Below are positions 1 to 64,000 of a DNA stretch of 64,000 nt, piece after piece. The DNA lies in NCBI GenBank assembly GCA_964445905.1, contig CAYUNN010000003.1:69312-133311 (forward strand), given 5' to 3'. The notes under the pieces are model-generated. The model had not been told where the DNA came from. It ran no database searches and saw only the letters and a list, made by a program, of their open reading frames with translations. Origin of the DNA: an uncultured Candidatus Saccharibacteria bacterium (GTDB lineage Bacteria; Patescibacteriota; Minisyncoccia; Minisyncoccales; JAGGXC01). Made by a program: the position numbers and the translations under genes. The number at the start of each line of letters is the position of its first letter. Positions within the stretch are counted from its first letter, which is position 1.

Positions 1-1004
1 GGCGTTTTTATTTTAAGGTTTTCTATTAAAGGTTTTATCTGTTCTTCTATGTCTGGTTCTTTGACCCAATCTTTTTTCTCACAACCATTGCAATGTCCAT
101 AAATAATTCCTCTTTGTCTTTCCCAAGTTATTAGTCCTTCGCATTTTGCGCACCTTAGTAGTCTTTTAAATAAATAAAAATGTTTTGTATAGCTAGGAGT
201 TGATTTACTTTTTAGTATTTGTTGAACAGAGTTAAATAAATCTTCATTTATTAAAGGCTCTTGTTTACCTTTGTATATTTGGTTATTCCACTTTATCTTT
301 CCAAAATAAAAAGGGTCAGCCAATAATTCAGCCATTCTGCTCCTGCATAATTTATTTCCTTTTCTTGTTCTCAGCCCTTCTTTATACATTTTCTGAACCA
401 GTTTCTTTAAAGAGTATTCTCCGGAAGCATATAGGTTAAACATCTTTTTAATCAAAGAAGCTTTTTCTTTGTCTATTATGTGAATTTTATGGCCTTTTTC
501 TCCTACTGTTTTATAGCCTAGTGGTGGTTGGGTTGGGAGCCAGCCTTGAGCAATTTTCTCTTTTTGGCCCTTTTTAACTTCTTCTGAAAGATTATCAATA
601 TAGTATTGGGCAACTGAAACCTTGATATTCCAGATAAACTTTTCATTAGATTTAGAATCTTTATTTAGAATACAGTTTTCTTTAACAAAATGAACTTCTC
701 TTTCGGAATTTTCATTTATCCAATCATTTATACAAACAGCATCTTTTAGATTTCTGGTTAGCCTATCTATTTTTTCACAAATAATGATTTTAATATTATT
801 TTTCTTAGAATAGGCAACCATTTCGTTAAAAGCATTCCTTTTATAATATCCTTTAGCACTTTCAGAAATTGAAAATTTCTTAGCAATTCTAAAATCTTTC
901 CTATCAGCATAATCTTTTAGAAGTTTTTCTTGAGAGTCTAAAGAATAGCCAGTTTCTTCTTGCTCTCTGCTACTAACTCTACAAAATGATATACAAGGTT
1001 TCAT
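1..1004 (-). CDS. Large serine recombinase (resolvase/invertase family), 3'-truncated by window edge
   Basis: Reverse-strand translation from ATG at 1004: MKPCISFCRVSSREQEETGYSLDSQ...IKIIICEKIDRLTRNLKDAV... The catalytic Ser lies in the RVSSxxQ motif and the conserved DRLxR box is present. Downstream Cys pairs (CAKCEG...CNGCEKK) resemble the zinc-ribbon of large serine recombinases. The ORF runs off position 1. Confidence 0.8.
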   Translation of the reverse strand, partial: MKPCISFCRVSSREQEETGYSLDSQEKLLKDYADRKDFRIAKKFSISESAKGYYKRNAFNEMVAYSKKNNIKIIICEKIDRLTRNLKDAVCINDWINENSEREVHFVKENCILNKDSKSNEKFIWNIKVSVAQYYIDNLSEEVKKGQKEKIAQGWLPTQPPLGYKTVGEKGHKIHIIDKEKASLIKKMFNLYASGEYSLKKLVQKMYKEGLRTRKGNKLCRSRMAELLADPFYFGKIKWNNQIYKGKQEPLINEDLFNSVQQILKSKSTPSYTKHFYLFKRLLRCAKCEGLITWERQRGIIYGHCNGCEKKDWVKEPDIEEQIKPLIENLKIKT

Positions 1005-1010
1005 AGTATT

Positions 1011-1125
1011 TAAAGAGGCGCCCAGTAGCCCAATTGCTTTCCACGAAGGTCAGCTTTCGGTGGACGCCTCTCCAAAGAGCCGAAAGCAAATAAAAACTTC
1101 GTGGATTTAATAAAACTATGGGCTA
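1011..1125. promoter_or_regulatory. Inverted-repeat-rich segment immediately upstream of the recombinase start (candidate att/res site or structured leader)
   Basis: Four inverted-repeat pairs are visible: gaggcg(1014-1019)/cgcctc(1064-1069); gtagccca(~1023-1030)/tgggctac(~1118-1125); tccacgaag(~1040)/cttcgtgga(~1098); gctttcgg(~1053)/ccgaaagc(~1079). Confidence 0.3.
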
Positions 1126-1569
1126 CATCTTTATTATATTATTATTTTTTATAAATGTCGACACTTCTTTTGGCAAAAAACTTAAAGTGTTTATTTCTTC
1201 TAATTCATTAAGTTTTTCTTTAAGATTTTCAATGTTTTGAATTAAAGACTTAACTTCTTCTGGGTTGAGTTTATATTGTTCAATTACTATGGTAGAAATA
1301 ATTATTTGAAGTAGTAAACTATCTTTTATTAAGGAATTTATAGTTAGCTGTAAAAATCTTATAGCTTCTTTTTGCTTTAGATATACTTCCTCGATATTAT
1401 TTTTGTTAATTTTAGAAAGTATTTTTAAAGTATTTATAACATCTAAAATTTCTAGCCCTTTTTTATCTGGATTATTAAGAGATTTTATAATAAGTTCTAA
1501 CTTCTCTTCAGAATTTAGATTATCATATAGCATCTTAATTTTATTTTCTTTTTGACAGAACATTTTCAA
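1123..1569 (-). CDS. Hypothetical protein (148 aa), mobile-element cargo
   Basis: Intact ORF co-oriented with and adjacent to the recombinase. No recognisable motifs. Predicted coiled-coil/helical. Confidence 0.45.
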   Translation of the reverse strand: MKMFCQKENKIKMLYDNLNSEEKLELIIKSLNNPDKKGLEILDVINTLKILSKINKNNIEEVYLKQKEAIRFLQLTINSLIKDSLLLQIIISTIVIEQYKLNPEEVKSLIQNIENLKEKLNELEEINTLSFLPKEVSTFIKNNNIIKM

Positions 1570-1903
1570 GGTTTTTGATTCTTTCCTCTAGTTCAGAATC
1601 TAAAGCTTTTAAGCTTATGTTTAATAAATATCCGACACAGTTAGCTTTTTTAACAGATATTTCATCTACTCTTACCTCTCTAACCAACTTATTTATTAAA
1701 TCTATTACATCTCTATTATTTTTAACCATAATCGTGTCTTTTATCAGAGGATATTCTTTATGAGCATTTTTTCCTCCTTGAGAAAGAGCTTTCTTTCTTT
1801 TTTCTTTTACGTCTGGATTTTGAGAGTGCATAAAGCAGTACCTGTCGCCTGTTAAGGTTTTTGCATTACATCTTTTGCCATTTTTAGCATACTCACATCT
1901 CAT
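1541..1903 (-). CDS. Hypothetical Zn-finger-like protein (120 aa)
   Basis: N-terminal C-x5-C-x10-C-x2-H pattern (RCEYAKNGKRCNAKTLTGDRYCFMH). Overlaps its neighbour by 29 nt in operon-like fashion. Confidence 0.45.
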   Translation of the reverse strand: MRCEYAKNGKRCNAKTLTGDRYCFMHSQNPDVKEKRKKALSQGGKNAHKEYPLIKDTIMVKNNRDVIDLINKLVREVRVDEISVKKANCVGYLLNISLKALDSELEERIKNLENVLSKRK

Positions 1904-1933
1904 ATTTTATAAGCCGACTTATAGGGGTGGTAA

Positions 1934-2488
1934 TTATTTCCATTCTATATCTGATTCTTTACCAGCAAATTCTCTAAAATCATTTTGTCCGTGAATTACC
2001 CACCATTTCTTATTTTCGTCTCTCCACATTGACTTGTTCCAAAAATAAGGTTTTTTTGAAGAATCCTCCTTTTTATTTTTAATCCTTAAATTTGTTTCCT
2101 TACTATGGACAAGACTATCAGTCGCAGTGTGGTTAGACTGTTGGTCTTTCTTGATTGGACTATCAGCCCATTCGCTTTTATCCAATAGCAAGTACCTATT
2201 ATTAAGTTTTTTACCGACCCTTATTTTTTTAATAATATTGAATTTTTCAAGTATTTTTATGGCTCTTCCTACTTGTCTGGAAGATATTTTTAACTCTTCT
2301 GCAATTTTTCTTTGAGATGGCCAACAGAATTGTTCCTTGTTTGAATGTCTGCATAAAGATAAATAAACTCCGGTAGAATAAATGCCGCATTTTTTTGCAT
2401 AACCATTCAAATATAGGTCGTCAACAAAGAATTTAGTTTTTCCCCTTAAGTCTCTTATCTCAAATTTTTCACTGTCTTTGTTTTTCAT
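1934..2488 (-). CDS. HTH DNA-binding protein, replication-initiator/regulator-like (184 aa)
   Basis: Helix-turn-helix segment ...KIAEELKISSRQVGRAIKILEKFNII..., similar in pattern to phage/plasmid replication or regulatory proteins. Confidence 0.5.
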   Translation of the reverse strand: MKNKDSEKFEIRDLRGKTKFFVDDLYLNGYAKKCGIYSTGVYLSLCRHSNKEQFCWPSQRKIAEELKISSRQVGRAIKILEKFNIIKKIRVGKKLNNRYLLLDKSEWADSPIKKDQQSNHTATDSLVHSKETNLRIKNKKEDSSKKPYFWNKSMWRDENKKWWVIHGQNDFREFAGKESDIEWK

Positions 2489-2649
2489 ATTTACCTTTAT
2501 TTATTGCGATTCTTCTATCTATTTTTAATAACAAGTTAAAATAATCTGAGAGATTTTTCTCCAGTTGTTTTATTTCTTCATCAGTAGCTGCTTCCTTTAA
2601 CTCTTCTTCCATAGCCCTTTTCAGTTTTTTCTGGGTTTCAGTTAACATA

Positions 2650-2907
2650 TTAAAAATTAGAATAAATAAAATTCTTTAGATTTTTCTGGGCATTAAATAA
2701 ACTTAATACTGGCAGTTTGATTTTATCTTTAAAGTAATCTTCTGATACTTTGTCTATGTTTTTTTCTTGTTTAAATTTAAAGCCAACCTTCTTAGGGTTT
2801 AATTTATCTAGTCCGGTTAATTCATATCCTAGCACTACTAACGTGCTAGCAAGTCCCAAATCAAATGTCATAAATTCATTTTTTTTCATAAGAGAATTTA
2901 TAATCAT
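2650..2907 (-). CDS. Hypothetical small protein (85 aa)
   Basis: ORF in element orientation. No motifs. Confidence 0.3.
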   Translation of the reverse strand: MIINSLMKKNEFMTFDLGLASTLVVLGYELTGLDKLNPKKVGFKFKQEKNIDKVSEDYFKDKIKLPVLSLFNAQKNLKNFIYSNF

Positions 2908-2925
2908 TAAAATACAAATAAAAAA

Positions 2926-2950
2926 CTACACTTTAAGTGTAGTCTTTTTA
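2926..2950. terminator. Hairpin (actacac-tttaa-gtgtagt) with flanking T/A runs; possible bidirectional terminator
   Basis: Perfect 7-bp stem at 2926-2944. T-run follows on the + strand and, after reverse complement, on the minus strand downstream of the 2986..3579 gene. Confidence 0.35.
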
Positions 2951-2985
2951 TTGGTGAGTCAACTGAGAATTTTGTGAATTACTTT

Positions 2986-3579
2986 TTATTTAACTCGGGT
3001 TATTGTTTTTTTACTCCATATAAATATTTTTTTACCAAATCCATCCATTGTTCTTTTGTTAACTGCCTCCATCGCATCATAAACTACTCTAAGCTCTTTT
3101 TTTCCATTTTTCTTAGGTTCTTCCCCTGTCATCTTTTCATATATTATAGACCAATCTACAGGTTCTTCTATCTGGAATTCAAACATTGCCCTGCAAAGGA
3201 AGTGTTCATTTTTAAAAGCTGGTAGCTGACAAGCCTTATTTTTTAATTTAAGTTGTGCCTTATTGTCTAAAAATTCTATATTCTTATTGCTGATTATTAT
3301 GTCTTTTTCTAGTAATTCAGATATATCAATATTTTTTAAAAGATGTATCTTAAAAATAGGTATTGCTCCTTTGTGTATATGTATTATTTCAGAGGTTATT
3401 CCCTCGAATTTAATAAGTCCTAAGTCATCTAGTTCTTGAAGCATATCCGCAATCTCTTTATAGTTTACTTCTAAACTTTCTGGGAAGCTGTCTGCAGTAA
3501 TTTCTATAGGCGGTTCTTTCACTGCCTCCTTTTTTATAATATTATAAATACTTTTTAATTTTACTTTTTTGTTGCTCAT
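2986..3579 (-). CDS. Hypothetical protein (197 aa), first gene of the minus-strand element operon
   Basis: Intact ORF. Possible winged-helix-like C-terminal half. No confident family. Confidence 0.45.
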   Translation of the reverse strand: MSNKKVKLKSIYNIIKKEAVKEPPIEITADSFPESLEVNYKEIADMLQELDDLGLIKFEGITSEIIHIHKGAIPIFKIHLLKNIDISELLEKDIIISNKNIEFLDNKAQLKLKNKACQLPAFKNEHFLCRAMFEFQIEEPVDWSIIYEKMTGEEPKKNGKKELRVVYDAMEAVNKRTMDGFGKKIFIWSKKTITRVK

Positions 3580-3629
3580 TATAATTATAATTTTTAGTCT
3601 TTATTTTAAAATAACAAACTTGCCACATT

Positions 3630-3658
3630 TTGACAAGTAAGTTTTAAAATTGTAGTAT
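3630..3658 (+). promoter_or_regulatory. Sigma70-like promoter TTGACA-N17-TAGTAT upstream of the HTH/hsdM operon
   Basis: ttgaca at 3630-3635, a 17-nt spacer, then tagtat at 3653-3658. The CDS ATG at 3667 gives a very short leader. Confidence 0.35.
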
Positions 3659-3666
3659 GACTTAAT

Positions 3667-3846
3667 ATGAATTGTAAGTTTTTAACTGTTAAAGAGGTTG
3701 CAAAAAAGCTACGAGTTTCAGAACGTAGTGTGTTTCGCTATATTCATAATAGTAAGTTAAAAGCTAGCAAAGTTGGTTATTGGAGAATTGAAGAGAAAGA
3801 CTTAAAAAAGTTTATTAAAGATAATTTAAATATAAGACAAAGTTAA
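3667..3846 (+). CDS. Excisionase-family helix-turn-helix DNA-binding protein (59 aa; below the ORF-track length cutoff)
   Basis: Translation MNCKFLTVKEVAKKLRVSERSVFRYIHNSKLKASKVGYWRIEEKDLKKFIKDNLNIRQS matches the 'LTxxEvAxxLxvSxxTvyRxi...G.wRi' pattern of excisionase/MerR-like HTH domains. It ends 1 nt before the hsdM start. Confidence 0.6.
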   Translation: MNCKFLTVKEVAKKLRVSERSVFRYIHNSKLKASKVGYWRIEEKDLKKFIKDNLNIRQS

Positions 3847-3847
3847 A

Positions 3848-5287
3848 ATGACCCCAAACGAATCATTATCAAAAGCTGATATAAAAAAAGCCTGTGATAT
3901 TCTTAGGCGAGACGATGGCGTAGGTGCCGGTAACTATGTTGAACAATTATCTTGGCTGCTTTTCTTGCGTGTTTTTGAAAATGTAGAACTTCAGCTTAAA
4001 GAAATAAAAGAGGCAGAGGGCGATAAACATCAAGATATTATTGATAAGGAATATCAATGGTCTTCTTGGGCCAGAAAAGATTGGAAAGATAAAGATGAGT
4101 TAGTTCATTTTGTTTCTAACAAGCTCTTTCCTTATTTAAGAAGTCTTAAGGGAACAAATGAAAAAGAGAAAATAGGAGAAATTTTTAGAGAATTAGACGG
4201 AAACAAAATTCGCTCCCCCTTCACATTGCTAGATGTAATTGAGATTCTGGATAAAGTTGATATGGTTCACTATCAAGACACGCACCTTTTGTCGCAGGTT
4301 TATGAGGAAATATTGCAGGAAATGGGCGCTGAAGGTGGTTGGGCCGGCGAGTTCTATACGCCTCGTCCGATTATCCGTTTAATGGTTAATATTATAGAGC
4401 CAAAATTAGGACAAAGTCTTCTCGACCCATTTGTCGGCTCAGCTGGTTTTTTAGTAGAAAGTTTTCATTATATTCAAGAAAATCTTAATAAAAAATCAAA
4501 AACTGGCCTAAGAGAATGGAAAATTCTACAAAATAAAACTTTTTATGGTCAAGAAAAAAAGCCACTTCCTTATTTGATTGGAACAATGAATATGATTCTT
4601 CATCAGATTTTAGTTCCTAATCTTATAAGAGCAAACACCTTAATGGAAGATGTTCATAATGTTTCGGAAAATAAAAAAGTAGATGTAATTTTGACAAATC
4701 CGCCGTTCGGAGGAAAAGAACATAAAAGCGTACAGAATAATTTCCCAATTCCGGTAGCTGCTACAGAAGGGCTTGCCTTGCAGTATGTAATGAGGCATTT
4801 AAAAAATGGTGGACGTTGCGGCATTGTATTACCAGAAGGACAGATTTTATTTGGTGGAGGAGCATTTCAGAAAATAAGAGAAGAGCTTTTAACAAAATTT
4901 AATGTTCATACAATTATATCATTGCCTCAAGGAGTTTTTGCTTCAATGGGGGCAGGGGTTAAAACAAATTTAGTTTTCTTTGAGAAAACAGGGCCCACAA
5001 AAGAAATTTGGTATGGCGAGATAAGCGGTAAATTTACCAAAAAGATTGTTGTTATAGATTCTAATTTAGAAGATGTTTATAAGAAATGGCAAAAGAGAGA
5101 GATTTCAGAAAATAGCTGGATAGTTCCTATTAAAGAGATTAAAGAACGTAATTTTGATATTTCTCCTAAGAATCCAAATAAATTAGCAGAAGAGGAGCTA
5201 CCAGAACCAAAAGAATTAGTAAAAAGAATAGAAGAATCCCAGAAAGAAGCAAAGCAGATTTTAGATAATATAAAAAAGATTTTGTAA
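3848..5287 (+). CDS. hsdM: Type I restriction-modification system, N6-adenine DNA methyltransferase subunit M
   Basis: Carries the N6-Mtase motif ILTNPPFGG, an AdoMet-binding region and the HsdM N-terminal domain. Translationally coupled to hsdS. Confidence 0.93.
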   Translation: MTPNESLSKADIKKACDILRRDDGVGAGNYVEQLSWLLFLRVFENVELQLKEIKEAEGDKHQDIIDKEYQWSSWARKDWKDKDELVHFVSNKLFPYLRSLKGTNEKEKIGEIFRELDGNKIRSPFTLLDVIEILDKVDMVHYQDTHLLSQVYEEILQEMGAEGGWAGEFYTPRPIIRLMVNIIEPKLGQSLLDPFVGSAGFLVESFHYIQENLNKKSKTGLREWKILQNKTFYGQEKKPLPYLIGTMNMILHQILVPNLIRANTLMEDVHNVSENKKVDVILTNPPFGGKEHKSVQNNFPIPVAATEGLALQYVMRHLKNGGRCGIVLPEGQILFGGGAFQKIREELLTKFNVHTIISLPQGVFASMGAGVKTNLVFFEKTGPTKEIWYGEISGKFTKKIVVIDSNLEDVYKKWQKREISENSWIVPIKEIKERNFDISPKNPNKLAEEELPEPKELVKRIEESQKEAKQILDNIKKIL

Positions 5288-5289
5288 CC

Positions 5290-7128
5290 ATGAAAGAATG
5301 GAAAAATTATAAATTAAATGAACTCGTGGATTATAGAAATGGACTTTGGGTTGGTAAAAATCCTCCTTTCGTAACAGCAAAGGTTATAAGGGTAACGGAG
5401 TTTAACAACGATGGAACACATAACCTTGAAACCGCAAGAGAATTAAAAGTTGAGAGCAAGAAATTAAAAGAACGGGTTATTAAGCCGAATCAGATATTAT
5501 TAGAAAGGTCTGGTGGAGGAGAAAAAAAACCGGTAGGGAGAGTAATTCTCTTCAAGGATAATATTAAAGATAGTACTTATTCATTTAGTAATTTCACTAC
5601 TTTGTTGATTCCAAATGAATCAGTTGTTAATCCAAGATTTCTTTTCTATTATCTTCATTTCTTTTATATATCTGGACAAACTAATCATTATCAGAAAGCG
5701 ATGATTGGTATTAGGAATCTGGAATTTAAAAGGTATTTAGAACAAGATATTCCTATACCGCTCGAAAGCAGTCAGCCAGACCTTGAAGAGCAAAAAAGAA
5801 TAGCTGATAAAATTGATAAATTATTTGTAGAAATTGATAGAGGGATTATAGATACAAAGGTTTTTCTTTTAGATTCTCGCAAAATATTTCAAAGTAAGCT
5901 AAAAAAGATTTTTGATGCTGAGCTTTCTAAAAATTGGAGAATAAAAAAACTCGAAGAATTAGCTGCTAATACTGCCTATCCAATAGGAGATGGCGACCAT
6001 GGTCAAATTAAGCCAAGTTCTTATAGAAACGACGGTATTCCATATGTAAGAGCCGCAGATATAGGTTGGGGGGAGTTCACGCCAAATGGAATGGTTTACA
6101 TTTCTGAAGAAACTCATAAAAATAATTTAAAGAGCGAACTAAACCCTGGCGATATTTTAATTGTAAAAACAGGAGCTACTATTGGTAAATGTTGTATTGT
6201 GCCTAATGATATTAAAAAGGCCAACACAACTGCATCCGTTGGTAAAATAACTGTAAATAAAGATAAAGTTCTCCCCAGGTGGGTTTTGTTAAGATTCTTA
6301 TCCCCATCCTTTTTGAAGTTCATTTGGTCAATTAGTCATAAAGCAGCTCAGCCGAGTTTTAACAATAGAGATATAAAATTATTTGAAATTCCTCTACCAT
6401 TTAAGAATAACAGACCAGATTTGGACGAGCAAAAGAAAATCATTATAAGATTGGATAAAATTCAAGAACAAGCTAAGAAACTTGAAGAAAAATATCAGGA
6501 ACAGTTAAATAATTTCAGCAAGCTGAAGCAATCCATATTGCAGCAGGCTTTTGAGGGCAAGTTGGTGACAGCAAAAGAGCAAGCACCAGAGAAAATAAGC
6601 ATTTTTCCTATTCAGCAAGCTGTTGGAGCAATTCTTCAAAGATTTGAAAGAGGAGAGATGGTTGTAGCTAAAATCTTATATTTGGCCCAGACCATAAATA
6701 AAGTTTCTTTTTCTATACCATTCACGCCACAAAATTTTGGACCATATGATAAAGCAGTAAAACGTGCTGTAACCGCAGGATTGAGCAGAAATAATAATTT
6801 TTTTTCCAAGAAAAAATATAGTAAGGGTTTTGTTTATGGGTTGTCTCAAGGCTCTGAAAAATTGTTTAATTATAGTAATGCAAAAACGTTGAGAGAAATG
6901 AATAAATTTTTAGATGAAATGATGCCTTATTTTAAAAGAGTTAAAAGTGCTGACATTGAAAGGCTTGCAAGCGCTTGTGAAATAATAAAAAACAATAAAA
7001 CCATAAACAATGAAGAAGTTTATAAAGAACTTTCAAAGTGGAAGCCAGAAAAATTTACAGCCCAAGAAGTTGACAGAAGTTTAAATTTTATTAAATCTAA
7101 GGGATGGGATAAAATCTTAATGAAATAA
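5290..7128 (+). CDS. hsdS: Type I RM specificity subunit S with an atypical ~190-aa C-terminal extension (Panacea/SocA-like)
   Basis: Two target-recognition domains are separated by conserved coiled-coil repeats (LEEQKRIADKIDKLFVEIDRG; LDEQKKIIIRLDKIQEQAKKLEE). The protein is 612 aa versus a typical ~400-450 aa. Its tail carries ...VVAKILYLAQTINKVSFSIPFTPQNFGPYDKAV..., resembling the KLqKLLYfAq...GPv signature of DUF4065. Confidence 0.88.
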   Translation: MKEWKNYKLNELVDYRNGLWVGKNPPFVTAKVIRVTEFNNDGTHNLETARELKVESKKLKERVIKPNQILLERSGGGEKKPVGRVILFKDNIKDSTYSFSNFTTLLIPNESVVNPRFLFYYLHFFYISGQTNHYQKAMIGIRNLEFKRYLEQDIPIPLESSQPDLEEQKRIADKIDKLFVEIDRGIIDTKVFLLDSRKIFQSKLKKIFDAELSKNWRIKKLEELAANTAYPIGDGDHGQIKPSSYRNDGIPYVRAADIGWGEFTPNGMVYISEETHKNNLKSELNPGDILIVKTGATIGKCCIVPNDIKKANTTASVGKITVNKDKVLPRWVLLRFLSPSFLKFIWSISHKAAQPSFNNRDIKLFEIPLPFKNNRPDLDEQKKIIIRLDKIQEQAKKLEEKYQEQLNNFSKLKQSILQQAFEGKLVTAKEQAPEKISIFPIQQAVGAILQRFERGEMVVAKILYLAQTINKVSFSIPFTPQNFGPYDKAVKRAVTAGLSRNNNFFSKKKYSKGFVYGLSQGSEKLFNYSNAKTLREMNKFLDEMMPYFKRVKSADIERLASACEIIKNNKTINNEEVYKELSKWKPEKFTAQEVDRSLNFIKSKGWDKILMK

Positions 7129-7129
7129 T

Positions 7130-9583
7130 ATGGCATTATCTGAAGCAGATATAAAAGCAAAATATATTGACCCTAAAATTCACGAGAGTGGATGGGCAGA
7201 GGAACTTTTAACTCGCGAATATCCAATTACGCAAGATAGGTTTTTTGTTGAAGGAGAAGAGTATAAGAAAATAAATAGCAAGAAGTTTGCTGACTATGTT
7301 TTAAAATATGATGATATAAATATTGCCTTAATCGAGGCGAAAGCCGAAGATGAAAGCCCGGGAAAACATTTAAGTCAGGCTCAAGATTATGGAAAAAGGT
7401 TAGATGTCCCTTTTGTTTATATTTCTAATGGCAAAAAAACAATTTTGTATGACAGGAGAAATTTAAAAACCCAAGATGTTGACACATATTTAACTCCAGA
7501 AGAAATGTACCAAAGTTATCTTGAGTGGAAGGGGCTCAATAAGGCAAAGGTAGATGCTTTAAATTATCCACCTTATATTTCACCAACACAAAAGCCAAGA
7601 TTTTATCAAGAAGCTGCTGTTAAGGCTGTTATAGAGAATATTGTTAAGGGCAATAAAAAGACACTATTAACTATGGCGACAGGGACCGGTAAGACTTATG
7701 TTTCTTTTCAAACAGTATGGAAATTAGTTAAATCCAAACACTTTCATAGAGTTCTATTTTTGACAGATAGGATAATTTTAAGAGATGATGCTTATGAAAG
7801 AGACTTTGAGCCATTTGGAGAGGCAAGAGAAAAAATAAAAGGAGGTAAATTTAATAAGAATCGTAATATTTATTTCTCTACCTATCAAACATTATTTGCT
7901 GAAGATTTATATAAGAAAATTCCTAATGAATTTTTTGATTTAGTTATTATTGATGAATGTCATCGTTCTCGTTATGGAGATTGGGGTATAATTTTAGACC
8001 ATTTTAATACTGCTTATAATTTTGGCATGACAGCTACCCCTAAACGTCAAGACAACATTGATGTTTATGAATATTTTGGCGAACCGGTCTATGAATATAG
8101 TATGGGCCAAGCCATAGAAGATGGTTTTCTTGTCCCGTATAAGATTTATAAAATAAAAACAAACCTTTATAAGAAAGGACTTCACACCAGTGATGCAGAA
8201 GAAGTTATTTATGATGATGAAATAGACCCCGATGAGTTGAAGGATTTTTATGAACCATCTGAATATGAAAGAGCTATAAGCATTCCAGACCAAATTGAAA
8301 CTTTATCCAAAAAGGTAGTTGAGATTTTAGATAAAACAAATCCATATGGAAAAACCATTATATTCTGTGTAGATATGGCTCACGCCCAAAGCGTTAAAGA
8401 TGAGCTTAATAGGGCAAAGGGTAACGAAGAATATGCTACCAGAGTAGTTGCAGAAGATAAGGATAATTTAAGACCCTTTAGAGATAAAGAAATGACAATG
8501 CCTGTAATTGCTACTACTGTTGATTTGCTTTCTACTGGGGTAGATATACCAAACCTTGAGAATATTATTTTTATGCGTCCTGTAAGCTCTCAGGTATTGT
8601 TTAAACAGATTATTGGACGTGGTTCTAGATTATGCGAAGGAAAGGGATTTTTTAGAATAATTGACTTTACTAACGCTACTAGACTAATTGACGAATGGGA
8701 TGTACCGAAACCACCGCCTCCTCCACCGGAGCCGCCCGAAGAACCTAAGGCTCCCTTCGATAAACTTCTTTTTGGAGTGTTGGTTGATGCTAAAACAGAA
8801 AAACCAATTCCAAAGGCAAATCTTATAGCTAAAATTAGCAGATGGTTTAAGATAGGAACAACTGATAAAAATGGGATATTTAATCTTTTCGGATTACCCT
8901 CCAACGATACTATTGGCTTCTCTGCAGAGAAAGATGCTTATAAAAAATTCAATAAGAAAGTTAAGCCTCAAGAATCAGAAAGTGATGCTCCTTATGTTTT
9001 TAGTTTAAAGTCAGAAAAAGCTAAAGGCAAAAAAATAAAAATTAAGGGAATTGAGGTAACTATTGAAGAAGAAATAGAGGTTGAGTTTGAGGGCAAAAAG
9101 CTATCTTATGCAGAATACAGAAAATATTCTAAAGAGAATATTAAGAAGAAGATTCACTCAAGTGATGAATTAAGAGAAATTTGGCTGACTCCGGAGAAGA
9201 AAAAGAAGTTTCTTAAAGATTTAGAGAGCAGAAACATTAACATAGAACTTATTAAATCCATAGACAATTTTGGAGATAGTGATAGTTTTGATATTATTGC
9301 TCACCTTGCTTTTAATTCCCCTCTTTTAACCAGAGAAGATAGAGTTAAACAGTTTCTGCGTAATAATAATCAAAACATAACTCAACACGGCCAAGCCATT
9401 CAGGAAGCTATTTATAATATTTTAGATATGTATAAATATACGGGGGAGGAGAATTTATCTTCTCAAATATTTATGCTTCCGAATATGAATGCTCAAAAGA
9501 AAGAGGTCCAAAGTAAATATCCTAATGGATTAGCAGGGTTTATGAATTTCTTAAAACAAAAAATATATAGCGAAGCCAAATAA
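7130..9583 (+). CDS. hsdR: Type I RM restriction subunit R (helicase-nuclease)
   Basis: Has an N-terminal PD-(D/E)xK region (IALIEAKAED), Walker A TMATGTGKT and DEAH-like IIDECHRS. A Pro-rich linker PKPPPPPPEPPEEP is followed by an EcoEI-R C-terminal-like domain. Confidence 0.9.
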   Translation: MALSEADIKAKYIDPKIHESGWAEELLTREYPITQDRFFVEGEEYKKINSKKFADYVLKYDDINIALIEAKAEDESPGKHLSQAQDYGKRLDVPFVYISNGKKTILYDRRNLKTQDVDTYLTPEEMYQSYLEWKGLNKAKVDALNYPPYISPTQKPRFYQEAAVKAVIENIVKGNKKTLLTMATGTGKTYVSFQTVWKLVKSKHFHRVLFLTDRIILRDDAYERDFEPFGEAREKIKGGKFNKNRNIYFSTYQTLFAEDLYKKIPNEFFDLVIIDECHRSRYGDWGIILDHFNTAYNFGMTATPKRQDNIDVYEYFGEPVYEYSMGQAIEDGFLVPYKIYKIKTNLYKKGLHTSDAEEVIYDDEIDPDELKDFYEPSEYERAISIPDQIETLSKKVVEILDKTNPYGKTIIFCVDMAHAQSVKDELNRAKGNEEYATRVVAEDKDNLRPFRDKEMTMPVIATTVDLLSTGVDIPNLENIIFMRPVSSQVLFKQIIGRGSRLCEGKGFFRIIDFTNATRLIDEWDVPKPPPPPPEPPEEPKAPFDKLLFGVLVDAKTEKPIPKANLIAKISRWFKIGTTDKNGIFNLFGLPSNDTIGFSAEKDAYKKFNKKVKPQESESDAPYVFSLKSEKAKGKKIKIKGIEVTIEEEIEVEFEGKKLSYAEYRKYSKENIKKKIHSSDELREIWLTPEKKKKFLKDLESRNINIELIKSIDNFGDSDSFDIIAHLAFNSPLLTREDRVKQFLRNNNQNITQHGQAIQEAIYNILDMYKYTGEENLSSQIFMLPNMNAQKKEVQSKYPNGLAGFMNFLKQKIYSEAK

Positions 9584-9604
9584 TTATTTTAAAAAAATAA
9601 AAAT

Positions 9605-10531
9605 ATGCCCATATTTCAAATAAAAAATAAGAAACTAGTAAAAATTAAAGAAAAAGTTGCTCCTTTAGAAAAAGATATTCAAAAAGTAACGGAAGAAAAT
9701 TTAGAAGAAATATTCGGATTAAAATATATTTCTTCTGAATTTCCTTTAAATAATTTAAGAATTGATACTCTTTGTTTTAATCCGGAAACAAATTCTTTTG
9801 TAATCATAGAATATAAAAAAGATAGGAGTTTTAGTGTCATAGACCAAGGCTTTGCTTATCTTGCCTTAATGCTTAATAATAAAGCAGATTTTCTTTTAGA
9901 ATATAATGAGAAAACAAAAAAGCAGCTAAATAGAGATAATGTAGATTGGTCTCAATCTAAGATAATTTTTATTTCTCCTTACTTTACTCCTCACCAGAAA
10001 GGCGCTATAAACTTTAAAAACCTACCTCTTGAGTTATGGGAAGTCAATTTTTTTGGCAGTGATTTGATTGAATATGAACATATTGAACCAATTGAAACCT
10101 CTGAAAACATAGAAAAGATTACTGGAGGAGATAAGTTGATAAAAAGAGTGGCTAAAGATATTAAGCCTTACGACTTAGATTCGCATCTTAAAAAAGCATC
10201 TGACAAAACAAGAGATTTATATAGCTCTTTGAAAGAAAAAATATTTGAGTTGGGTGATGTTAAAGAAATTCCAAAACAACTTTATGTTGCCTACCGTATA
10301 GGAGACAGTCGTATAAATTTCTGTTCAATACATTTCTACAAAGAGAAGCTTGAAATTTATATTTTAATAGCCGATAAGAATCTTGATGACCCAAGGAAAA
10401 TGTCAAAAAAGGTTCCAAAGTCATATGGTTGGGCCAAGAATCTAAAAGTGTTCAACATAACATCAGAGAAAGACTTACGCTATGCAATGAATCTTATCGA
10501 GCAATCCTACGAGTTCAATAAAAACCGATAA
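9605..10531 (+). CDS. PD-(D/E)xK nuclease-fold protein (NucS/DUF91-like N-terminus + uncharacterised C-terminal domain), RM-associated
   Basis: D-x(n)-E-x-K pattern in ...LRIDTLCFNPETNSFVIIEYKKDRS...VIDQGFAYLALM. Tightly packed after hsdR with a 21-nt gap. Confidence 0.45.
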   Translation: MPIFQIKNKKLVKIKEKVAPLEKDIQKVTEENLEEIFGLKYISSEFPLNNLRIDTLCFNPETNSFVIIEYKKDRSFSVIDQGFAYLALMLNNKADFLLEYNEKTKKQLNRDNVDWSQSKIIFISPYFTPHQKGAINFKNLPLELWEVNFFGSDLIEYEHIEPIETSENIEKITGGDKLIKRVAKDIKPYDLDSHLKKASDKTRDLYSSLKEKIFELGDVKEIPKQLYVAYRIGDSRINFCSIHFYKEKLEIYILIADKNLDDPRKMSKKVPKSYGWAKNLKVFNITSEKDLRYAMNLIEQSYEFNKNR

Positions 10532-10545
10532 TTTTAGCTTGAAAC

Positions 10546-11397
10546 ATGAAGAAAGAATTAAAAGAATCAATAGAGAAAAGCGGAAATAAGCTTCATTTAG
10601 AAACAGCTGCTATTCTTGAAAAAAATGAATGGAATGTTGATTTAAGTTCTTATTATTATGATGATACTCAAAGAAAACCAAGAGAAATTGATATAATAGC
10701 TGATAAAGATTTTTCGATTAAAAATGAAGGTAAAGAGGTTGGGAAATTCAAGCTATTTTTATTCATTGAATGTAAATACTTAAAAAGTGATATAGGATTT
10801 ATAATGCGTGAAAATAATAGAAAGCAAGCAGAGGAGGCCATGATTTTTAGTGAAATAAATAAAGATAAAAATCTATTTTCTTATTTGGAAGGAATGCACG
10901 ATTATGGTTCTAATAAATTTACACATCATTATTTGAAAGATGAGTTTGTTGGAAAACTTTATAATACTACATCTGAGGACGAAAATAAGATTTTTAATGC
11001 GCTTACTCAGCCCATAAAATCCTTAATCTTCTTTCAGGAAAGTCTTTATAAAATGGAGCCGGAAGTTGGGGTTAAAAAGGCAATTTATTATCCTCTGGTT
11101 GTTTATTCGGGCATTGATGGAATATATCCAATTGAAGAATATGATAACTTAAATGACTTAAAGACAAAGGAAGGGGTGATATTTGCCTTAAATTATTCTT
11201 ATAAAAGTCCTACTAAAACAAAAACAGTTTATGGTGCGCAAGTTCCGATACTAACAACTCAACCCTTTTATATTGATTTTGTAAAAAAAGACGCCCTAGG
11301 TAGATTTTTAAGTAACGTTATTGGACAGGAAGCAAAAAGGTTTCAAAGATATTTTTCTAGCGTGGAGGAACAAAAAGATTTAAATAAAAATATATAG
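10546..11397 (+). CDS. Restriction-endonuclease-like fold protein (hypothetical)
   Basis: Second PD-(D/E)xK-like motif ...EIDIIADKD...LFLFIECKYL... in the same orientation as the RM genes. Confidence 0.4.
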   Translation: MKKELKESIEKSGNKLHLETAAILEKNEWNVDLSSYYYDDTQRKPREIDIIADKDFSIKNEGKEVGKFKLFLFIECKYLKSDIGFIMRENNRKQAEEAMIFSEINKDKNLFSYLEGMHDYGSNKFTHHYLKDEFVGKLYNTTSEDENKIFNALTQPIKSLIFFQESLYKMEPEVGVKKAIYYPLVVYSGIDGIYPIEEYDNLNDLKTKEGVIFALNYSYKSPTKTKTVYGAQVPILTTQPFYIDFVKKDALGRFLSNVIGQEAKRFQRYFSSVEEQKDLNKNI

Positions 11398-11416
11398 CAT
11401 TTTAAAATCTTAAGAC

Positions 11417-11650
11417 ATGAAAGAAACAATTAAGATACGTCATAAAAGAAAAGGATATAAAAAATTTTTAGCAGAAGAAGAAAGAGGATATTATCCGAGC
11501 AAAGATAAAAATAAATACCCATTAGGGGTTGATAAAATAAGAATAATTGATAAAGGAAAAAATCTGTATATAGAAAAAGTGATAGACAAAAAAACAGGGA
11601 AGATTATTAGGAACATAGAAGAATTATTAACCAAGCATAAAAAATTATAA
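11417..11650 (+). CDS. Hypothetical small basic protein (77 aa)
   Basis: Lys/Arg-rich ORF in the operon-like array. No motifs. Confidence 0.3.
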   Translation: MKETIKIRHKRKGYKKFLAEEERGYYPSKDKNKYPLGVDKIRIIDKGKNLYIEKVIDKKTGKIIRNIEELLTKHKKL

Positions 11651-11653
11651 AAT

Positions 11654-11944
11654 ATGTCATTAGAAAAATTATCAGACCGAATTGCCAAAAATCAATTTTT
11701 ATTCTCAGCTTTGTTGATTTTAATACTAACAGTTTACTTAATAGTCAATGAAGCTGACATCAAATATATAAATTTAGGGTTAATAACTTTCCTTTATTTT
11801 TATGTTTTATTTTTAACTAACTCTTTTTTTATGAAGGTTATTTATAAAGAAAAGGCTCAAGACCATAGCAGGTGGAAAGAATATATATTATTTTTCTTGT
11901 TTACTATTATATGGTTATTTATTTTGTTTAAATTTTATGAGTAA
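11654..11944 (+). CDS. Small membrane protein (96 aa, ~3 TM)
   Basis: Hydrophobic helices LFSALLILILTVYLIV, GLITFLYFYVLFL and ILFFLFTIIWLFILF. Overlaps the next gene's start. Confidence 0.4.
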   Translation: MSLEKLSDRIAKNQFLFSALLILILTVYLIVNEADIKYINLGLITFLYFYVLFLTNSFFMKVIYKEKAQDHSRWKEYILFFLFTIIWLFILFKFYE

Positions 11945-12596
11945 ATTAAGATTCATTACGGAACAACTGATAGAAGCTAACAATCTACTTTTTAATTCCA
12001 TTAAAACTTTGTATAAAGAAGATGATAAAAATAGTGGGAAATTATATCACCCCATATCTGTGATGTTGTTATCTTTTTGTTTTATTGATTGCTTAAGAAG
12101 GCTTAATTATATTTTTGAAAATGGAAAAGACGGTAAGGAGAATTTTAATAACAAAATTAACTATGAGGACTTTTTGAACCGTTTTATTATAAACAACGAT
12201 AAATATAATCAGTATAATTACTCTTTTGATGCAAATAGTTTATATCAGATAAGAAATGACCTAGTCCACTCTTTTGGATTAAAGAGGATATATAATAATG
12301 ATATTTTTAATTTTGTAGGAGGTGATTTATTTGAGAGCAAAAAAAATGTAGAAGACCTTAATATTTTAGGAAAACTAAATAATCCTTTAGCTAGAAACAT
12401 ACATACTATAACATTTAAATCTTTTTTAGAAATAATAAAAGAGGGTATGATGAAGATGTTAAGAGAGTGGGAAAAGAAGACTCTTAAAGATAAAGATTCA
12501 GAATCTTTTAAGAAGAATATAAATGATTTACACTTAGATTTAAAAGATATTACATATTTTTATTTAGGTTCAAGGTTAAAAAATAAAGTCGAATAA
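11937..12596 (+). CDS. Hypothetical protein with candidate HEPN-like R-x4-H motif (abortive-infection-like)
   Basis: ...SLYQIRNDLVHSFGL... fits the HEPN Rx4-6H signature. It follows a tiny membrane protein inside a defense island. The family assignment is unverified. Confidence 0.35.
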   Translation: MSKLRFITEQLIEANNLLFNSIKTLYKEDDKNSGKLYHPISVMLLSFCFIDCLRRLNYIFENGKDGKENFNNKINYEDFLNRFIINNDKYNQYNYSFDANSLYQIRNDLVHSFGLKRIYNNDIFNFVGGDLFESKKNVEDLNILGKLNNPLARNIHTITFKSFLEIIKEGMMKMLREWEKKTLKDKDSESFKKNINDLHLDLKDITYFYLGSRLKNKVE

Positions 12597-12615
12597 AAAT
12601 TAAATTATTATTACT

Positions 12616-13149
12616 ATGAAAAAATATATCGTAATTATTGTAGCTTTGATTCTTGTTGGAGGATTTTCTATTGTTAGTGCATCTCAAGAAGGAAATCCTT
12701 TTCAGAAAATATGGACTGCAATAAATAATCTTCAAGAGCAAATCTATAGTATAGAGCTTACTCCCGGCCCAGAAGGACCGCAGGGACCAGAGGGTCCAGG
12801 GGGTCCAGAGGGTCCGCAGGGACCGGAAGGACCACAGGGAATACAAGGTCTGGAGGGACCTGCAGGTCCTACTATTTTTCCTGAACCAGCATTTGATAGT
12901 GGTTGGGTAGAAATACCACCATATAATTCTGTAACAGATATTCACCACGATGTAGGAGGAGATGTAAATGATTATTTCATTTATGCTACATATCTTAGGC
13001 ACAATGATACCCTTACATCACATAGAACCGCAGCCGATGCAATATGGTGGGAAGATGTAGAACCTAATAATATACAGTTAATAACTAATGGAGATGTAAC
13101 TAATGAATTTAAGGCAGCTAGAATAAGAATTTGGGTTATAGGAGAATAA
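12616..13149 (+). CDS. Secreted collagen-like triple-helix repeat protein with globular C-terminal domain
   Basis: N-terminal signal/TM ([18 protein letters not shown]). Eleven perfect G-x-y triplets ([35 protein letters not shown]) sit at nt ~12769-12875. A C-terminal domain of ~95 aa follows. Confidence 0.75.
12769..12875 (+). repeat. 9-bp-unit collagen-like (GPEGPQ) tandem repeat inside the CDS
   Basis: ggaccgcagggaccagagggtccagggggtccagagggtccgcagggaccggaaggaccacaggga. The copy number stays in frame. Confidence 0.7.
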
Positions 13150-13161
13150 TAATTAAAATAA

Positions 13162-13192
13162 AAAGCTCATTGTTTTTCTTTGAGCTTTTTGT
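13162..13192 (+). terminator. Rho-independent terminator after the collagen-like gene
   Basis: aaagctca ... tgagcttttt: an 8-bp stem plus a T-run. Confidence 0.45.
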
Positions 13193-13451
13193 TTATGCTA
13201 GTAATTTTTGGGCTAGATTAAGAGTTAATTCAATATTTTGAATATAATCTGCCCATTTAGATGTTCGAAAACTGTCCCATCTGGGGAGCCGATAATTTCA
13301 AAATAAAACACCTTTTAGAAACGGTGTTTAATTTTTTTAATTCTCCTTATTCAAAGAGCAAACAAAAATTGTTCAACAGCGCGTTTTTTCTTGTCGAGAT
13401 CAGGGCACTTTGGGAGTGTTCGAACATAAGGAATATAATTAAAATTAATTT

Positions 13452-13529
13452 AGTTCACAATTTATAAGATAATTATAAATAGTCAGTTTACAATATAGTT
13501 TACAATTATATTTATCTACTTGACAATTA
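13452..13529 (+). promoter_or_regulatory. Repeated AGTT(T/C)ACAAT motifs plus TTGACAAT promoter-like box upstream of the HTH-GHKL gene
   Basis: agttcacaat (13452-13461), agtttacaat (13485-13494), agtttacaat (13497-13506) and cttgacaatta (13519-13529) lie within a 360-bp intergenic region. Confidence 0.3.
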
Positions 13530-13556
13530 TTTTAATATAGAGTAACCTTAGATTAC

Positions 13557-14582
13557 ATGAATAGAAAATACAAAATTAAAGAATTTATCAAGGTTAAAAA
13601 ACGGGTTTCTTCTACAGAAGTGGCGCGGCACTTCGGTTTTACTCGTCAGTACGCAAGCCAGCTTTTAAGAGCTATGGTTAATGCTGATACAATTGTTAAA
13701 TTTGGTTCTACCCGCTCTGCCTTCTATACTTTACCGGAATTAATTGACGAAGTTGGACCAACGGCGGTTGAGCGTCGTTTTAAGAATAAAAATGTAAAGG
13801 AGCATGAAATTTTTGATGATTTGATTTCTGCCTTTCCCGCTTTTCGTATTGTTCCCGAAAACATCCAAAGCATAGCACATTACGCATTTTCGGAAATGCT
13901 TAATAATGCTATTGAGCACTCACGCTCTGAAAATATTGAGGTCAAATTAGAAAGTAACGGCATGATTAGATTTGTTGTAGACGACTTTGGTATAGGTATA
14001 TTTAGAAATGTCATGCATCAGCGTAAACTTAAGTCAGAATTAGAAGCAATGCAGGATTTATTAAAAGGCAAGGTCACCACGGATCCAAAAGCGCATACAG
14101 GCGAAGGTATTTTCTTTACTTCGAAAGCAGCTGATCGTTTTGTTTTAGAAAGTTTTGGATACAAGATGATCGTAGATAATACGATTCCCGATGTTTTTTT
14201 TCACGAAGAAGAGCGGGTAAAACGCGGTACGCGTGTTACTTTTGCTATTGCACGAAATAGCAACAGACATCTAAATAAAATTTTTGAAAAATATCAATCA
14301 AAACCCGGCAGTTACGCTTTTGACAAAACCGAAGTACGTATTCGTTTATTTATAATGGGGACTGTCTATGTTTCGCGTTCTCAAGCGCGTCGTGTTTTAG
14401 TTGGTTTGGAAAAGTTTAAGAAAATTATTCTTGATTTCGACCGAGTGCCCAATGTTGGCCAGGCATTTGCTGATGAAATTTTTAGAGTTTTTCAAAGTCG
14501 TTACCCTAATATCTCTATTGAACCGATTAATATGAACAAGACCGTTCGTTTTATGGTCGAAAGAGTCGAAAAGCCGAATTGA
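13557..14582 (+). CDS. HTH + GHKL (HATPase_c, anti-sigma-kinase-like) + STAS-like (DUF4325-like) fusion protein
   Basis: N-terminal HTH (SSTEVARHFGFTRQYASQLLRAM). Then an N-box SEMLNNAIEHS, G1 VVDDFGIGI and G2-like HTGEGIFFTS. A ~90-aa STAS-like C-terminal domain follows. GC is visibly higher than in the neighbours. Confidence 0.55.
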   Translation: MNRKYKIKEFIKVKKRVSSTEVARHFGFTRQYASQLLRAMVNADTIVKFGSTRSAFYTLPELIDEVGPTAVERRFKNKNVKEHEIFDDLISAFPAFRIVPENIQSIAHYAFSEMLNNAIEHSRSENIEVKLESNGMIRFVVDDFGIGIFRNVMHQRKLKSELEAMQDLLKGKVTTDPKAHTGEGIFFTSKAADRFVLESFGYKMIVDNTIPDVFFHEEERVKRGTRVTFAIARNSNRHLNKIFEKYQSKPGSYAFDKTEVRIRLFIMGTVYVSRSQARRVLVGLEKFKKIILDFDRVPNVGQAFADEIFRVFQSRYPNISIEPINMNKTVRFMVERVEKPN

Positions 14583-14621
14583 AGCCCGGAGGATGTTTTT
14601 TTACCAGAGTGAAATAAATTT

Positions 14622-15275
14622 ATGAGAGGAAAAAACAAAAAAAATTTAATAATTTTAGGAATAGCCACATTAATTTTGTCTGTTTTTATTGTTTTACAAC
14701 AAAACGATTCTTATTTGCCAGCTGCTATATACCATTCTCTACAGGAAGAAAATAAAGTGACCGTTGCCGGTTGTCCCACTTTTTATTATATGCTTGATAA
14801 ATTAAGCAATAACGGGATTAATGTTATTAAAACTAATTCTACAGCAGAAAGCCTTCGTTATTTACAAGAAAGTAAAGCAGATTTAATTATTGCGGGTAGG
14901 GCTTTAAAACCGGAAGAACCTAATTTTGATTCCGGCATTATTGGGCCCGGATATTCTTTTGTTTCTGAAAATGAGTTATTAATTCTTGATAAACAAATGG
15001 GCGATTACGATTTTTTTACAGACCTTTCGGCAGAAGAAATAATAGAAAAATTTCCCTATATTATTTATGACAAAATATTAAAAGTAGAGAATGTTTACGA
15101 TTACTTAGACGCAGGAATTGTTATTACTTCTGTTGAAAATACGGACTATTCAAAAAGCGAAATCGTTCATGTTTATACGGAAGATAGATCTAGACACCTT
15201 TTTTCACGCACTCCAGTAATTTATTATTCTGAAAACGTAAATAGCCTAGATTATATTAAAAGTATCCTTAGGTAA
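14622..15275 (+). CDS. Hypothetical secreted/membrane-anchored protein (217 aa)
   Basis: N-terminal TM/signal LIILGIATLILSVFIVL. No confident family. Confidence 0.45.
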   Translation: MRGKNKKNLIILGIATLILSVFIVLQQNDSYLPAAIYHSLQEENKVTVAGCPTFYYMLDKLSNNGINVIKTNSTAESLRYLQESKADLIIAGRALKPEEPNFDSGIIGPGYSFVSENELLILDKQMGDYDFFTDLSAEEIIEKFPYIIYDKILKVENVYDYLDAGIVITSVENTDYSKSEIVHVYTEDRSRHLFSRTPVIYYSENVNSLDYIKSILR

Positions 15276-15528
15276 AAATTTAGCCAAACAAGCTCTAATG
15301 TTGTTTGCTGCTTAGAATTCTCGCCCCCGCCTGTTATTTTTGGCCGTATTTTACTTCGGAGTATAATATTCTTAGTTTTCTTGCATTATATTATTTATTG
15401 TGTTATAGTTGAATAACTATTGTTTATAGTATCTCGAAAGAATAATATTTCGATACCCTACACAACAATTTATCATTTAAAGGTGATCGACATGTTATGA
15501 CTTTCGGGGTTTTTTATATTAAAAAAAT

Positions 15529-16734
15529 ATGTATAAAAGAAAAAATAATCAAAATAGAAACAAAAACTTCAGGACTGGAAAATTTAGTTCTCACAGAAGA
15601 AATGGTCGTTCGCCACGTAAATTTCAAGGTGAACGAATTGATGCGTCTAAATATATTCAAAAACCGGCACAGAATAATCCCTTGGAAGAATATAAGCCGA
15701 AAAATGTTTTTCGGGATTTTGGATTTTGTCAAAAACTTCAGATCAATCTAGAACAGAGAAAATATTCTGTCCTGACTCCTGTTCAAGACCAGTCTATCGG
15801 GCCGATTTTAAAGGGACGTGATTTAATTGGCTTAGCTAATACGGGAACTGGGAAAACAGCAGCTTTTTTGCTTCCCCTAATTGATAGAGCTTATAAGAAT
15901 AAACAAGAAAGAATATTAATTATTGCTCCAACAAGAGAATTAGCTATTCAGACAGACAAAGAATTCCGTGCTTTTGCTAAAAATATGAATTTGTATTCTG
16001 CTATTTGTGTTGGTGGAAATCCTATTCGTAAGCAAATTTTCGATTTGAGACGCAATCCGAATTTTGTCGTTGGAACACCGGGGAGGTTAAAAGATCTGTC
16101 TAATAAAAAACTTCTTAGGTTTAGTTCTTTCCGAACTATTGTTCTCGATGAAGTGGATCGGATGTTAGACATGGGATTTATTAACGATATTACTGCTATT
16201 TTAAATTCTCTTCCTCGAGAAAGACAAACTTTGTTTTTTTCAGCTACTTTACCTGAGAAGATCAAAGGTTTGGCTAGCCAATTTTTAAAAGAAGCTGTTG
16301 TAGTACAAGTTAAGACAAGAGATACGGCTGCCAATGTATCCCAAGACATCGTCAGAGTTAAAAATAAACTTGAAAAGTTTGATAAGCTTAAAGATTTATT
16401 AAACAAGCCAGAGTTTACCAAGGTGTTAATCTTTACTGAAACTAAAAGGGATGTTGAAAAGCTTTCGGTCAGCCTTTTTAAAGAAGGTTATAAATCGACC
16501 TCAATTCACGGTGATAAAAGACAAAGTCAAAGACAAAAATCATTATCGGCATTTCGGAACGACCAATGTAAAATATTGGTAGCTACCGATGTGGCTGCGC
16601 GCGGTCTTGACATTAATAATATTTCTCATGTTATTAATTACACAGTACCTCGAACTTATAATGACTATATTCATCGGATTGGCCGCACAGGAAGAGCTTT
16701 AAAATTTGGTCAAGCTTTGACTTTTATTGATTAA
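15529..16734 (+). CDS. DEAD-box ATP-dependent RNA helicase
   Basis: Q-motif, Walker A ANTGTGKTAAF, DEVD box, SAT and HRIGRTGR motifs. Arg/Lys-rich N-terminal tail. Confidence 0.9.
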   Translation: MYKRKNNQNRNKNFRTGKFSSHRRNGRSPRKFQGERIDASKYIQKPAQNNPLEEYKPKNVFRDFGFCQKLQINLEQRKYSVLTPVQDQSIGPILKGRDLIGLANTGTGKTAAFLLPLIDRAYKNKQERILIIAPTRELAIQTDKEFRAFAKNMNLYSAICVGGNPIRKQIFDLRRNPNFVVGTPGRLKDLSNKKLLRFSSFRTIVLDEVDRMLDMGFINDITAILNSLPRERQTLFFSATLPEKIKGLASQFLKEAVVVQVKTRDTAANVSQDIVRVKNKLEKFDKLKDLLNKPEFTKVLIFTETKRDVEKLSVSLFKEGYKSTSIHGDKRQSQRQKSLSAFRNDQCKILVATDVAARGLDINNISHVINYTVPRTYNDYIHRIGRTGRALKFGQALTFID

Positions 16735-18529
16735 AAATTCTATGGAGATAAGAAACATTGCCATTATTGCTCACGTTGATCACGGTAAAACAGCCCTTAC
16801 TGACGCTTTAATGCGCCAAACGGGCATGTCCGAAGTTGAAGACAGCATGGACAGCAATACTCTTGAACAGGAAAGGGGAATAACAATTTATTCAAAAAAC
16901 ACCTCTATCTATTATAAAGATACAAAAATAAATATTGTGGATACACCGGGTCATGCTGATTTTGGTTCGGAAGTAGAACGTGTTTTACGTTCAATCGATT
17001 CAGTGCTTTTGGTGGTTGATGCCCAAGAAGGACCGATGCCTCAAACAAAATTTGTTTTAAAAAAATCTCTTGATTTAGGTTTAAAGCCAATCGTGGTGAT
17101 CAATAAAATTGATAAATCGGCCGCGAGAACTGACATTGTCCAAGAAATGGTTTATGAACTTTTTCTTGATCTGAAAGCGAATGACGAACAGCTTGATTTT
17201 ACTACAATTTATGCGATTGCCAGAAATGGCATTGCAAAAAAAGATTTAGACGACGACTCTATTAATTTGAATCCTCTTTTGGAGACGATCTTAAAAGAAG
17301 TTCCGGTTGCTTCGAGAAAGGAAGCAAAGAATAGATCCTTGCGTATCCAGCCTTTTAATCTAGCCTATGATAACTTTTTAGGAAGGTTGGCCATTGGTAG
17401 AATTTATGACGGAGAAATAAAAGACACTTCTACGGTAATTATTAAAAATTCTAAGGGAGAAATTCGAGAAGGAAAAATTTCAAAGTTGTTTACTTTTGAA
17501 GGATTAAAAAGAAAAGAAATATTATCGGCGGCGGCCGGAGACATTGTGATGATTGCTGGCTTGCCGGATATATTTATTGGGGAAACTATTTGTGAAAGTG
17601 AAGATCAGGAGGCTCTTCCGATGATTAATATCGACGAACCGACAATTTCATTAAATATGTCCGTCAACAGTTCTCCTTTTGCCGGTAAAGACGGAAAATA
17701 CGTAACTAGTAGGCAAATAAGAGAAAGACTGGAAAGGGAATTAGAAGTTAACGTTGGCTTAAAAATTGATTTCTCTTTTGATAATTATTATAAAATATAT
17801 GGTAGAGGCGAGATGCACCTTGCAATTTTATTAGAAAATATGCGTCGTGAAAATTATGAAATACAAATTTCTCAGCCTCACGTAATTATCAAAGAAGAAA
17901 ACGGAATAAAGTACGAACCTTTTGAGGAAGTAATTATTACCGTTCCAGAAGAAATGTCTGGCATTATTATTAAAAAGCTTTCTCTTCGGCGTGGGAATAT
18001 GATTGAAATGGTTCCAGAGGGCGGCAGTGCGAGGATTGTGTTTGAAATTCCAACTAGAGGATTGTTAGGATATAAAAATGAATTTGTAATTGACACTCAA
18101 GGAGAAGGAATTATTTGTACCAGAGCTATTGGATTTAAGCCATATGCTGGAAAGATTGAAAGGCATAGTTTAGGATCAATGATTTCTATGGCGACCGGAA
18201 AAACTCTTGGTTTTTCCCTTTTTAATCTTCAGAACAGAGGAGCTTTATATGTAGGTCCCAGCACGGAAGTTTACGAAGGTATGGTTATTGGAAACTCATC
18301 TAAGGGGAACGATTTAGTTGTAAATCCGACCAAAGGAAAGCAGCTAACTAATATGCGGGCGTCAAAATCTGACGAAGCTATTTGTTTAACGCCACCGACA
18401 GAACTAACCCTTGAGATGGGTATGAGTATTGTGAGCGAAGATGAATATTTAGAAATTACACCAAATCATATTCGTTTAAGAAAAAAGTTTCTGACCGAGA
18501 ACGAAAGAAAGAAACAAAGAAAAGATTAG
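16727..18529 (+). CDS. typA: Translational GTPase TypA/BipA
   Basis: G1 [22 protein letters not shown] and EF-G-like domains. 600 aa, typical of BipA. Confidence 0.92.
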   Translation: MIKNSMEIRNIAIIAHVDHGKTALTDALMRQTGMSEVEDSMDSNTLEQERGITIYSKNTSIYYKDTKINIVDTPGHADFGSEVERVLRSIDSVLLVVDAQEGPMPQTKFVLKKSLDLGLKPIVVINKIDKSAARTDIVQEMVYELFLDLKANDEQLDFTTIYAIARNGIAKKDLDDDSINLNPLLETILKEVPVASRKEAKNRSLRIQPFNLAYDNFLGRLAIGRIYDGEIKDTSTVIIKNSKGEIREGKISKLFTFEGLKRKEILSAAAGDIVMIAGLPDIFIGETICESEDQEALPMINIDEPTISLNMSVNSSPFAGKDGKYVTSRQIRERLERELEVNVGLKIDFSFDNYYKIYGRGEMHLAILLENMRRENYEIQISQPHVIIKEENGIKYEPFEEVIITVPEEMSGIIIKKLSLRRGNMIEMVPEGGSARIVFEIPTRGLLGYKNEFVIDTQGEGIICTRAIGFKPYAGKIERHSLGSMISMATGKTLGFSLFNLQNRGALYVGPSTEVYEGMVIGNSSKGNDLVVNPTKGKQLTNMRASKSDEAICLTPPTELTLEMGMSIVSEDEYLEITPNHIRLRKKFLTENERKKQRKD

Positions 18530-18675
18530 CTGCTTTTATTAGTCATTATTGATTTCACATAAGACGTAGTGCCAAAGGGATCATTTTTAATAATGGTTTG
18601 TTTTGTTGTAATCAAAACTAGACAACAAGACGATATTAAAATATAATTTATATATTAAGTAAATATCTAAAATAA

Positions 18676-19536
18676 ATGGCTTGTTTTTATTATTTACGCA
18701 TGTTTAGACTTAAAGATTGGGTGCTAGGATTTTTCTGGGTTCCAATTATAGGAGCTGTTTTGGTTTCTTCTTCTCTGAGGATTATTTTTTTTGTTGCGTT
18801 AATTTCTTTTTCTACATTAGCTTATGGTTTTATTATAAATAACTACTTTGACGTAGAAATTGACAAAAAGAACAGGAATAAAATTAAAACGAAAAAAAAC
18901 CCGCTTGCTCAGGGACTTGTAACTCAAAGAGGCACTATATTTATTATTGGGTTTTTATTATTTCTTCCTCTTGTTTTAGCCATGAGAATAAACTTTGCCG
19001 GTTTCTTTTTTGTGGCAATGAGCGTCATTGCTTCTACTCTTTATTCGATAAAAAATATTCGGCTTAAAGAAAGGCCAGGAATAGATATAATTACTCACGG
19101 ACTAATGGGTGGTTTTTTTCCTTTTTTATTCGGAGTGACTTTAGCCGGAGGAACCATTGATTCGAAATTTTTACTTCTTGGATTATTGTTTTTACTTTTG
19201 AACTGCAATGGTCTTTTGTCTCATCAGATAATTGATTATGAAGAAGATTTGGGCAATACGAAAGGTACAGTAATAAAAATTGGCCGGAAGATAAGTTTTG
19301 CTTTTTTGATTTTAATTCAAATTATTTTTTTCTTTCTTTTTGCAATAATATTCAGACACCTTCTTGTTAACATATGGATTTATTCTTTATTTGTATTTTT
19401 ATTGTTCTGGATTCCCCTAGATTGTGTCAGGAGAGCCATTAAGGCGTCTAATCAATTAACGGTCAGGACTCCCAAAAGAAAGGAAATTAAAGATTTTCTT
19501 CAAAGAAAATTAAGATTAATTTTTAAATATTTTTAG
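18676..19536 (+). CDS. UbiA-family prenyltransferase (DGGGP-synthase-like), 8-9 TM
   Basis: Asp-rich motifs NNYFDVEIDKKN and IIDYEEDLGN. Polytopic membrane protein of 286 aa. Confidence 0.7.
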   Translation: MACFYYLRMFRLKDWVLGFFWVPIIGAVLVSSSLRIIFFVALISFSTLAYGFIINNYFDVEIDKKNRNKIKTKKNPLAQGLVTQRGTIFIIGFLLFLPLVLAMRINFAGFFFVAMSVIASTLYSIKNIRLKERPGIDIITHGLMGGFFPFLFGVTLAGGTIDSKFLLLGLLFLLLNCNGLLSHQIIDYEEDLGNTKGTVIKIGRKISFAFLILIQIIFFFLFAIIFRHLLVNIWIYSLFVFLLFWIPLDCVRRAIKASNQLTVRTPKRKEIKDFLQRKLRLIFKYF

Positions 19537-19655
19537 GTTCAATATTTTCTAAATCTTATCTAATATTTTTCTCAATTTAGATTAAGTCTTAATCATCTTC
19601 TCATGGAGATGATTTTTTGGTAGGATAATAAAACAAAACAAATTTTAAGATAACT

Positions 19656-20129
19656 ATGTTAAATAAAAGAAAAGGTTTTACGTTAATTGAATTATTAGTT
19701 GTTATTGCGATTATTGGTGTTTTAGCTTCTGTAGTGTTAGTCTCTTTGGGCGGAGCAAGGGCTAAAGCTAGAAATTCCAGAAGATATTCAGATATGAGAC
19801 AATTAATTACTGCTCTGGAATTATATTAGAATGAAAATGGATATTATGTTACTAGTAGTTCTTCTCTCTACGGTCTTCCTTCTATCGGAGAATATTTAAA
19901 TCCAGCTCCAACCGATCCCTTGCATCCTGACAGGGATTATATATGGATAAAAAATGATTATGATTGTTCTGCCCCGGAGTTAAAAGAGGGTGAGTGGTAT
20001 TGTGTTTTTGCAATTTTAGAAGATGTGTCCTCGAATCTTATTATAGCTAGTCCTTATGGGCTAAAAATACATTTCTTAGGTCCTGACATGGATGTGTGTC
20101 ATCAATGTTTGAGGATAGGATCTTATTAA
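19656..20129 (+). pseudogene. Type IV pilin (prepilin-type N-terminal methylation motif) interrupted by an in-frame TAG at 19827-19829
   Basis: MLNKRKG|[56 protein letters not shown]...; the stop falls where pilins have the conserved Tyr (LELYY). The same frame continues to 20129, which the track reports as a separate 69-aa ORF. Confidence 0.6.
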
Positions 20130-20256
20130 ATAGTTTTTTACATTTTTTATAAAATATTATAAAAAATTAGTATCTTATTTTTTTATTTGATATTTAATAT
20201 TGTGCTTGCTATAATTTTAATTGAATAAAAGGATTAACATAAATTAAAGTCTGAAG

Positions 20257-20664
20257 ATGAACAAAAAAATATTGACTATTGTGATAGCAGTAATTGCAAT
20301 AATAGTAATTTCTATTGCAGTTTATTTTATTCAAAATAGAGAAAATGAAACTATCGTCAATAACGGAAAAGAGACGAATGATTTCAATAACGGAGAAGAG
20401 ATGAATGATTTAGTTCAGTGCTTGGCTGACGCAGACGTGACTATATATGGCACTAAAACTTGTCCTGCTTGCGCTTCTTTTATAGGCAGCTTTGGCGGAT
20501 ACGATGCAGTAGGGCCGATTTACGTAGATTGCAATGAAGAAAGAGAGAGGTGTGGCGAGGAAATGAAAACTAATTATATCCCTGAGGTTCAAATAAAGGG
20601 AGAGCTTTACAAGGGATTAAGAAGTCCCGAGGGCATTGCAGAAGAAGTTGGATGTAAAAAATAA
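20257..20664 (+). CDS. Membrane-anchored thioredoxin-fold protein (CPAC active site)
   Basis: N-terminal TM, then ...TIYGTKTCPACASF..., a glutaredoxin/thioredoxin-like CxxC. Confidence 0.55.
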   Translation: MNKKILTIVIAVIAIIVISIAVYFIQNRENETIVNNGKETNDFNNGEEMNDLVQCLADADVTIYGTKTCPACASFIGSFGGYDAVGPIYVDCNEERERCGEEMKTNYIPEVQIKGELYKGLRSPEGIAEEVGCKK

Positions 20665-20677
20665 AAAATCGCAGAGC

Positions 20678-21817
20678 ATGTTTAAAAAAATAACAAAACT
20701 TTTTTTATTAACAGCTATCCTGTTTTTATCTTTTGGAGGAATAGTCTTTGCAGAAACAGATGTTAATGGCGAAGAAGAAAAAGTCGTTATATATTTGTTT
20801 GATGACAGATTATGTCCGGTATGTAAAGACGCAAAAGATTTTATTCAGGGGATTCAAAATGATTATCCTCAAGTCGAGCTAAGGGTTTATCCTGTAACTG
20901 ATACGGAAAAATTAAATGAAATAGCTAGGGAACACGGAATAAATGATTACAGGATAATGGCTCCCACTATTTTTATCGGTGATTACTTTTTTCAGTTTAG
21001 AGATTTTACCTCAAGAAGTGAAGAAATGATTCTCGGTGCCATTGAAGGAAAAGTAGTCAAAGAAGACTGCTGTATAATAAAGATTCCTTTTTTAAATATC
21101 GAGGTTGATATAAGCAACTGGTCCTTGCCGTTTATAGCAATGCTTCTTGGGTCTATAGATGGACTCAATGTTTGCTCCATAGGGGCACTAATTTTAATTT
21201 TATCCATTGTTCTTGTTTTTAAATCTAAAAAGAAGGTATTTTTCTTCGGGGGCCTTTTTATCTTTACTTCAGTTGTTGTTTACGGAACCCTAGTTTTTAT
21301 ATGGGGTCAGCTTTTTGAAAAATTAATTGGTCATTTAGAAATATTAAGAACAATAATCGGATTTGCTGTTTTAGGGGGAGCTATTTATTTTTTCAAAGAA
21401 TTTTATAGATTTTTTAAGTATGGGCCAACATGTAAGTCTTCAGATTCTGTCTTAATTAAAAAAGCAACAGAGAAATTACAAAAAGCATTTGAAAGAAAAG
21501 GTCAAAGCACATTGCTTCTCGTGGTGGCAGTTGTTTCCTTTGCTTTTGTTATTACTATTGTTGAGCTTCCTTGCTCCATTGGCATTCCTATTGCTTTTTC
21601 GGGAATACTTGTTGAGGCAGGAATTACATCAGCTTCTTTTTTCTTTTATATTCTTCTTTACCTTTTCTTTTATATGTTAATTGAGCTTATTATTTTTATT
21701 GGTGCGGTATTTACAAAGCAAATTTGGCTTGCTGGATCAAAGGCAATTACCTGGATTACTTTTGCTGGCTCAATGATCCTATTCTTTCTTGCATTTTATT
21801 ACTTAATTGGTTTTTAG
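20678..21817 (+). CDS. Secreted thioredoxin-like domain fused to CcdA/DsbD-like transmembrane thiol-disulfide transporter
   Basis: Signal peptide from the ATG at 20678 (MFKKITKLFLLTAILFLSFGGIVFA). CPVC motif (LCPVCKDAKDF). A C-terminal 6-TM domain has Cys in TM helices (LNVCSIGAL; ELPCSIGIP), as in CcdA/DsbD. The track ORF starts upstream at 20636. Confidence 0.5.
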   Translation: MFKKITKLFLLTAILFLSFGGIVFAETDVNGEEEKVVIYLFDDRLCPVCKDAKDFIQGIQNDYPQVELRVYPVTDTEKLNEIAREHGINDYRIMAPTIFIGDYFFQFRDFTSRSEEMILGAIEGKVVKEDCCIIKIPFLNIEVDISNWSLPFIAMLLGSIDGLNVCSIGALILILSIVLVFKSKKKVFFFGGLFIFTSVVVYGTLVFIWGQLFEKLIGHLEILRTIIGFAVLGGAIYFFKEFYRFFKYGPTCKSSDSVLIKKATEKLQKAFERKGQSTLLLVVAVVSFAFVITIVELPCSIGIPIAFSGILVEAGITSASFFFYILLYLFFYMLIELIIFIGAVFTKQIWLAGSKAITWITFAGSMILFFLAFYYLIGF

Positions 21818-21939
21818 TTTTCGGCAAAAAATTATAAAAAGATTAAGAAAACAACGTTTTCAGAAAGAGAATGTTGTTTTTTTAATTTTTAGCGAATCTT
21901 TTTCAAGCCTTCATTTTATGGTAAGATAAAATAAAAAGT

Positions 21940-22644
21940 ATGGTAGAAAAAAGTAAAAAAATAAGAGAAAGAAATTTGTATCCAGATCCTGAATTACCGC
22001 CAACCAAAGAAGATTTTAGGGAAACATTTCAATGGAAGATATTTAGGATTATGGCAGAATTTATTGATGGGTATCATTTTCTTGCTGACCTTAAAAAAAC
22101 TATTACTATTTTCGGTTCAAGTAGTTTTCTTCCTAATAATCATTATTACAAAGAATCAAGGAAACTAGGAAATCTTTTAGCTAAAAAAGGATATACCGTA
22201 ATTACTGGTGGAGGGCCAGGCATTATGGAAGCGGCTAATCGTGGTGCCTTTGAGGTAGGAGGAAAATCGGTGGGTATAAACATCCAACTTCCCGAAGGGC
22301 AGAGAATGAACACTTATATTAATAGTTCAATTGGTTTTAATCACTTCTTTACCAGAAAAGTGATGCTTTCTTTTTCTTCAGAAGCTTATGTCTTTTTTCC
22401 TGGTGGATTTGGTACTCTAGATGAATTTTTTGAAATGATTACCTTGGTTCAAACGAACAAGTTAGCAAGGAAGGTTCCTATTATTGCTGTAGGAAAAGAT
22501 TATTGGCAGTATTTATTTAAATTTCTTGAATCAGAAGTTTATTTAAAGCATAAGGCAATTAAAAAAGAAAATTTAGACATATTCCAATTGGTTGACTCTG
22601 CGGAAGACGTAATGGGAAAAATTACAGCCAAGAAGAAAAGATAG
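21940..22644 (+). CDS. LOG-family (TIGR00730) Rossmann-fold nucleotide-binding protein
   Basis: ...VITGGGPGIMEAANRGA... GGGxGxMxA signature and the PGGFGTLDE motif. Confidence 0.8.
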   Translation: MVEKSKKIRERNLYPDPELPPTKEDFRETFQWKIFRIMAEFIDGYHFLADLKKTITIFGSSSFLPNNHYYKESRKLGNLLAKKGYTVITGGGPGIMEAANRGAFEVGGKSVGINIQLPEGQRMNTYINSSIGFNHFFTRKVMLSFSSEAYVFFPGGFGTLDEFFEMITLVQTNKLARKVPIIAVGKDYWQYLFKFLESEVYLKHKAIKKENLDIFQLVDSAEDVMGKITAKKKR

Positions 22645-22733
22645 TTTTTAAAATGATCGTTCTTGGTTTTTTCTTTGCTTGCGATCAGAATTTAAATTTT
22701 TGAAGTGAGCACAAAGATAATAAAAATTAAGAT

Positions 22734-25382
22734 ATGCAAAATTTAAACAGGAATTGGCATAATTTAGAAATAAAAGAGGTTTTAAAAACTCTTAATGTTG
22801 GTTTTGAAACAGGATTATTGGAAAAAGAAGTAATTAAAAGAAGGAAAGCTTATGGGTCCAATGAATTACCTGAAGAAAAACGCCTGTCTAAACTTCAAAT
22901 ATTTTTAGAGCAATTTAAAAGTCCTTTGATTTATGTTTTAGTTGTTGCTGGTTCCGTAACTCTATTTTTGCATGATTATACCGATACTATTATTATTTAC
23001 GGTGCCGTTTTGCTTAATGTTTTTATCGGATTTTTTCAAGAGAATAAAACATCAAAAACCTTACAAGAATTGAAAAAGGTAGTTAAATATACGGCAGAAG
23101 TTAGAAGAGATGGTAATTTTGAAATAGTAGATTCTTCTGAATTAGTTCCCGGAGATATTATCGTTTTAAATCCAGGGGACAAAGTACCTGCCGATGCGCG
23201 TGTTTTAAAAAGTCACGAACTAAAAATTAATGAAATGGCTTTAACCGGAGAATGGTTGTCATCAACAAAAGAAAAAGGGATTTTAGAAGAAGACACGCCC
23301 TTAGCAGACAGAGAGAATATGGTTTATATGGGAACTATAGCAGAAGAAGGAAAAGCCATGGCAGTAGTTGTTGCTACCGGTATCAATACTGAGATTGGCA
23401 GAATAGCTGGAACATTAAGAGGGGTCAAGGAAGAAAAAACATCGTATCAGAAAAAACTAGCCAGATTTGCTAAAGTGCTTGGAAGTATTATTGTTTTTAT
23501 TTCTTTCTTTATTTTTTTATTCGGCATAATTGGAGAAAGAGAGTTCGTTGAAATGTTTACTATTACGGTAGCTTTGGCGGTAGCAGCAATTCCCGAAGGA
23601 CTCCCGGTTGCCACAACAGTAGTTTTTACTTTCGGAATGAGAGAGATTCTTAAAAAGAAAGGACTGGTTAAAAAATTAGTGGCTGCTGAAACTCTTGGTA
23701 GCACTTCAGTGATTTGTGCAGATAAAACAGGAACATTAACAGAAGGCAAAATGGAGGTGGCAAAAATCTTTTCTCCTTATGAAATTCTTTATTATAAAAA
23801 TTCTCAAGATAAAGCTCATATTTTAGCTCTGAAGATTTCTGCCTTGAATAGCGAAGCATTTATAGAGAATGTTAATAAGCCTATTGAAAAGTGGGTTGCA
23901 AGAGGAAGGCCTACAGACAGAGCGTTGCTAGTTGCTGCCACTCAAGCAGGAATTAATAAGAAAGAAATAGAATCAAAGGAATTAAAAATTGACGAGATTT
24001 TATTTAAATCTAAAAATAAATATTCAGCAACTCTTTATCAATCTCAGGAAAAAGATAAGTTTCTTTATCTAATGGGAGCTCCGGAAATAATCTTAGAAAA
24101 ATCGAAATTTTTCCAATTTAAAGATGAAAAGAAAAAAATTGATTCGGAAAGTCTTAAAAAATTACGGGAAAAATACATCGAGCTAATGTCCCAAGGATTT
24201 AGGGTAATAGCTGTTTCTTATAAAAAGGATAATGAGATAGGAGATAAATTAAGCGAAGAGAATTTAGAGGACGTAGTTTTTGTCGGCCTTATTGCCTTAC
24301 ATGATCCTATTAGAAAAGAAACTCATAATGCTATTAATACTTGTCGTGAGGCTGGAATGAGACCCATTATTATTACTGGCGATCATAAGCTAACAGCTAA
24401 AGCTGTAGCTGAAAAAATAGGATTTAAGGTAGAGGAGAAAAATATTTTAGAAGGGAAAGAACTAGAAAAGCTTTCTGATGAAGAATTTCAAAAGATTTTA
24501 AAAGATATTCATATTTATGCAAGAATCGCCCCGGAACAAAAATTAAGAATTGTTCAGGCGTGGCAAGAGGCTGGTGAAGTAGTGGCTATGACTGGGGATG
24601 GGGTCAATGACGCCCCTGCTCTTAGAAAGGCTAATATTGGTGTAGCCTTGGGTTCAGGCACAGAAGTAGCAAAAGAAGCGTCTGACTTAACGCTTCTTTC
24701 AGACGATTTTGGAGTAATTATTGTTGCGATAGAAGAGGGCAGAAGAATTATTGACAATATTAGAAAAATTATTACTTATTTGCTGGCGGGCGGATTTGGT
24801 GAAATAATGTTAGTTTCTTTAGCCGTTATTTTCCAAATGCCTTTGCCTGTTTTAGCAGGGCAGATTTTATGGAAAAATCTTATCGAAAGTACACCGCCAG
24901 CGATGGCCTTGACCTTTGAAGAAAAAGAAAAAGATATTATGAAAAGAAAGCCAGAACCACTGCATCTTCCCTTATTTACAGGAGAGATGAAAGCTTTAAC
25001 TTTGATTATTGGAGTGGGAACGGGCATTATTCGTTTTGGTTTATTTTTATGGCTTTTAAGGATAGGGATTCCCATAGATCAAATTCGTACTATAATTTTT
25101 GCTAGCCTGGCAATTGATTCATTTTTATTTATTTTTTCTTGTCGTAGTTTAAGAAGGAATATTTGGCATTATAATCCATTTTCCAATATCCATGTCCTCT
25201 TTACCATATTAATAGCTTTCTTTGTTTTGCTAGCAAGTATTTATTTGCCGCCATTACAGCACGTTTTACAAACAGCTCCCCTGGGAATTTTTGGCTGGCT
25301 GGTAGTTTTCGGTTTTGGTTTGCTTGTTTTTGCATCAATTGAACTTGCAAAATACTGGTTTATAGTAAAACATAAGGTTTAG
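22734..25382 (+). CDS. Cation-transporting P-type ATPase (Ca2+/Mg2+-type, P2)
   Basis: Phosphorylation site ICADKTGTLT, hinge MTGDGVNDAPAL and TGE motif. 10 TM. 882 aa. Confidence 0.9.
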   Translation: MQNLNRNWHNLEIKEVLKTLNVGFETGLLEKEVIKRRKAYGSNELPEEKRLSKLQIFLEQFKSPLIYVLVVAGSVTLFLHDYTDTIIIYGAVLLNVFIGFFQENKTSKTLQELKKVVKYTAEVRRDGNFEIVDSSELVPGDIIVLNPGDKVPADARVLKSHELKINEMALTGEWLSSTKEKGILEEDTPLADRENMVYMGTIAEEGKAMAVVVATGINTEIGRIAGTLRGVKEEKTSYQKKLARFAKVLGSIIVFISFFIFLFGIIGEREFVEMFTITVALAVAAIPEGLPVATTVVFTFGMREILKKKGLVKKLVAAETLGSTSVICADKTGTLTEGKMEVAKIFSPYEILYYKNSQDKAHILALKISALNSEAFIENVNKPIEKWVARGRPTDRALLVAATQAGINKKEIESKELKIDEILFKSKNKYSATLYQSQEKDKFLYLMGAPEIILEKSKFFQFKDEKKKIDSESLKKLREKYIELMSQGFRVIAVSYKKDNEIGDKLSEENLEDVVFVGLIALHDPIRKETHNAINTCREAGMRPIIITGDHKLTAKAVAEKIGFKVEEKNILEGKELEKLSDEEFQKILKDIHIYARIAPEQKLRIVQAWQEAGEVVAMTGDGVNDAPALRKANIGVALGSGTEVAKEASDLTLLSDDFGVIIVAIEEGRRIIDNIRKIITYLLAGGFGEIMLVSLAVIFQMPLPVLAGQILWKNLIESTPPAMALTFEEKEKDIMKRKPEPLHLPLFTGEMKALTLIIGVGTGIIRFGLFLWLLRIGIPIDQIRTIIFASLAIDSFLFIFSCRSLRRNIWHYNPFSNIHVLFTILIAFFVLLASIYLPPLQHVLQTAPLGIFGWLVVFGFGLLVFASIELAKYWFIVKHKV

Positions 25383-25734
25383 CATTCTTTTGTTTTTTAA
25401 TCAGAGAAAGCGGTATTTTAAAATCATTGACATATTTTTAACTAAAAACATATTAATAGCAAGTTCTTAATATTAATAGGGTTGCTTATATTAATTATCT
25501 TTTAATACGGATAAGGAAAAGCCTAAATTAGAAAATAAAGAAAAATTGGCGCTGACAAGGCGCTTTTGTATTTATTGCACTAAACCCTGTTGACATTATT
25601 TTAATAATGATATACACTTGTTTCTAGTGTAAGCAAGCTTTTCTTATCTTTTCCTTCTAAAAATAGGTAGGCCAAAAGATAGAATAAAGTTCATTTAGGT
25701 CGGCTTACCTTACAATTTAAAATTTATTCAGAAA

Positions 25735-25995
25735 ATGGAAAACAAATTGTTTGTTGGTAATATGCCATATAATACCAACGAAGAAGCTTTGAAAGAGTTG
25801 TTTTCCCAAGCAGGAACCGTTGAATCTGTAAGTATTATTACAGACAGAAATTCTGGCAGATCAAAAGGTTTCGGTTTTGTGGAAATGTCAACTGAGGAAG
25901 AAGCAAAAAAAGCTATAGAGATATTAAATGAAAAAGATTTCGAAGGAAGAAATCTTGTAGTTAATATAGCTCGTCCTCGTAAAGAAAGAAGCTAA
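25735..25995 (+). CDS. RRM-domain RNA-binding protein
   Basis: RNP2 KLFVGNM and RNP1 KGFGFVEM. 86 aa. Preceded by a 350-bp AT-rich leader. Confidence 0.8.
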   Translation: MENKLFVGNMPYNTNEEALKELFSQAGTVESVSIITDRNSGRSKGFGFVEMSTEEEAKKAIEILNEKDFEGRNLVVNIARPRKERS

Positions 25996-26002
25996 ATCAA
26001 AA

Positions 26003-26041
26003 AGCAAAGCTCCTCTGACAAAGAGGAGCTTTTGCTTTTTA
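26003..26041 (+). terminator. Rho-independent terminator
   Basis: gcaaagctcctct-gaca-agaggagcttttgc followed by ttttt. Confidence 0.6.
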
Positions 26042-26091
26042 AAGTTGACAAATTGTCTATTTTTTATAATAAAGGAAGAGGAGGATAAAAA

Positions 26092-26391
26092 ATGAGTAAC
26101 TTAAAAATTAAATATCCAAAAATGGGAGAACATATATTATTCAGTTTAAGCAGGTTAAATTCACCAGAAAGAGGGATGTCAATATCAAGTAATATTTATT
26201 TCCGCACCCACCCGGGCCTTAGAAAAAGAATTAAAAAAACAATAAGTGATTTATGTCAAAAGGGATTTGTTTATCTTAAAGATGGAAGAATTTTTATTAC
26301 TCAAAAAGGCAATAATTTTTTGTCAAGAAAACAGTGCAACGCTGATGAAATTGCAGATGGAGCAGCAGAGGAATTAGTTATTTCAAAATAA
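26092..26391 (+). CDS. Hypothetical protein (99 aa)
   Basis: Strong RBS aggaagaggaggat 8 nt upstream. No family. Confidence 0.45.
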   Translation: MSNLKIKYPKMGEHILFSLSRLNSPERGMSISSNIYFRTHPGLRKRIKKTISDLCQKGFVYLKDGRIFITQKGNNFLSRKQCNADEIADGAAEELVISK

Positions 26392-26407
26392 TCGAAAGAT
26401 GTAATAT

Positions 26408-26444
26408 ACGAGGTTTAAATTTAAAAACCTCGTTCTATTTATTT
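26408..26444 (+). terminator. Rho-independent terminator
   Basis: acgaggttt-aaatttaa-aaacctcgt then tctatttattt. Confidence 0.5.
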
Positions 26445-26559
26445 AAAAAAATATTTTTATCTTGAAATTCAGAATTTAACCGATAAAATTATAATATTTT
26501 TCTTTAAATGTTATAATAAATAATTGCTTTAGTTATATTTTTTTTGATAGCAGATAAAT

Positions 26560-27741
26560 ATGCAAGAATTTCTTTCTTTCTTTATCGTTATATTTGCAGG
26601 TGTATTTTTTTCAGAAGCCTTTAAACGTTTTCATCTGCCTTGGGTAGTAACATTGATTTTAGGAGGAATAATTATTGGTCCTCATGCGTTAGGCATTCTT
26701 CATGTAAACGAAACCATTGATTTTATTGGGCAAATAGGCCTTATTTTTTTAATGTTTATGGCTGGGCTGGAGACAGAATTTTCTAGTTTTAAAAAATTCA
26801 GAAAAGGAATATTCGGATTGTCTCTCTTAAATTCTGTTATTCCTTTTTTTGTTGGAATTGCAATCGGGATATTTTTTAATTACGATTTGTCAACATCAAT
26901 TCTTTTGGGGATTGTTTTTGTTTCTTCTTCTATTGCAATTGTTGTCCCGTCTTTAAAGGTAAATAAAATGCTTGATTCTAAGCTGGGGAAATCAATCGTT
27001 GCCACAACGGTAATGGGAGATGTGGCTAGCTTGATACTTCTTTCTTTGTTTTTACAAATAGTTAATCCAGTCAGCAGAATTCCTCTTCCTCTGTTTTATA
27101 TTTTATTGGTCTTTTCTTTATTTGCTATTAGATGGCTTGTTCCAAAAATCCGCTTTTTATTTTCTCTTTATCTTAGAGACAGAGAAGATCTTTTTCAGGA
27201 AGAACTTAGATCAATTCTTTTTATACTAATAGGGGTAGTAATTATTTTTGAAGTTTTAGGGCTTCATCCTATTGTCGCCGGTTTCTTTGCTGGTTTTGTC
27301 TTGTCTGATTCAATTAAAACAAAAAAGATGAGGAAAAGACTTCATATTTTGAGTTACGGTCTTTTTATTCCGACTTTCTTTGTTATTATAGGAGCGAAAA
27401 CAAACATTTCTGTATTCTCAGAGGCAAAAGGAGTTTTGCTCTTTGTTCTTTTAATTATTCTAGGATCAACACTCTCTAAGTTTATTAGCGGTTGCCTAGG
27501 AGGGAGATTAAACGGCTTTAGCAAAAAAGAATCTTTAATTATTGGAGTCTCTACCATTCCTCAGCTTTCAACAACTTTAGCGGTTGTTTTTACTGCCAAC
27601 AAGCTTGGTTTATTTGATCAGAAAATAATGGTAGCCATGATAACCTTGAGCATTGTTAGCACTATCATTAGTCCTATTTTAGTAAAAATTCTTTCTGATC
27701 AAAAAGAAGAAATAGAAGAAGCAATCAATGATCAACATTAA
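26560..27741 (+). CDS. Cation:proton antiporter (CPA/Kef-type Na+/H+ exchanger)
   Basis: About 12 TM helices and glycine-rich exchanger motifs. 393 aa. An extended -10 tgttataat sits at ~26506-26514 upstream. Confidence 0.8.
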   Translation: MQEFLSFFIVIFAGVFFSEAFKRFHLPWVVTLILGGIIIGPHALGILHVNETIDFIGQIGLIFLMFMAGLETEFSSFKKFRKGIFGLSLLNSVIPFFVGIAIGIFFNYDLSTSILLGIVFVSSSIAIVVPSLKVNKMLDSKLGKSIVATTVMGDVASLILLSLFLQIVNPVSRIPLPLFYILLVFSLFAIRWLVPKIRFLFSLYLRDREDLFQEELRSILFILIGVVIIFEVLGLHPIVAGFFAGFVLSDSIKTKKMRKRLHILSYGLFIPTFFVIIGAKTNISVFSEAKGVLLFVLLIILGSTLSKFISGCLGGRLNGFSKKESLIIGVSTIPQLSTTLAVVFTANKLGLFDQKIMVAMITLSIVSTIISPILVKILSDQKEEIEEAINDQH

Positions 27742-27756
27742 TAATTAATTAAATTT

Positions 27757-28236
27757 ATGAAATTGAATAAAATATTTAAATTAATATTTTCTATTTTAAT
27801 TTGTCATTTAGCAGGAATTATTGGGTCTTTTTTTACAGCTCCTGCTATTCCCGAATGGTACGCAAGTCTTCAAAAACCTTTTTTTGCTCCTCCTAATTGG
27901 GTTTTTGCTCCTGTTTGGATTTCCTTGTTTACTTTAATGGGAATTGCCTTTTATCTTATCTGGGAGAAGGGGACGGAAAGAGACAAAGTTAAGCTAGTTC
28001 TTTTTGTTTTCTGCGTTCATTTAGGATTGAATACTCTTTGGTCTGTTTTGTTCTTTGGTCTAAGATCTTCTTTTCTAGCTTTTTTAGAAATAATTGTTCT
28101 TTGGTTTTTCGTCTTGTGGATAACTCGTAATTTCTATAAACTTTATAAATTAGCTGGAATATTGCTTTTTCCTTACCTTGCTTGGTTGAGCGTTGCCGCG
28201 TTACTTAATTTCTTCATTTGGAGAATTAATCTTTGA
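27757..28236 (+). CDS. TspO/MBR tryptophan-rich sensory protein
   Basis: 5 TM, Trp-rich (WYASLQKPFFAPPNWVFAPVWISLF...), ~159 aa. Confidence 0.75.
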   Translation: MKLNKIFKLIFSILICHLAGIIGSFFTAPAIPEWYASLQKPFFAPPNWVFAPVWISLFTLMGIAFYLIWEKGTERDKVKLVLFVFCVHLGLNTLWSVLFFGLRSSFLAFLEIIVLWFFVLWITRNFYKLYKLAGILLFPYLAWLSVAALLNFFIWRINL

Positions 28237-28284
28237 TTTTTTTTAAAATATCAGTAGCATATTTAAAAGAAGGAGGAGAATGAA

Positions 28285-28542
28285 TTGGTAATTAAAATTG
28301 AAAATAAAGAAAAAGCAGAAAAAATCAACAGATTAGCTAGAAGATTTCCAAACATTGTTGGAGTCTATCTGTCTGATTTCGGTTTCTTAAAAGAAATCAA
28401 AATTTATTACGTTGGTCGCGAAGACAAGGGTTTTGAAAAAGAAGTAAGAGAGTCTTTAAGAGAAGAAATTCTTCCTGATTTTAAGATAAGCCTTTATTTT
28501 ATCGCGCCACGTCCAGCGCTTTTTGAAATGTATTGCAATTAA
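28285..28542 (+). CDS. Hypothetical protein (85 aa)
   Basis: RBS aggagga upstream. No motifs. Confidence 0.4.
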   Translation: MVIKIENKEKAEKINRLARRFPNIVGVYLSDFGFLKEIKIYYVGREDKGFEKEVRESLREEILPDFKISLYFIAPRPALFEMYCN

Positions 28543-28770
28543 TTAAAGGAAGAGCATTATTCTTCCTTATTTTTTTAATTCACCCCTTGACAAAAAATAT
28601 TATTATGATAAGATTTTAGTACTTAAAGAAAGGAATTTTTTATTTAAATTCTTAAATTATTGGAGGTGCTCATTATTATTATTTTTAGTTCTTTCATATC
28701 AATTCAATTTCGTTAAAAGATTATTAAGCGTCTTGTCCGTCTTGTTAGTAGGACAGGTAATAAGATTTAT

Positions 28771-28810
28771 AGGTCAAGCTATTTACAAGTAGGTCAAGCA
28801 TAGGTCAAGC
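28771..28810 (+). promoter_or_regulatory. Three direct copies of AGGTCAAGC upstream of the giant surface-protein gene
   Basis: Copies at 28771-28779, 28791-28799 and 28802-28810. Confidence 0.3.
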
Positions 28811-28867
28811 TATTAATTATAGTTTAACCTTAGTATTAACTAACATTAAAAGTAATAATCAAATTAT

Positions 28868-31800
28868 ATGTTAGGACATAAACAATTTATTATTACTGAA
28901 TTCTTAATTAAAAACATGAATAAAATATTAACTTTAATCAAAGAAACTAATTCTTCTAAAAGAGCGTTAGTTTTTGCTTTCGCTGTTTTCTTTGTCAGCG
29001 TTTTTATTTTTAATTTAAACGTTGCTAAAGTAAATGGTTGCGTTCAAGATGATCCTGGCAGTATTACGGTTTGCAAGATTATAATTGACGAAGAGGGAAA
29101 TATAATAACAGATGCTTCTGATTATTCTCCTGCTAGTTTTAATATTCCTTTGTCAGGTGAATCAGCAAGTTTTTCTGATCATATTTTTGAAGCTCAGGAT
29201 TTTTCTCCGAACACTAAATTGATTAATAATTACGACGATGCAGAATGTGTTACTTATGATAATCTTGAGTTAGGAAATTACTATTATGGCGAAGAAATTA
29301 TTAGCCCAGAAGAAAATTGGGAAGAGCCATTGTATAATGATCAATTTTCTCATCAAGTAAATAGCCTCGGTGACTTTTTCGTTTATGACGGAGATCTAAA
29401 TGATGAAAGCAGAAATAAAAACTCTGACGGTCATATTGTATTAAGTCAGGGCAGACCGGAAAGAACACTGGTTATTCTTAATCAATATAAAGTACAGGAA
29501 CCGTCGCTAGTAACTATCCATGCTCTCAAGGTGGTTTGCGAAGGAGAAGAATATTTGCCTGATTGGGCAAGGACTTCCAGTAATCCCTCAATGATTACCG
29601 AAGATCTCGTCAACCAATATGTTGATGATTCGGATGGCAAGTGCTGGTTTGAACCGGGCTGGGAATTTGAATGGGGAGAAACAAGCGCTCCCGAAAAGAA
29701 TGGTGATTACATTGGTTATGGAGGTCAAGGTTGGAATACCTTTGGTCCGACCGATAACGAAGGAAAGGTAATAGTTGAAATTGACTATGTAGAAGGAAGA
29801 CAATATTTCTGGATGAGAGAAGTATTACAGGAAGGATACATTCCTTTTAGCGATTCAGGAGACGGTTCTGAATCTGTAAGCGCTGAAATGCTTTGTCATA
29901 TAGACGCATACAAATACGACAATTATGATCGCGTAGACAATCCAGAAGCGGGCGAGACTTATTATTGTGTTGCCTTTAATGCTCCAATGCCTACTTATTC
30001 TATATCTGGAAAGAAATGGGAAGATCTCAATGGTAACGGAGAAGAGAACTGTGGAGAAAATGGACTAGAAGGATGGGAGATAACCCTAAGTAACGGAGAA
30101 GAGGTCATCGCTACTACTACAACTGACAGCAATGGTTATTATATCTTCGAAGACTTATTGCCTGGTGCCTACGAAGTTTGCGAGGTATTAGTAGATGGCT
30201 GGGAGAATACTTATCCCGGAGAAGGGAATCTTTGTCACAGCGTAGAGATAGAAGAAAGCGATATCACAGACATTAATTTTGGTAATAATCTTATTGAAGA
30301 AGAAGAGTCTTTATTTATTTATGCTAGAAAGGTAGTTTGTGAAGAAGAACAATATTTGCCTAATTGGGGAGCAGATTCTAATAACCCCCCTCAAATTACA
30401 GGAGAAACAGCTGAAGATTATGTTCTTAATTCAAACGGAATGTGTCACTTCGAAGCATGGGATTTCCAATGGGGAATTCCCGAGGGAGCTGTAAAAAAAC
30501 CGGGAGAATTTATTGGTTTTGCTCCTGAACCAGGCTGGAATGTTTTTGGTCCTCATGATGAAGATTTAAGATCAATTGCGGAAATTAGCGGAACTGAATT
30601 AGGAGAAAATACTATAATCTGGGTAAGAGAAGTCTTAAGACCCGATTTTGTTATTTTTACTGATGGTTATACTTCCGAGGATGATTATAGTGCTGAAATG
30701 TATTGTCACATTGACGCATATAAATATGACAATTATGATCGCGTAGACAATCCAGAAATGGGAGATGAATATCACTGTGTCGCCTTTAACGCGCCTACTT
30801 GTACTATTAATTCTAATAATTGGAATCAAGTGGACAGAATAAATCTTGGTGATTCTGAAAGTATGGATGATCATGACGCTCAAGAATGGTGGGACGACCC
30901 GGGAGTAGGAAATTACGGAGGAAGAGATGGAGGAAACCTAATTGCTATCGTAAGAGGAGGAGATGAGTGCTCTGAAGAAACTGCTGCAGCTTCTTTTACT
31001 CTTCAAGCAGGAGCTAGCGCGTCAAGCCTTGTCTTAAGGCACTTGGATGGCTTGAGCAATCTTGATAGCTTTGATGTTTATATCAATGGAATAAAAATTG
31101 GAAGGTATCTAGATTCTCAAGACAGTGAAGAGATTTGGATTACTACTCATTTTTCATTGCCAGAAGGAATGTCCGGTCAATTGGAGGTTGAAATTGTTAA
31201 CATTAATAATCCTTGGGTAAACTGTTCAACATGTGGTCAATTAGCCTTTAATTGGGCTGAAGTTGGTTACTGCGGAGAAACTCCTCCTGCTAAAAGCACC
31301 CTTTATATTATTAAGGATGTTGTTGGAGGAACAGCTGTGTCTGGAGATTTTACAATTTATGTTGTTGGAAACAATCCATCTATAATGTCTTTTCCCGGTG
31401 AAGAATTTCCCGGAACCATAGTAACGCTTGACCATGGGCCTTATAGTGTCTCAGAATCAACTAGCTCAGACTATATTAGCATGCTTTCTGCTGATTGTTC
31501 TGGAACAATAGCGGAAGGAGAAGTTAAAACCTGTACTATAACTAACAGTTTTGACGAGCCTCCTTATTGTGGTGATGGAATATGTAATGGTGATGAGTAT
31601 TGTTATAATTGTCCAGAGGACTGTGGTAGTTGTGGAGGACCAGGTCCTGATCCTGATCCAGACCCTGATCCGGAGCCTGAACCAGAACCCTATTGTGGCG
31701 ATGGAATAGTAAACGGAGATGAAGAATGTGATGGAGAAGAAGGCGTCCCAGAAGGTTATGTCTGTAACGAGCATTGCGTTTTAGAAAGAACGATTTGCGA

Positions 31801-33136
31801 AATGGATTTGAATGTAATGATAGTAATAGATGTTTCTGGAAGTATGGCAAACGATATTCCAACAAAACTTTCTCAAGTTCAAATTAATGCTAATAACTTT
31901 ATTGGCAATTTAAGGAACAATGATAAATCTGGAGTAGTTTCTTTTAGCGGAATAGCTACTTTAGAAAAAGGCTTGTCAACAGATCATGCTTCTACTCAAT
32001 CTGTCATTGATGGTTTAGTTGCGTTTGGAGCTACTAATATAGGAGATGCTATTTATACAGCTAATCAAGAATTAATATCAGAAGATGATATTTCAGACGC
32101 AGCTAGAATAGAAATTCTCTTGACTGACGGTAAAGCTAATCGTCCAAATGGTGATGGTATTAATGAAAATTCAGCTGACCTAGCTTTAGCTTTAGAAAGA
32201 TCTTTAGAGGCAGCTGATAACGGAATTACTATTTTTACTATTGGAGTAGGCAATGAAGTTAACGAGGTTATGCTTCAAACCATAGCTGATAATACAGGCG
32301 GTACATATTACTTTATTCCTACTGCTGGAGAGCTAGAAGATATATTTAATCAAATATCTTCCGAAGCTTGTTTGATTGATGACGAAATAGAGGAAGAGTT
32401 GTCTGTAAAAGTTTTCGATTCAAGAATTATGTCTGTGTCAGATAATAGCGTTACTGTGTCTTGGTTAACTAATATACCAGCTACTAGTAGGGTTATTTAT
32501 GATACTGTTCCTCATCCCGTCCTAGGAGATGCTCCAAATTATGGTTATGAATGGTCAACTGAAGAGTATAGTACTAAGACTTACTTCCACGTAGTAACTA
32601 TTGCGGGAATAGATCCAGGAGAAACTTATTACTGGAGACCAGTCTCTCATGGCTCAGGAGAAAAAGTAGGAGAAGAAACTTCTTTTTCTATCAAGTCTCT
32701 TGAAGATAACATGAATGAGAACAATCAGAACAATCAGGGAGAACAGGAAGAAAGAGAAGAGGAAAAGCAAGAAGAAATGGTAGAAAACGAAGAAGGTCAA
32801 TCCAGAGCAGAAAATATTGTTGAAGAAGAAGAAAAAGGAGAAATGGCAGGTCTTATCGCTGCTATCGGAGAATTCTTCCGAGTAGAAAATCCTTGTTTAG
32901 TAGCGACAATTCTTCTATCAATTCTTGCAATTATATATGTCTTTACAAGAATGAGAAAAGGAAAAAGAACTACCGGAAAGAACAAGTATTCAGATTTAAT
33001 TGCAGGAATGATTATTTTAGCAATATTAGCAATTATATTTAAGTGTGCTTTGTTGCTAATTCCTGTGATTATATTAGCTATTCCTCTCTTGAAGGATAAG
33101 TTTTTAAAGCAAGAAAAAGAGCAAACTCAAATGTAA
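28868..33136 (+). CDS. Giant multidomain cell-surface protein (1422 aa): two paralogous ~160-aa domains, SdrD-B/CnaB-like, Cys-rich CGDG repeats, vWA, FN3-like, acidic tail, C-terminal TM anchors
   Basis: N-terminal TM. A duplicated module ends ...AEM(L/Y)CHIDAYKYDNYDRVDNPE.G..Y.CVAFNAP. SdrD-B-like ISGKKWEDLNGNG...GYYIFEDLLPGAYEV. PDPDPDPDPEPEPEP linker. YCGDGICNGDE / YCGDGIVNGDEECD Cys repeats. vWA MIDAS IDVSGSM...TDG. FN3-like SVTVSWLT...YYWRPVS. Two C-terminal TM helices. Confidence 0.8.
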   Translation: MLGHKQFIITEFLIKNMNKILTLIKETNSSKRALVFAFAVFFVSVFIFNLNVAKVNGCVQDDPGSITVCKIIIDEEGNIITDASDYSPASFNIPLSGESASFSDHIFEAQDFSPNTKLINNYDDAECVTYDNLELGNYYYGEEIISPEENWEEPLYNDQFSHQVNSLGDFFVYDGDLNDESRNKNSDGHIVLSQGRPERTLVILNQYKVQEPSLVTIHALKVVCEGEEYLPDWARTSSNPSMITEDLVNQYVDDSDGKCWFEPGWEFEWGETSAPEKNGDYIGYGGQGWNTFGPTDNEGKVIVEIDYVEGRQYFWMREVLQEGYIPFSDSGDGSESVSAEMLCHIDAYKYDNYDRVDNPEAGETYYCVAFNAPMPTYSISGKKWEDLNGNGEENCGENGLEGWEITLSNGEEVIATTTTDSNGYYIFEDLLPGAYEVCEVLVDGWENTYPGEGNLCHSVEIEESDITDINFGNNLIEEEESLFIYARKVVCEEEQYLPNWGADSNNPPQITGETAEDYVLNSNGMCHFEAWDFQWGIPEGAVKKPGEFIGFAPEPGWNVFGPHDEDLRSIAEISGTELGENTIIWVREVLRPDFVIFTDGYTSEDDYSAEMYCHIDAYKYDNYDRVDNPEMGDEYHCVAFNAPTCTINSNNWNQVDRINLGDSESMDDHDAQEWWDDPGVGNYGGRDGGNLIAIVRGGDECSEETAAASFTLQAGASASSLVLRHLDGLSNLDSFDVYINGIKIGRYLDSQDSEEIWITTHFSLPEGMSGQLEVEIVNINNPWVNCSTCGQLAFNWAEVGYCGETPPAKSTLYIIKDVVGGTAVSGDFTIYVVGNNPSIMSFPGEEFPGTIVTLDHGPYSVSESTSSDYISMLSADCSGTIAEGEVKTCTITNSFDEPPYCGDGICNGDEYCYNCPEDCGSCGGPGPDPDPDPDPEPEPEPYCGDGIVNGDEECDGEEGVPEGYVCNEHCVLERTICEMDLNVMIVIDVSGSMANDIPTKLSQVQINANNFIGNLRNNDKSGVVSFSGIATLEKGLSTDHASTQSVIDGLVAFGATNIGDAIYTANQELISEDDISDAARIEILLTDGKANRPNGDGINENSADLALALERSLEAADNGITIFTIGVGNEVNEVMLQTIADNTGGTYYFIPTAGELEDIFNQISSEACLIDDEIEEELSVKVFDSRIMSVSDNSVTVSWLTNIPATSRVIYDTVPHPVLGDAPNYGYEWSTEEYSTKTYFHVVTIAGIDPGETYYWRPVSHGSGEKVGEETSFSIKSLEDNMNENNQNNQGEQEEREEEKQEEMVENEEGQSRAENIVEEEEKGEMAGLIAAIGEFFRVENPCLVATILLSILAIIYVFTRMRKGKRTTGKNKYSDLIAGMIILAILAIIFKCALLLIPVIILAIPLLKDKFLKQEKEQTQM
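29505..29988 (+). repeat. Intragenic paralogous domain copy 1 (of 2) in giant surface protein
   Basis: LVTIHALKVVCEGEEYLPDW...CHIDAYKYDNYDRVDNPEAGETYYCVAFNAP. Shares an identical nt stretch gacaattatgatcgcgtagacaatccagaa with copy 2. Confidence 0.6.
30313..30798 (+). repeat. Intragenic paralogous domain copy 2
   Basis: LFIYARKVVCEEEQYLPNW...CHIDAYKYDNYDRVDNPEMGDEYHCVAFNAP. Confidence 0.6.
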
Positions 33137-33157
33137 GATTTGATTGCGAAAGAAGAA

Positions 33158-33188
33158 GAGGCTAGGTTTTTACTAGCCTCTTTTTTTA
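33158..33188 (+). terminator. Rho-independent terminator after the giant gene
   Basis: gaggctag-gtttttta-ctagcctc followed by ttttttt. Confidence 0.5.
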
Positions 33189-33257
33189 TAAAAAAGGACT
33201 TATCCACAGAAAACTTGATTGACTATACTTCCTATTAGTAATATTATTTAAATAGGA

Positions 33258-33644
33258 ATGATTACTAATAATAAAAAAGAAAGATTGACTCCGCAAAGGA
33301 AGATCATTATTGATTATTTAAAGAGTGTTAAAACCCATCCTACCGCCGAAGAGGTTTATTCGGCGGTAAAGAGGAAACTTCCCCGAATAAGCTTGGGAAC
33401 TATTTATCGTAATCTTCAAAAGCTAAAATGTTCTGGAGAGATTAGGGAGATTGATTGTAGAACGTGCGGAGTTACTCGTTACGACGGTAATATGTTTTCT
33501 CACGACCATTTTTTATGTGAGAAATGCAATAAGATATTTGATATTAAAAGGTCAGTTGATTTAAAAAATAAAATTAAAATAGGAAAAATTAAAAGTTACC
33601 AAATATATTTTTATGGAATTTGCAAAAAATGTTCAACAAAATAA
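33258..33644 (+). CDS. Fur-family transcriptional regulator (PerR-like peroxide regulon repressor)
   Basis: Winged-helix N-terminus (TPQRKIIIDYLKSVKTHPTAEEVYSAV...ISLGTIYRNLQKL). Metal sites HDHFLCEKC and CKKC. Sits at the head of the rubrerythrin/Dfx cluster. Confidence 0.8.
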   Translation: MITNNKKERLTPQRKIIIDYLKSVKTHPTAEEVYSAVKRKLPRISLGTIYRNLQKLKCSGEIREIDCRTCGVTRYDGNMFSHDHFLCEKCNKIFDIKRSVDLKNKIKIGKIKSYQIYFYGICKKCSTK

Positions 33645-33912
33645 AGCTTATTGTTATGATTGCAAGAAAAAAATTGAGATTAAAAACAATGAAGTCCAAA
33701 ACGGAGTCCTTCTTGGGTACAATGACAATGGAGAGAAATTAATGGTTTTTAAGTGCAATCAATGCTTTGCTAAGGATCCAAGCTTGAGCAAATTTAGGAA
33801 ATGCGAAGTTTATTCCAGGATAGTTGGTTATCTTAGGCCCATTAAGCAATGGAACAAAGGAAAGAAAAGAGAATTTGAGGAAAGAAAAAATTACGAGCAA
33901 AAAGAAGCTTAA
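33613..33912 (+). CDS. Standalone NrdD C-terminal domain homolog (zinc ribbon + glycyl-radical motif), 99 aa
   Basis: CYDCKKK...CNQC zinc ribbon, then ...CEVYSRIVGYLRPIKQWNKGKKREFEERK. This parallels the E. coli NrdD C-terminus ...TRRVCGYLGSPDARPFNAGKQEEVKRR (RxxGYL glycyl-radical site). Overlaps the Fur gene by 32 nt. Confidence 0.55.
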   Translation: MEFAKNVQQNKAYCYDCKKKIEIKNNEVQNGVLLGYNDNGEKLMVFKCNQCFAKDPSLSKFRKCEVYSRIVGYLRPIKQWNKGKKREFEERKNYEQKEA

Positions 33913-33926
33913 ATTAATTATTTTCT

Positions 33927-34370
33927 ATGGTAAAAAAAGAAAACATTACTGGGCTTATGCTCAAAAGTCATTGCAAGTTAGAAGTTCTTCTTAAAAACTT
34001 TAAAGTAGGGACAGATAAAGATGTTGATAGCATTAGTGATAATTTTGAAGAATTTGCAAAAGAACTTAAAAATCATTTATTTGTTGAAGAAGAAGCGATA
34101 TTTAAATTTATAGGTCCAATGCGAAACGAAGAGTATCAAGAGATTATCCCTGATCTCATAAGCGAACATAACTTGCTTTTAGAAAAGTTGAGCGATTTAA
34201 AAGAAAAAATTGTTGAAGGGAATGATATTGATATTACTAATTTTGAGAAATTATTAGTTCAGCATAAAAATTACGAAGAAGAATTTTTTTATCCTCAACT
34301 TGAGGAAAAATTAGAAGAATCTCAAAAAGAAAAAATAATTAAAAAGGTTAAAAAATTATCTATTAATTAA
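33927..34370 (+). CDS. Hemerythrin-like (HHE cation-binding) domain protein
   Basis: Repeated H...E / H..EE..F motifs (HCKLEVLL; NHLFVEEEAIF; SEHNLL; QHKNYEEEFFYPQLEE). Confidence 0.5.
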   Translation: MVKKENITGLMLKSHCKLEVLLKNFKVGTDKDVDSISDNFEEFAKELKNHLFVEEEAIFKFIGPMRNEEYQEIIPDLISEHNLLLEKLSDLKEKIVEGNDIDITNFEKLLVQHKNYEEEFFYPQLEEKLEESQKEKIIKKVKKLSIN

Positions 34371-34379
34371 TAAAAAAAT

Positions 34380-34964
34380 ATGGAAAAAACAATAAAAAAT
34401 TTGACAAAAGCATTTATTGGCGAAAGCCAAGCAAGAAACAGATATTCTTTTTATGCAAAGATTGCTAAAAAAGAAGGCTTTGAGCAAATCTCAGACATAT
34501 TCCTGTTAACAGCTGAAAACGAAAGAGAACATGCTAAGTGGCTTTTTCGCTTGATTAATGATTTAAAGGAAAAGAGCGGAGAAGACCTAGAAGAAATTGA
34601 AGTAGAAGCTTCAGCTCCAACAATTATCGGAGATACTGTTCAGAATCTTAAGTCGGCTATTGACGGAGAGCATTATGAAAATACAAAAATGTATCCTGAA
34701 TTTGCTGACACGGCAGAGGAAGAAGGTTTTCCGGAGATTGCTAAAAGATTGAGAGCCATTAGCAAAGCAGAAGAGCATCACGAAGAGAGATATGTAAAAT
34801 TACTGGCAGAAGTGGAAAACAATACAGTATTTAGCAAGGAAGAAAAAACTTATTGGGTTTGCAGGAAATGTGGCTATGTTCATGAAGGAGAAAAGCCTCC
34901 CGAAGAATGTCCTTCTTGCAGTCATCCCAGTAATTATTTTGAACTTAAGTGTGAAAAATATTAA
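34380..34964 (+). CDS. rbr: Rubrerythrin
   Basis: Ferritin-like diiron E..H motifs ([10 protein letters not shown]; [11 protein letters not shown]) plus a C-terminal rubredoxin-like domain [10 protein letters not shown]...CPSCSHP. Confidence 0.9.
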
Positions 34965-34970
34965 TTAAAA

Positions 34971-35360
34971 ATGACAGAAAAAAAACAAATCTATAAGTGC
35001 AATATTTGCGGGAATATTGTCGAAGTTATTCATGTCGGCCAGGGAGAGTTAGTTTGTTGTGGTCAACCGATGGAATTGCAAAGAGAAAAGACAGAAGACG
35101 CTGGAGAAGAAAAGCATGTTCCAGTAATTGAGAAAACAGAAGATGGCGTAAGAGTTAAAATCGGATCTCATCCTCATCCAATGGAGGAACAGCACTACAT
35201 TGAATGGATAGAGATTATTGTTAATGGAAGGTCTTATCGTAAGTTTCTAGGTCCAAACGACAAGCCAGAAGCAGATTTTGAAATCCGAGCAGATAACATT
35301 CAAGCAAGAGAATATTGCAATATTCATGGCCTGTGGAAAACTCATTACCAGAAAGATTAA
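34971..35360 (+). CDS. dfx: Desulfoferrodoxin (superoxide reductase, class I 2Fe-SOR)
   Basis: N-terminal desulforedoxin [10 protein letters not shown]...LVCCGQPM, then a SOR centre with [23 protein letters not shown] and CNIHGLW. Confidence 0.88.
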
Positions 35361-35396
35361 TGATAAAAAAATACGTGAATAAAATATTCACGTGTT

Positions 35397-35933
35397 TTAT
35401 AACGCTGGAAAAAGCTGATAAGCAATAGCTGTTAAGATAAAAGCTCTAAAGATATTCCCTAGAAAAAGGATAGGAAGAGCTTTTTTTATTTTTAATAATC
35501 TTGCTGCTATTATCGTTATCGTAGGGAGTTGTGGCAAAGGAATGAAATTAAGGGTTAAAGTTACCCAATTTTTTTGGTTTACTAGCCAAAACACTCCTTT
35601 TTCTTTTGTTTTTTCCCCGAATCTCAAATTGCTTTTAACTTTTTTCCACCATCTATTCAATATTTTAATTAAACAGTTTATACTTTTCCATCTTATCATC
35701 TTTCTGATTGCCCAATCTGTTCCATAATAGGTTATTATTAATGTTCCTGTCCAATAAATAATTGTAAAGGACAGAGTAATATGGAAAGGCACTCCGAGCA
35801 AACGATAAGCTGTTATTCCTCCAAAACCATTTAAAAAAAGAAGAGGGAATCCGGTGATTAATTTTCCTAACATCTTTTCTCCTAGCTTTAAAAGAGCTAT
35901 CCAAAAATTAGCATATTTTAGCTGAAACGTCAA
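35397..35933 (-). CDS. Hypothetical polytopic membrane protein (178 aa)
   Basis: 4-5 hydrophobic helices. The only minus-strand gene in this stretch. No confident family. Confidence 0.4.
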   Translation of the reverse strand: MTFQLKYANFWIALLKLGEKMLGKLITGFPLLFLNGFGGITAYRLLGVPFHITLSFTIIYWTGTLIITYYGTDWAIRKMIRWKSINCLIKILNRWWKKVKSNLRFGEKTKEKGVFWLVNQKNWVTLTLNFIPLPQLPTITIIAARLLKIKKALPILFLGNIFRAFILTAIAYQLFPAL

Positions 35934-36077
35934 TTTAATGATTATTTTATATAAAATAATAAAAAATATTAATTAACAAAATCATCAAAAACCTCCCCCT
36001 TTGTTTTAGCGGTTTTTTTTAGTATAATTATATTAATAGGGAAGAAATTTATTTTTCTTACTTTTTATAATTTTTAA

Positions 36078-37775
36078 ATGAAAATCAGTTCTAAAAAATT
36101 CAGAAAACTTTTAGTAGATCCTGGCTTTGTAAACGAGAAAGATTTTGACATTGCCGAGAAAAAAGCAAAAGAAAGTGATAAAGATTTGGAAGAGGTTTTA
36201 ATAGGCAATGGTTTAATTTCTGACGAAGACTTAGGGAAAATTATTGCTGAAGAGCTTGATTTTCCTTTCATTGATTTAACAAAAGAAGGGGTCTCTGAAG
36301 AAGCATTTAAGATAATCCCCGAGCTTGTTGCTAAAGTGCAACAAGTTATTGTTTTTGATCGGGAAAGCCAAGAAGAAGGGGATGTTCTTAAGGTGGCTAT
36401 GGTTGATCCGTCTAACCATGACATGATTAACTGGCTGGAAAAGAAGACTGGAGATAGAGTTGAGGCCTACTATACCACCCCTTCTTCCATTAGAGATGCC
36501 CTCAAGTTCTATAAAAAAGAAATCAAAGAAGAGTTTGACGATATTATTAAAAGTCAGGTGATAGAGGCTCAAAAAAAAGAAGCCAAAGCAAAAGATGTCC
36601 CCGTCATCAAGATTGTTGATACCCTGATTAATTATGCTTATGAAAATAGAGCTTCTGATATTCATATTGAACCATTGGAAGGAGAAACAAGAGTAAGATT
36701 CAGGATAGATGGAATCTTGCATAATGTGGTTGATCTTCCTAGTAATATCCATAATTTAGTTGTTGCCCGAATAAAAGTTTTATCTAAATTGAGAACAGAT
36801 GAAAGATTTGCCTCTCAAGACGGAAAGTTCTCAGCTAGGTTCGACAAAGAAAAATTTGATATCCGGGTTTCAATAATACCGGTTACAGAAGGAGAAAAGG
36901 TGGTAATGAGATTATTGTCAGAAAGAATAAGAAAGTTTAGCTTAGACAATCTTGGTCTTATCGGTGAGAGTTTGAAAAAAGTTCAGTCCGCAGCGAAAAA
37001 ACCTTACGGAATGATTTTAGCGACAGGTCCAACTGGTTCCGGCAAGACAACCACTCTTTATAGTATTTTAAAGATTTTAAATAAGCCGGAAGTTAATATT
37101 TCTACCATTGAGGACCCTGTGGAATATGATATTCGAGGAGTAAATCAAATTCAGGTAAATCCTAAAAAGAATATTAATTTTATCAATGGTCTTCGCTCAA
37201 TAGTAAGACAGGATCCAGACATTATTATGGTGGGAGAAATAAGAGATTCTGAAACTGCCAATATTGCTATTAATGCTGCTATGACCGGACATTTAGTCCT
37301 TTCAACTATGCATGCTAATACAGCGGCTACTAATCTTCCTAGGTTGATTGATATGGAGATAGAGCCTTTTTTAGTTGCTTCCTCTGTTAACATAATCATT
37401 GCTCAAAGATTGGTGAGGAAAGTATGTACTCGTTGTAGGGAAAGCTATGAATTATCTAAGAAAAAGGCGATAGAAAAGAATTTTCCCGAACAAGTTATAG
37501 AGAAGGTATTTAAGAAAAAAGAAAAAGTAAGAGTTTTTCATGGAAAAGGATGCAAGGCTTGTGTCGGAACTGGTTTTTCTGGTCGAATAGGAATATTTGA
37601 AGTTTTAGAGATGACAGACAAGATTCAAAAACTAGTTATGGAAAAAGCCAATGCGGGGGAGATTAATCAAGCAGCAATCGGATATGGAATGATTACTATG
37701 CTTGATGACGGAATAGAAAAAGCTTTGCTTGGTTTTACTACAATTGGAGAAGTTCTTAGAGCTACAAAAACTTAG
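36078..37775 (+). CDS. pilB: Type IV pilus assembly ATPase PilB/GspE
   Basis: N-terminal T2SE_Nter-like domain, Walker A LATGPTGSGKTTTLYS, His/Asp boxes, tetracysteine CTRC...CKAC. Confidence 0.9.
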   Translation: MKISSKKFRKLLVDPGFVNEKDFDIAEKKAKESDKDLEEVLIGNGLISDEDLGKIIAEELDFPFIDLTKEGVSEEAFKIIPELVAKVQQVIVFDRESQEEGDVLKVAMVDPSNHDMINWLEKKTGDRVEAYYTTPSSIRDALKFYKKEIKEEFDDIIKSQVIEAQKKEAKAKDVPVIKIVDTLINYAYENRASDIHIEPLEGETRVRFRIDGILHNVVDLPSNIHNLVVARIKVLSKLRTDERFASQDGKFSARFDKEKFDIRVSIIPVTEGEKVVMRLLSERIRKFSLDNLGLIGESLKKVQSAAKKPYGMILATGPTGSGKTTTLYSILKILNKPEVNISTIEDPVEYDIRGVNQIQVNPKKNINFINGLRSIVRQDPDIIMVGEIRDSETANIAINAAMTGHLVLSTMHANTAATNLPRLIDMEIEPFLVASSVNIIIAQRLVRKVCTRCRESYELSKKKAIEKNFPEQVIEKVFKKKEKVRVFHGKGCKACVGTGFSGRIGIFEVLEMTDKIQKLVMEKANAGEINQAAIGYGMITMLDDGIEKALLGFTTIGEVLRATKT

Positions 37776-37780
37776 TAATT

Positions 37781-38995
37781 ATGAAATTTGACTATATTGC
37801 TCAAACAAAAGAGGGCGAGAGTAAAATAGGAGATATTAGCGCGTCAGATCTTCGGGAAGCGAAGGAAAAACTTTTAGAAAAAGATTTGATTTTGATTTCT
37901 GTTGAACAAGTTAGAAAAAAAAGATTTTACATTCCCCTTCCTTCCAGAGTTTCTCATTTAGACAAGCTTCTTTTCGCTCGTCACTTAAGGATGTTAATTA
38001 AAGCAGGGCTGCCTTTAAGGGAAGCGGTAGCAGAGATTAAAGATCAGGCTCAATCCAGGAAATTCAAGAAGGTATTGGAAGACGTTTTAGCTCAGCTGGA
38101 TAATGGAGAGTCTTTATCAAACAGCTTGGCTTCTCATCCAAAAGTTTTTGATGAACTTTCAGTAAGTTTAATCGAAATAGGAGAAGCAAGCGGTACGCTT
38201 GAGAGAAACCTCTCTTATTTAGCTGATCAATTAGAGAAAAAGCATGATTTAAGAATGAAAATAAAAGGAGCGATGATTTATCCGGTTATTGTTTTGTCTG
38301 CTACTTTTGGTTTAATTGCAATTTTAGCCGTATTTATTCTTCCCAAACTTCTTCCTTTATTCAGAAGCTTTGACATTGAGCTTCCTTTGCCGACAAAAAT
38401 ATTGCTCTTTTTCATTTCTGCAGGAGAAAGTTATGGTGCCTATATCGCCGTTTCAATAATTGCTTTTATTTTATTCATGTTTTTTATTTACCGTTTCAGA
38501 CCGGTGAAGTCTTTTTTCCACAGAATTATATTAAAACTTCCTGTTTTTGGAAAAATTACAAAAGAAGTTAATCTGGCTTACTTTTCCCGAACTCTTGGGA
38601 TACTTATAAAAAGCGGAGTTCCGATAGTTGAAGCTTTTGATATTACAAGTAAAAGTTTAAGTAATACTGTTTACCAGAAAGAAGTAGAAGGAGTTATTCC
38701 AACGATAAAGCAGGGAGGGCAGATAGCAGGATATTTTAAAGATAAACCTAAGATTTTTCCTTCCGTTTTTTCAAGAATGATAAGGGTAGGAGAAAGAACA
38801 GGAAAAATAGATGAATCATTGTCTTATCTTGCCAGTTTTTATGAAAAAAATGTTGATGACGCTACCAAGAACATTTCCTCAACTTTGGAGCCGGCTTTAT
38901 TGATATTTATTGGAATGATTATTGCTTTCATTGCCGTCTCTATTATCATGCCAATTTATGAAGCCACTCACGGCTTAAGTGGCTTAAGAAGATAA
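37781..38995 (+). CDS. pilC: Type IV pilus inner-membrane platform protein PilC/GspF
   Basis: Two GspF repeats, 3 TM, 404 aa. Adjacent to pilB. Confidence 0.88.
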   Translation: MKFDYIAQTKEGESKIGDISASDLREAKEKLLEKDLILISVEQVRKKRFYIPLPSRVSHLDKLLFARHLRMLIKAGLPLREAVAEIKDQAQSRKFKKVLEDVLAQLDNGESLSNSLASHPKVFDELSVSLIEIGEASGTLERNLSYLADQLEKKHDLRMKIKGAMIYPVIVLSATFGLIAILAVFILPKLLPLFRSFDIELPLPTKILLFFISAGESYGAYIAVSIIAFILFMFFIYRFRPVKSFFHRIILKLPVFGKITKEVNLAYFSRTLGILIKSGVPIVEAFDITSKSLSNTVYQKEVEGVIPTIKQGGQIAGYFKDKPKIFPSVFSRMIRVGERTGKIDESLSYLASFYEKNVDDATKNISSTLEPALLIFIGMIIAFIAVSIIMPIYEATHGLSGLRR

Positions 38996-39000
38996 ATATT

Positions 39001-39948
39001 ATGAGGGCATTTACTTTTATTGAGCTCTTAATTGTAATAGGTATTATTTCTGTTCTTTTACTTTTAACGATCCCATTAGGGATTGGTTTTTATAAAGGAC
39101 AGCAATTAGATAGTGTAGCCGAAGGAGTTCTTCAAAATTTAAGGAGAGCTCAACTAAGAGCTATGTCTCAGTCTGATTATGACTTCGGAGTTTATTTTGG
39201 TTCCGGAAACATCGAAGAATATATTCTTTTTCAGGGAGATTCCTATGCTAACGGTGAGAATGAAGAAGTATTTGATGTCCCCAAAGGAATTTATTTTAGC
39301 GGATTGGAAGAAGTGGTTTTTTCAAGAACTGCCGGAGAGCCTTTTTTGACAGGAGATATCAGCATAACCAATGAGATTTCAAATGTTATTATCAGTATTA
39401 ATAACTTAGGGAGAATAAGTTATGCTCCTCCTGAGCCTCCACCTCCCCAGGGCTGCTGGGGAACAGGAGGAGAATGTGATCCTCTTTGCCATTATACTGA
39501 TTACGGCATTCCGACAGCAGCTTATCGAGAACCAATCCCTCCCTGCAACAGAGAATGCAATCCAGCCAGAAATATATTTATTGATCCTTCAGGAGCGTGC
39601 AGAGATGACGGAACGGATAACTGCTACAAAATGACAGATCCAACAACCGGATACACTGAATGCATCCAGAGAGAATCATGCGAAGGAAGGTGTGAGGGGA
39701 TATGTACTCCTTGTCGAGAGATAATAGATCCTCAGGAATGCGAACAGCAAGAAGGGTGCAGAGCTATTTCATCTCCAGGAGTTTTTATATGTCGTGGAGA
39801 ATGTGTTTCTTGCGAGGAGTTTTCTGAAGGAGGAAACTGTTCCAATCAGCTGGGTTGCGGTTGGGATGCTACTGCCTGGTACTGGGAACTTGCCAGTCCC
39901 CAATCAGGCTACTTTAATTATGTAACTTGTGAATGGTATGAAGAATGA
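39001..39948 (+). CDS. Prepilin-type (pseudopilin/minor pilin) protein with C-terminal ~165-aa Cys-rich module, paralog 1
   Basis: MRAFTFIELLIVIGIISVLLL class-III signal. The C-terminal GCWGTGGECDPLCHY...CNRECNPAR...CEGRCEGICTPC...NCSNQLGCGWDATAWYWELASPQSGYFNYVTCEWYEE carries ~22 Cys. Confidence 0.8.
   Translation: MRAFTFIELLIVIGIISVLLLLTIPLGIGFYKGQQLDSVAEGVLQNLRRAQLRAMSQSDYDFGVYFGSGNIEEYILFQGDSYANGENEEVFDVPKGIYFSGLEEVVFSRTAGEPFLTGDISITNEISNVIISINNLGRISYAPPEPPPPQGCWGTGGECDPLCHYTDYGIPTAAYREPIPPCNRECNPARNIFIDPSGACRDDGTDNCYKMTDPTTGYTECIQRESCEGRCEGICTPCREIIDPQECEQQEGCRAISSPGVFICRGECVSCEEFSEGGNCSNQLGCGWDATAWYWELASPQSGYFNYVTCEWYEE
39451..39948 (+). repeat. Cys-rich-module nucleotide repeat, copy 1 (~498 bp)
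   Basis: Begins ggctgctggggaacaggaggagaatgtgat and ends gtaacttgtgaatggtatgaagaatga. Near-identical to the copies at 40361 and 41625. Confidence 0.85.
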
Positions 39949-40858
39949 AGGATTTACTTTAATTGAGTTAATAATATATATTGCTATTGTTTCATTGATT
40001 CTTATTCTGTCTAGTAATTTTGCTTGGGATATTATTCAGGGAAATGTTAAATCTAATTCTTCTCGAGAAGTACAACAAAATGCCCGCTTTGCAATGGAAA
40101 GAGTTTCCCGCAGTTTAAGAGAGGGAAATGATCCGCTTATTTTTAGTGTTGTCGATGGCGTTCTTTATGAAAGTGATGCCCCCTTAACTAGCGAACAGGT
40201 TAGGGTTGTTGATTTTAGTATTACTTCTGTCTCAAATACTTATAAGATTAGTTTAACTGTTGAGTATAATAATATTAGCGGGAGAAGAGAGTATGAAGCG
40301 GAATCAACCTTAGAGTCAACAATTGCTTTATTTTCAGGAGACATATCTCCACCTCCCGAGGGCTGCTGGGGAACAGGAGGAGAATGTGATCTTCTTTGCC
40401 ATTACGCTAATTACGGTATCCCGACAGCAGCTTATCGAGAACCAATTCCTCCCTGCAACAGAGAATGCAATCCAGCCAGAAATATATTTATTGATCCTTC
40501 AGGAGCGTGTAGTGATGATGGAACAGGCGATTGTTACAAGATGGCAGATTCAACAACCGGGCCTACCGAATGTATCCAGAGAGAATCATGCGAAGGGAGA
40601 TGCGAAGGAATATGTACTCCTTGTCGGGAGATTGTGGATCCTCAAGAATGCGAACAACAAGAAGGGTGCAGAATGATTGCAACTCCAGGAGGTTTTATGT
40701 GTCACGGAGAATGTATTGCCTGTGAAGAATTCCCTGATGAAGAAAACTGTTCCAATCAGCTGGGTTGCGGTTGGAACGCTACTGCCTGGTACTGGGAACT
40801 TGCCAGTCCCCAATCAGGCTACTTTAATTATGTAACTTGTGAATGGTATGAAGAATGA
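39938..40858 (+). CDS. Prepilin-type protein with the same C-terminal Cys-rich module, paralog 2
   Basis: ATG at 39938 gives MKNEG|FTLIELIIYIAIVSLILIL. The start is embedded in paralog 1's terminal ...gaatggtATGaagaaTGA. The track ORF begins earlier at an alternate GTG. Confidence 0.78.
   Translation: MKNEGFTLIELIIYIAIVSLILILSSNFAWDIIQGNVKSNSSREVQQNARFAMERVSRSLREGNDPLIFSVVDGVLYESDAPLTSEQVRVVDFSITSVSNTYKISLTVEYNNISGRREYEAESTLESTIALFSGDISPPPEGCWGTGGECDLLCHYANYGIPTAAYREPIPPCNRECNPARNIFIDPSGACSDDGTGDCYKMADSTTGPTECIQRESCEGRCEGICTPCREIVDPQECEQQEGCRMIATPGGFMCHGECIACEEFPDEENCSNQLGCGWNATAWYWELASPQSGYFNYVTCEWYEE
40361..40858 (+). repeat. Cys-rich-module nucleotide repeat, copy 2
   Basis: Same start and end strings as copy 1. 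Internal differences are clustered, e.g. RMIATPGGFMCHGECIACEEFPDEEN vs RAISSPGVFICRGECVSCEEFSEGGN. Confidence 0.85.
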
Positions 40859-42125
40859 GAGAGGACAATCTTTTATAGAACTGCTAATTGCTATGGGAAT
40901 TTTTGTTGCATTGATGTCTGCCGTTACTTTTCTCGTTCTTAATTCTCATATAAGCAACAGGATTGGTCAGGAAATTACTCTGGCCGATTATCTGGCTCAA
41001 GAGGGATTAGAAGCGGCAAAGTCAATAAGAGATAATAACTGGGATGATTTAACAGATGGATCTCATGGAATTGACATTTTTGATGATAGATGGATTTTCC
41101 AAGGAACAGAGAATGATTTAAGCGATAAACTTAACGATGGGAAAAGATCGATAGTCGTGGAAACAAAAAGTTCTGATGTTAAAAAAATTATTTCTTCCGT
41201 TGAATGGAAATTTACAGGAGGAAGAATTCAAAAAGTTGAACTGGTTAGTTATCTGACAAATTGGCAAAAAGAAACGTCGGGGATTACGGTTTTTTTCAGT
41301 TCAAGTGAATATTCAGTTTTAGAAAGTGCAGGTATTTTTACTGCTGAAGTCAATCTTTCCGAGGCATACGAAGGTGAAATTACTGTAAGATATAGAACAG
41401 AAAATGGAAGCGCTGTTTCCCCGGATGATTATTTGAAAGCTGATGATATTTTAGTTTTTGATCCCGGGGTTATTTCCCAAACTTTTGACATAGAGATTGT
41501 GGATAACTTATTAGAAGAGTCGGATAAATATTTTAGCCTGATCCTTTATGGTCCTCAAAATGCTATGCTTGGATCTCCCAGTATGGCAACGATAGTAATT
41601 ATTGACGATGATGGTCCTCCCCAGGGCTGCTGGGGAACAGGAGGAGAATGTGATCTTCTTTGCCATTATACTGATTACGGCATTCCGACAGCAGCTTATC
41701 GAGAACCAATCCCTCCCTGCAACAGAGAATGCAATCCAGCCAGAGATATCTTTGTCAATCCTTCAGGAGCGTGCAGAGATGACGGAACGGATAACTGCTA
41801 CAAAATGATAGATTCAACAACCGGATACACTGAATGCATCCAGAGAGAATCATGCGAAGGAAGGTGTGAGGGGATATGTACTCCTTGCGAAGAAATTATA
41901 GACCCAAGAGAATGCGAACAGCAAGAAGGGTGCAGAGGATTTAATGTTCCAGGAGGAGGTTTTAGATGTTTGGGCAGATGCGTTGTTTGTGGAGAGTTTC
42001 CCGACGAAGGAAACTGTTCCAATCAGTTAGGTTGTTGGTGGGATGCTACTGCCTGGTATTGGGAACTTGCCAGTCCCCAATCAGGCTACTTTAATTATGT
42101 AACTTGTGAATGGTATGAAGAATGA
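40848..42125 (+). CDS. Prepilin-type protein with Calx-beta-like domain + the same Cys-rich module, paralog 3
   Basis: MKNERGQSFIELLIAMGIFVALMSAV class-III signal. Calx-beta-like ...YRTENGSAVSPDDYLKADDILVFDPGVISQTFDIEIVDN... The C-terminal module ends ...CEWYEE. Confidence 0.78.
   Translation: MKNERGQSFIELLIAMGIFVALMSAVTFLVLNSHISNRIGQEITLADYLAQEGLEAAKSIRDNNWDDLTDGSHGIDIFDDRWIFQGTENDLSDKLNDGKRSIVVETKSSDVKKIISSVEWKFTGGRIQKVELVSYLTNWQKETSGITVFFSSSEYSVLESAGIFTAEVNLSEAYEGEITVRYRTENGSAVSPDDYLKADDILVFDPGVISQTFDIEIVDNLLEESDKYFSLILYGPQNAMLGSPSMATIVIIDDDGPPQGCWGTGGECDLLCHYTDYGIPTAAYREPIPPCNRECNPARDIFVNPSGACRDDGTDNCYKMIDSTTGYTECIQRESCEGRCEGICTPCEEIIDPRECEQQEGCRGFNVPGGGFRCLGRCVVCGEFPDEGNCSNQLGCWWDATAWYWELASPQSGYFNYVTCEWYEE
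41625..42125 (+). repeat. Cys-rich-module nucleotide repeat, copy 3 (~501 bp)
   Basis: Same start and end strings. One extra codon (GGGF). Confidence 0.85.
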
Positions 42126-42519
42126 GAATCAAAAAAATGGATACATTGCTTTAGTTTCTGTCCTTATTATTTCTTCAATTACCTTATTTTTAGCAATTAA
42201 TGCTAATTTATTTGGTATTTCAGAATCAGGAATGGCTTTGAGGAAAAGCCATTCTTCCAAGTCTTTTTATCTGGCTAATCTTTGCGCTGAAGACGCTTTA
42301 ATGAAGTTAAAAAATAATTTGGATTATTCCGGAGATGAAACATTGAGTCTTGACGGAGGAAGCTGCTATATTTCTTCACTTGAAGGAAGCGGCAATGAAG
42401 ATAGGATAATTAAAACAAGCGGAAACTTCAATGATCAGACAAGAAGGATTATAATAGAAATAGGCAGGGTTAATCCTTTAATGGAAATTAGTTCATGGAG
42501 AGAAGTATCGAGTTTTTAA
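42115..42519 (+). CDS. Prepilin-like small protein (no Cys module)
   Basis: MKNENQKNGYIALVSVLIISSITLFLAINA hydrophobic N-terminus. The start again overlaps the preceding CEWYEE* terminus. Confidence 0.55.
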   Translation: MKNENQKNGYIALVSVLIISSITLFLAINANLFGISESGMALRKSHSSKSFYLANLCAEDALMKLKNNLDYSGDETLSLDGGSCYISSLEGSGNEDRIIKTSGNFNDQTRRIIIEIGRVNPLMEISSWREVSSF

Positions 42520-42531
42520 TGAAATATAATT

Positions 42532-44028
42532 ATGTTCCGCGGAAATAAAATTTTTGGCATAGATATAAGTGATTTTTCGATAGAAATTTTACAGCTCAAT
42601 TCTAGAAAAAAACCAATGGCATTTGGCAGAATTGTTATTGAAGAAGGAATTGTAAGAGATGGGTTTGTTTTGAAAAAAGAAGAATTGAAAAAGAAAATAG
42701 AAAAAGTCGTTTCTAAATCAAGGGTTCGAGGAAACAAGGTTATCTTGTCTTTGCCCGAATCAAAAGTTTTTACCAGTCTTTTTAGTATTCCCGGAGAAAT
42801 CAAAGGAGACAGGCTTAAAGAAGCAATTGAGAATGAAGCTAGAAAAACTATTCCCATTGAGTCTTCAAAAATATACTGGGATTGGCAGGTAGTTTTTACG
42901 GATCCCAAGAGCAATCAGCAGTTAATACTTTACGTTGGAACATTAAAAGAAATCATTGATGATTATCTTGATATTTTCAAAGACCTGGGAATAGAAATTA
43001 TTGCTTTTGAATTAGATTCTGTTGCTCTAGCCCGGGCCTTACTGGTAAAAAATAAACCAAGAAATGGAGTGCTGATTATGGATATCGGGGCTCGGGTGAC
43101 CGATATTAGTATTTTTGACAAAGATATTATCCTAAAAGATTCCAATGTAGTCTCTGTGGGAGGGGATTATTTAACCAAAATATTAGCGGAAAAATTAAAA
43201 ATATCAGAAGAAAAAGCAGAAAGAGCCAAAAGGAAGTTTGGCGTGGATGGAGAGAACGAAAAAGTGAGCAAAATTTTAAAAGAAGAATTAGAACCTGTTA
43301 TTGAAAGAACGAATAAATCAGTCAGTTATTACAGGGGAAAATTAGATGGGGCATTTTTAGCTGGAGGATCAGCTCAGATTCCTGGCTTGTCCAGTTATTT
43401 TGCTTCTAAAATAAACCTTAATACCAGTATTGGTGTTTCTCCTCTTCTAGCTCAAATCAAAGAAGGTTCGGTTCTTTTTAATACCGTAGCAGGATTAGCC
43501 TTGAGAGGAATAGAAAAAGATCCTAAAAAAGCAGGCGTGAATCTTCTGCCTAAAAAAGAAAAGAGAACCAGTTTAGTTAGTCAGGAAACAAGCAAAAAGA
43601 ATTATTTCCGGGTCTTGGCTATTATAATAGGAATAATCGGTTTTGTTTTTCTTAGCTGGGTAATTTATAAATTTATTATTGAACCTCTTGATCAAAAACC
43701 AAAACCTCCTCCCTTATTAGAGGAAGTACCTGTGGCCACCGGCACAGAAGAAGAAGTTCAACCAGAGCCAGAGCCGGAGCCGGAGCTAGAACCGGAAGTG
43801 GAAGTAGAAGAAATAGAAGTCGTTATTATTTTGGAAACAGAAGAAGGTTGGATTGATGTAAGACAGGGGCCTGATGATAACTATCCTTCTGTAGCCAGAA
43901 TTAATGCCGGGGATAGTTTTCCACTATTGGCTGAATTTGATAATTGGTATAGAATAGAATTAACAGACGGTACTACTGGTTGGGTTTCTGGTAAAAGTGT
44001 TATAATAGAAAAACAATCTACCAACTAA
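42532..44028 (+). CDS. PilM-like actin-fold ATPase fused to PilN-like TM segment and C-terminal bacterial SH3 (SH3b) domain
   Basis: N-terminal FGIDISDFSIEILQL and a second actin-like subdomain. A TM helix YFRVLAIIIGIIGFVFLSWVIY. A Pro/Glu-rich linker PEPEPEPELEPE. SH3b-like GWIDVRQGPDDNYPSVARINAGDSFPLLAEFDNWYRIELTDGTTGWVSGKSV. Confidence 0.72.
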   Translation: MFRGNKIFGIDISDFSIEILQLNSRKKPMAFGRIVIEEGIVRDGFVLKKEELKKKIEKVVSKSRVRGNKVILSLPESKVFTSLFSIPGEIKGDRLKEAIENEARKTIPIESSKIYWDWQVVFTDPKSNQQLILYVGTLKEIIDDYLDIFKDLGIEIIAFELDSVALARALLVKNKPRNGVLIMDIGARVTDISIFDKDIILKDSNVVSVGGDYLTKILAEKLKISEEKAERAKRKFGVDGENEKVSKILKEELEPVIERTNKSVSYYRGKLDGAFLAGGSAQIPGLSSYFASKINLNTSIGVSPLLAQIKEGSVLFNTVAGLALRGIEKDPKKAGVNLLPKKEKRTSLVSQETSKKNYFRVLAIIIGIIGFVFLSWVIYKFIIEPLDQKPKPPPLLEEVPVATGTEEEVQPEPEPEPELEPEVEVEEIEVVIILETEEGWIDVRQGPDDNYPSVARINAGDSFPLLAEFDNWYRIELTDGTTGWVSGKSVIIEKQSTN

Positions 44029-44066
44029 AAAAAGGTCAAAATAATATTTATTTAAATAAAAAGGTT

Positions 44067-44507
44067 ATGTTTAAATCAGAAAAGGGTTTTACTTTAATTG
44101 AAATTCTTTTAGTAATTGGTTTAATTGCAATTTTAGCTGCAATAGTAATTATTGCTATTAATCCTGCTCGTCAGTTTGCCCAGGCAAGGAACACTCAGAG
44201 ATCCAGTGATGTTAATGCTATTCTAAATGCTGTTCATCAAAATATGGTTGAAAACCAAGGAGTTTGGACATGTTCTGAAGATATTCCTACCACCTCTACA
44301 GGTATAAAGGCTACTGGCACCGATATTTATAGTTGCTTGGTAGATACTTATTTGGCTGAATTGCCTTTGGATCCGGTAGAAGGATATTTTACTAGCGAAA
44401 CTGATTATGATTCCGGCTATGAAATTATGCAGAGCGGAACAACCGGCAGAGTAACAGTGTCTGCTCCCGAAGCTGAGCTTGGTGAAACAATCAGTGTTAC
44501 CAGATAA
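44067..44507 (+). CDS. Type IV pilin (PilA-like major pilin candidate)
   Basis: MFKSEKG|FTLIEILLVIGLIAILAAIVIIAINPARQFAQARNTQRSSDVNAILNA, a canonical class-III signal plus alpha1 helix. Confidence 0.8.
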   Translation: MFKSEKGFTLIEILLVIGLIAILAAIVIIAINPARQFAQARNTQRSSDVNAILNAVHQNMVENQGVWTCSEDIPTTSTGIKATGTDIYSCLVDTYLAELPLDPVEGYFTSETDYDSGYEIMQSGTTGRVTVSAPEAELGETISVTR

Positions 44508-44608
44508 TTTTTTAAAATAGATTAATTGTGAAGCATAAGGTTCGGAAGTTTTTCTTTCGGGCCTTTTATGTTAAAATGTATTAACCTATTAATTTTTTGA
44601 TTATTTAA

Positions 44609-45316
44609 ATGATAAAGAGAAAACAAAAAAGAACTAAAATATCAGATCCTGGTTCTGTACTGGCTCATCAATTAAAAAATCCCATCTCTGTTCTTAATGG
44701 TTATCTTGAGGTTTTACTTTCTGAGGAGATAGGAGAGATTAATAAAAAACAAAAAGAATATCTTTCCGATGCGATAGAAAACGTTAAAACTATGAGCAGA
44801 ACGGTTAATGACCTTCTTGATGTTTCTAAGATTGAAGAAGGTTATTATAAATTAAACCCAAAAAATATTAATTTGGCAGAAGTTGTTCAAGGGGTGATTG
44901 ACGAACTTTCTCCCTGGATTAAAGCGTCTAATGTAAATATTAATTTTGAAAAGCCGAAAGATATTAAAGTTTTTGCTGACCCGTTAAAGATTAGATACGT
45001 AGTAGAAAATTTAATTTCTAATTCCGTAAGGTACAAGGGACCAGGAGTGAGTTTTGTTCGGATAGAACTTAATAAGAAAAATGAAAAAGTTATTTTCTCT
45101 TGCGAAGATAACGGAATAGGAATTCCTAAAAAAGACTTTGATAAAGTTTTTTCCAAGTATTACAGGTCAGAAGAAGCGCTTAATTTTTATCCTTCCGGAA
45201 CAGGGCTCGGCCTTTATATCAGCAGGGCAATAGTTGAGCTTAGCGATGGGAAGATTTGGTTTGAGAAGAATAAAAACAAAGGAATAACTTTTTATTTTAC
45301 TTTGCCTTCTGCTTAA
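44609..45316 (+). CDS. Cytoplasmic sensor histidine kinase (HisKA + HATPase_c)
   Basis: H-box LAHQLKNPISVL. N, G1 (EDNGIGI) and G2 (GTGLGL) boxes. No TM segment. Confidence 0.8.
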   Translation: MIKRKQKRTKISDPGSVLAHQLKNPISVLNGYLEVLLSEEIGEINKKQKEYLSDAIENVKTMSRTVNDLLDVSKIEEGYYKLNPKNINLAEVVQGVIDELSPWIKASNVNINFEKPKDIKVFADPLKIRYVVENLISNSVRYKGPGVSFVRIELNKKNEKVIFSCEDNGIGIPKKDFDKVFSKYYRSEEALNFYPSGTGLGLYISRAIVELSDGKIWFEKNKNKGITFYFTLPSA

Positions 45317-45328
45317 TTTCTTATAACC

Positions 45329-45715
45329 ATGGGGAAAAAAACTGAAGAAAAAAGAAAGAAAATATTGATGGTTGAGGATAATATCTTTTTAAGAAAACTT
45401 TATAGAGACAAATTAACTCGGGCTGACTTTGCGTTTGTTGAAGCAACCAACGGAGTGGAAGGGATTAATAAAATTGTTTTTGAAAAACCTGATCTAGTCC
45501 TACTTGACTTAATCTTGCCGGGAAAGAATGGTTTTGATGTCCTATCGGAGATTAAAAGCAAGCCGGAAGTTAAAAATATTCCGGTGATAATCTTATCTAA
45601 CTTGTCCCAGGAAGCGGACATTAAAGAAGCAATGAGCCTTGGAGCAAAAGATTATTTAGTTAAAACAGAAGTGAGATTGTCTGAGGTCGTAGATAAGATT
45701 AAAAAGATTATTTAA
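45329..45715 (+). CDS. Single-domain response regulator (CheY-like receiver)
   Basis: ILMVEDN...DLVLLDLILPGKNGFDV...SNLS...K receiver signature. Confidence 0.8.
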   Translation: MGKKTEEKRKKILMVEDNIFLRKLYRDKLTRADFAFVEATNGVEGINKIVFEKPDLVLLDLILPGKNGFDVLSEIKSKPEVKNIPVIILSNLSQEADIKEAMSLGAKDYLVKTEVRLSEVVDKIKKII

Positions 45716-46157
45716 AAAATTAATAATTGTTGCCTGTGGAAAACTTAGGGAAAACTTAGAGGATAATTTTCCCTTGACTTATTTTCTGAAATATAATAAA
45801 TTGCTTACTACAAAGGTTAATTACATAAGATTGGAGGGATTGAACAGTGTGATCAATTTATCTTATTATTTGTTAAAATTTAATATTGAAAAAGGGAGTG
45901 TTGGTTCGCTATTGTGTGCGAATTTTTGTTTTCTTGATCTTTAGATAAAGCGTGAGCTTTGTCTTTTTATTTTTTAGAAGGACAAAGCTTGGACTTTATA
46001 TGTCCAAAAGATTAAAAAATTAAAGGTCGATAGAAGGGTAATTCTCTCTAGATTCTTTAGGGGGAGACGAGCGCTTAGGTCACGAAGAGACCTAGGGCAA
46101 AATTACTCTTTGAAAATGTAAAAAAGGTTAAAAATAATTATTAAATCTTTAATATAT

Positions 46158-47472
46158 ATGAACAAAAAAATTATATTAAGTTTAAGCGTAATTGGTATCG
46201 TTGCAGCTATCGTTGTTGGCGGAACCGTTGCTTACTTCAGTGATACTGAAGTTAGCGAAGGCAATATCTTTACTGCCGGGACAATCAGTTACGCACTGGG
46301 TTGATGTTGAGAATAAAAGCTCTGAAATTCAGCCAATAGGAGTTGAGGTGATTGATTATTCTTCCTGTATTAGCGATTGTTTTTCCGAACAATTAGAATT
46401 AACAATTAGCAATGGTTCAGCAAGCTATACAGCATCTTTAGATGAATTCTTTACTGCGGGAAATATAAAACTTTCTGATTTAGCGGCTGGAAATACAACG
46501 AGATACTACTTTACTGTAACTTTCCTGCCAGAGTCCGGTAATAAATATCAGGAAAAAACAGTTAATTTTGATTTTAAGATTGGATCCCTGGGCAAAGAAT
46601 CTATTGGCGGTGAAATGGGCGGAGGAGAAACAGGTAATGGAGAAACAAGCGGAGACGGGGGTGGAGGATTCTTCATAACCGGTTTAACGATTTTTGAAGA
46701 AGCAGCTTCAGGCGTTGAAGAAAATGAAGTAATTATCAGTTGGAGAACAAATAAGTTTGCAACTAGCAGGGTAATTTATTCTTCAGAAAATCAATCTCAC
46801 ACTTTATTATTAGATAGTCCGCCGAATTATGGTTATTATGACTCAACTGAAGAAGATTCAACACCTAAAACAGTTCATCAAATGACTATTAGCGGATTAG
46901 AGCCAGAAACAACTTATTATTTTAGATGTGTTTCCCGGGGCTCTTTGGCGGTTAGCAAAGAACTTAGTTTTACTACTTCAAAGGCGGGAGACGAGAAAAT
47001 TGTTTTTCAGCCAATAGATTTTGAATCACCTTCAAGTCCTGATAGCCCTTCAAGTCCTGATAGTCCATCATCGATTTCTGGTATTTACGGTCAAGGAACT
47101 GGAGAAGAGGGCGATTCGGAAGAGGAGCTATCATTAGAAGAATATGAGGGTGTTGACGAAAAAGATGAAGGGTTTGGTAGCGCATTTTTAGCAACAATCG
47201 GTAAATTTTTTAACTCTGATAATTTCTGCTGGATTTTCTTTCTTCTTATAGTGGTATTAGTTATCGTATCTCTTATGTCAGAAAAGAAAGCTAAGGGAAA
47301 GAAAAAATGGATTCTGCTCCTTGTTATCATTTTAATGATCATTGCATATTATTTTTTATGCGGTTTTCTTTATTGGATTTTTATTATTGCCGCGATTACT
47401 TTGTTTATCTATCCTTTTATTAGAAAAGCAAAACTTTTAATTAAAAAAATAAAAAACAGAGAAAATCAGTAA
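46158..47472 (+). pseudogene. TasA/camelysin-like (SipW-cognate signal) FN3-domain surface protein with a +1 frameshift near 46285-46300
   Basis: The ATG at 46158 gives MNKKIILSLSVIGIVAAIVVGGTVAYFSDTEVSEGNIFTAGT... (TasA/CalY-type N-terminus), ending at an in-frame TGA at 46302-46304. The protein continues in the +1 frame (track ORF 46192..47472). The +1-frame body carries the FN3-like VIISWRTNKFATSRVIYSS...YYFRCVS, SPSSPDSPSSPDSPSS repeats and C-terminal TM helices. Confidence 0.5.
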
Positions 47473-47577
47473 AGAAAATTAAAATTCAAGGTATTTAGAA
47501 TGCTTTACAGCATTTTTTTATTTGTTTTTTTTATTTTAATAATTTATAATTAAGTAATAATTAATAATAATTATTTT

Positions 47578-47955
47578 ATGGAAAAGAAAACTAAAATTTT
47601 AATGATTGAAGACGATCCCTTTTTCGGCAGACTATGCAGCAAGGCTTTGGAAGATGAAGGATATGATGTAGAAATAGCTCCTGACGGAGAAACAGGTTTA
47701 AATATAATAGAAAGGGTAGATCCTGATTTAATCCTTTTAGATATTATTCTTCCCAGAATGAATGGTTTTGAAGTATTGAAGAATATAAGGGAACATGAGA
47801 ATGAAAAAGTGGCTAATAAGAAAGTTATTATTTTGTCTAATCTTTACGCTAAAGAAGAAGAAGAGAAAGGAGAGAAATTAAGAGCCCAGGATTATTTAAT
47901 TAAAGCTAATGTTACTTCCGATGATTTATTAGAAAAAATTAAAAAAGTTCTGTAG
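47578..47955 (+). CDS. Single-domain response regulator (receiver)
   Basis: ILMIEDDPFF...DLILLDIILPRMNGFEV... Confidence 0.75.
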   Translation: MEKKTKILMIEDDPFFGRLCSKALEDEGYDVEIAPDGETGLNIIERVDPDLILLDIILPRMNGFEVLKNIREHENEKVANKKVIILSNLYAKEEEEKGEKLRAQDYLIKANVTSDDLLEKIKKVL

Positions 47956-48020
47956 TTTTTTCAAAAAAAGAAAGCTCTTAACCCGGATAAAATTATCCGG
48001 GTTTTGTGTTAAAATGAAAG

Positions 48021-48884
48021 ATGATTTTGAAATTCTTAAAAAGAATTGCTCCTTTTATCTTGGGGGTTTTATTATTGGCTAACATTCTAGCTTGGCTTAC
48101 CGTTTATGAATTATCTCAACCTCAAATTCTTAAGATTTCTTTTTTTGATGTAGGCCAGGGAGACAGTATTTTTATCCAAACTCCTCAGGGCCACCAAGTT
48201 TTAATTGATGGGGGTCCTGATTCTACTGTTTTAGAAAAATTAGGCCAAGAGATGCCTTTTTGGGATAGAGATATTGATTTAATAATCCTTACCCATCCTG
48301 ACCATGATCATATCGCCGGGCTAATAGAAGTATTAAAGGTTTACGAAGTAGATAATATTTTATGGACGGGCGTCGCGGGGAATACCCAGCAATACGGAGA
48401 ATGGGAAAGGTGTCTTGAAGAGGAAAATGCTAGTATAATAATAGCTGAAAGCGGTCAAAAGATTATAATGGGAGATGTTTATTTTGAAGTGATTTATCCT
48501 TTTGAAAACTTAGAAGGAGAAGAAGTTAAAAACATTAATGATACTTCTGTCGTCGGCCGCCTGGTTTTTAAAAACAATTCTTTCTTTTTCACCGGGGATA
48601 TTTCTAAATCGGCAGAGAGGAAGATTGTTGAGAGCGGAGCTGAAATAAAATCAGACGTGTTAAAAGTAAGCCACCATGGGAGTAAAACATCTACTGCCGA
48701 AGAATTTGTTTTTAGTGTTTCTCCCGACTTAGCAGTTATCCAGGTAGGCAGAGATAACTCCTATGGGCATCCTTATCAGGAAGTCTTGGATACTTTAGAT
48801 AATTATGGTATAAAAATCCTAAGGACTGATATCCATGGAGACATTGAAATTTTAAGTGACGGTTTAAATTATGTTATAAAGTAA
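48021..48884 (+). CDS. ComEC/Rec2-related metallo-beta-lactamase-fold protein (membrane-anchored)
   Basis: N-terminal TM, then ISFFDVGQGDSIFIQTP...ILTHPDHDHIAGL (HxHxDH), as in the ComEC C-terminal MBL domain. Confidence 0.65.
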   Translation: MILKFLKRIAPFILGVLLLANILAWLTVYELSQPQILKISFFDVGQGDSIFIQTPQGHQVLIDGGPDSTVLEKLGQEMPFWDRDIDLIILTHPDHDHIAGLIEVLKVYEVDNILWTGVAGNTQQYGEWERCLEEENASIIIAESGQKIIMGDVYFEVIYPFENLEGEEVKNINDTSVVGRLVFKNNSFFFTGDISKSAERKIVESGAEIKSDVLKVSHHGSKTSTAEEFVFSVSPDLAVIQVGRDNSYGHPYQEVLDTLDNYGIKILRTDIHGDIEILSDGLNYVIK

Positions 48885-48902
48885 TTTTTTTATTTTAAAA
48901 CT

Positions 48903-49964
48903 ATGGAATTTCCAATTTTTAAGACAAAAATGGAGGGTGTGGATAAAAGTTTTGATTTAACTAATCCGCAAGAACGAAAAGAATATTTTGAACTCAAAAC
49001 AGGGCCTGAGATAAAAAAGATTAAGAAATATTTAGAGAACAACAGTTTTATTGTTTACTTGTTAGGGAAAAAGAATTCTGGCAAGGGGACTTATGCGAAG
49101 ATGTTCGGTGAGATTGTTGGCTCTGATAAGGTTGCTCATGTCTCAATTGGAGATGTTGTAAGAGAAGTTCATGAAAATATTCTTTCCAGCGAAGAAGAAA
49201 AAGAAAAAATAGTGGGTTGGCTTAGAGAAAACTACAGAGGATATCTGTCAATGGATGAAATTATAAATTCTCTGTTAAATAGAAGTACAAAAACTCTGTT
49301 GCCCACAGAGTTTATTTTAGCTCTAGTTAAAAGAGAAATAGACAAGATGCCCAAGAAGTCTCTTTTTATTGATGGGTTTCCAAGAGATCTAGATCAAATA
49401 TCTTATTCCTTATTTTTTAGAGATTTAATTGATCACAGAAAAGATCCGGATATTTTTGTTTTAATCAGTGTTCCTGAAAATGTAATTAATGAAAGGATAA
49501 AGTGGAGAAGAATTTGCCCTTCTTGTAAGACCTCCAGGAACTTGAAGCTTCTTCCTACATCAAAGGTAGGACATAAAGAAGATAGATTTTATTTAATTTG
49601 CGATAATCCGGAATGTGAGAGCAAGAGAATGATAGCCAAAGAAGGGGATGAACAAGGGATAGGTCCGATAAGAGCTCGCTTAGACAAAGACGAAGAATTA
49701 ATTAAAAAAGCCATCTCTTTGCATGGCATTCCTAAAATTCTTTTAAGAAATTCAGTTTCGGTGGAAAAAGCAAATGAATGTATTGATGATTACGAAATTA
49801 CTCCAGAATATAGTTATAATTTAAAAGAAAATGGAGAAATAGAGATTATTAAAAAACCTTGGGAGATAGATAATGATCAAGGCATTCCTTCTTATAGCTT
49901 AATGCCTCCTCCTGTTGTTGTTTCAATGATAAAACAAATGGTAGAAGCGCTTAGAATTGACTGA
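48903..49964 (+). CDS. Adenylate-kinase-family protein with N-terminal extension and Zn-LID
   Basis: P-loop GKKNSGKGTYA, H.S.GD..R motif (HVSIGDVVRE), LIDGFPR motif, and a LID with CPSCKTS...CDNPEC. Confidence 0.55.
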   Translation: MEFPIFKTKMEGVDKSFDLTNPQERKEYFELKTGPEIKKIKKYLENNSFIVYLLGKKNSGKGTYAKMFGEIVGSDKVAHVSIGDVVREVHENILSSEEEKEKIVGWLRENYRGYLSMDEIINSLLNRSTKTLLPTEFILALVKREIDKMPKKSLFIDGFPRDLDQISYSLFFRDLIDHRKDPDIFVLISVPENVINERIKWRRICPSCKTSRNLKLLPTSKVGHKEDRFYLICDNPECESKRMIAKEGDEQGIGPIRARLDKDEELIKKAISLHGIPKILLRNSVSVEKANECIDDYEITPEYSYNLKENGEIEIIKKPWEIDNDQGIPSYSLMPPPVVVSMIKQMVEALRID

Positions 49965-50158
49965 TTTTTAGCTTGACTAGGGCGGCAGATAAGATAAAAT
50001 AGCATATAGCCCTACTGAAGTCTTCTAGTTAAATTCTGGGAACAAAATTATTCAGAGGGAGTCTAATATTTTCTTAGTCTGTGGACTAAGAGTGCGGACA
50101 CCCACTTGGATTCTTTTTCCAGAAAACTTCAGGAAGATAAAAGTAGGGCCTTGAATTT

Positions 50159-50178
50159 ACCCTTCTTTGAAGAAGGGT
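50159..50178. terminator. Perfect hairpin between convergent genes (acccttctt-tga-agaagggt)
   Basis: 9-bp stem directly abutting the minus-strand stop at 50180. Confidence 0.35.
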
Positions 50179-50179
50179 T

Positions 50180-51199
50180 TTAACGTAATTCTTTTAGTTC
50201 TTCTATAATGCTTTTCCAATCTAATGTTGTTGAATCAACTACATTCCAGAGGGTATATCTTTCCGGTCTTATTTCAGAAGCTTCTTTTAACCAATCCGGG
50301 TTAAACCTCCCATCTTTCAAGGGTTCTATTGCAAAATTGAGAACATTTTCTTTTTTCATTCCTTGAACTATTAAATCAAATATTTTCTTGGAATCAAATC
50401 TTAATTCTGGAAACTTCTCTGAGAACATTGAATAAATCTTTGCCGATATCAATGTTCCTGTTCCTGCCAATTGACCATGAAGATAAGTGTTTTGAAAGTT
50501 TTCTTCTAATAATCTTTCAAGTATGTGCTCCGAACCCGAGCAGTACCTTGATGTTTCTTCCATGGCCAGACCGGACAAAATTAAAGCATGGGCAAAATGC
50601 CTTTCTGTTTCAAAATTTACAAGTTTTGTTGCTTCAAAACTAAGATATTTGTATAAGCAGCTGAATTTCTCTCCTTTTTTCTCTGACAAGCTTAAGTCTT
50701 GAAGAGCAATATAATTTGAAAGAAGATCGCAGATTCCTGATTTTCTTAAATTACCCGAGTTTCTCCAGAGGTTTAAAGGAATAATTAATTCTTTTGGATA
50801 AACAGCCGGAATTGTTTTTCTCCTGTTCTCATTGTCATAAAGAGAACAGTTTTTTGAGATAAGGCCGTCATGAGAAGGGGCGGTAGGAAATGATATTAAT
50901 CTTATATCCAAATCGGCTGCTATTTTTTTTCCAACATCAATTGCTTTTCCTCCACCGATAGCAACAACCTCTTTTGCTCTTATATCTTTCATCTCTTCTT
51001 TTATAGTTTCTACGGTGTCAAGACTTGCTTTTTCTACTACGTGAAAAAAAAGAAACCCTGCGTCCTGTAGCAGGTTTCTGGTAAATTCGTTGTCGTTGGT
51101 AATAATTTCTTTTCTTCTTATTCTGTTAAGAGCTTTTTTCTCATTCTCGAAGAATCTTAGTTTTATTCCTCTTTGTCTGAGAAGTTTATTTATTCTCAT
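50180..51199 (-). CDS. sn-Glycerol-1-phosphate dehydrogenase-like (EgsA/AraM; DHQS-like superfamily)
   Basis: VVAIGGGKAIDVGKKIAADLDIRLISFPTAPSHDGLIS closely parallels the archaeal EgsA GGGKSIDVAK...PFISVPTSASHDGIAS. Confidence 0.6.
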   Translation of the reverse strand: MRINKLLRQRGIKLRFFENEKKALNRIRRKEIITNDNEFTRNLLQDAGFLFFHVVEKASLDTVETIKEEMKDIRAKEVVAIGGGKAIDVGKKIAADLDIRLISFPTAPSHDGLISKNCSLYDNENRRKTIPAVYPKELIIPLNLWRNSGNLRKSGICDLLSNYIALQDLSLSEKKGEKFSCLYKYLSFEATKLVNFETERHFAHALILSGLAMEETSRYCSGSEHILERLLEENFQNTYLHGQLAGTGTLISAKIYSMFSEKFPELRFDSKKIFDLIVQGMKKENVLNFAIEPLKDGRFNPDWLKEASEIRPERYTLWNVVDSTTLDWKSIIEELKELR

Positions 51200-51206
51200 A
51201 AATAAG

Positions 51207-51280
51207 TCGGGGCACTGGGATTTGAACCCAGAATCTTACGCACCCCATGCGCAAATGTTAGCCAATTACACCATGCCCCG
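51207..51280 (-). tRNA. tRNA-Pro (anticodon GGG)
   Basis: Reverse complement CGGGGCATGGTGTAATTGGCTAACATTTGCGCATGGGGTGCGTAAGATTCTGGGTTCAAATCCCAGTGCCCCG. 7-bp acceptor stem, T-loop GTTCAAATCC, anticodon loop AT-GGG-GT. Confidence 0.85.
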
Positions 51281-51283
51281 TTT

Positions 51284-51475
51284 TTACTTCTTTTCTTTAG
51301 ATTGAGCTTTAATGCACTTAGCACAAGCTTTTATTCTTTTACCATCAGAAAGCTTAGTCCATTGCAAGTTGGGATGTTTTCTTTTTTTAGAAGTTGGATT
51401 ATATCTTCCACGGAGTTTCTTTCTTTTCTGAACGACAACTCCTTTTTTTCCACATATTTGACATTCTCTACTCAT
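51284..51475 (-). CDS. rpmB: 50S ribosomal protein L28
   Basis: MSRECQICGKKGVV...HPNLQ...matches the L28 N-terminus (E. coli MSRVCQVTGKRP...). The start is taken at the internal Met of the track ORF. Confidence 0.85.
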   Translation of the reverse strand: MSRECQICGKKGVVVQKRKKLRGRYNPTSKKRKHPNLQWTKLSDGKRIKACAKCIKAQSKEKK

Positions 51476-51559
51476 ATTTAACAATATATATGTTTTTAGA
51501 AAATTTGGCAAGGGTTAAAATTTTTGCTATTATTCTAAGATACTGTTAATAATAAAAAA

Positions 51560-52174
51560 ATGACTTATATATTTTTAATAGTTATTCTTATTTTTTCAAT
51601 TATAATTCATGAAATTGCTCATGGGGCAGCAGCTTTTCATTTAGGAGATCCCACTGCAAAGATGATGGGAAGGTTAAGCTTGAATCCTATTAAGCATTTA
51701 GATCCTATTGGATCAGTAATTGTTCCGCTTTTTCTTGTTATAGTTCAAAGTCCTATCCTAATTGGTTGGGCTAAACCTGTTCCTGTTAATCCTGCTAATT
51801 TTAGAGATCAGAAATATGGAGATGCTAAAGTTTCTTTGGCTGGTCCAGGAGTGAATATTTTAATTGCTTTGATATTTGGATTAATTTTGAGATTTACTTT
51901 TGGTTTTGGCAACCCTGAAGTTTATGTAATATTTAGCTATGTTGTTCTTATTAACTTAATTTTAGCAGTATTTAATTTAATACCAATTCCTCCTTTAGAC
52001 GGTTCTCATATTTTGTTTACTTTTCTGCCTGACTCCATGAATGAATTTAAAATATTTCTTCAGAGGTACAGTTTGTTTATTCTAATATTTTTTATATTCT
52101 TTTTTCTTCAGTTCCTGTTCCCTTTGATTACTTTCATTTATAAATTAATTGTCGGCGCTTCTCTTTCTTTTTAG
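51560..52174 (+). CDS. Site-2 protease family (M50) zinc metalloprotease
   Basis: HEIAHG (HExxH) in TM1 and NLIPIPPLDGSHIL (LDG motif). Polytopic. Confidence 0.75.
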   Translation: MTYIFLIVILIFSIIIHEIAHGAAAFHLGDPTAKMMGRLSLNPIKHLDPIGSVIVPLFLVIVQSPILIGWAKPVPVNPANFRDQKYGDAKVSLAGPGVNILIALIFGLILRFTFGFGNPEVYVIFSYVVLINLILAVFNLIPIPPLDGSHILFTFLPDSMNEFKIFLQRYSLFILIFFIFFFLQFLFPLITFIYKLIVGASLSF

Positions 52175-52267
52175 AAAATAATTCTTTATAAAACTATTGA
52201 CACAAATTGATTTATTTGTTAGTTTTAACTGCGAGCGCAGAGCGCTTGTTAATTTTTAAATATCATT

Positions 52268-52681
52268 ATGCCCACCATTCATCAATTAATTAAAAAAGGA
52301 AGAAAAGAAAAAAAGGCCGTTAAGAAAAGCCGGGCTTTGAAGTTTGGTTTTAATTCTTTAAAGAATAGGCCATCAGGATATCTAGCTCCTTTTAAAAGAG
52401 GAGTGGTTACTAAAATTTCTACAGTAACTCCAAAGAAACCTAACTCTGCCTTAAGAAAAGTTGCTCGAGTAAGACTAAGTAATGGAAAGGAAGTTTCTGC
52501 CTATATTCCTGGTGAGGGACATAACTTGCAAGAACATTCAGTAATTTTAATCAGAGGCGGAAGAGTCAAAGATTTACCAGGAGTAAGATATCATGTGGTA
52601 AGAGGGGTTTTGGATACAGGAGGCGTAGAAGGCCGAAAAAACGAAAGATCAAAATATGGAGCTAAGAAACCTAAATCATAA
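52268..52681 (+). CDS. rpsL: 30S ribosomal protein S12
   Basis: [12 protein letters not shown]...[16 protein letters not shown]... Confidence 0.95.
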
Positions 52682-52683
52682 TT

Positions 52684-53145
52684 ATGGCAAAAAAGAAAAA
52701 AATACCAATTTTACCGGATCCCATTTATGACAGTGTTGTTATTGCTAAGTTTATAAACCAGATAATGGAAAGAGGCAAGAAAACAGTTGCTGAAAGGATT
52801 GTTCACGAGGCCTTCGATGAAATAAAGATAAAAACAAAAAGAGACCCTGTTGAAGTTTTTGAACAGGCGATGCAAAATGCTTCCCCTTCTCTCGAGGTTA
52901 GGTCAAAGAGAGTAGGAGGAGCGACCTATCAGGTTCCTGTTCCCGTAGGAAAAGAAAGAAAATTAACCTTGGCCATGCGTTGGATAATTGGAGAGGCAAG
53001 AAAAAGAAAAGGAGAAAATATGGGGAAGAAGCTAGCTAAAGAATTGATGGAAGCATCAGAAAATACCGGCAAGGCAATTAAAAAGAAAAACGATGTCCAT
53101 CGAATGGCCGAAGCTAATCGTGCTTTTGCCCATTTTGCTTGGTAG
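52684..53145 (+). CDS. rpsG: 30S ribosomal protein S7
   Basis: Conserved S7 sequence. Follows rpsL. Confidence 0.93.
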   Translation: MAKKKKIPILPDPIYDSVVIAKFINQIMERGKKTVAERIVHEAFDEIKIKTKRDPVEVFEQAMQNASPSLEVRSKRVGGATYQVPVPVGKERKLTLAMRWIIGEARKRKGENMGKKLAKELMEASENTGKAIKKKNDVHRMAEANRAFAHFAW

Positions 53146-53196
53146 GAATTAACTATTAACCCTTTTTTAAAACGGAGGGAATTTATTATTTAAATT

Positions 53197-55302
53197 ATGT
53201 TAAGAGAATATCCCATAGAAAAATACAGAGACATTGGAATTATTGCCCACATTGACGCTGGGAAAACAACAGTTTCTGAGCGAGTTTTGTTTTATACGGG
53301 AATTTCTCATAAGATTGGAGAGGTTCATGAGGGAGGGGCTATTATGGACTGGATGGTGCAAGAAAGAGAGAGAGGAATTACTATTACTTCTGCAGCTACT
53401 ACCTGTTTTTGGACTCCCGGAGCAACACAAAGAGTTAAGGGTCAGGAGTACAGAATAAATATTATTGATACTCCCGGACATATTGATTTTACTGTAGAAG
53501 TTCAGAGATCTTTGAGGGTTTTGGATGGAGCGGTAGTTGTTTTTGACGGAGTAGCGGGAGTGGAACCTCAGTCGGAAACTGTTTGGCGTCAGGCGGACAA
53601 ATTTTTAGTTCCCAGAATATGTTTTATTAATAAAATGGATCGAATGGGGGCTAATTTTGAAAAAAGTTTAAATTCAATTCATCAAAAATTAACAGATAAG
53701 GCAGTAGCCTTGCAATTGCCTATTGGAGAAGAAGAAAACTTTGAAGGAGTGATTGATTTGATAAAAATGAAAGCAATAAAATTCAAAGGTGATTTTGGAG
53801 AAAATTTAGTAGAAGAGGAAATTCCTAGTGACTTAAAGGGCGTGGCAGAAGAATGGAGAAAAAATATGCTTGAAAAAGTGGTAGCAGAAGACGGAGCTTT
53901 ACTTGAAAAATATTTAGCCGGAGAGGAAGTGCCTGAGCAGGACTTTAAATTAGCACTAAGAAAAGCTGTTTGTGATTATAAGCTGGTTCCTGTTCTCCTG
54001 GGTACTGCTTTGAAAAATAAAGGAATTCAGCCTTTGCTAGATGCTGTTTGCGAATACCTTCCTTCTCCTCTTGATTTACCTCCGGTAAAAGGAGTAGACC
54101 CACAAAGCGGAGAAGAAATTATGAGAGAACCAAGCGATTCCGAACCTTTTGCTGCCCTGGCTTTTAAGGTTGCTACAGATCCTTTTATGGGGACTCTTAC
54201 TTATTTCCGAGTTTATTCTGGAATTTTAAATAAAGGCTCTTATGTTTTAAACACAGCCACAGGAGAAAGAGAAAGAATCAGTCGATTAGTTTTAATGCAT
54301 TCTCATGACAGAGAAGAAGTAGATACTCTTTATGCTGGAGATATTGCTGCAACGGTAGGATTGAAAAAAACTTCTACTGGCAATACTTTATGCGACTTAG
54401 ATCGCCCAGTCGTTTTAGAAAATATTACTTTTCCAGAACCAGTAATTTCTATCAGGGTTGAGCCGAAGACTAAAGCAGATCAGGAAAAAATGGGGCTAGC
54501 TCTTAAAAAATTAGCCGATGAAGATCCTACCTTTAAGGTAAGGACAGACGAGGATACGGGCGAAACAATAATTTCTGGGATGGGAGAATTACACCTTGAA
54601 ATTATTACAGACCGTCTTAAAAGAGAATTTAATGTTGAAGCAAATATTGGCAGGCCCCAGGTAGCTTATAGAGAAACGATCAAGAAAGAAGCTGAAGCTG
54701 AAGGCAAGTATGTCAAGCAGTCAGGAGGAAGAGGTCAGTACGGACATGTCTATATCAGAGTTAAACCTAAAGAGAGAGGAGAAGGATATGGATTTAATGA
54801 TGAAATAAAAGGAGGAGTTATTCCCAAGGAGTTTATTTCGTCAATAGAAAAAGGAGTAAAAGAAGCTATGAGCAAGGGAGTATTAGCTGGCTATAACATG
54901 GTAGATATGGAAATTTCTTTGTTTGATGGTTCTTATCATGAAGTTGATTCTTCAGAGGCAGCTTTTAAAATAGCTGGTTCTATCGCTCTTCAGTCAGCAG
55001 TAAAGAGAGCCGATCCTGTATTGCTTGAGCCAACAATGAAATTAGCTATTACTATTCCTGCTGAGTTTTTTGGTGATGTAATAGGAGATTTGAGTTCCAG
55101 AAGAGCAAAGGTTGAAGAGACAGAAGACAGAGACAATGCTAAAATTATTAACGCTAAAACTCCTCTGTCTGGAATGTTTGGCTATGCTACTGATTTAAGG
55201 TCTTTGACGCAGGGAAGAGGTACCTTTACTATGGAGTTTAGCCATTACGAGGAAGTTCCTCGTAATATTGCTCAGGAGATTATTGAAGGAAGAAGAAGAT
55301 AG
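53197..55302 (+). CDS. fusA: Elongation factor G
   Basis: [21 protein letters not shown]. 701 aa. Confidence 0.95.
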
Positions 55303-55304
55303 TG

Positions 55305-55332
55305 TTGACAAAAATTTTGAAATAGATAAAAT
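55305..55332 (+). promoter_or_regulatory. Candidate internal promoter for tuf (TTGACA-N16-TAAAAT)
   Basis: ttgaca at 55305-55310 and taaaat at 55327-55332, in the 146-nt fusA-tuf spacer. Confidence 0.35.
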
Positions 55333-55448
55333 AATTAAGTATAATAAAGATTACATTATAAAATAAATAATAATTAAGTAATGGACACTAAATAGTGAAC
55401 GCTGAACAATTTTTTGTTATTGTTCGTTATTCTTTGTCCTCTAATATT

Positions 55449-56648
55449 ATGGCAGAAAAAGAAAAATTTGAGAGAGGGAAACCTCACTTAAACATAGGGA
55501 CCATCGGTCACGTAGATCATGGCAAAACTGCTCTTACAGCCGCCATTCTTCATGTCCTTAATAAGAAAGGATTTAATGTAACAGAAAAAGCAGTTGATCA
55601 GATTGATTCTGCTCCTGAAGAAAGGGCCAGAGGGCTAACTATTAATATTGCTCACGTTGAATACGAAACAGAGAACAGGCACTATGCTCATATTGATTGT
55701 CCCGGACACGCTGATTATGTTAAGAACATGATTACAGGTGCCGCACAGATGGACGGTGCTATTCTTGTTGTTTCTGCTCCCGATGGGCCAATGCCTCAGA
55801 CAAGAGAGCATATTTTATTGGCTCGTCAGGTTGGTTTGCCTTCTTTAGTTGTTTTCTTGAACAAGGTTGACTTAGTTGACGATCCGGAAATTATTGAATT
55901 AGTTGAATCAGAAGTAAGGGAGCTTTTAAAGAAATATGAATATCCAGGAGACGAGATTCCAGTAATTAGAGGTTCGGCTGTAGAAGCTGCAAAAACAGAA
56001 TCTGCAGACGATGAAGCAGCTAAACCTATTTTAGAATTAGCAAAAGCTCTGGACGAATATATTCCTGCTCCGAAAAGAGAAACCGATAAACCGTTCCTTA
56101 TGTCTGTAGAAGATGTCTTTACTATTGAAGGAAGAGGGACTGTTCCAACAGGAAGAGTTGAAAGAGGAGTTATTAAGCCAGGAGAAGAAATCGAAATAGT
56201 TGGTTTAAGAGATACTCATAAAACCGTCGTTGTCAGCGTTGAGATGTTTAATAAAACTTTGGATGAAGGACAGGCTGGTGATAATGTAGGTATCCTTTTA
56301 AGAGGGATTAAGAAAGAAGAAATTGAGAGAGGTCAGGTTTTAGCTAAACCAGGTTCAATTACTCCTCATACTGATTTTGAGGCAGAGGTTTATGTTCTAA
56401 CTAAAGAAGAAGGTGGTCGTCATACCCCTTTCTTTACTGGTTATAAACCCCAGTTCTTTATCAGAACAACTGATGTTACTGGAGATGTAATTTTACCCGA
56501 AGGAACTGAAATGGTTATGCCTGGCGATACTACGAATGTTCAAGTTAAATTAATTGCTCCAGTTGCCCTTGAGGAACAGCAAAGATTTGCTATTAGGGAA
56601 GGAGGTAAGACTGTTGGAGCAGGTGTTATTACGAAGATAATAAAATAA
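55449..56648 (+). CDS. tuf: Elongation factor Tu
   Basis: [30 protein letters not shown]...; the start is taken at the internal Met (the track ORF begins 18 codons earlier). Confidence 0.95.
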
Positions 56649-56665
56649 AGGGAAAATTTAGCGAG

Positions 56666-57013
56666 ATGGTTACAAAAAAGACTGTTACCAAAAAAGAGAA
56701 AGAAAAATTAAAGTTAAAAATTCGAGTAAAGCTCAGAGCTTACGATCACAAAATTATTGATAATAGCGCTCGTCAAATAATCGAAAGTGTTAGGCGGGCC
56801 GGTTCTGAGGTAATAGGACCTATTCCTTTGCCTACAGAAATACATAAATATACAGTGAATCGTTCCAGCTTTGTTCATAAAGATGCTCGAGAACAGTTTG
56901 AGATGAGAATCCATAAAAGATTGATTGAGATTCCCGAACCATCTGCTAGAATTATTGATACCTTGCAAGACCTTACTTTGCCCGCAGGAGTTGACATTGA
57001 GATTAAGACTTAG
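56666..57013 (+). CDS. rpsJ: 30S ribosomal protein S10
   Basis: ...[23 protein letters not shown]... Confidence 0.93.
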
Positions 57014-57139
57014 TTCATAATATATCGTTAAAGTTTGTTATATTATTTATGATAATATATTTTGAATCAGGTTAATTTCTGATTGACTTTATGCTAGTCT
57101 AGAAAATAGCAATCCTAAACTGTCTTTAAGATAGAGGAA

Positions 57140-57172
57140 GCTGGGCTAGTAGCCCAGTTTTGCTTTGAAGAA
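57140..57172 (+). promoter_or_regulatory. Hairpin + T-run in the unusual 165-nt rpsJ-rplC spacer (attenuator/terminator-like)
   Basis: ctgggctagtagcccagttttg: a 7-bp stem ctgggct/agcccag, then tttt. Confidence 0.3.
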
Positions 57173-57178
57173 AAAAAT

Positions 57179-57760
57179 ATGAAATTTATTCTTGGAAAAA
57201 AATTAGAAATGAGTCAGATATTTGGAAAAGAAGGGGAAGCAATCCCGGTGACTTTGGTTGAAGCGGGACCTTGCGAGATTGTTCAGGTAAAAACAGAAGA
57301 AAAAGATGGTTACTCTGCTGTTCAGATTGGTTTTGAGAAATCAAAAAAGAAAAAGAAAACAATGAAAGGAAAAGAATATGTTCATATTAGGGAGTTTAAG
57401 AATGGAAATGATCTTAAAAAAGGAGATAAAATTGATATTTCTATCTTTAAAGAAGGAGATAATGTAAAAATTTCTGGTGTGTCAAAAGGAAAAGGATTTC
57501 AAGGAGGAGTAAAAAGATGGGGATTTAGCGGAAGAAATGCTACTCATGGTACGAAGCATGAAGAAAGAACGCTAGGCTCTATCGGATCTGCTTTTCCGCA
57601 AAGAGTTCTTAAAGGAAAGAAAATGCCTGGCAGGACTGGTTTCGAAAGAATTACTGTTAAAAATTTAAAAATAGTTAAGGTTAATTCTGATAATAATATA
57701 TTAGCAATAAAAGGAGCGGTTCCGGGAAGGAAAGGAACCTTGCTTGAAATTAGAGGATAA
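57179..57760 (+). CDS. rplC: 50S ribosomal protein L3
   Basis: Conserved L3 sequence (GKKLEMSQIF...VTLVEAGPC...). Confidence 0.92.
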   Translation: MKFILGKKLEMSQIFGKEGEAIPVTLVEAGPCEIVQVKTEEKDGYSAVQIGFEKSKKKKKTMKGKEYVHIREFKNGNDLKKGDKIDISIFKEGDNVKISGVSKGKGFQGGVKRWGFSGRNATHGTKHEERTLGSIGSAFPQRVLKGKKMPGRTGFERITVKNLKIVKVNSDNNILAIKGAVPGRKGTLLEIRG

Positions 57761-57767
57761 TCCAATC

Positions 57768-58397
57768 ATGAAAGTCCCAGTTTACAACAAAGATGGTAAG
57801 AAAATTGAAGATATTACTTTGCCCAAAGAGCTATTTGGAGTTTCGATAAACTCTGATTTAGTTCATCAGGTTGCTGTTATTCAGATGTCAAACAGAAGAC
57901 AGGGAACCGCACATGCTAAAGATCGAGGTGAGGTCAGCGGTGGAGGAAAAAAGCCTTGGGCTCAAAAGGGAACTGGCAGGGCAAGGCACGGCTCTACCCG
58001 ATCTCCTATTTGGGTTGGCGGAGGGGTGACCTTTGGTCCCACCAAAAATAGAAATTTCAAGAAATCAGTTTCCAAAAAGATAAGAAGAAAAGCTTTGCTT
58101 ATGGTTCTTTCTGCTAAAGCAAAAGAAAAATTATTGATTGTTTTAGATAAGTTTGATTTAGAAAAGATAAAAACTAAAGAATTCAATAATATTTTGAATA
58201 ATCTTCCTTGCGAAAAGAAAAGTTGTTTGTTTGTTTTACCGGAAGCAACAAAGGAATTAGTTCTGTCAGCTAGAAATATTGATGGCATTGAAACGATGGA
58301 AGCAAGGAATTTGAATCCTTTGGATTTGCTTTCTTTTAAATATTTAATAATATCTAAAGATTCTATTAATATCATTAAGGATACTTTTTTGAAATAA
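57768..58397 (+). CDS. rplD: 50S ribosomal protein L4
   Basis: MKVPVYNKDGKK... The start is at the internal Met of the track ORF. Confidence 0.9.
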   Translation: MKVPVYNKDGKKIEDITLPKELFGVSINSDLVHQVAVIQMSNRRQGTAHAKDRGEVSGGGKKPWAQKGTGRARHGSTRSPIWVGGGVTFGPTKNRNFKKSVSKKIRRKALLMVLSAKAKEKLLIVLDKFDLEKIKTKEFNNILNNLPCEKKSCLFVLPEATKELVLSARNIDGIETMEARNLNPLDLLSFKYLIISKDSINIIKDTFLK

Positions 58398-58403
58398 ATA
58401 GCT

Positions 58404-58808
58404 ATGAGTATTTTTGATAAATTAAAAAAAGAAGAGAAAGGAGAAAAGAAAGTTGAAAAGAAGAAAGAAAAGAAAGAAGAAATAAAAGAAGAGAAAAAAT
58501 CTGGAAGGAAAAGAACAGGTAAATACCTTGATAGCTTTAAAGTTTTAAAAGAACCACACATTACTGAAAAGGCTACCGACCTTACTGGCAACAATCAATA
58601 CGTTTTTAAAGTTTTTCCAAGAGCGAATAAGGTTGAGACAAAGAAAGCCATTGAGGAATTATATAATGTTGATGTTTTAAAAGTGCGCATCATTAATGTT
58701 CCTCCAAAACCGAAAAGATTAGGTAAAACAGAAGGAGAGAGGTCAAGTTATAAAAAAGCTATTGTAAGAATAAAAGAAGGTCAAAAAATAGAATTATTGC
58801 CAAGATAA
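58404..58808 (+). CDS. rplW: 50S ribosomal protein L23 (with Lys/Glu-rich N-terminal extension)
   Basis: ...YQYVFKVFPRANKVETKKAIEELYNVDVLKV... preceded by a ~45-aa KEKK-rich extension. Confidence 0.88.
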   Translation: MSIFDKLKKEEKGEKKVEKKKEKKEEIKEEKKSGRKRTGKYLDSFKVLKEPHITEKATDLTGNNQYVFKVFPRANKVETKKAIEELYNVDVLKVRIINVPPKPKRLGKTEGERSSYKKAIVRIKEGQKIELLPR

Positions 58809-58815
58809 TTTATTT

Positions 58816-59643
58816 ATGAAAAAATATAAGCCAACAACTCCATCAAGACGAGGAATGACTAGCAAGGACTATTCTCTTCTTACCAAAAAGAAACCAGAAA
58901 AGAAATTGACCAAACCTTTAAAAAAGAAAGCAGGAAGGGGTAATTTGGGCAGAATTACAGTAAGACACAAGGGAGGCGGAAGGAAAAGACTCTATCGAAT
59001 GGTAGATTTTAATCAAAAGAGAATTGATGTTAAGGCAAAAGTAGTTGCGTTGGAGTACGATCCGAATAGAACAGCTTTTATCTCTTTAATAGAATATCCC
59101 GACGGAGAAAAAAGATATATCTTAGCCCCTCATAATATTAAAGTTGGAGATGAAATTGAATTTTCTGAGAAAGCTCCTATTTCTATCGGCAACAGAATGA
59201 AATTGAAAAATGTTCCTGTAGGAACTGGCGTTTACAATGTTGAAATGAGGCAGGGAGAAGGAGGAAAAATAGTAAGAGGAGCAGGGACCACAGCTATAGT
59301 TTTAGCTCACGAAAATAAATTTTGTCATTTGAAAATGCCCTCTACTGAAGTAAGAAAAATATCAGAAGAATGTTTTGCTTCAATCGGAGAAGTTTCTTGT
59401 CCTGAGCATAGATTTATTAATATAGGAAAAGCAGGCAGAAAGAGACATAAGGGTATAAGACCCACTGTTCGTGGTTCTGCTATGGGTGCTCATGATCATC
59501 CGCATGGCGGAGGAGAAGGAAGAGCTCCGATTGGATTAAAATATCCAAAGACTCCTTGGGGTAAAATAGCCATAGGAGGAAAAACAAGAAAAAAGAAAGC
59601 TTCAGATAAACATATAATCCAAAGAAGGAAGAAAAGAAAATAA
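58816..59643 (+). CDS. rplB: 50S ribosomal protein L2
   Basis: ...[16 protein letters not shown]...HPHGGGEG... Confidence 0.95.
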
Positions 59644-59648
59644 AATTT

Positions 59649-59948
59649 ATGACTAGATCGCTTAAAAAAGGTCCATTTGTTGACCCAAAACTTCAAAAGA
59701 AAATAAAAAAAGCAAAAGAAAAGGGATCAGAAGAGGTTATAAAGACCTGGTCTCGAAGTTCGGTTATCACTCCCGAGATGATAGATCTTACCTTTGGAGT
59801 TCATAATGGCAAAGAACATATTCCAGTTAAGGCAACAGAAGAAATGGTTGGTCATAAATTAGGAGAGTTTGCTCCAACTACTAGGTTTGGCAGGCATGGT
59901 GGAAAGATGCAAAGGGAAATTGAAGCAAAGAAATCAGAAAAAGACTAA
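59649..59948 (+). CDS. rpsS: 30S ribosomal protein S19
   Basis: [12 protein letters not shown]... Confidence 0.93.
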
Positions 59949-59968
59949 GTAATTTCTTTATTATAATT

Positions 59969-60496
59969 ATGAAAGCTACTGCTAAATTAAAACATTTAAG
60001 AACCGCTCCCAGGAAAGTTAGGCTGGTTGCAGATATGGTTAGAGGGAAGAAGGCTGTAGAAGCTCAGCACCTTTTGGCTTTTTGCACCAAAAAATCTGCA
60101 AAACCAATTTTAAAGCTTTTGAATTCTGCAGTGGCAAATGCAAAAGGTAGCCTGATTAACGGAGACGAATCAAACTTATATATTTCTAAAATTACTGTTG
60201 ATGAAGGGCCAAAACTTAAAAGATGGAGAGCAAGAGCAAGGGGTCAGGCTTATGAAATTCAGAAAAAGACTTCCCATATTAATTTAGTTTTAGACGAAAT
60301 AAAAGAAACAGGAAAAATGAAGAAAACTAAAGAGAAAACTAAGAAACCAAAAATAGAAAGAGTAAAATCAAAAGATGTTAAGGTTGAACCTAAGAAAATA
60401 GACAAAAAGAAGATGCAGAGACAGGACAAAGATTATTTAAAGCCAAAAAAGAGTGATGGTGCAGGTAAAAAAATCTTTAGAAGAAAAGTAATGTAA
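59969..60496 (+). CDS. rplV: 50S ribosomal protein L22 (with basic C-terminal extension)
   Basis: MKATAKLKHLRTAPRKVRLVADMVRGK... plus a ~60-aa Lys-rich tail. Confidence 0.9.
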   Translation: MKATAKLKHLRTAPRKVRLVADMVRGKKAVEAQHLLAFCTKKSAKPILKLLNSAVANAKGSLINGDESNLYISKITVDEGPKLKRWRARARGQAYEIQKKTSHINLVLDEIKETGKMKKTKEKTKKPKIERVKSKDVKVEPKKIDKKKMQRQDKDYLKPKKSDGAGKKIFRRKVM

Positions 60497-60498
60497 AT

Positions 60499-61146
60499 AT
60501 GACACATAAAGTAAATCCAAAAATTTTTAGAACAAGTGAAAATAAAGACTGGGATTCTCGCTGGATTGGCGGTAAGAAGTATTCTAAGTACCTAGAAGAA
60601 GATTTTAAAATTAGAAAGTTTTTAGAAGAAAAATTAAAAGATGCAGCAATTGAAAAGATTGAAATTGAAAGATTTTCTGACAAAATTGATATTATAATTT
60701 CTACTTCCCGTCCCGGATTAGTTATTGGCAGAGGAGGAGAAGGCGTAGACGAATTGAGAAAAACTTTAATTGACAAGGTTTTAAAAAGCAAAGAAAAGCA
60801 AAGATTGAAGTTAGAGATTAAAGGAGTCAGAGATCATTGGACTAGCGCTAATTTGTCTGGCCAATGGATCGCTCGACAAATTGAAGGAAGAGTTCCTTTT
60901 AGAAGAGTAATGAAGAGCGCTTTAAGCAAAATTATGTCTAATAAGAATACTAAAGGAGTGAGAATCCAAGTTTCTGGAAGATTAAATGGAGCAGAGATTG
61001 CAAGGACTGAATGGATGAAAGAAGGTAATCTCCCTCGTCAGACATTAAGAGCAAATATTGATTATGCTGAAAACCGAGCTCGTTGTACTTATGGTGCAAT
61101 TGGAGTAAAGGTTTGGCTTTATAAAGGAGAAGAATTCAACGAATAA
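60499..61146 (+). CDS. rpsC: 30S ribosomal protein S3
   Basis: KH domain + S3_C ([12 protein letters not shown]...). Confidence 0.93.
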
Positions 61147-61157
61147 ATAATTTTAAA

Positions 61158-61571
61158 ATGTCTTTATTGTATCCCAAAAAAGTTAAACATAGAAAGCAGC
61201 ACAAAGGAAGAACAAAAGGAGTTGCCACTAGAGGCAGCACCCTTGAATTCGGTTCCTATGGACTGAAAAGCATGGAGGCTAAATGGATTACTTCTCGTCA
61301 GCTTGAAGCGGCAAGGAGAGTTATTATCAGGTACCTGAGGAAAGGTGGAAAGCTTTGGATCAGAATTTTTCCAGACAAGCCGATAACAAGAAAGGGTAAC
61401 GAAGTTCCTATGGGAGGAGGAAAAGGATCAGTTGAATTTTATGTTTATCCGATCAAGCCAGGTCGTATTATTTTTGAATTAACAGGTATTCCGGAAGAAA
61501 AGGCGAAAGAAGCTCTAAGAAGAGCAACTGATAAACTTCCTGTGAAAACTAAATTTGTTAAGAAATCATGA
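61158..61571 (+). CDS. rplP: 50S ribosomal protein L16
   Basis: [21 protein letters not shown]... Confidence 0.93.
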
Positions 61572-61756
61572 AAATAAAGGATATAAGAAGAAAAAGTAAG
61601 TCAGAATTGATCAAAGATCTAGAGAGCTTAAGAGAAAAATTAAGAGAGCTGAGGTTTAATTTAGCTTCAGGAAAGGTAAAGAATATTAGAGAGATTAGAT
61701 CGGTGAAAGATGATATAGCTCGGATATTAACAATAATTAATAGTCAGAAAAAATAA
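61568..61756 (+). CDS. rpmC: 50S ribosomal protein L29
   Basis: Small helical protein overlapping rplP by 4 nt. Carries the L29 pattern ([13 protein letters not shown]). Confidence 0.85.
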
Positions 61757-61768
61757 CATATTAACATT

Positions 61769-62002
61769 ATGCCAAAACGTAGATTAAAAGGAATTGTAGT
61801 GTCAGACAAGATGGATAAAACCGTTGTGGTTAAGGTTGAAAGAAAAAAGAATTATCCGAAGTATAAAACTTCTTATATGATTGACAGAAAATACAAAGCT
61901 CATTCAGAGACGAATGATTTAAGGGTGGGGGATAAAGTTTTAATCGAAGAATTTCGTCCTCAAAGTAAGGGGAAGAGGTGGAAAGTGGTTGAGAAATTAT
62001 AG
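61769..62002 (+). CDS. rpsQ: 30S ribosomal protein S17
   Basis: ...KGIVVSDKMDKTVVVKVER... Confidence 0.9.
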   Translation: MPKRRLKGIVVSDKMDKTVVVKVERKKNYPKYKTSYMIDRKYKAHSETNDLRVGDKVLIEEFRPQSKGKRWKVVEKL

Positions 62003-62014
62003 TTTTAAATTATT

Positions 62015-62383
62015 ATGATTCAGACTCAAACAAAATTAATAGTAGCGGATAATAGTGGAGCAAAGATAATTCAATGCATAAGAGTGTTAGGCGGAACCAG
62101 AAAAAGATATGCTCGTGTCGGAGACTTAATAGTGGCTGCAGTTAAAAAAGCAGAGCCAAGGAAAACTGTTAAAAAACATGAAGTGGTGAAGGCGGTAATT
62201 GTTAGACAAAGAAAGGAATTTAGAAGAAAGGATGGTACTTATGTGCGTTTTGATGATAACGCTGCTGTGATTGTTAATAATAAAAAAGAGCCTGTTGGGG
62301 GAAGAATTTTCGGGCCGATCCCGGCAGAGTTAAGAGAGAAAGGATTTGAGAAAATAGTTAATTTAGCCAAAGAAGTGGTTTAA
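62015..62383 (+). CDS. rplN: 50S ribosomal protein L14
   Basis: [17 protein letters not shown]... Confidence 0.95.
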
Positions 62384-62385
62384 TC

Positions 62386-62691
62386 ATGAAAATTAAAAAA
62401 AACGACAAAGTTCTTGTTATCTCAGGAAAATATAGGGGTAAAAAAGGAAAGGTTGTTAGAATTATGCCTTCTCAGGGCAAGGTTGTGGTTGAAGGAGTGA
62501 ATTTGGTTAAGAGACATGTAAAACCCAAGAAGTCAGGAGAAAAGGGGCAAATTGTTGAAATGCCTTCACCTTTTGATATTTCCAATATTAAATTAATTTG
62601 TCCTGCTTGTAACAAAGCAGTTAAGATTGGTTACGAAATAAAAGGAGATGACAAAAAAAGGATTTGCAAAAAATGCAGAAAGGAAGTATAA
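62386..62691 (+). CDS. rplX: 50S ribosomal protein L24 (with C-terminal CxxC...CxxC zinc-ribbon extension)
   Basis: KOW motif KIKKNDKVLVISGKYRGKKGKV plus a C-terminal CPACNKAV...CKKCRK. Confidence 0.88.
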   Translation: MKIKKNDKVLVISGKYRGKKGKVVRIMPSQGKVVVEGVNLVKRHVKPKKSGEKGQIVEMPSPFDISNIKLICPACNKAVKIGYEIKGDDKKRICKKCRKEV

Positions 62692-62699
62692 GTTTATAT

Positions 62700-63275
62700 A
62701 TGATTACTCATCTTAAAGAAAAATATAATAAGGAAGTATTGCCAGAGATGAAGAAAGAGTTTGGTTATAAAAGCAGTATGGCAGTACCGAAAATAGAAAA
62801 AGTTTCAGTAAATGTAGGCTTCGGCAGATCAGTGGTTGGCAAAAGTGCTCAAGAAAGAAAAAAAATACAAGAAGGGATCATAAAAGACCTTAGTCTTATC
62901 ACTGGCCAAAAAATGGTTTTACGAAAAGCGAAAAAATCTATTTCTAGTTTTAAAACAAGAAAAGGAATGTCTATTGGTACTTCATGCATGCTAAGAGGAA
63001 AAAAAATGAATGATTTTTTAGAAAGATTAATTCATGTTGCTCTGCCTCGGTCACGTGATTTTAAGGGTATAGACCCTAAATCTGTAGATCAGAGTGGAAA
63101 TCTAAGTATTGGCATTAAAGAGCACATTATATTTCCTGAAGTTTCTCCGGAACAAGCAAAGCAAATTTTTGGATTAGAAGTAACGATAGCAACTACTGCA
63201 GAAAACAAGGAAGAAGGATTAAAGCTTTTTAAATTACTGGGTTTTCCAATTAAAGAAGAAGAAAAGAAAAAATAA
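62700..63275 (+). CDS. rplE: 50S ribosomal protein L5
   Basis: [17 protein letters not shown]... The start is at the internal Met of the track ORF. Confidence 0.9.
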
Positions 63276-63292
63276 TTAATTTTGAAATAATA

Positions 63293-63478
63293 ATGGCCAA
63301 GAAATCACAAATAGCAAAATCTAACAAGGAGCCAAAATATAGCACTCGAATTAGTCGTCGCTGCTTTAGATGTGGAAGAAAGAGAGGATATATGAGAAAA
63401 TTTGGTTTATGTAGAATTTGTTTTAGAGAATTGGCTAATAAAAGTTTAATACCAGGAGTTAAAAAATCTTCTTGGTAA
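63293..63478 (+). CDS. rpsN: 30S ribosomal protein S14 (type Z, zinc-binding)
   Basis: 61 aa with [20 protein letters not shown]. Confidence 0.92.
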
Positions 63479-63493
63479 ACTAATTAATGTATC

Positions 63494-63886
63494 ATGGCAG
63501 ACAAAATAGCTGATATGCTTACACAAATAAGAAATGCGCAAATTCTTTCTCATCCAAGGATTGAGGTTCCCTTTTCTAATTTAAAATATGAAATTGTAAA
63601 GATGCTTCAGAGGGAAGGTTTTGTAGAAGACATTAAAAAAAAGGGCAAAGAGCCAGATAAAATTATTTTGATTGAATTAAAATATAGTGCCGATGGCGTG
63701 CCAGCTATTTCAGGCTTGAGTAGAATATCTAAATCCAGCAGGAAAGTTTATAAGCCAGCGAAGAAGATAGATCGAGTTAGAGGAGAATATGGCATATATA
63801 TTGTTTCCACTTCTAAAGGATTGAAAACTGACAAGGAAGCAAGAAAAGAAAATTTAGGGGGAGAAATTATTTGTGAAATTTGGTAA
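63494..63886 (+). CDS. rpsH: 30S ribosomal protein S8
   Basis: MADKIADMLTQIRNAQ... Confidence 0.93.
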   Translation: MADKIADMLTQIRNAQILSHPRIEVPFSNLKYEIVKMLQREGFVEDIKKKGKEPDKIILIELKYSADGVPAISGLSRISKSSRKVYKPAKKIDRVRGEYGIYIVSTSKGLKTDKEARKENLGGEIICEIW

Positions 63887-63892
63887 AAATTA

Positions 63893-64000
63893 TGTCTAGA
63901 ATAGGTAAAATTCAAATTGAAATACCGAAAGGAGTAGAAGTTAATAAAGAAGACAGAAAGATTACTGTTAAAGGGCCCAAAGGAGAGCTTTCTTATGAGA
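63893..64000 (+). CDS. rplF: 50S ribosomal protein L6 (5' fragment, continues past window end)
   Basis: MSRIGKIQIEIPKGVEVNKEDRKITVKGPKGELSYE... Confidence 0.85.

Follow-up and report, generated by a model that had tools for sequence, protein, structure and literature searches.

The question of how CPR bacteria and DPANN archaea locate and keep hold of their hosts has yet to be answered, with type IV pili as the foremost candidates. The 64,000-nt stretch of Saccharibacteria-labelled DNA analysed here (the window) gives this question a concrete form, since three consecutive prepilin genes in it end in the same Cys-rich module: what does a pilus do with such a module in triplicate, and why have the copies stayed alike? 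The best reading is that the module is an effector module new to science, borne by modular minor pilins whose tip set resembles H/I/J/K.

The three module genes (g1–g3) and a smaller fourth gene (g4) are flanked by pilB, pilC, pilM and the gene of a GspG-like major pilin, and all of these belong to one apparent operon (Table 1). An earlier note, made from the sequence without database searches, had described three consecutive prepilin genes with class III signals, three module copies, a stop codon overlapping each following start and a Calx-beta domain in one N-terminal half. Open reading frames and prepilin family matches agree with this description, tblastn places all three copies exactly where the note had them, and the Calx-beta domain lies in g3. 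The overlap, ATGAAGAATGA, is seen three times, the third at the start of g4; the g1/g2 overlap is likewise called in the JGI gene tables of contigs L007 and L014. Among the window ORFs that were scanned, none was recognised as PilD. Genes for rubrerythrin and desulfoferrodoxin adjoin the operon, and the lineages appear to be anaerobic. Two weak thioredoxin-like CxxC membrane proteins are encoded at 20257–21817 of the window.

Table 1. Features of the pilus operon; positions are those of the window.
Feature	Position	Strand	Evidence and remarks
pilB-type assembly ATPase, at the head of the operon	36078..37775	+	565-aa ORF; MshEN and T2SSE listed for JGI contig L007, which is identical; named 'type IV pilus assembly protein PilB' in the source
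pilC-type platform protein	37781..38995	+	404-aa ORF; T2SSF listed in the gene table of L007
g1, modular minor pilin made up of an H-type (ComGD/GspH-like) pilin part, a Pro-rich linker and module copy 1	39001..39948	+	315 aa; leader MRA/FTFIE
Cys-rich module copy 1	39451..39945	+	165 aa, 20 Cys; repeat families, tblastn
Stop/start overlap g1/g2, g1 stop inside g2 start	39938..39948	+	11 nt
g2, modular minor pilin with module copy 2	39938..40858	+	306 aa from ATG; GTG at 39929; leader MKNEG/FTLIE
Cys-rich module copy 2	40361..40855	+	165 aa, 20 Cys; repeat families, tblastn
Stop/start overlap g2/g3	40848..40858	+	11 nt
g3, modular minor pilin: PilV-like leader, Calx-beta domain, module copy 3	40848..42125	+	425 aa; leader MKNERG/QSFIE
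Calx-beta domain of g3	about 41274–41612	+	E 4.9e-22, residues 143–255
Cys-rich module copy 3	41625..42122	+	166 aa, 20 Cys, one extra Gly codon; repeat families, tblastn
Stop/start overlap g3/g4	42115..42125	+	11 nt
g4, pilin-like protein without Glu5 (…NGYIALVSV…) and without module	42115..42519	+	134 aa; candidate cap (K/ComGG-like)
pilM with C-terminal SH3 domain	42532..44028	+	PilM_2 E 2.9e-32; SH3_3 E 2e-11
Probable major pilin, GspG-like	44067..44507	+	146 aa; N_methyl 27.4 bits; GspG E 2.3e-9, residues 6–140
Terminator-like hairpin closing the operon	44537..44565	+	12-pair stem; best + strand site in the region

The products of g1, g2 and g3 each have a charged leader, a hydrophobic helix and Glu5, and are encoded together with filament assembly machinery. 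PF07963 scores are 25.3 bits for g2 and 23.2 bits for g3 (cutoff 21.2) and 16.6 bits for g1, which reaches 17.9 bits on TIGR02532 (cutoff 16.3). Their N-terminal halves, at first taken to be unrelated, are all parts of prepilin-type minor pilins, with 25–30% pairwise identity. Pro-rich linkers (PPEPPPPQ, ISPPPE and DDGPPQ) lie ahead of the modules. A pilin module, a short linker and an extra domain of non-pilin fold make up a modular pilin sensu Raynaud et al. 2021 (PMC8179133), and this architecture is found here in all three proteins.

The pilin part of g1 (residues 2–123) matches ComGD, and g1 was assigned to the H type on the strength of ComGD (best E 5.2e-15) and GspH (5.3e-7) matches shared by all five of its orthologues, below the curated cutoffs where a score is listed. 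Weak, sub-threshold NCBIfam matches of g2 point to ComGF, GspJ and 'Verru_Chthon cassette protein C' and are mostly confined to the N-terminal helix; the 'PilV' type of g3 comes solely from the source (JGI) name of one homologue, P0016. Driven mostly by that helix, such sub-threshold matches do not make an I or J assignment of g2 and g3 demonstrable by sequence. PDB profile searches with the pilin parts of g1, g2 and g4 returned N-terminal-helix matches or none, and g4 has no match in Pfam, NCBIfam or PDB. The absence of Glu5 from g4 (NGYIALV) is conserved in five orthologues, and the gene is kept downstream of the last module gene in contigs L004, L014, L017 and L020; g4 is a candidate for the K-type cap subunit. 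The contiguous g1–g4 form a set of four co-encoded minor pilins of an H/I/J/K-like kind, with a putative cap that lacks Glu5.

The module copies share 84–87% amino acid and 86–93% nucleotide identity and comprise two direct-repeat families of three copies each, one of 300 nt (88–93% identity) and one of 172 nt (86–90%). All three agree fully over the first ~31 and the last 66 nt, much as first noticed (~30 and ~60 nt); the Cys count, initially put at about 22, is exactly 20 in each copy. No further copies were found by tblastn in the 64-kb window. Three parts make up the module: an N-terminal subdomain with 8 Cys (GCWGxGGxCD…CYKM…), a helix–hairpin repeat that is present twice (GxCTPCxxFxDxxxCxxQxGCxW) and a terminal aromatic hairpin whose last residues are CEWY. 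Most homologues keep all 20 Cys, the Cys spacing is fixed and the count is even (20, or 30 in an expanded form). The modules differ in charge, with a pI of about 4.1 in the window and of 7.8 in g1 of L020, and hence reveal no shared ligand chemistry; the strongly acidic window modules fit DNA binding poorly. A foreign origin of the GC-richer module was rejected, the GC excess lying mainly at codon positions 1–2 (0.53 vs 0.40), with a small rise in GC3.

Homologues of the module were detected with a profile that included metagenome sequences; a single-sequence word-index search came back empty. An AF2 model from the three paralogues alone (pLDDT 35) was discarded. Of the five further models, one was confident (pLDDT 88.5; the others 58–78), and it is elongated and rich in β-hairpins. 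Even with this confident model, fold searches against PDB and BFVD gave no match, and neither did searches of Pfam, NCBIfam and PDB sequences. Described Cys-rich domains, including EGF, PSI, knottin and defensin-like ones, gave no curated-model or solved-fold match. The module therefore belongs to no described family, as the earlier note had supposed.

Relatives of the module occur on archaeal-type (DPANN-like) pilins adjoining T2SSE and T2SSF genes, where a domain of ~180 aa is inserted at the variable centre of the module; in one such archaeal pilus locus, L018, the module is present once. It is also found on P0047 and P0051, non-pilin surface proteins with a Sec signal and a C-terminal anchor. 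The archaeal-type pilins and the anchored proteins suggest that the module has an independent surface role elsewhere. No phage relatives were found in IMG/VR. The taxon is deduced from relatives that carry the labels Ca. Nealsonbacteria or 'Ca. Saccharibacteria'.

The array was found in six independent metagenome contigs with 99.8–100% identity, five of which equal the window across the three module genes, save one short tract in copy 1. The operon with three module-bearing pilins and g4 is conserved in L014, L017 and L020, and partly in L005; in every examined CPR operon that covers the full set, exactly three pilins bear the module. The same three pilin types recur in orthologous operons of four lineages, with the order g1-g3-g2-g4 in L017 and L020 and the middle two genes swapped in the window lineage. 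Contigs L001, L006, L015 and L016 break inside a module, and contig L013 joins copy 1 to copy 3; assemblies tend to break or collapse at this locus because of the concerted evolution of the module repeats.

The modules evolve in concert within genomes, since the pilin parts are orthologous between genomes while the modules cluster by genome. Pilin parts show 45–73% identity between orthologues vs 21–33% between paralogues. Module identity within a genome is 84–87% in the window, 81–88% in L014, 70–76% in L017 and 53–62% in L020, and between genomes it is 41–61%, with no signal of pilin type. The variable centre is no exception: its identity is 38% for the same pilin type vs 40% for different types, and the possibility that it retains orthologous, pilin-type-specific sequence was rejected. 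Along the module, dS forms a mosaic from 0.04 to about 1.0; between copies 1 and 3 it ranges from 0.04 in the A subdomain to ~1.0 in the B2 repeat, and in the module tail it is 0.07–0.15. Identical runs of 66–88 nt exceed the expectation from pairwise divergence (permutation P about 0.001 or less). In a strain variant (L008/L010), four of six clustered SNPs in copy 1 are copy-2 alleles, forming a short tract. Of the two origins that the earlier note had offered for the array, gene conversion is upheld by the dS mosaic and the grouping by genome, and recent duplication fails, the arrangement being older than the split of at least four lineages. The patchiness of the substitutions, also noticed earlier, appears in the copy alignment as homogenised ends around a variable centre, and the L008/L010 tract is evidence of the strain-level exchange between copies that was to be looked for. 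Purifying selection acts on the module, including the variable part (dN/dS 0.16–0.33), and no positive selection was found.

The explanation that we favour, with a little better than even confidence, is a single CPR/Patescibacteria type IV pilus operon, pilB-pilC-g1-g2-g3-g4-pilM-major pilin, with three modular tip minor pilins whose module would serve as a trivalent head homogenised by gene conversion. The overlaps would couple translation of g1–g4, giving equal amounts of the four subunits, which after prepilin processing would build a quasi-helical tip complex of the H/I/J/K kind capped by g4. The three modules, probably disulfide-bonded, would be displayed together at the pilus tip and attach to a host cell or surface, with the fast-evolving centre (residues ~104–130) as the likely contact surface; non-reciprocal recombination would keep homogenising the 5′ and 3′ parts. 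Modular pilins present effector modules at the tip, and two modules of the Streptococcus sanguinis PilABC tip complex are adhesive (PMC8179133, PMC9934059). Efficient host binding by Saccharibacteria requires a minor pilin that has a C-terminal domain (PMC11623550). A role of the module as a pilus-tip adhesin is plausible.

The concerted evolution can also be read as selected. In a rather unlikely alternative, the three modules associate as a pseudo-homotrimeric stalk or cap, which is not an adhesin and nucleates or stabilises the tip complex; selection would maintain the concert because the three copies must stay mutually compatible. The type IVb minor pilins CofB and TcpB act as homotrimers at the tip, which counts for such a cap, as do the three module-bearing pilins in each full-set CPR operon examined, the homogenised ends, which could be interfaces, and the elongated, hairpin-rich model. 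However, two partner modules are not needed, because the module occurs singly in L018 and on P0047 and P0051. Gene conversion, favoured by direct repeats 0.9–1.3 kb apart, may also be neutral, arising as a by-product of repeats that lie close together, and not a feature under selection. A further reading, which we hold to be doubtful, takes the module as a cross-domain host-recognition head of CPR and DPANN-like episymbiont pili, a pseudo-homotrimer on CPR tip pilins in which gene conversion would carry a change of scaffold or binding centre over to every arm; if true, the trivalent adhesin would have a built-in way of being retargeted to new hosts.

The very high density and fixed spacing of the Cys could instead reflect ligation of metals or clusters for redox reactions, electron transfer or metal capture at the pilus, as might suit apparently anaerobic lineages with rubrerythrin and desulfoferrodoxin genes beside the operon. 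This is improbable: the Cys count is even, the ferredoxin-type CxxCxxCxxxCP motif is absent and no metal-binding family is matched. Pilins are exported unfolded, which in our view argues against cofactor insertion in the cytoplasm, and an MdbA-like thiol–disulfide oxidoreductase is enriched in CPR genomes, often encoded beside VKOR (10.1101/335083).

Programmed variation of the tip, with the copies as donor and acceptor cassettes whose exchange yields variants, had been the other proposal of the earlier note, and we consider it very improbable. The patchy differences, the L008/L010 tract, the variable centre and the copy 1–copy 3 junction in L013 would suit it; however, every copy lies within a complete, co-translated gene, the 64 kb contain neither silent nor truncated copies, conversion homogenises the ends and does not diversify the centre, dN/dS is low even there, five of the six population contigs that cover the array hardly differ from the window over the module genes, and the scanned window ORFs included no recombinase or reverse transcriptase. 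The substitution spectrum is unremarkable, and transitions running both ways make up most of it. Not being adenine-specific, it led, with the lack of a reverse transcriptase among those ORFs, to the rejection of a DGR origin. That the array is a recent tandem duplication or an assembly artefact, as the high nucleotide identity of the copies and the contigs breaking inside a module might suggest, is already refuted, for the array as a whole, by its identical assembly in six samples, by the orthologous arrays in four diverged lineages and by the saturation of inter-copy dS in the centre.

With three modular minor pilins sharing one probable head as the preferred reading, the locus provides a tangible and conserved candidate for the contacting part of the pilus. 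The module is a compact, presumably disulfide-type domain with no known relative, a triplicate display, a defined variable centre and homologues on archaeal-type pilins, small enough for expression, disulfide mapping and ligand-binding tests. It is also a clean natural case of concerted evolution limited to one domain of three diverged, co-translated genes.

Among known systems, Neisseria pilE/pilS shares with this locus the non-reciprocal transfer of sequence between repeated pilin segments, but there silent, promoterless partial cassettes diversify a single expressed major pilin, whereas here three expressed-type minor-pilin genes, each complete, undergo net homogenisation. With the complexes GspH-I-J-K, FimU-PilV-W-X and ComGD-E-F-G the locus shares four consecutive minor-pilin genes that follow those of the ATPase and the platform protein; here the first gene is ComGD/GspH-like, the last lacks Glu5, and the gene order of L017 and L020 would correspond to H-I-J-K if g3 were I-type and g2 J-type. 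They differ in that three of the four proteins here carry a large identical C-terminal extension and that the middle genes are swapped in the window lineage. TM7x PilX1 and PilX2 (PMC11623550) also belong to a CPR type IV pilus whose minor pilin has a C-terminal domain implicated in host binding, but the module of PilX1 is of β-jelly-roll type and that of PilX2 a β-propeller, one per locus, without the Cys-rich repeat or a paralogous triple display. The modular pilins of S. sanguinis, PilB with vWA and PilC with lectin modules (PMC8179133, PMC9934059), likewise join an N-terminal pilin part through a short linker to a C-terminal effector module, are co-encoded with the assembly machinery of a monoderm-type pilus and are predicted to sit, several together, in one tip complex. 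The two S. sanguinis modules are unrelated known folds, whereas the pilus described here bears one Cys-rich domain of no described family on three minor pilins of one operon, homogenised by gene conversion.

The three minor-pilin genes g1, g2 and g3 each end in a copy of one Cys-rich domain (the module), which is followed by g4, a gene without it; the array lies in a co-directional row of genes running from pilB to a GspG-like pilin. Pfam and NCBIfam find the pilin signal on g1-g3, Calx-beta in g3 and PilM_2/SH3_3 in pilM. The sequence ATGAAGAATGA contains each stop codon and the ATG of the next gene at the g1/g2, g2/g3 and g3/g4 junctions and, because this overlap supplies the next ATG, g2, g3 and g4 all start with MKNE. 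PilM is joined to its C-terminal bacterial SH3 domain by a Pro/Glu-rich acidic linker, PEPEPEPELEPEVEVEE; the fusion is kept in the near-identical metagenome contigs L007-L009 and in the more distant lineage L020. The oxidative-stress cluster directly upstream of the operon also adjoins the pilus operon in the related loci L014 and L006. Another prepilin-type gene lies further upstream; its in-frame TAG marks a pseudogene or reflects a sequence error.

Features of the pilus operon and other loci in the window
Feature	Position	Strand	Remark
pilB	36078-37775
pilC	37781-38995
g1	39001-39948		prepilin-type N-terminus
g2	39938-40858		prepilin-type N-terminus
g3	40848-42125		prepilin-type N-terminus; Calx-beta domain
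g4	42115-42519		134 aa
pilM	42532-44028		fused to SH3 domain
GspG-like pilin	44067-44507		146 aa
Terminator-like hairpin	44537-44565	+	3' of last pilin; best such hairpin on this strand
Module copies 1, 2, 3	39451-39945, 40361-40855, 41625-42122		tblastn
Alternative-frame ORFs	39422-39634, 40323-40676, 41602-41808		68-117 aa, one within each module copy
Surface protein; oxidative-stress cluster	28868-35423		1,422 aa, SdrD_B and VWA domains; FUR, NrdD-like, hemerythrin, rubrerythrin, desulfoferrodoxin
CPAC and CPVC proteins	20257-20664, 20636-21817		two overlapping genes; membrane-anchored proteins
Prepilin-type gene	19656-20129		in-frame TAG after codon 57
Type I restriction-modification system and small protein with collagen-like repeat	3848-9583, 12616-13149		complete (HsdM, HsdS, HsdR)

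A repeat finder recovered three copies of 300-nt and 172-nt segments at 86-93% identity in the window. With tblastn, the three module copies were found where the earlier note had placed them, and there was no further copy elsewhere in the 64 kb. The encoded modules are 84-87% identical across 165-166 residues. Each contains exactly 20 Cys, not the approximately 22 claimed earlier; at the nucleotide level, all three copies were confirmed to be identical over ~31 nt at the 5' end and 66 nt at the 3' end. The module owes its GC excess mainly to codon positions 1-2 (0.53 vs 0.40), with GC3 raised only slightly (0.33 vs 0.25), on which grounds a foreign origin was rejected. The excess mirrors amino-acid content, and slightly GC-biased conversion has perhaps added to it. 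The alternative-frame ORFs are most likely by-products of repeated, GC-richer sequence and not genes.

The module has no family match in Pfam (E up to 10), NCBIfam or the PDB sequences. Among 1.84 billion cluster representatives, a full HMMER scan returned only 45 proteins at E <= 0.001, nine of them below 1e-30; a profile word-index search returned 22. Close members are prepilin-type proteins of uncultured bacteria, which, where named, are Ca. Nealsonbacteria or 'Ca. Saccharibacteria'. Alignment divides the module into three parts: an A subdomain with 8 Cys (GCWGxGGxCD…PxC…C…PSGxC…DGxGxCYKM…C), a B repeat in two copies, B1 and B2 (GxCTPCxxFxDxxxCxxQxGCxW; B1 against B2, hhalign probability 97.9%, E 3e-13), and an aromatic terminal hairpin (WYWxLxxxxxGYxxYxxCEWY). 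The A subdomain is tandemly duplicated in the homologues P0024, P0025 and P0037, the terminal hairpin is duplicated in P0024, P0025 and P0010, and the B repeat has grown to four or five copies in P0020 and in g2 of the more distant lineage L005. The centre of the module (residues ~104-130) is its most variable part (59% within genomes, 38-40% between) and the place where length changes fall; no pilin-type signal was found there.

The B repeat also occurs alone, in arrays, in unrelated secreted proteins (P0029-P0031, P0035, P0038), for whose arrays no family assignment was found; neither Pfam nor NCBIfam has a model for it. Long arrays of this ~30-residue unit are present in secreted proteins and putative lipoproteins (P0029, P0030, P0031, P0035, P0038, P0045), some of which have Laminin_G_3 domains; P0029 shows up to 9 matched stretches and P0031 up to 28.

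Outside CPR bacteria, seven proteins (P0032, P0033, P0036, P0039, P0043, P0044, P0048) have an archaeal-type class III signal (…Q-x-x-LEYL…) at the N-terminus and contain, in order, the A subdomain, an inserted ~180-aa domain, a B repeat and the terminal hairpin. The insert sits at the variable centre of the module, which thus tolerates insertions there. The A subdomain of P0036 is ~50% identical to those of CPR (tblastn E 1e-24); its gene (L018, 8001-10178) lies ~6 kb upstream of T2SSE/T2SSF genes, at a locus with a single module copy. The N-terminal part of P0036 shares 45% identity with a protein, lacking the module, from Ca. Tiddalikarchaeum anstoanum (Nanobdellota). These likenesses suggest that CPR bacteria and DPANN-like archaea have exchanged the pilus module. 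P0051 and P0047 are Sec-type proteins, anchored in the membrane at the C-terminus, that also contain the module. Since it occurs on archaeal-type pilins and on these anchored proteins, the module is a portable domain of the cell surface, found mostly on pili.

The array is not an assembly artefact, as it was recovered at 99.8-100% identity in six independent contigs, each from a different JGI sample; one is 117 kb long. Nor is it a recent duplication, one of the readings first offered: related operons in L014, L017 and L020, and partly in L005, encode pilins of these three types, all of them bearing a module, and then a homologue of g4. L020 comes from NCBI assembly GCA_026396195.1, and its protein P0014 carries the label Ca. 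Nealsonbacteria. Between genomes, the pilin parts of the same type are 45-73% identical and those of different types 22-33%; the modules are 41-61% identical in both comparisons, with no signal by type (58-61% between L014 and the window). Within one genome, the pilin parts are 21-30% identical and the modules 84-87% in the window, 81-88% in L014, 70-76% in L017 and 53-62% in L020. Pilin parts keep their type between genomes and modules group by genome; therefore, the triple arrangement is old and its modules undergo concerted evolution. The gene order is g1, g2, Calx-beta pilin, g4 in the window and L014, and g1, Calx-beta pilin, g2-type, g4 in L017 (5809-9333), L020 (5741-9300) and L005. This swap of the middle two genes could have arisen through recombination between the repeated modules.

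Traces of gene conversion are visible in the copies themselves. Between copies 1 and 3, dS is 0.04 over the first 78 codons and ~1.0 in the second repeat; over the first ~270 nt, copy 2 is the divergent copy. In the terminal hairpin, dS is 0.07-0.15 for all pairs. Identical runs of 66-88 nt exceed the expected length (permutation P about 0.001 or less). The dN/dS ratio is 0.16-0.33 overall, and selection on the module is therefore purifying; in the most variable part it is 0.24-0.29 where estimable. The patches of substitutions described in the earlier note are a mosaic of partial conversion tracts under purifying selection. A retroelement mechanism is excluded by the substitution spectrum, which consists of ordinary transitions in both directions.

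A strain variant points the same way. Six clustered SNPs in copy 1 (39489-39537) set a variant represented by contigs L008 and L010 apart from the window; four are copy-2 alleles, three of these contiguous (39507-39537), and the remaining pair is unique. All the changes but one (Thr to Asp) are synonymous, and copy 2 of the variant is unchanged. The probability of such a tract by coincidence is estimated at ~4e-5, given that 36 of 300 nt vary between paralogues and that a base matches with a chance of one in three. Contig L013 (6442-6481) fuses g1 to copy 3 inside a 40-nt identical stretch, corresponding to 39442-39481 and 41616-41655 of the window, and drops 2,174 bp, the pilin parts of genes g2 and g3; on both sides of the junction the contig matches the window at 100% identity. 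The absent piece is present as a separate contig, L012, in the same sample, and the junction could reflect either a genuine deletion or a shortcut taken by the assembler. Contigs of related genomes end inside the module (L001, L015, L016 and L006, at the end of a 651-kb contig), consistent with interruption of short-read assembly by the repeats here.

Modular pilins bear effector modules at the pilus tip, where co-encoded minor pilins form a complex whose cap lacks Glu5 (PMC8179133, PMC9934059). Since g1 is ComGD/GspH-like (in all five orthologues), g4 has no Glu5 and such tip complexes have been published, g1-g4 are read as the probable tip set of this pilus; for g2 and g3, the matches leave the pilin type ambiguous. 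The overlapping stop and start codons would lead to g1-g4 being made in matched amounts, and the tip would display three Cys-rich modules together. CPR genomes are reported to be enriched in an MdbA-like thiol-disulfide oxidoreductase, whose gene often adjoins that of VKOR (10.1101/335083). From this enrichment, the even and invariant Cys count and the extracellular location, we infer that the module Cys form disulfides. The CPAC and CPVC proteins, with no Pfam match and weak similarity (E 0.03-0.3) to thioredoxin, DsbA-like/ScsC and the bacterial VKOR Trx domain, may be an extracytoplasmic thiol-disulfide system relevant to folding the modules.

In Saccharibacteria, efficient host binding requires a minor pilin with a C-terminal domain (PMC11623550). 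Adhesion is the favoured function of the module, as far as its sequence and setting indicate; the main rival is that the modules form a purely structural trimeric cap and are not an adhesin. A literature search found no paper describing this module or array. Modular minor pilins in a tip complex are already known; what is new is the module, the fact that three different tip pilins of one operon carry it, and its domain-restricted concerted evolution.
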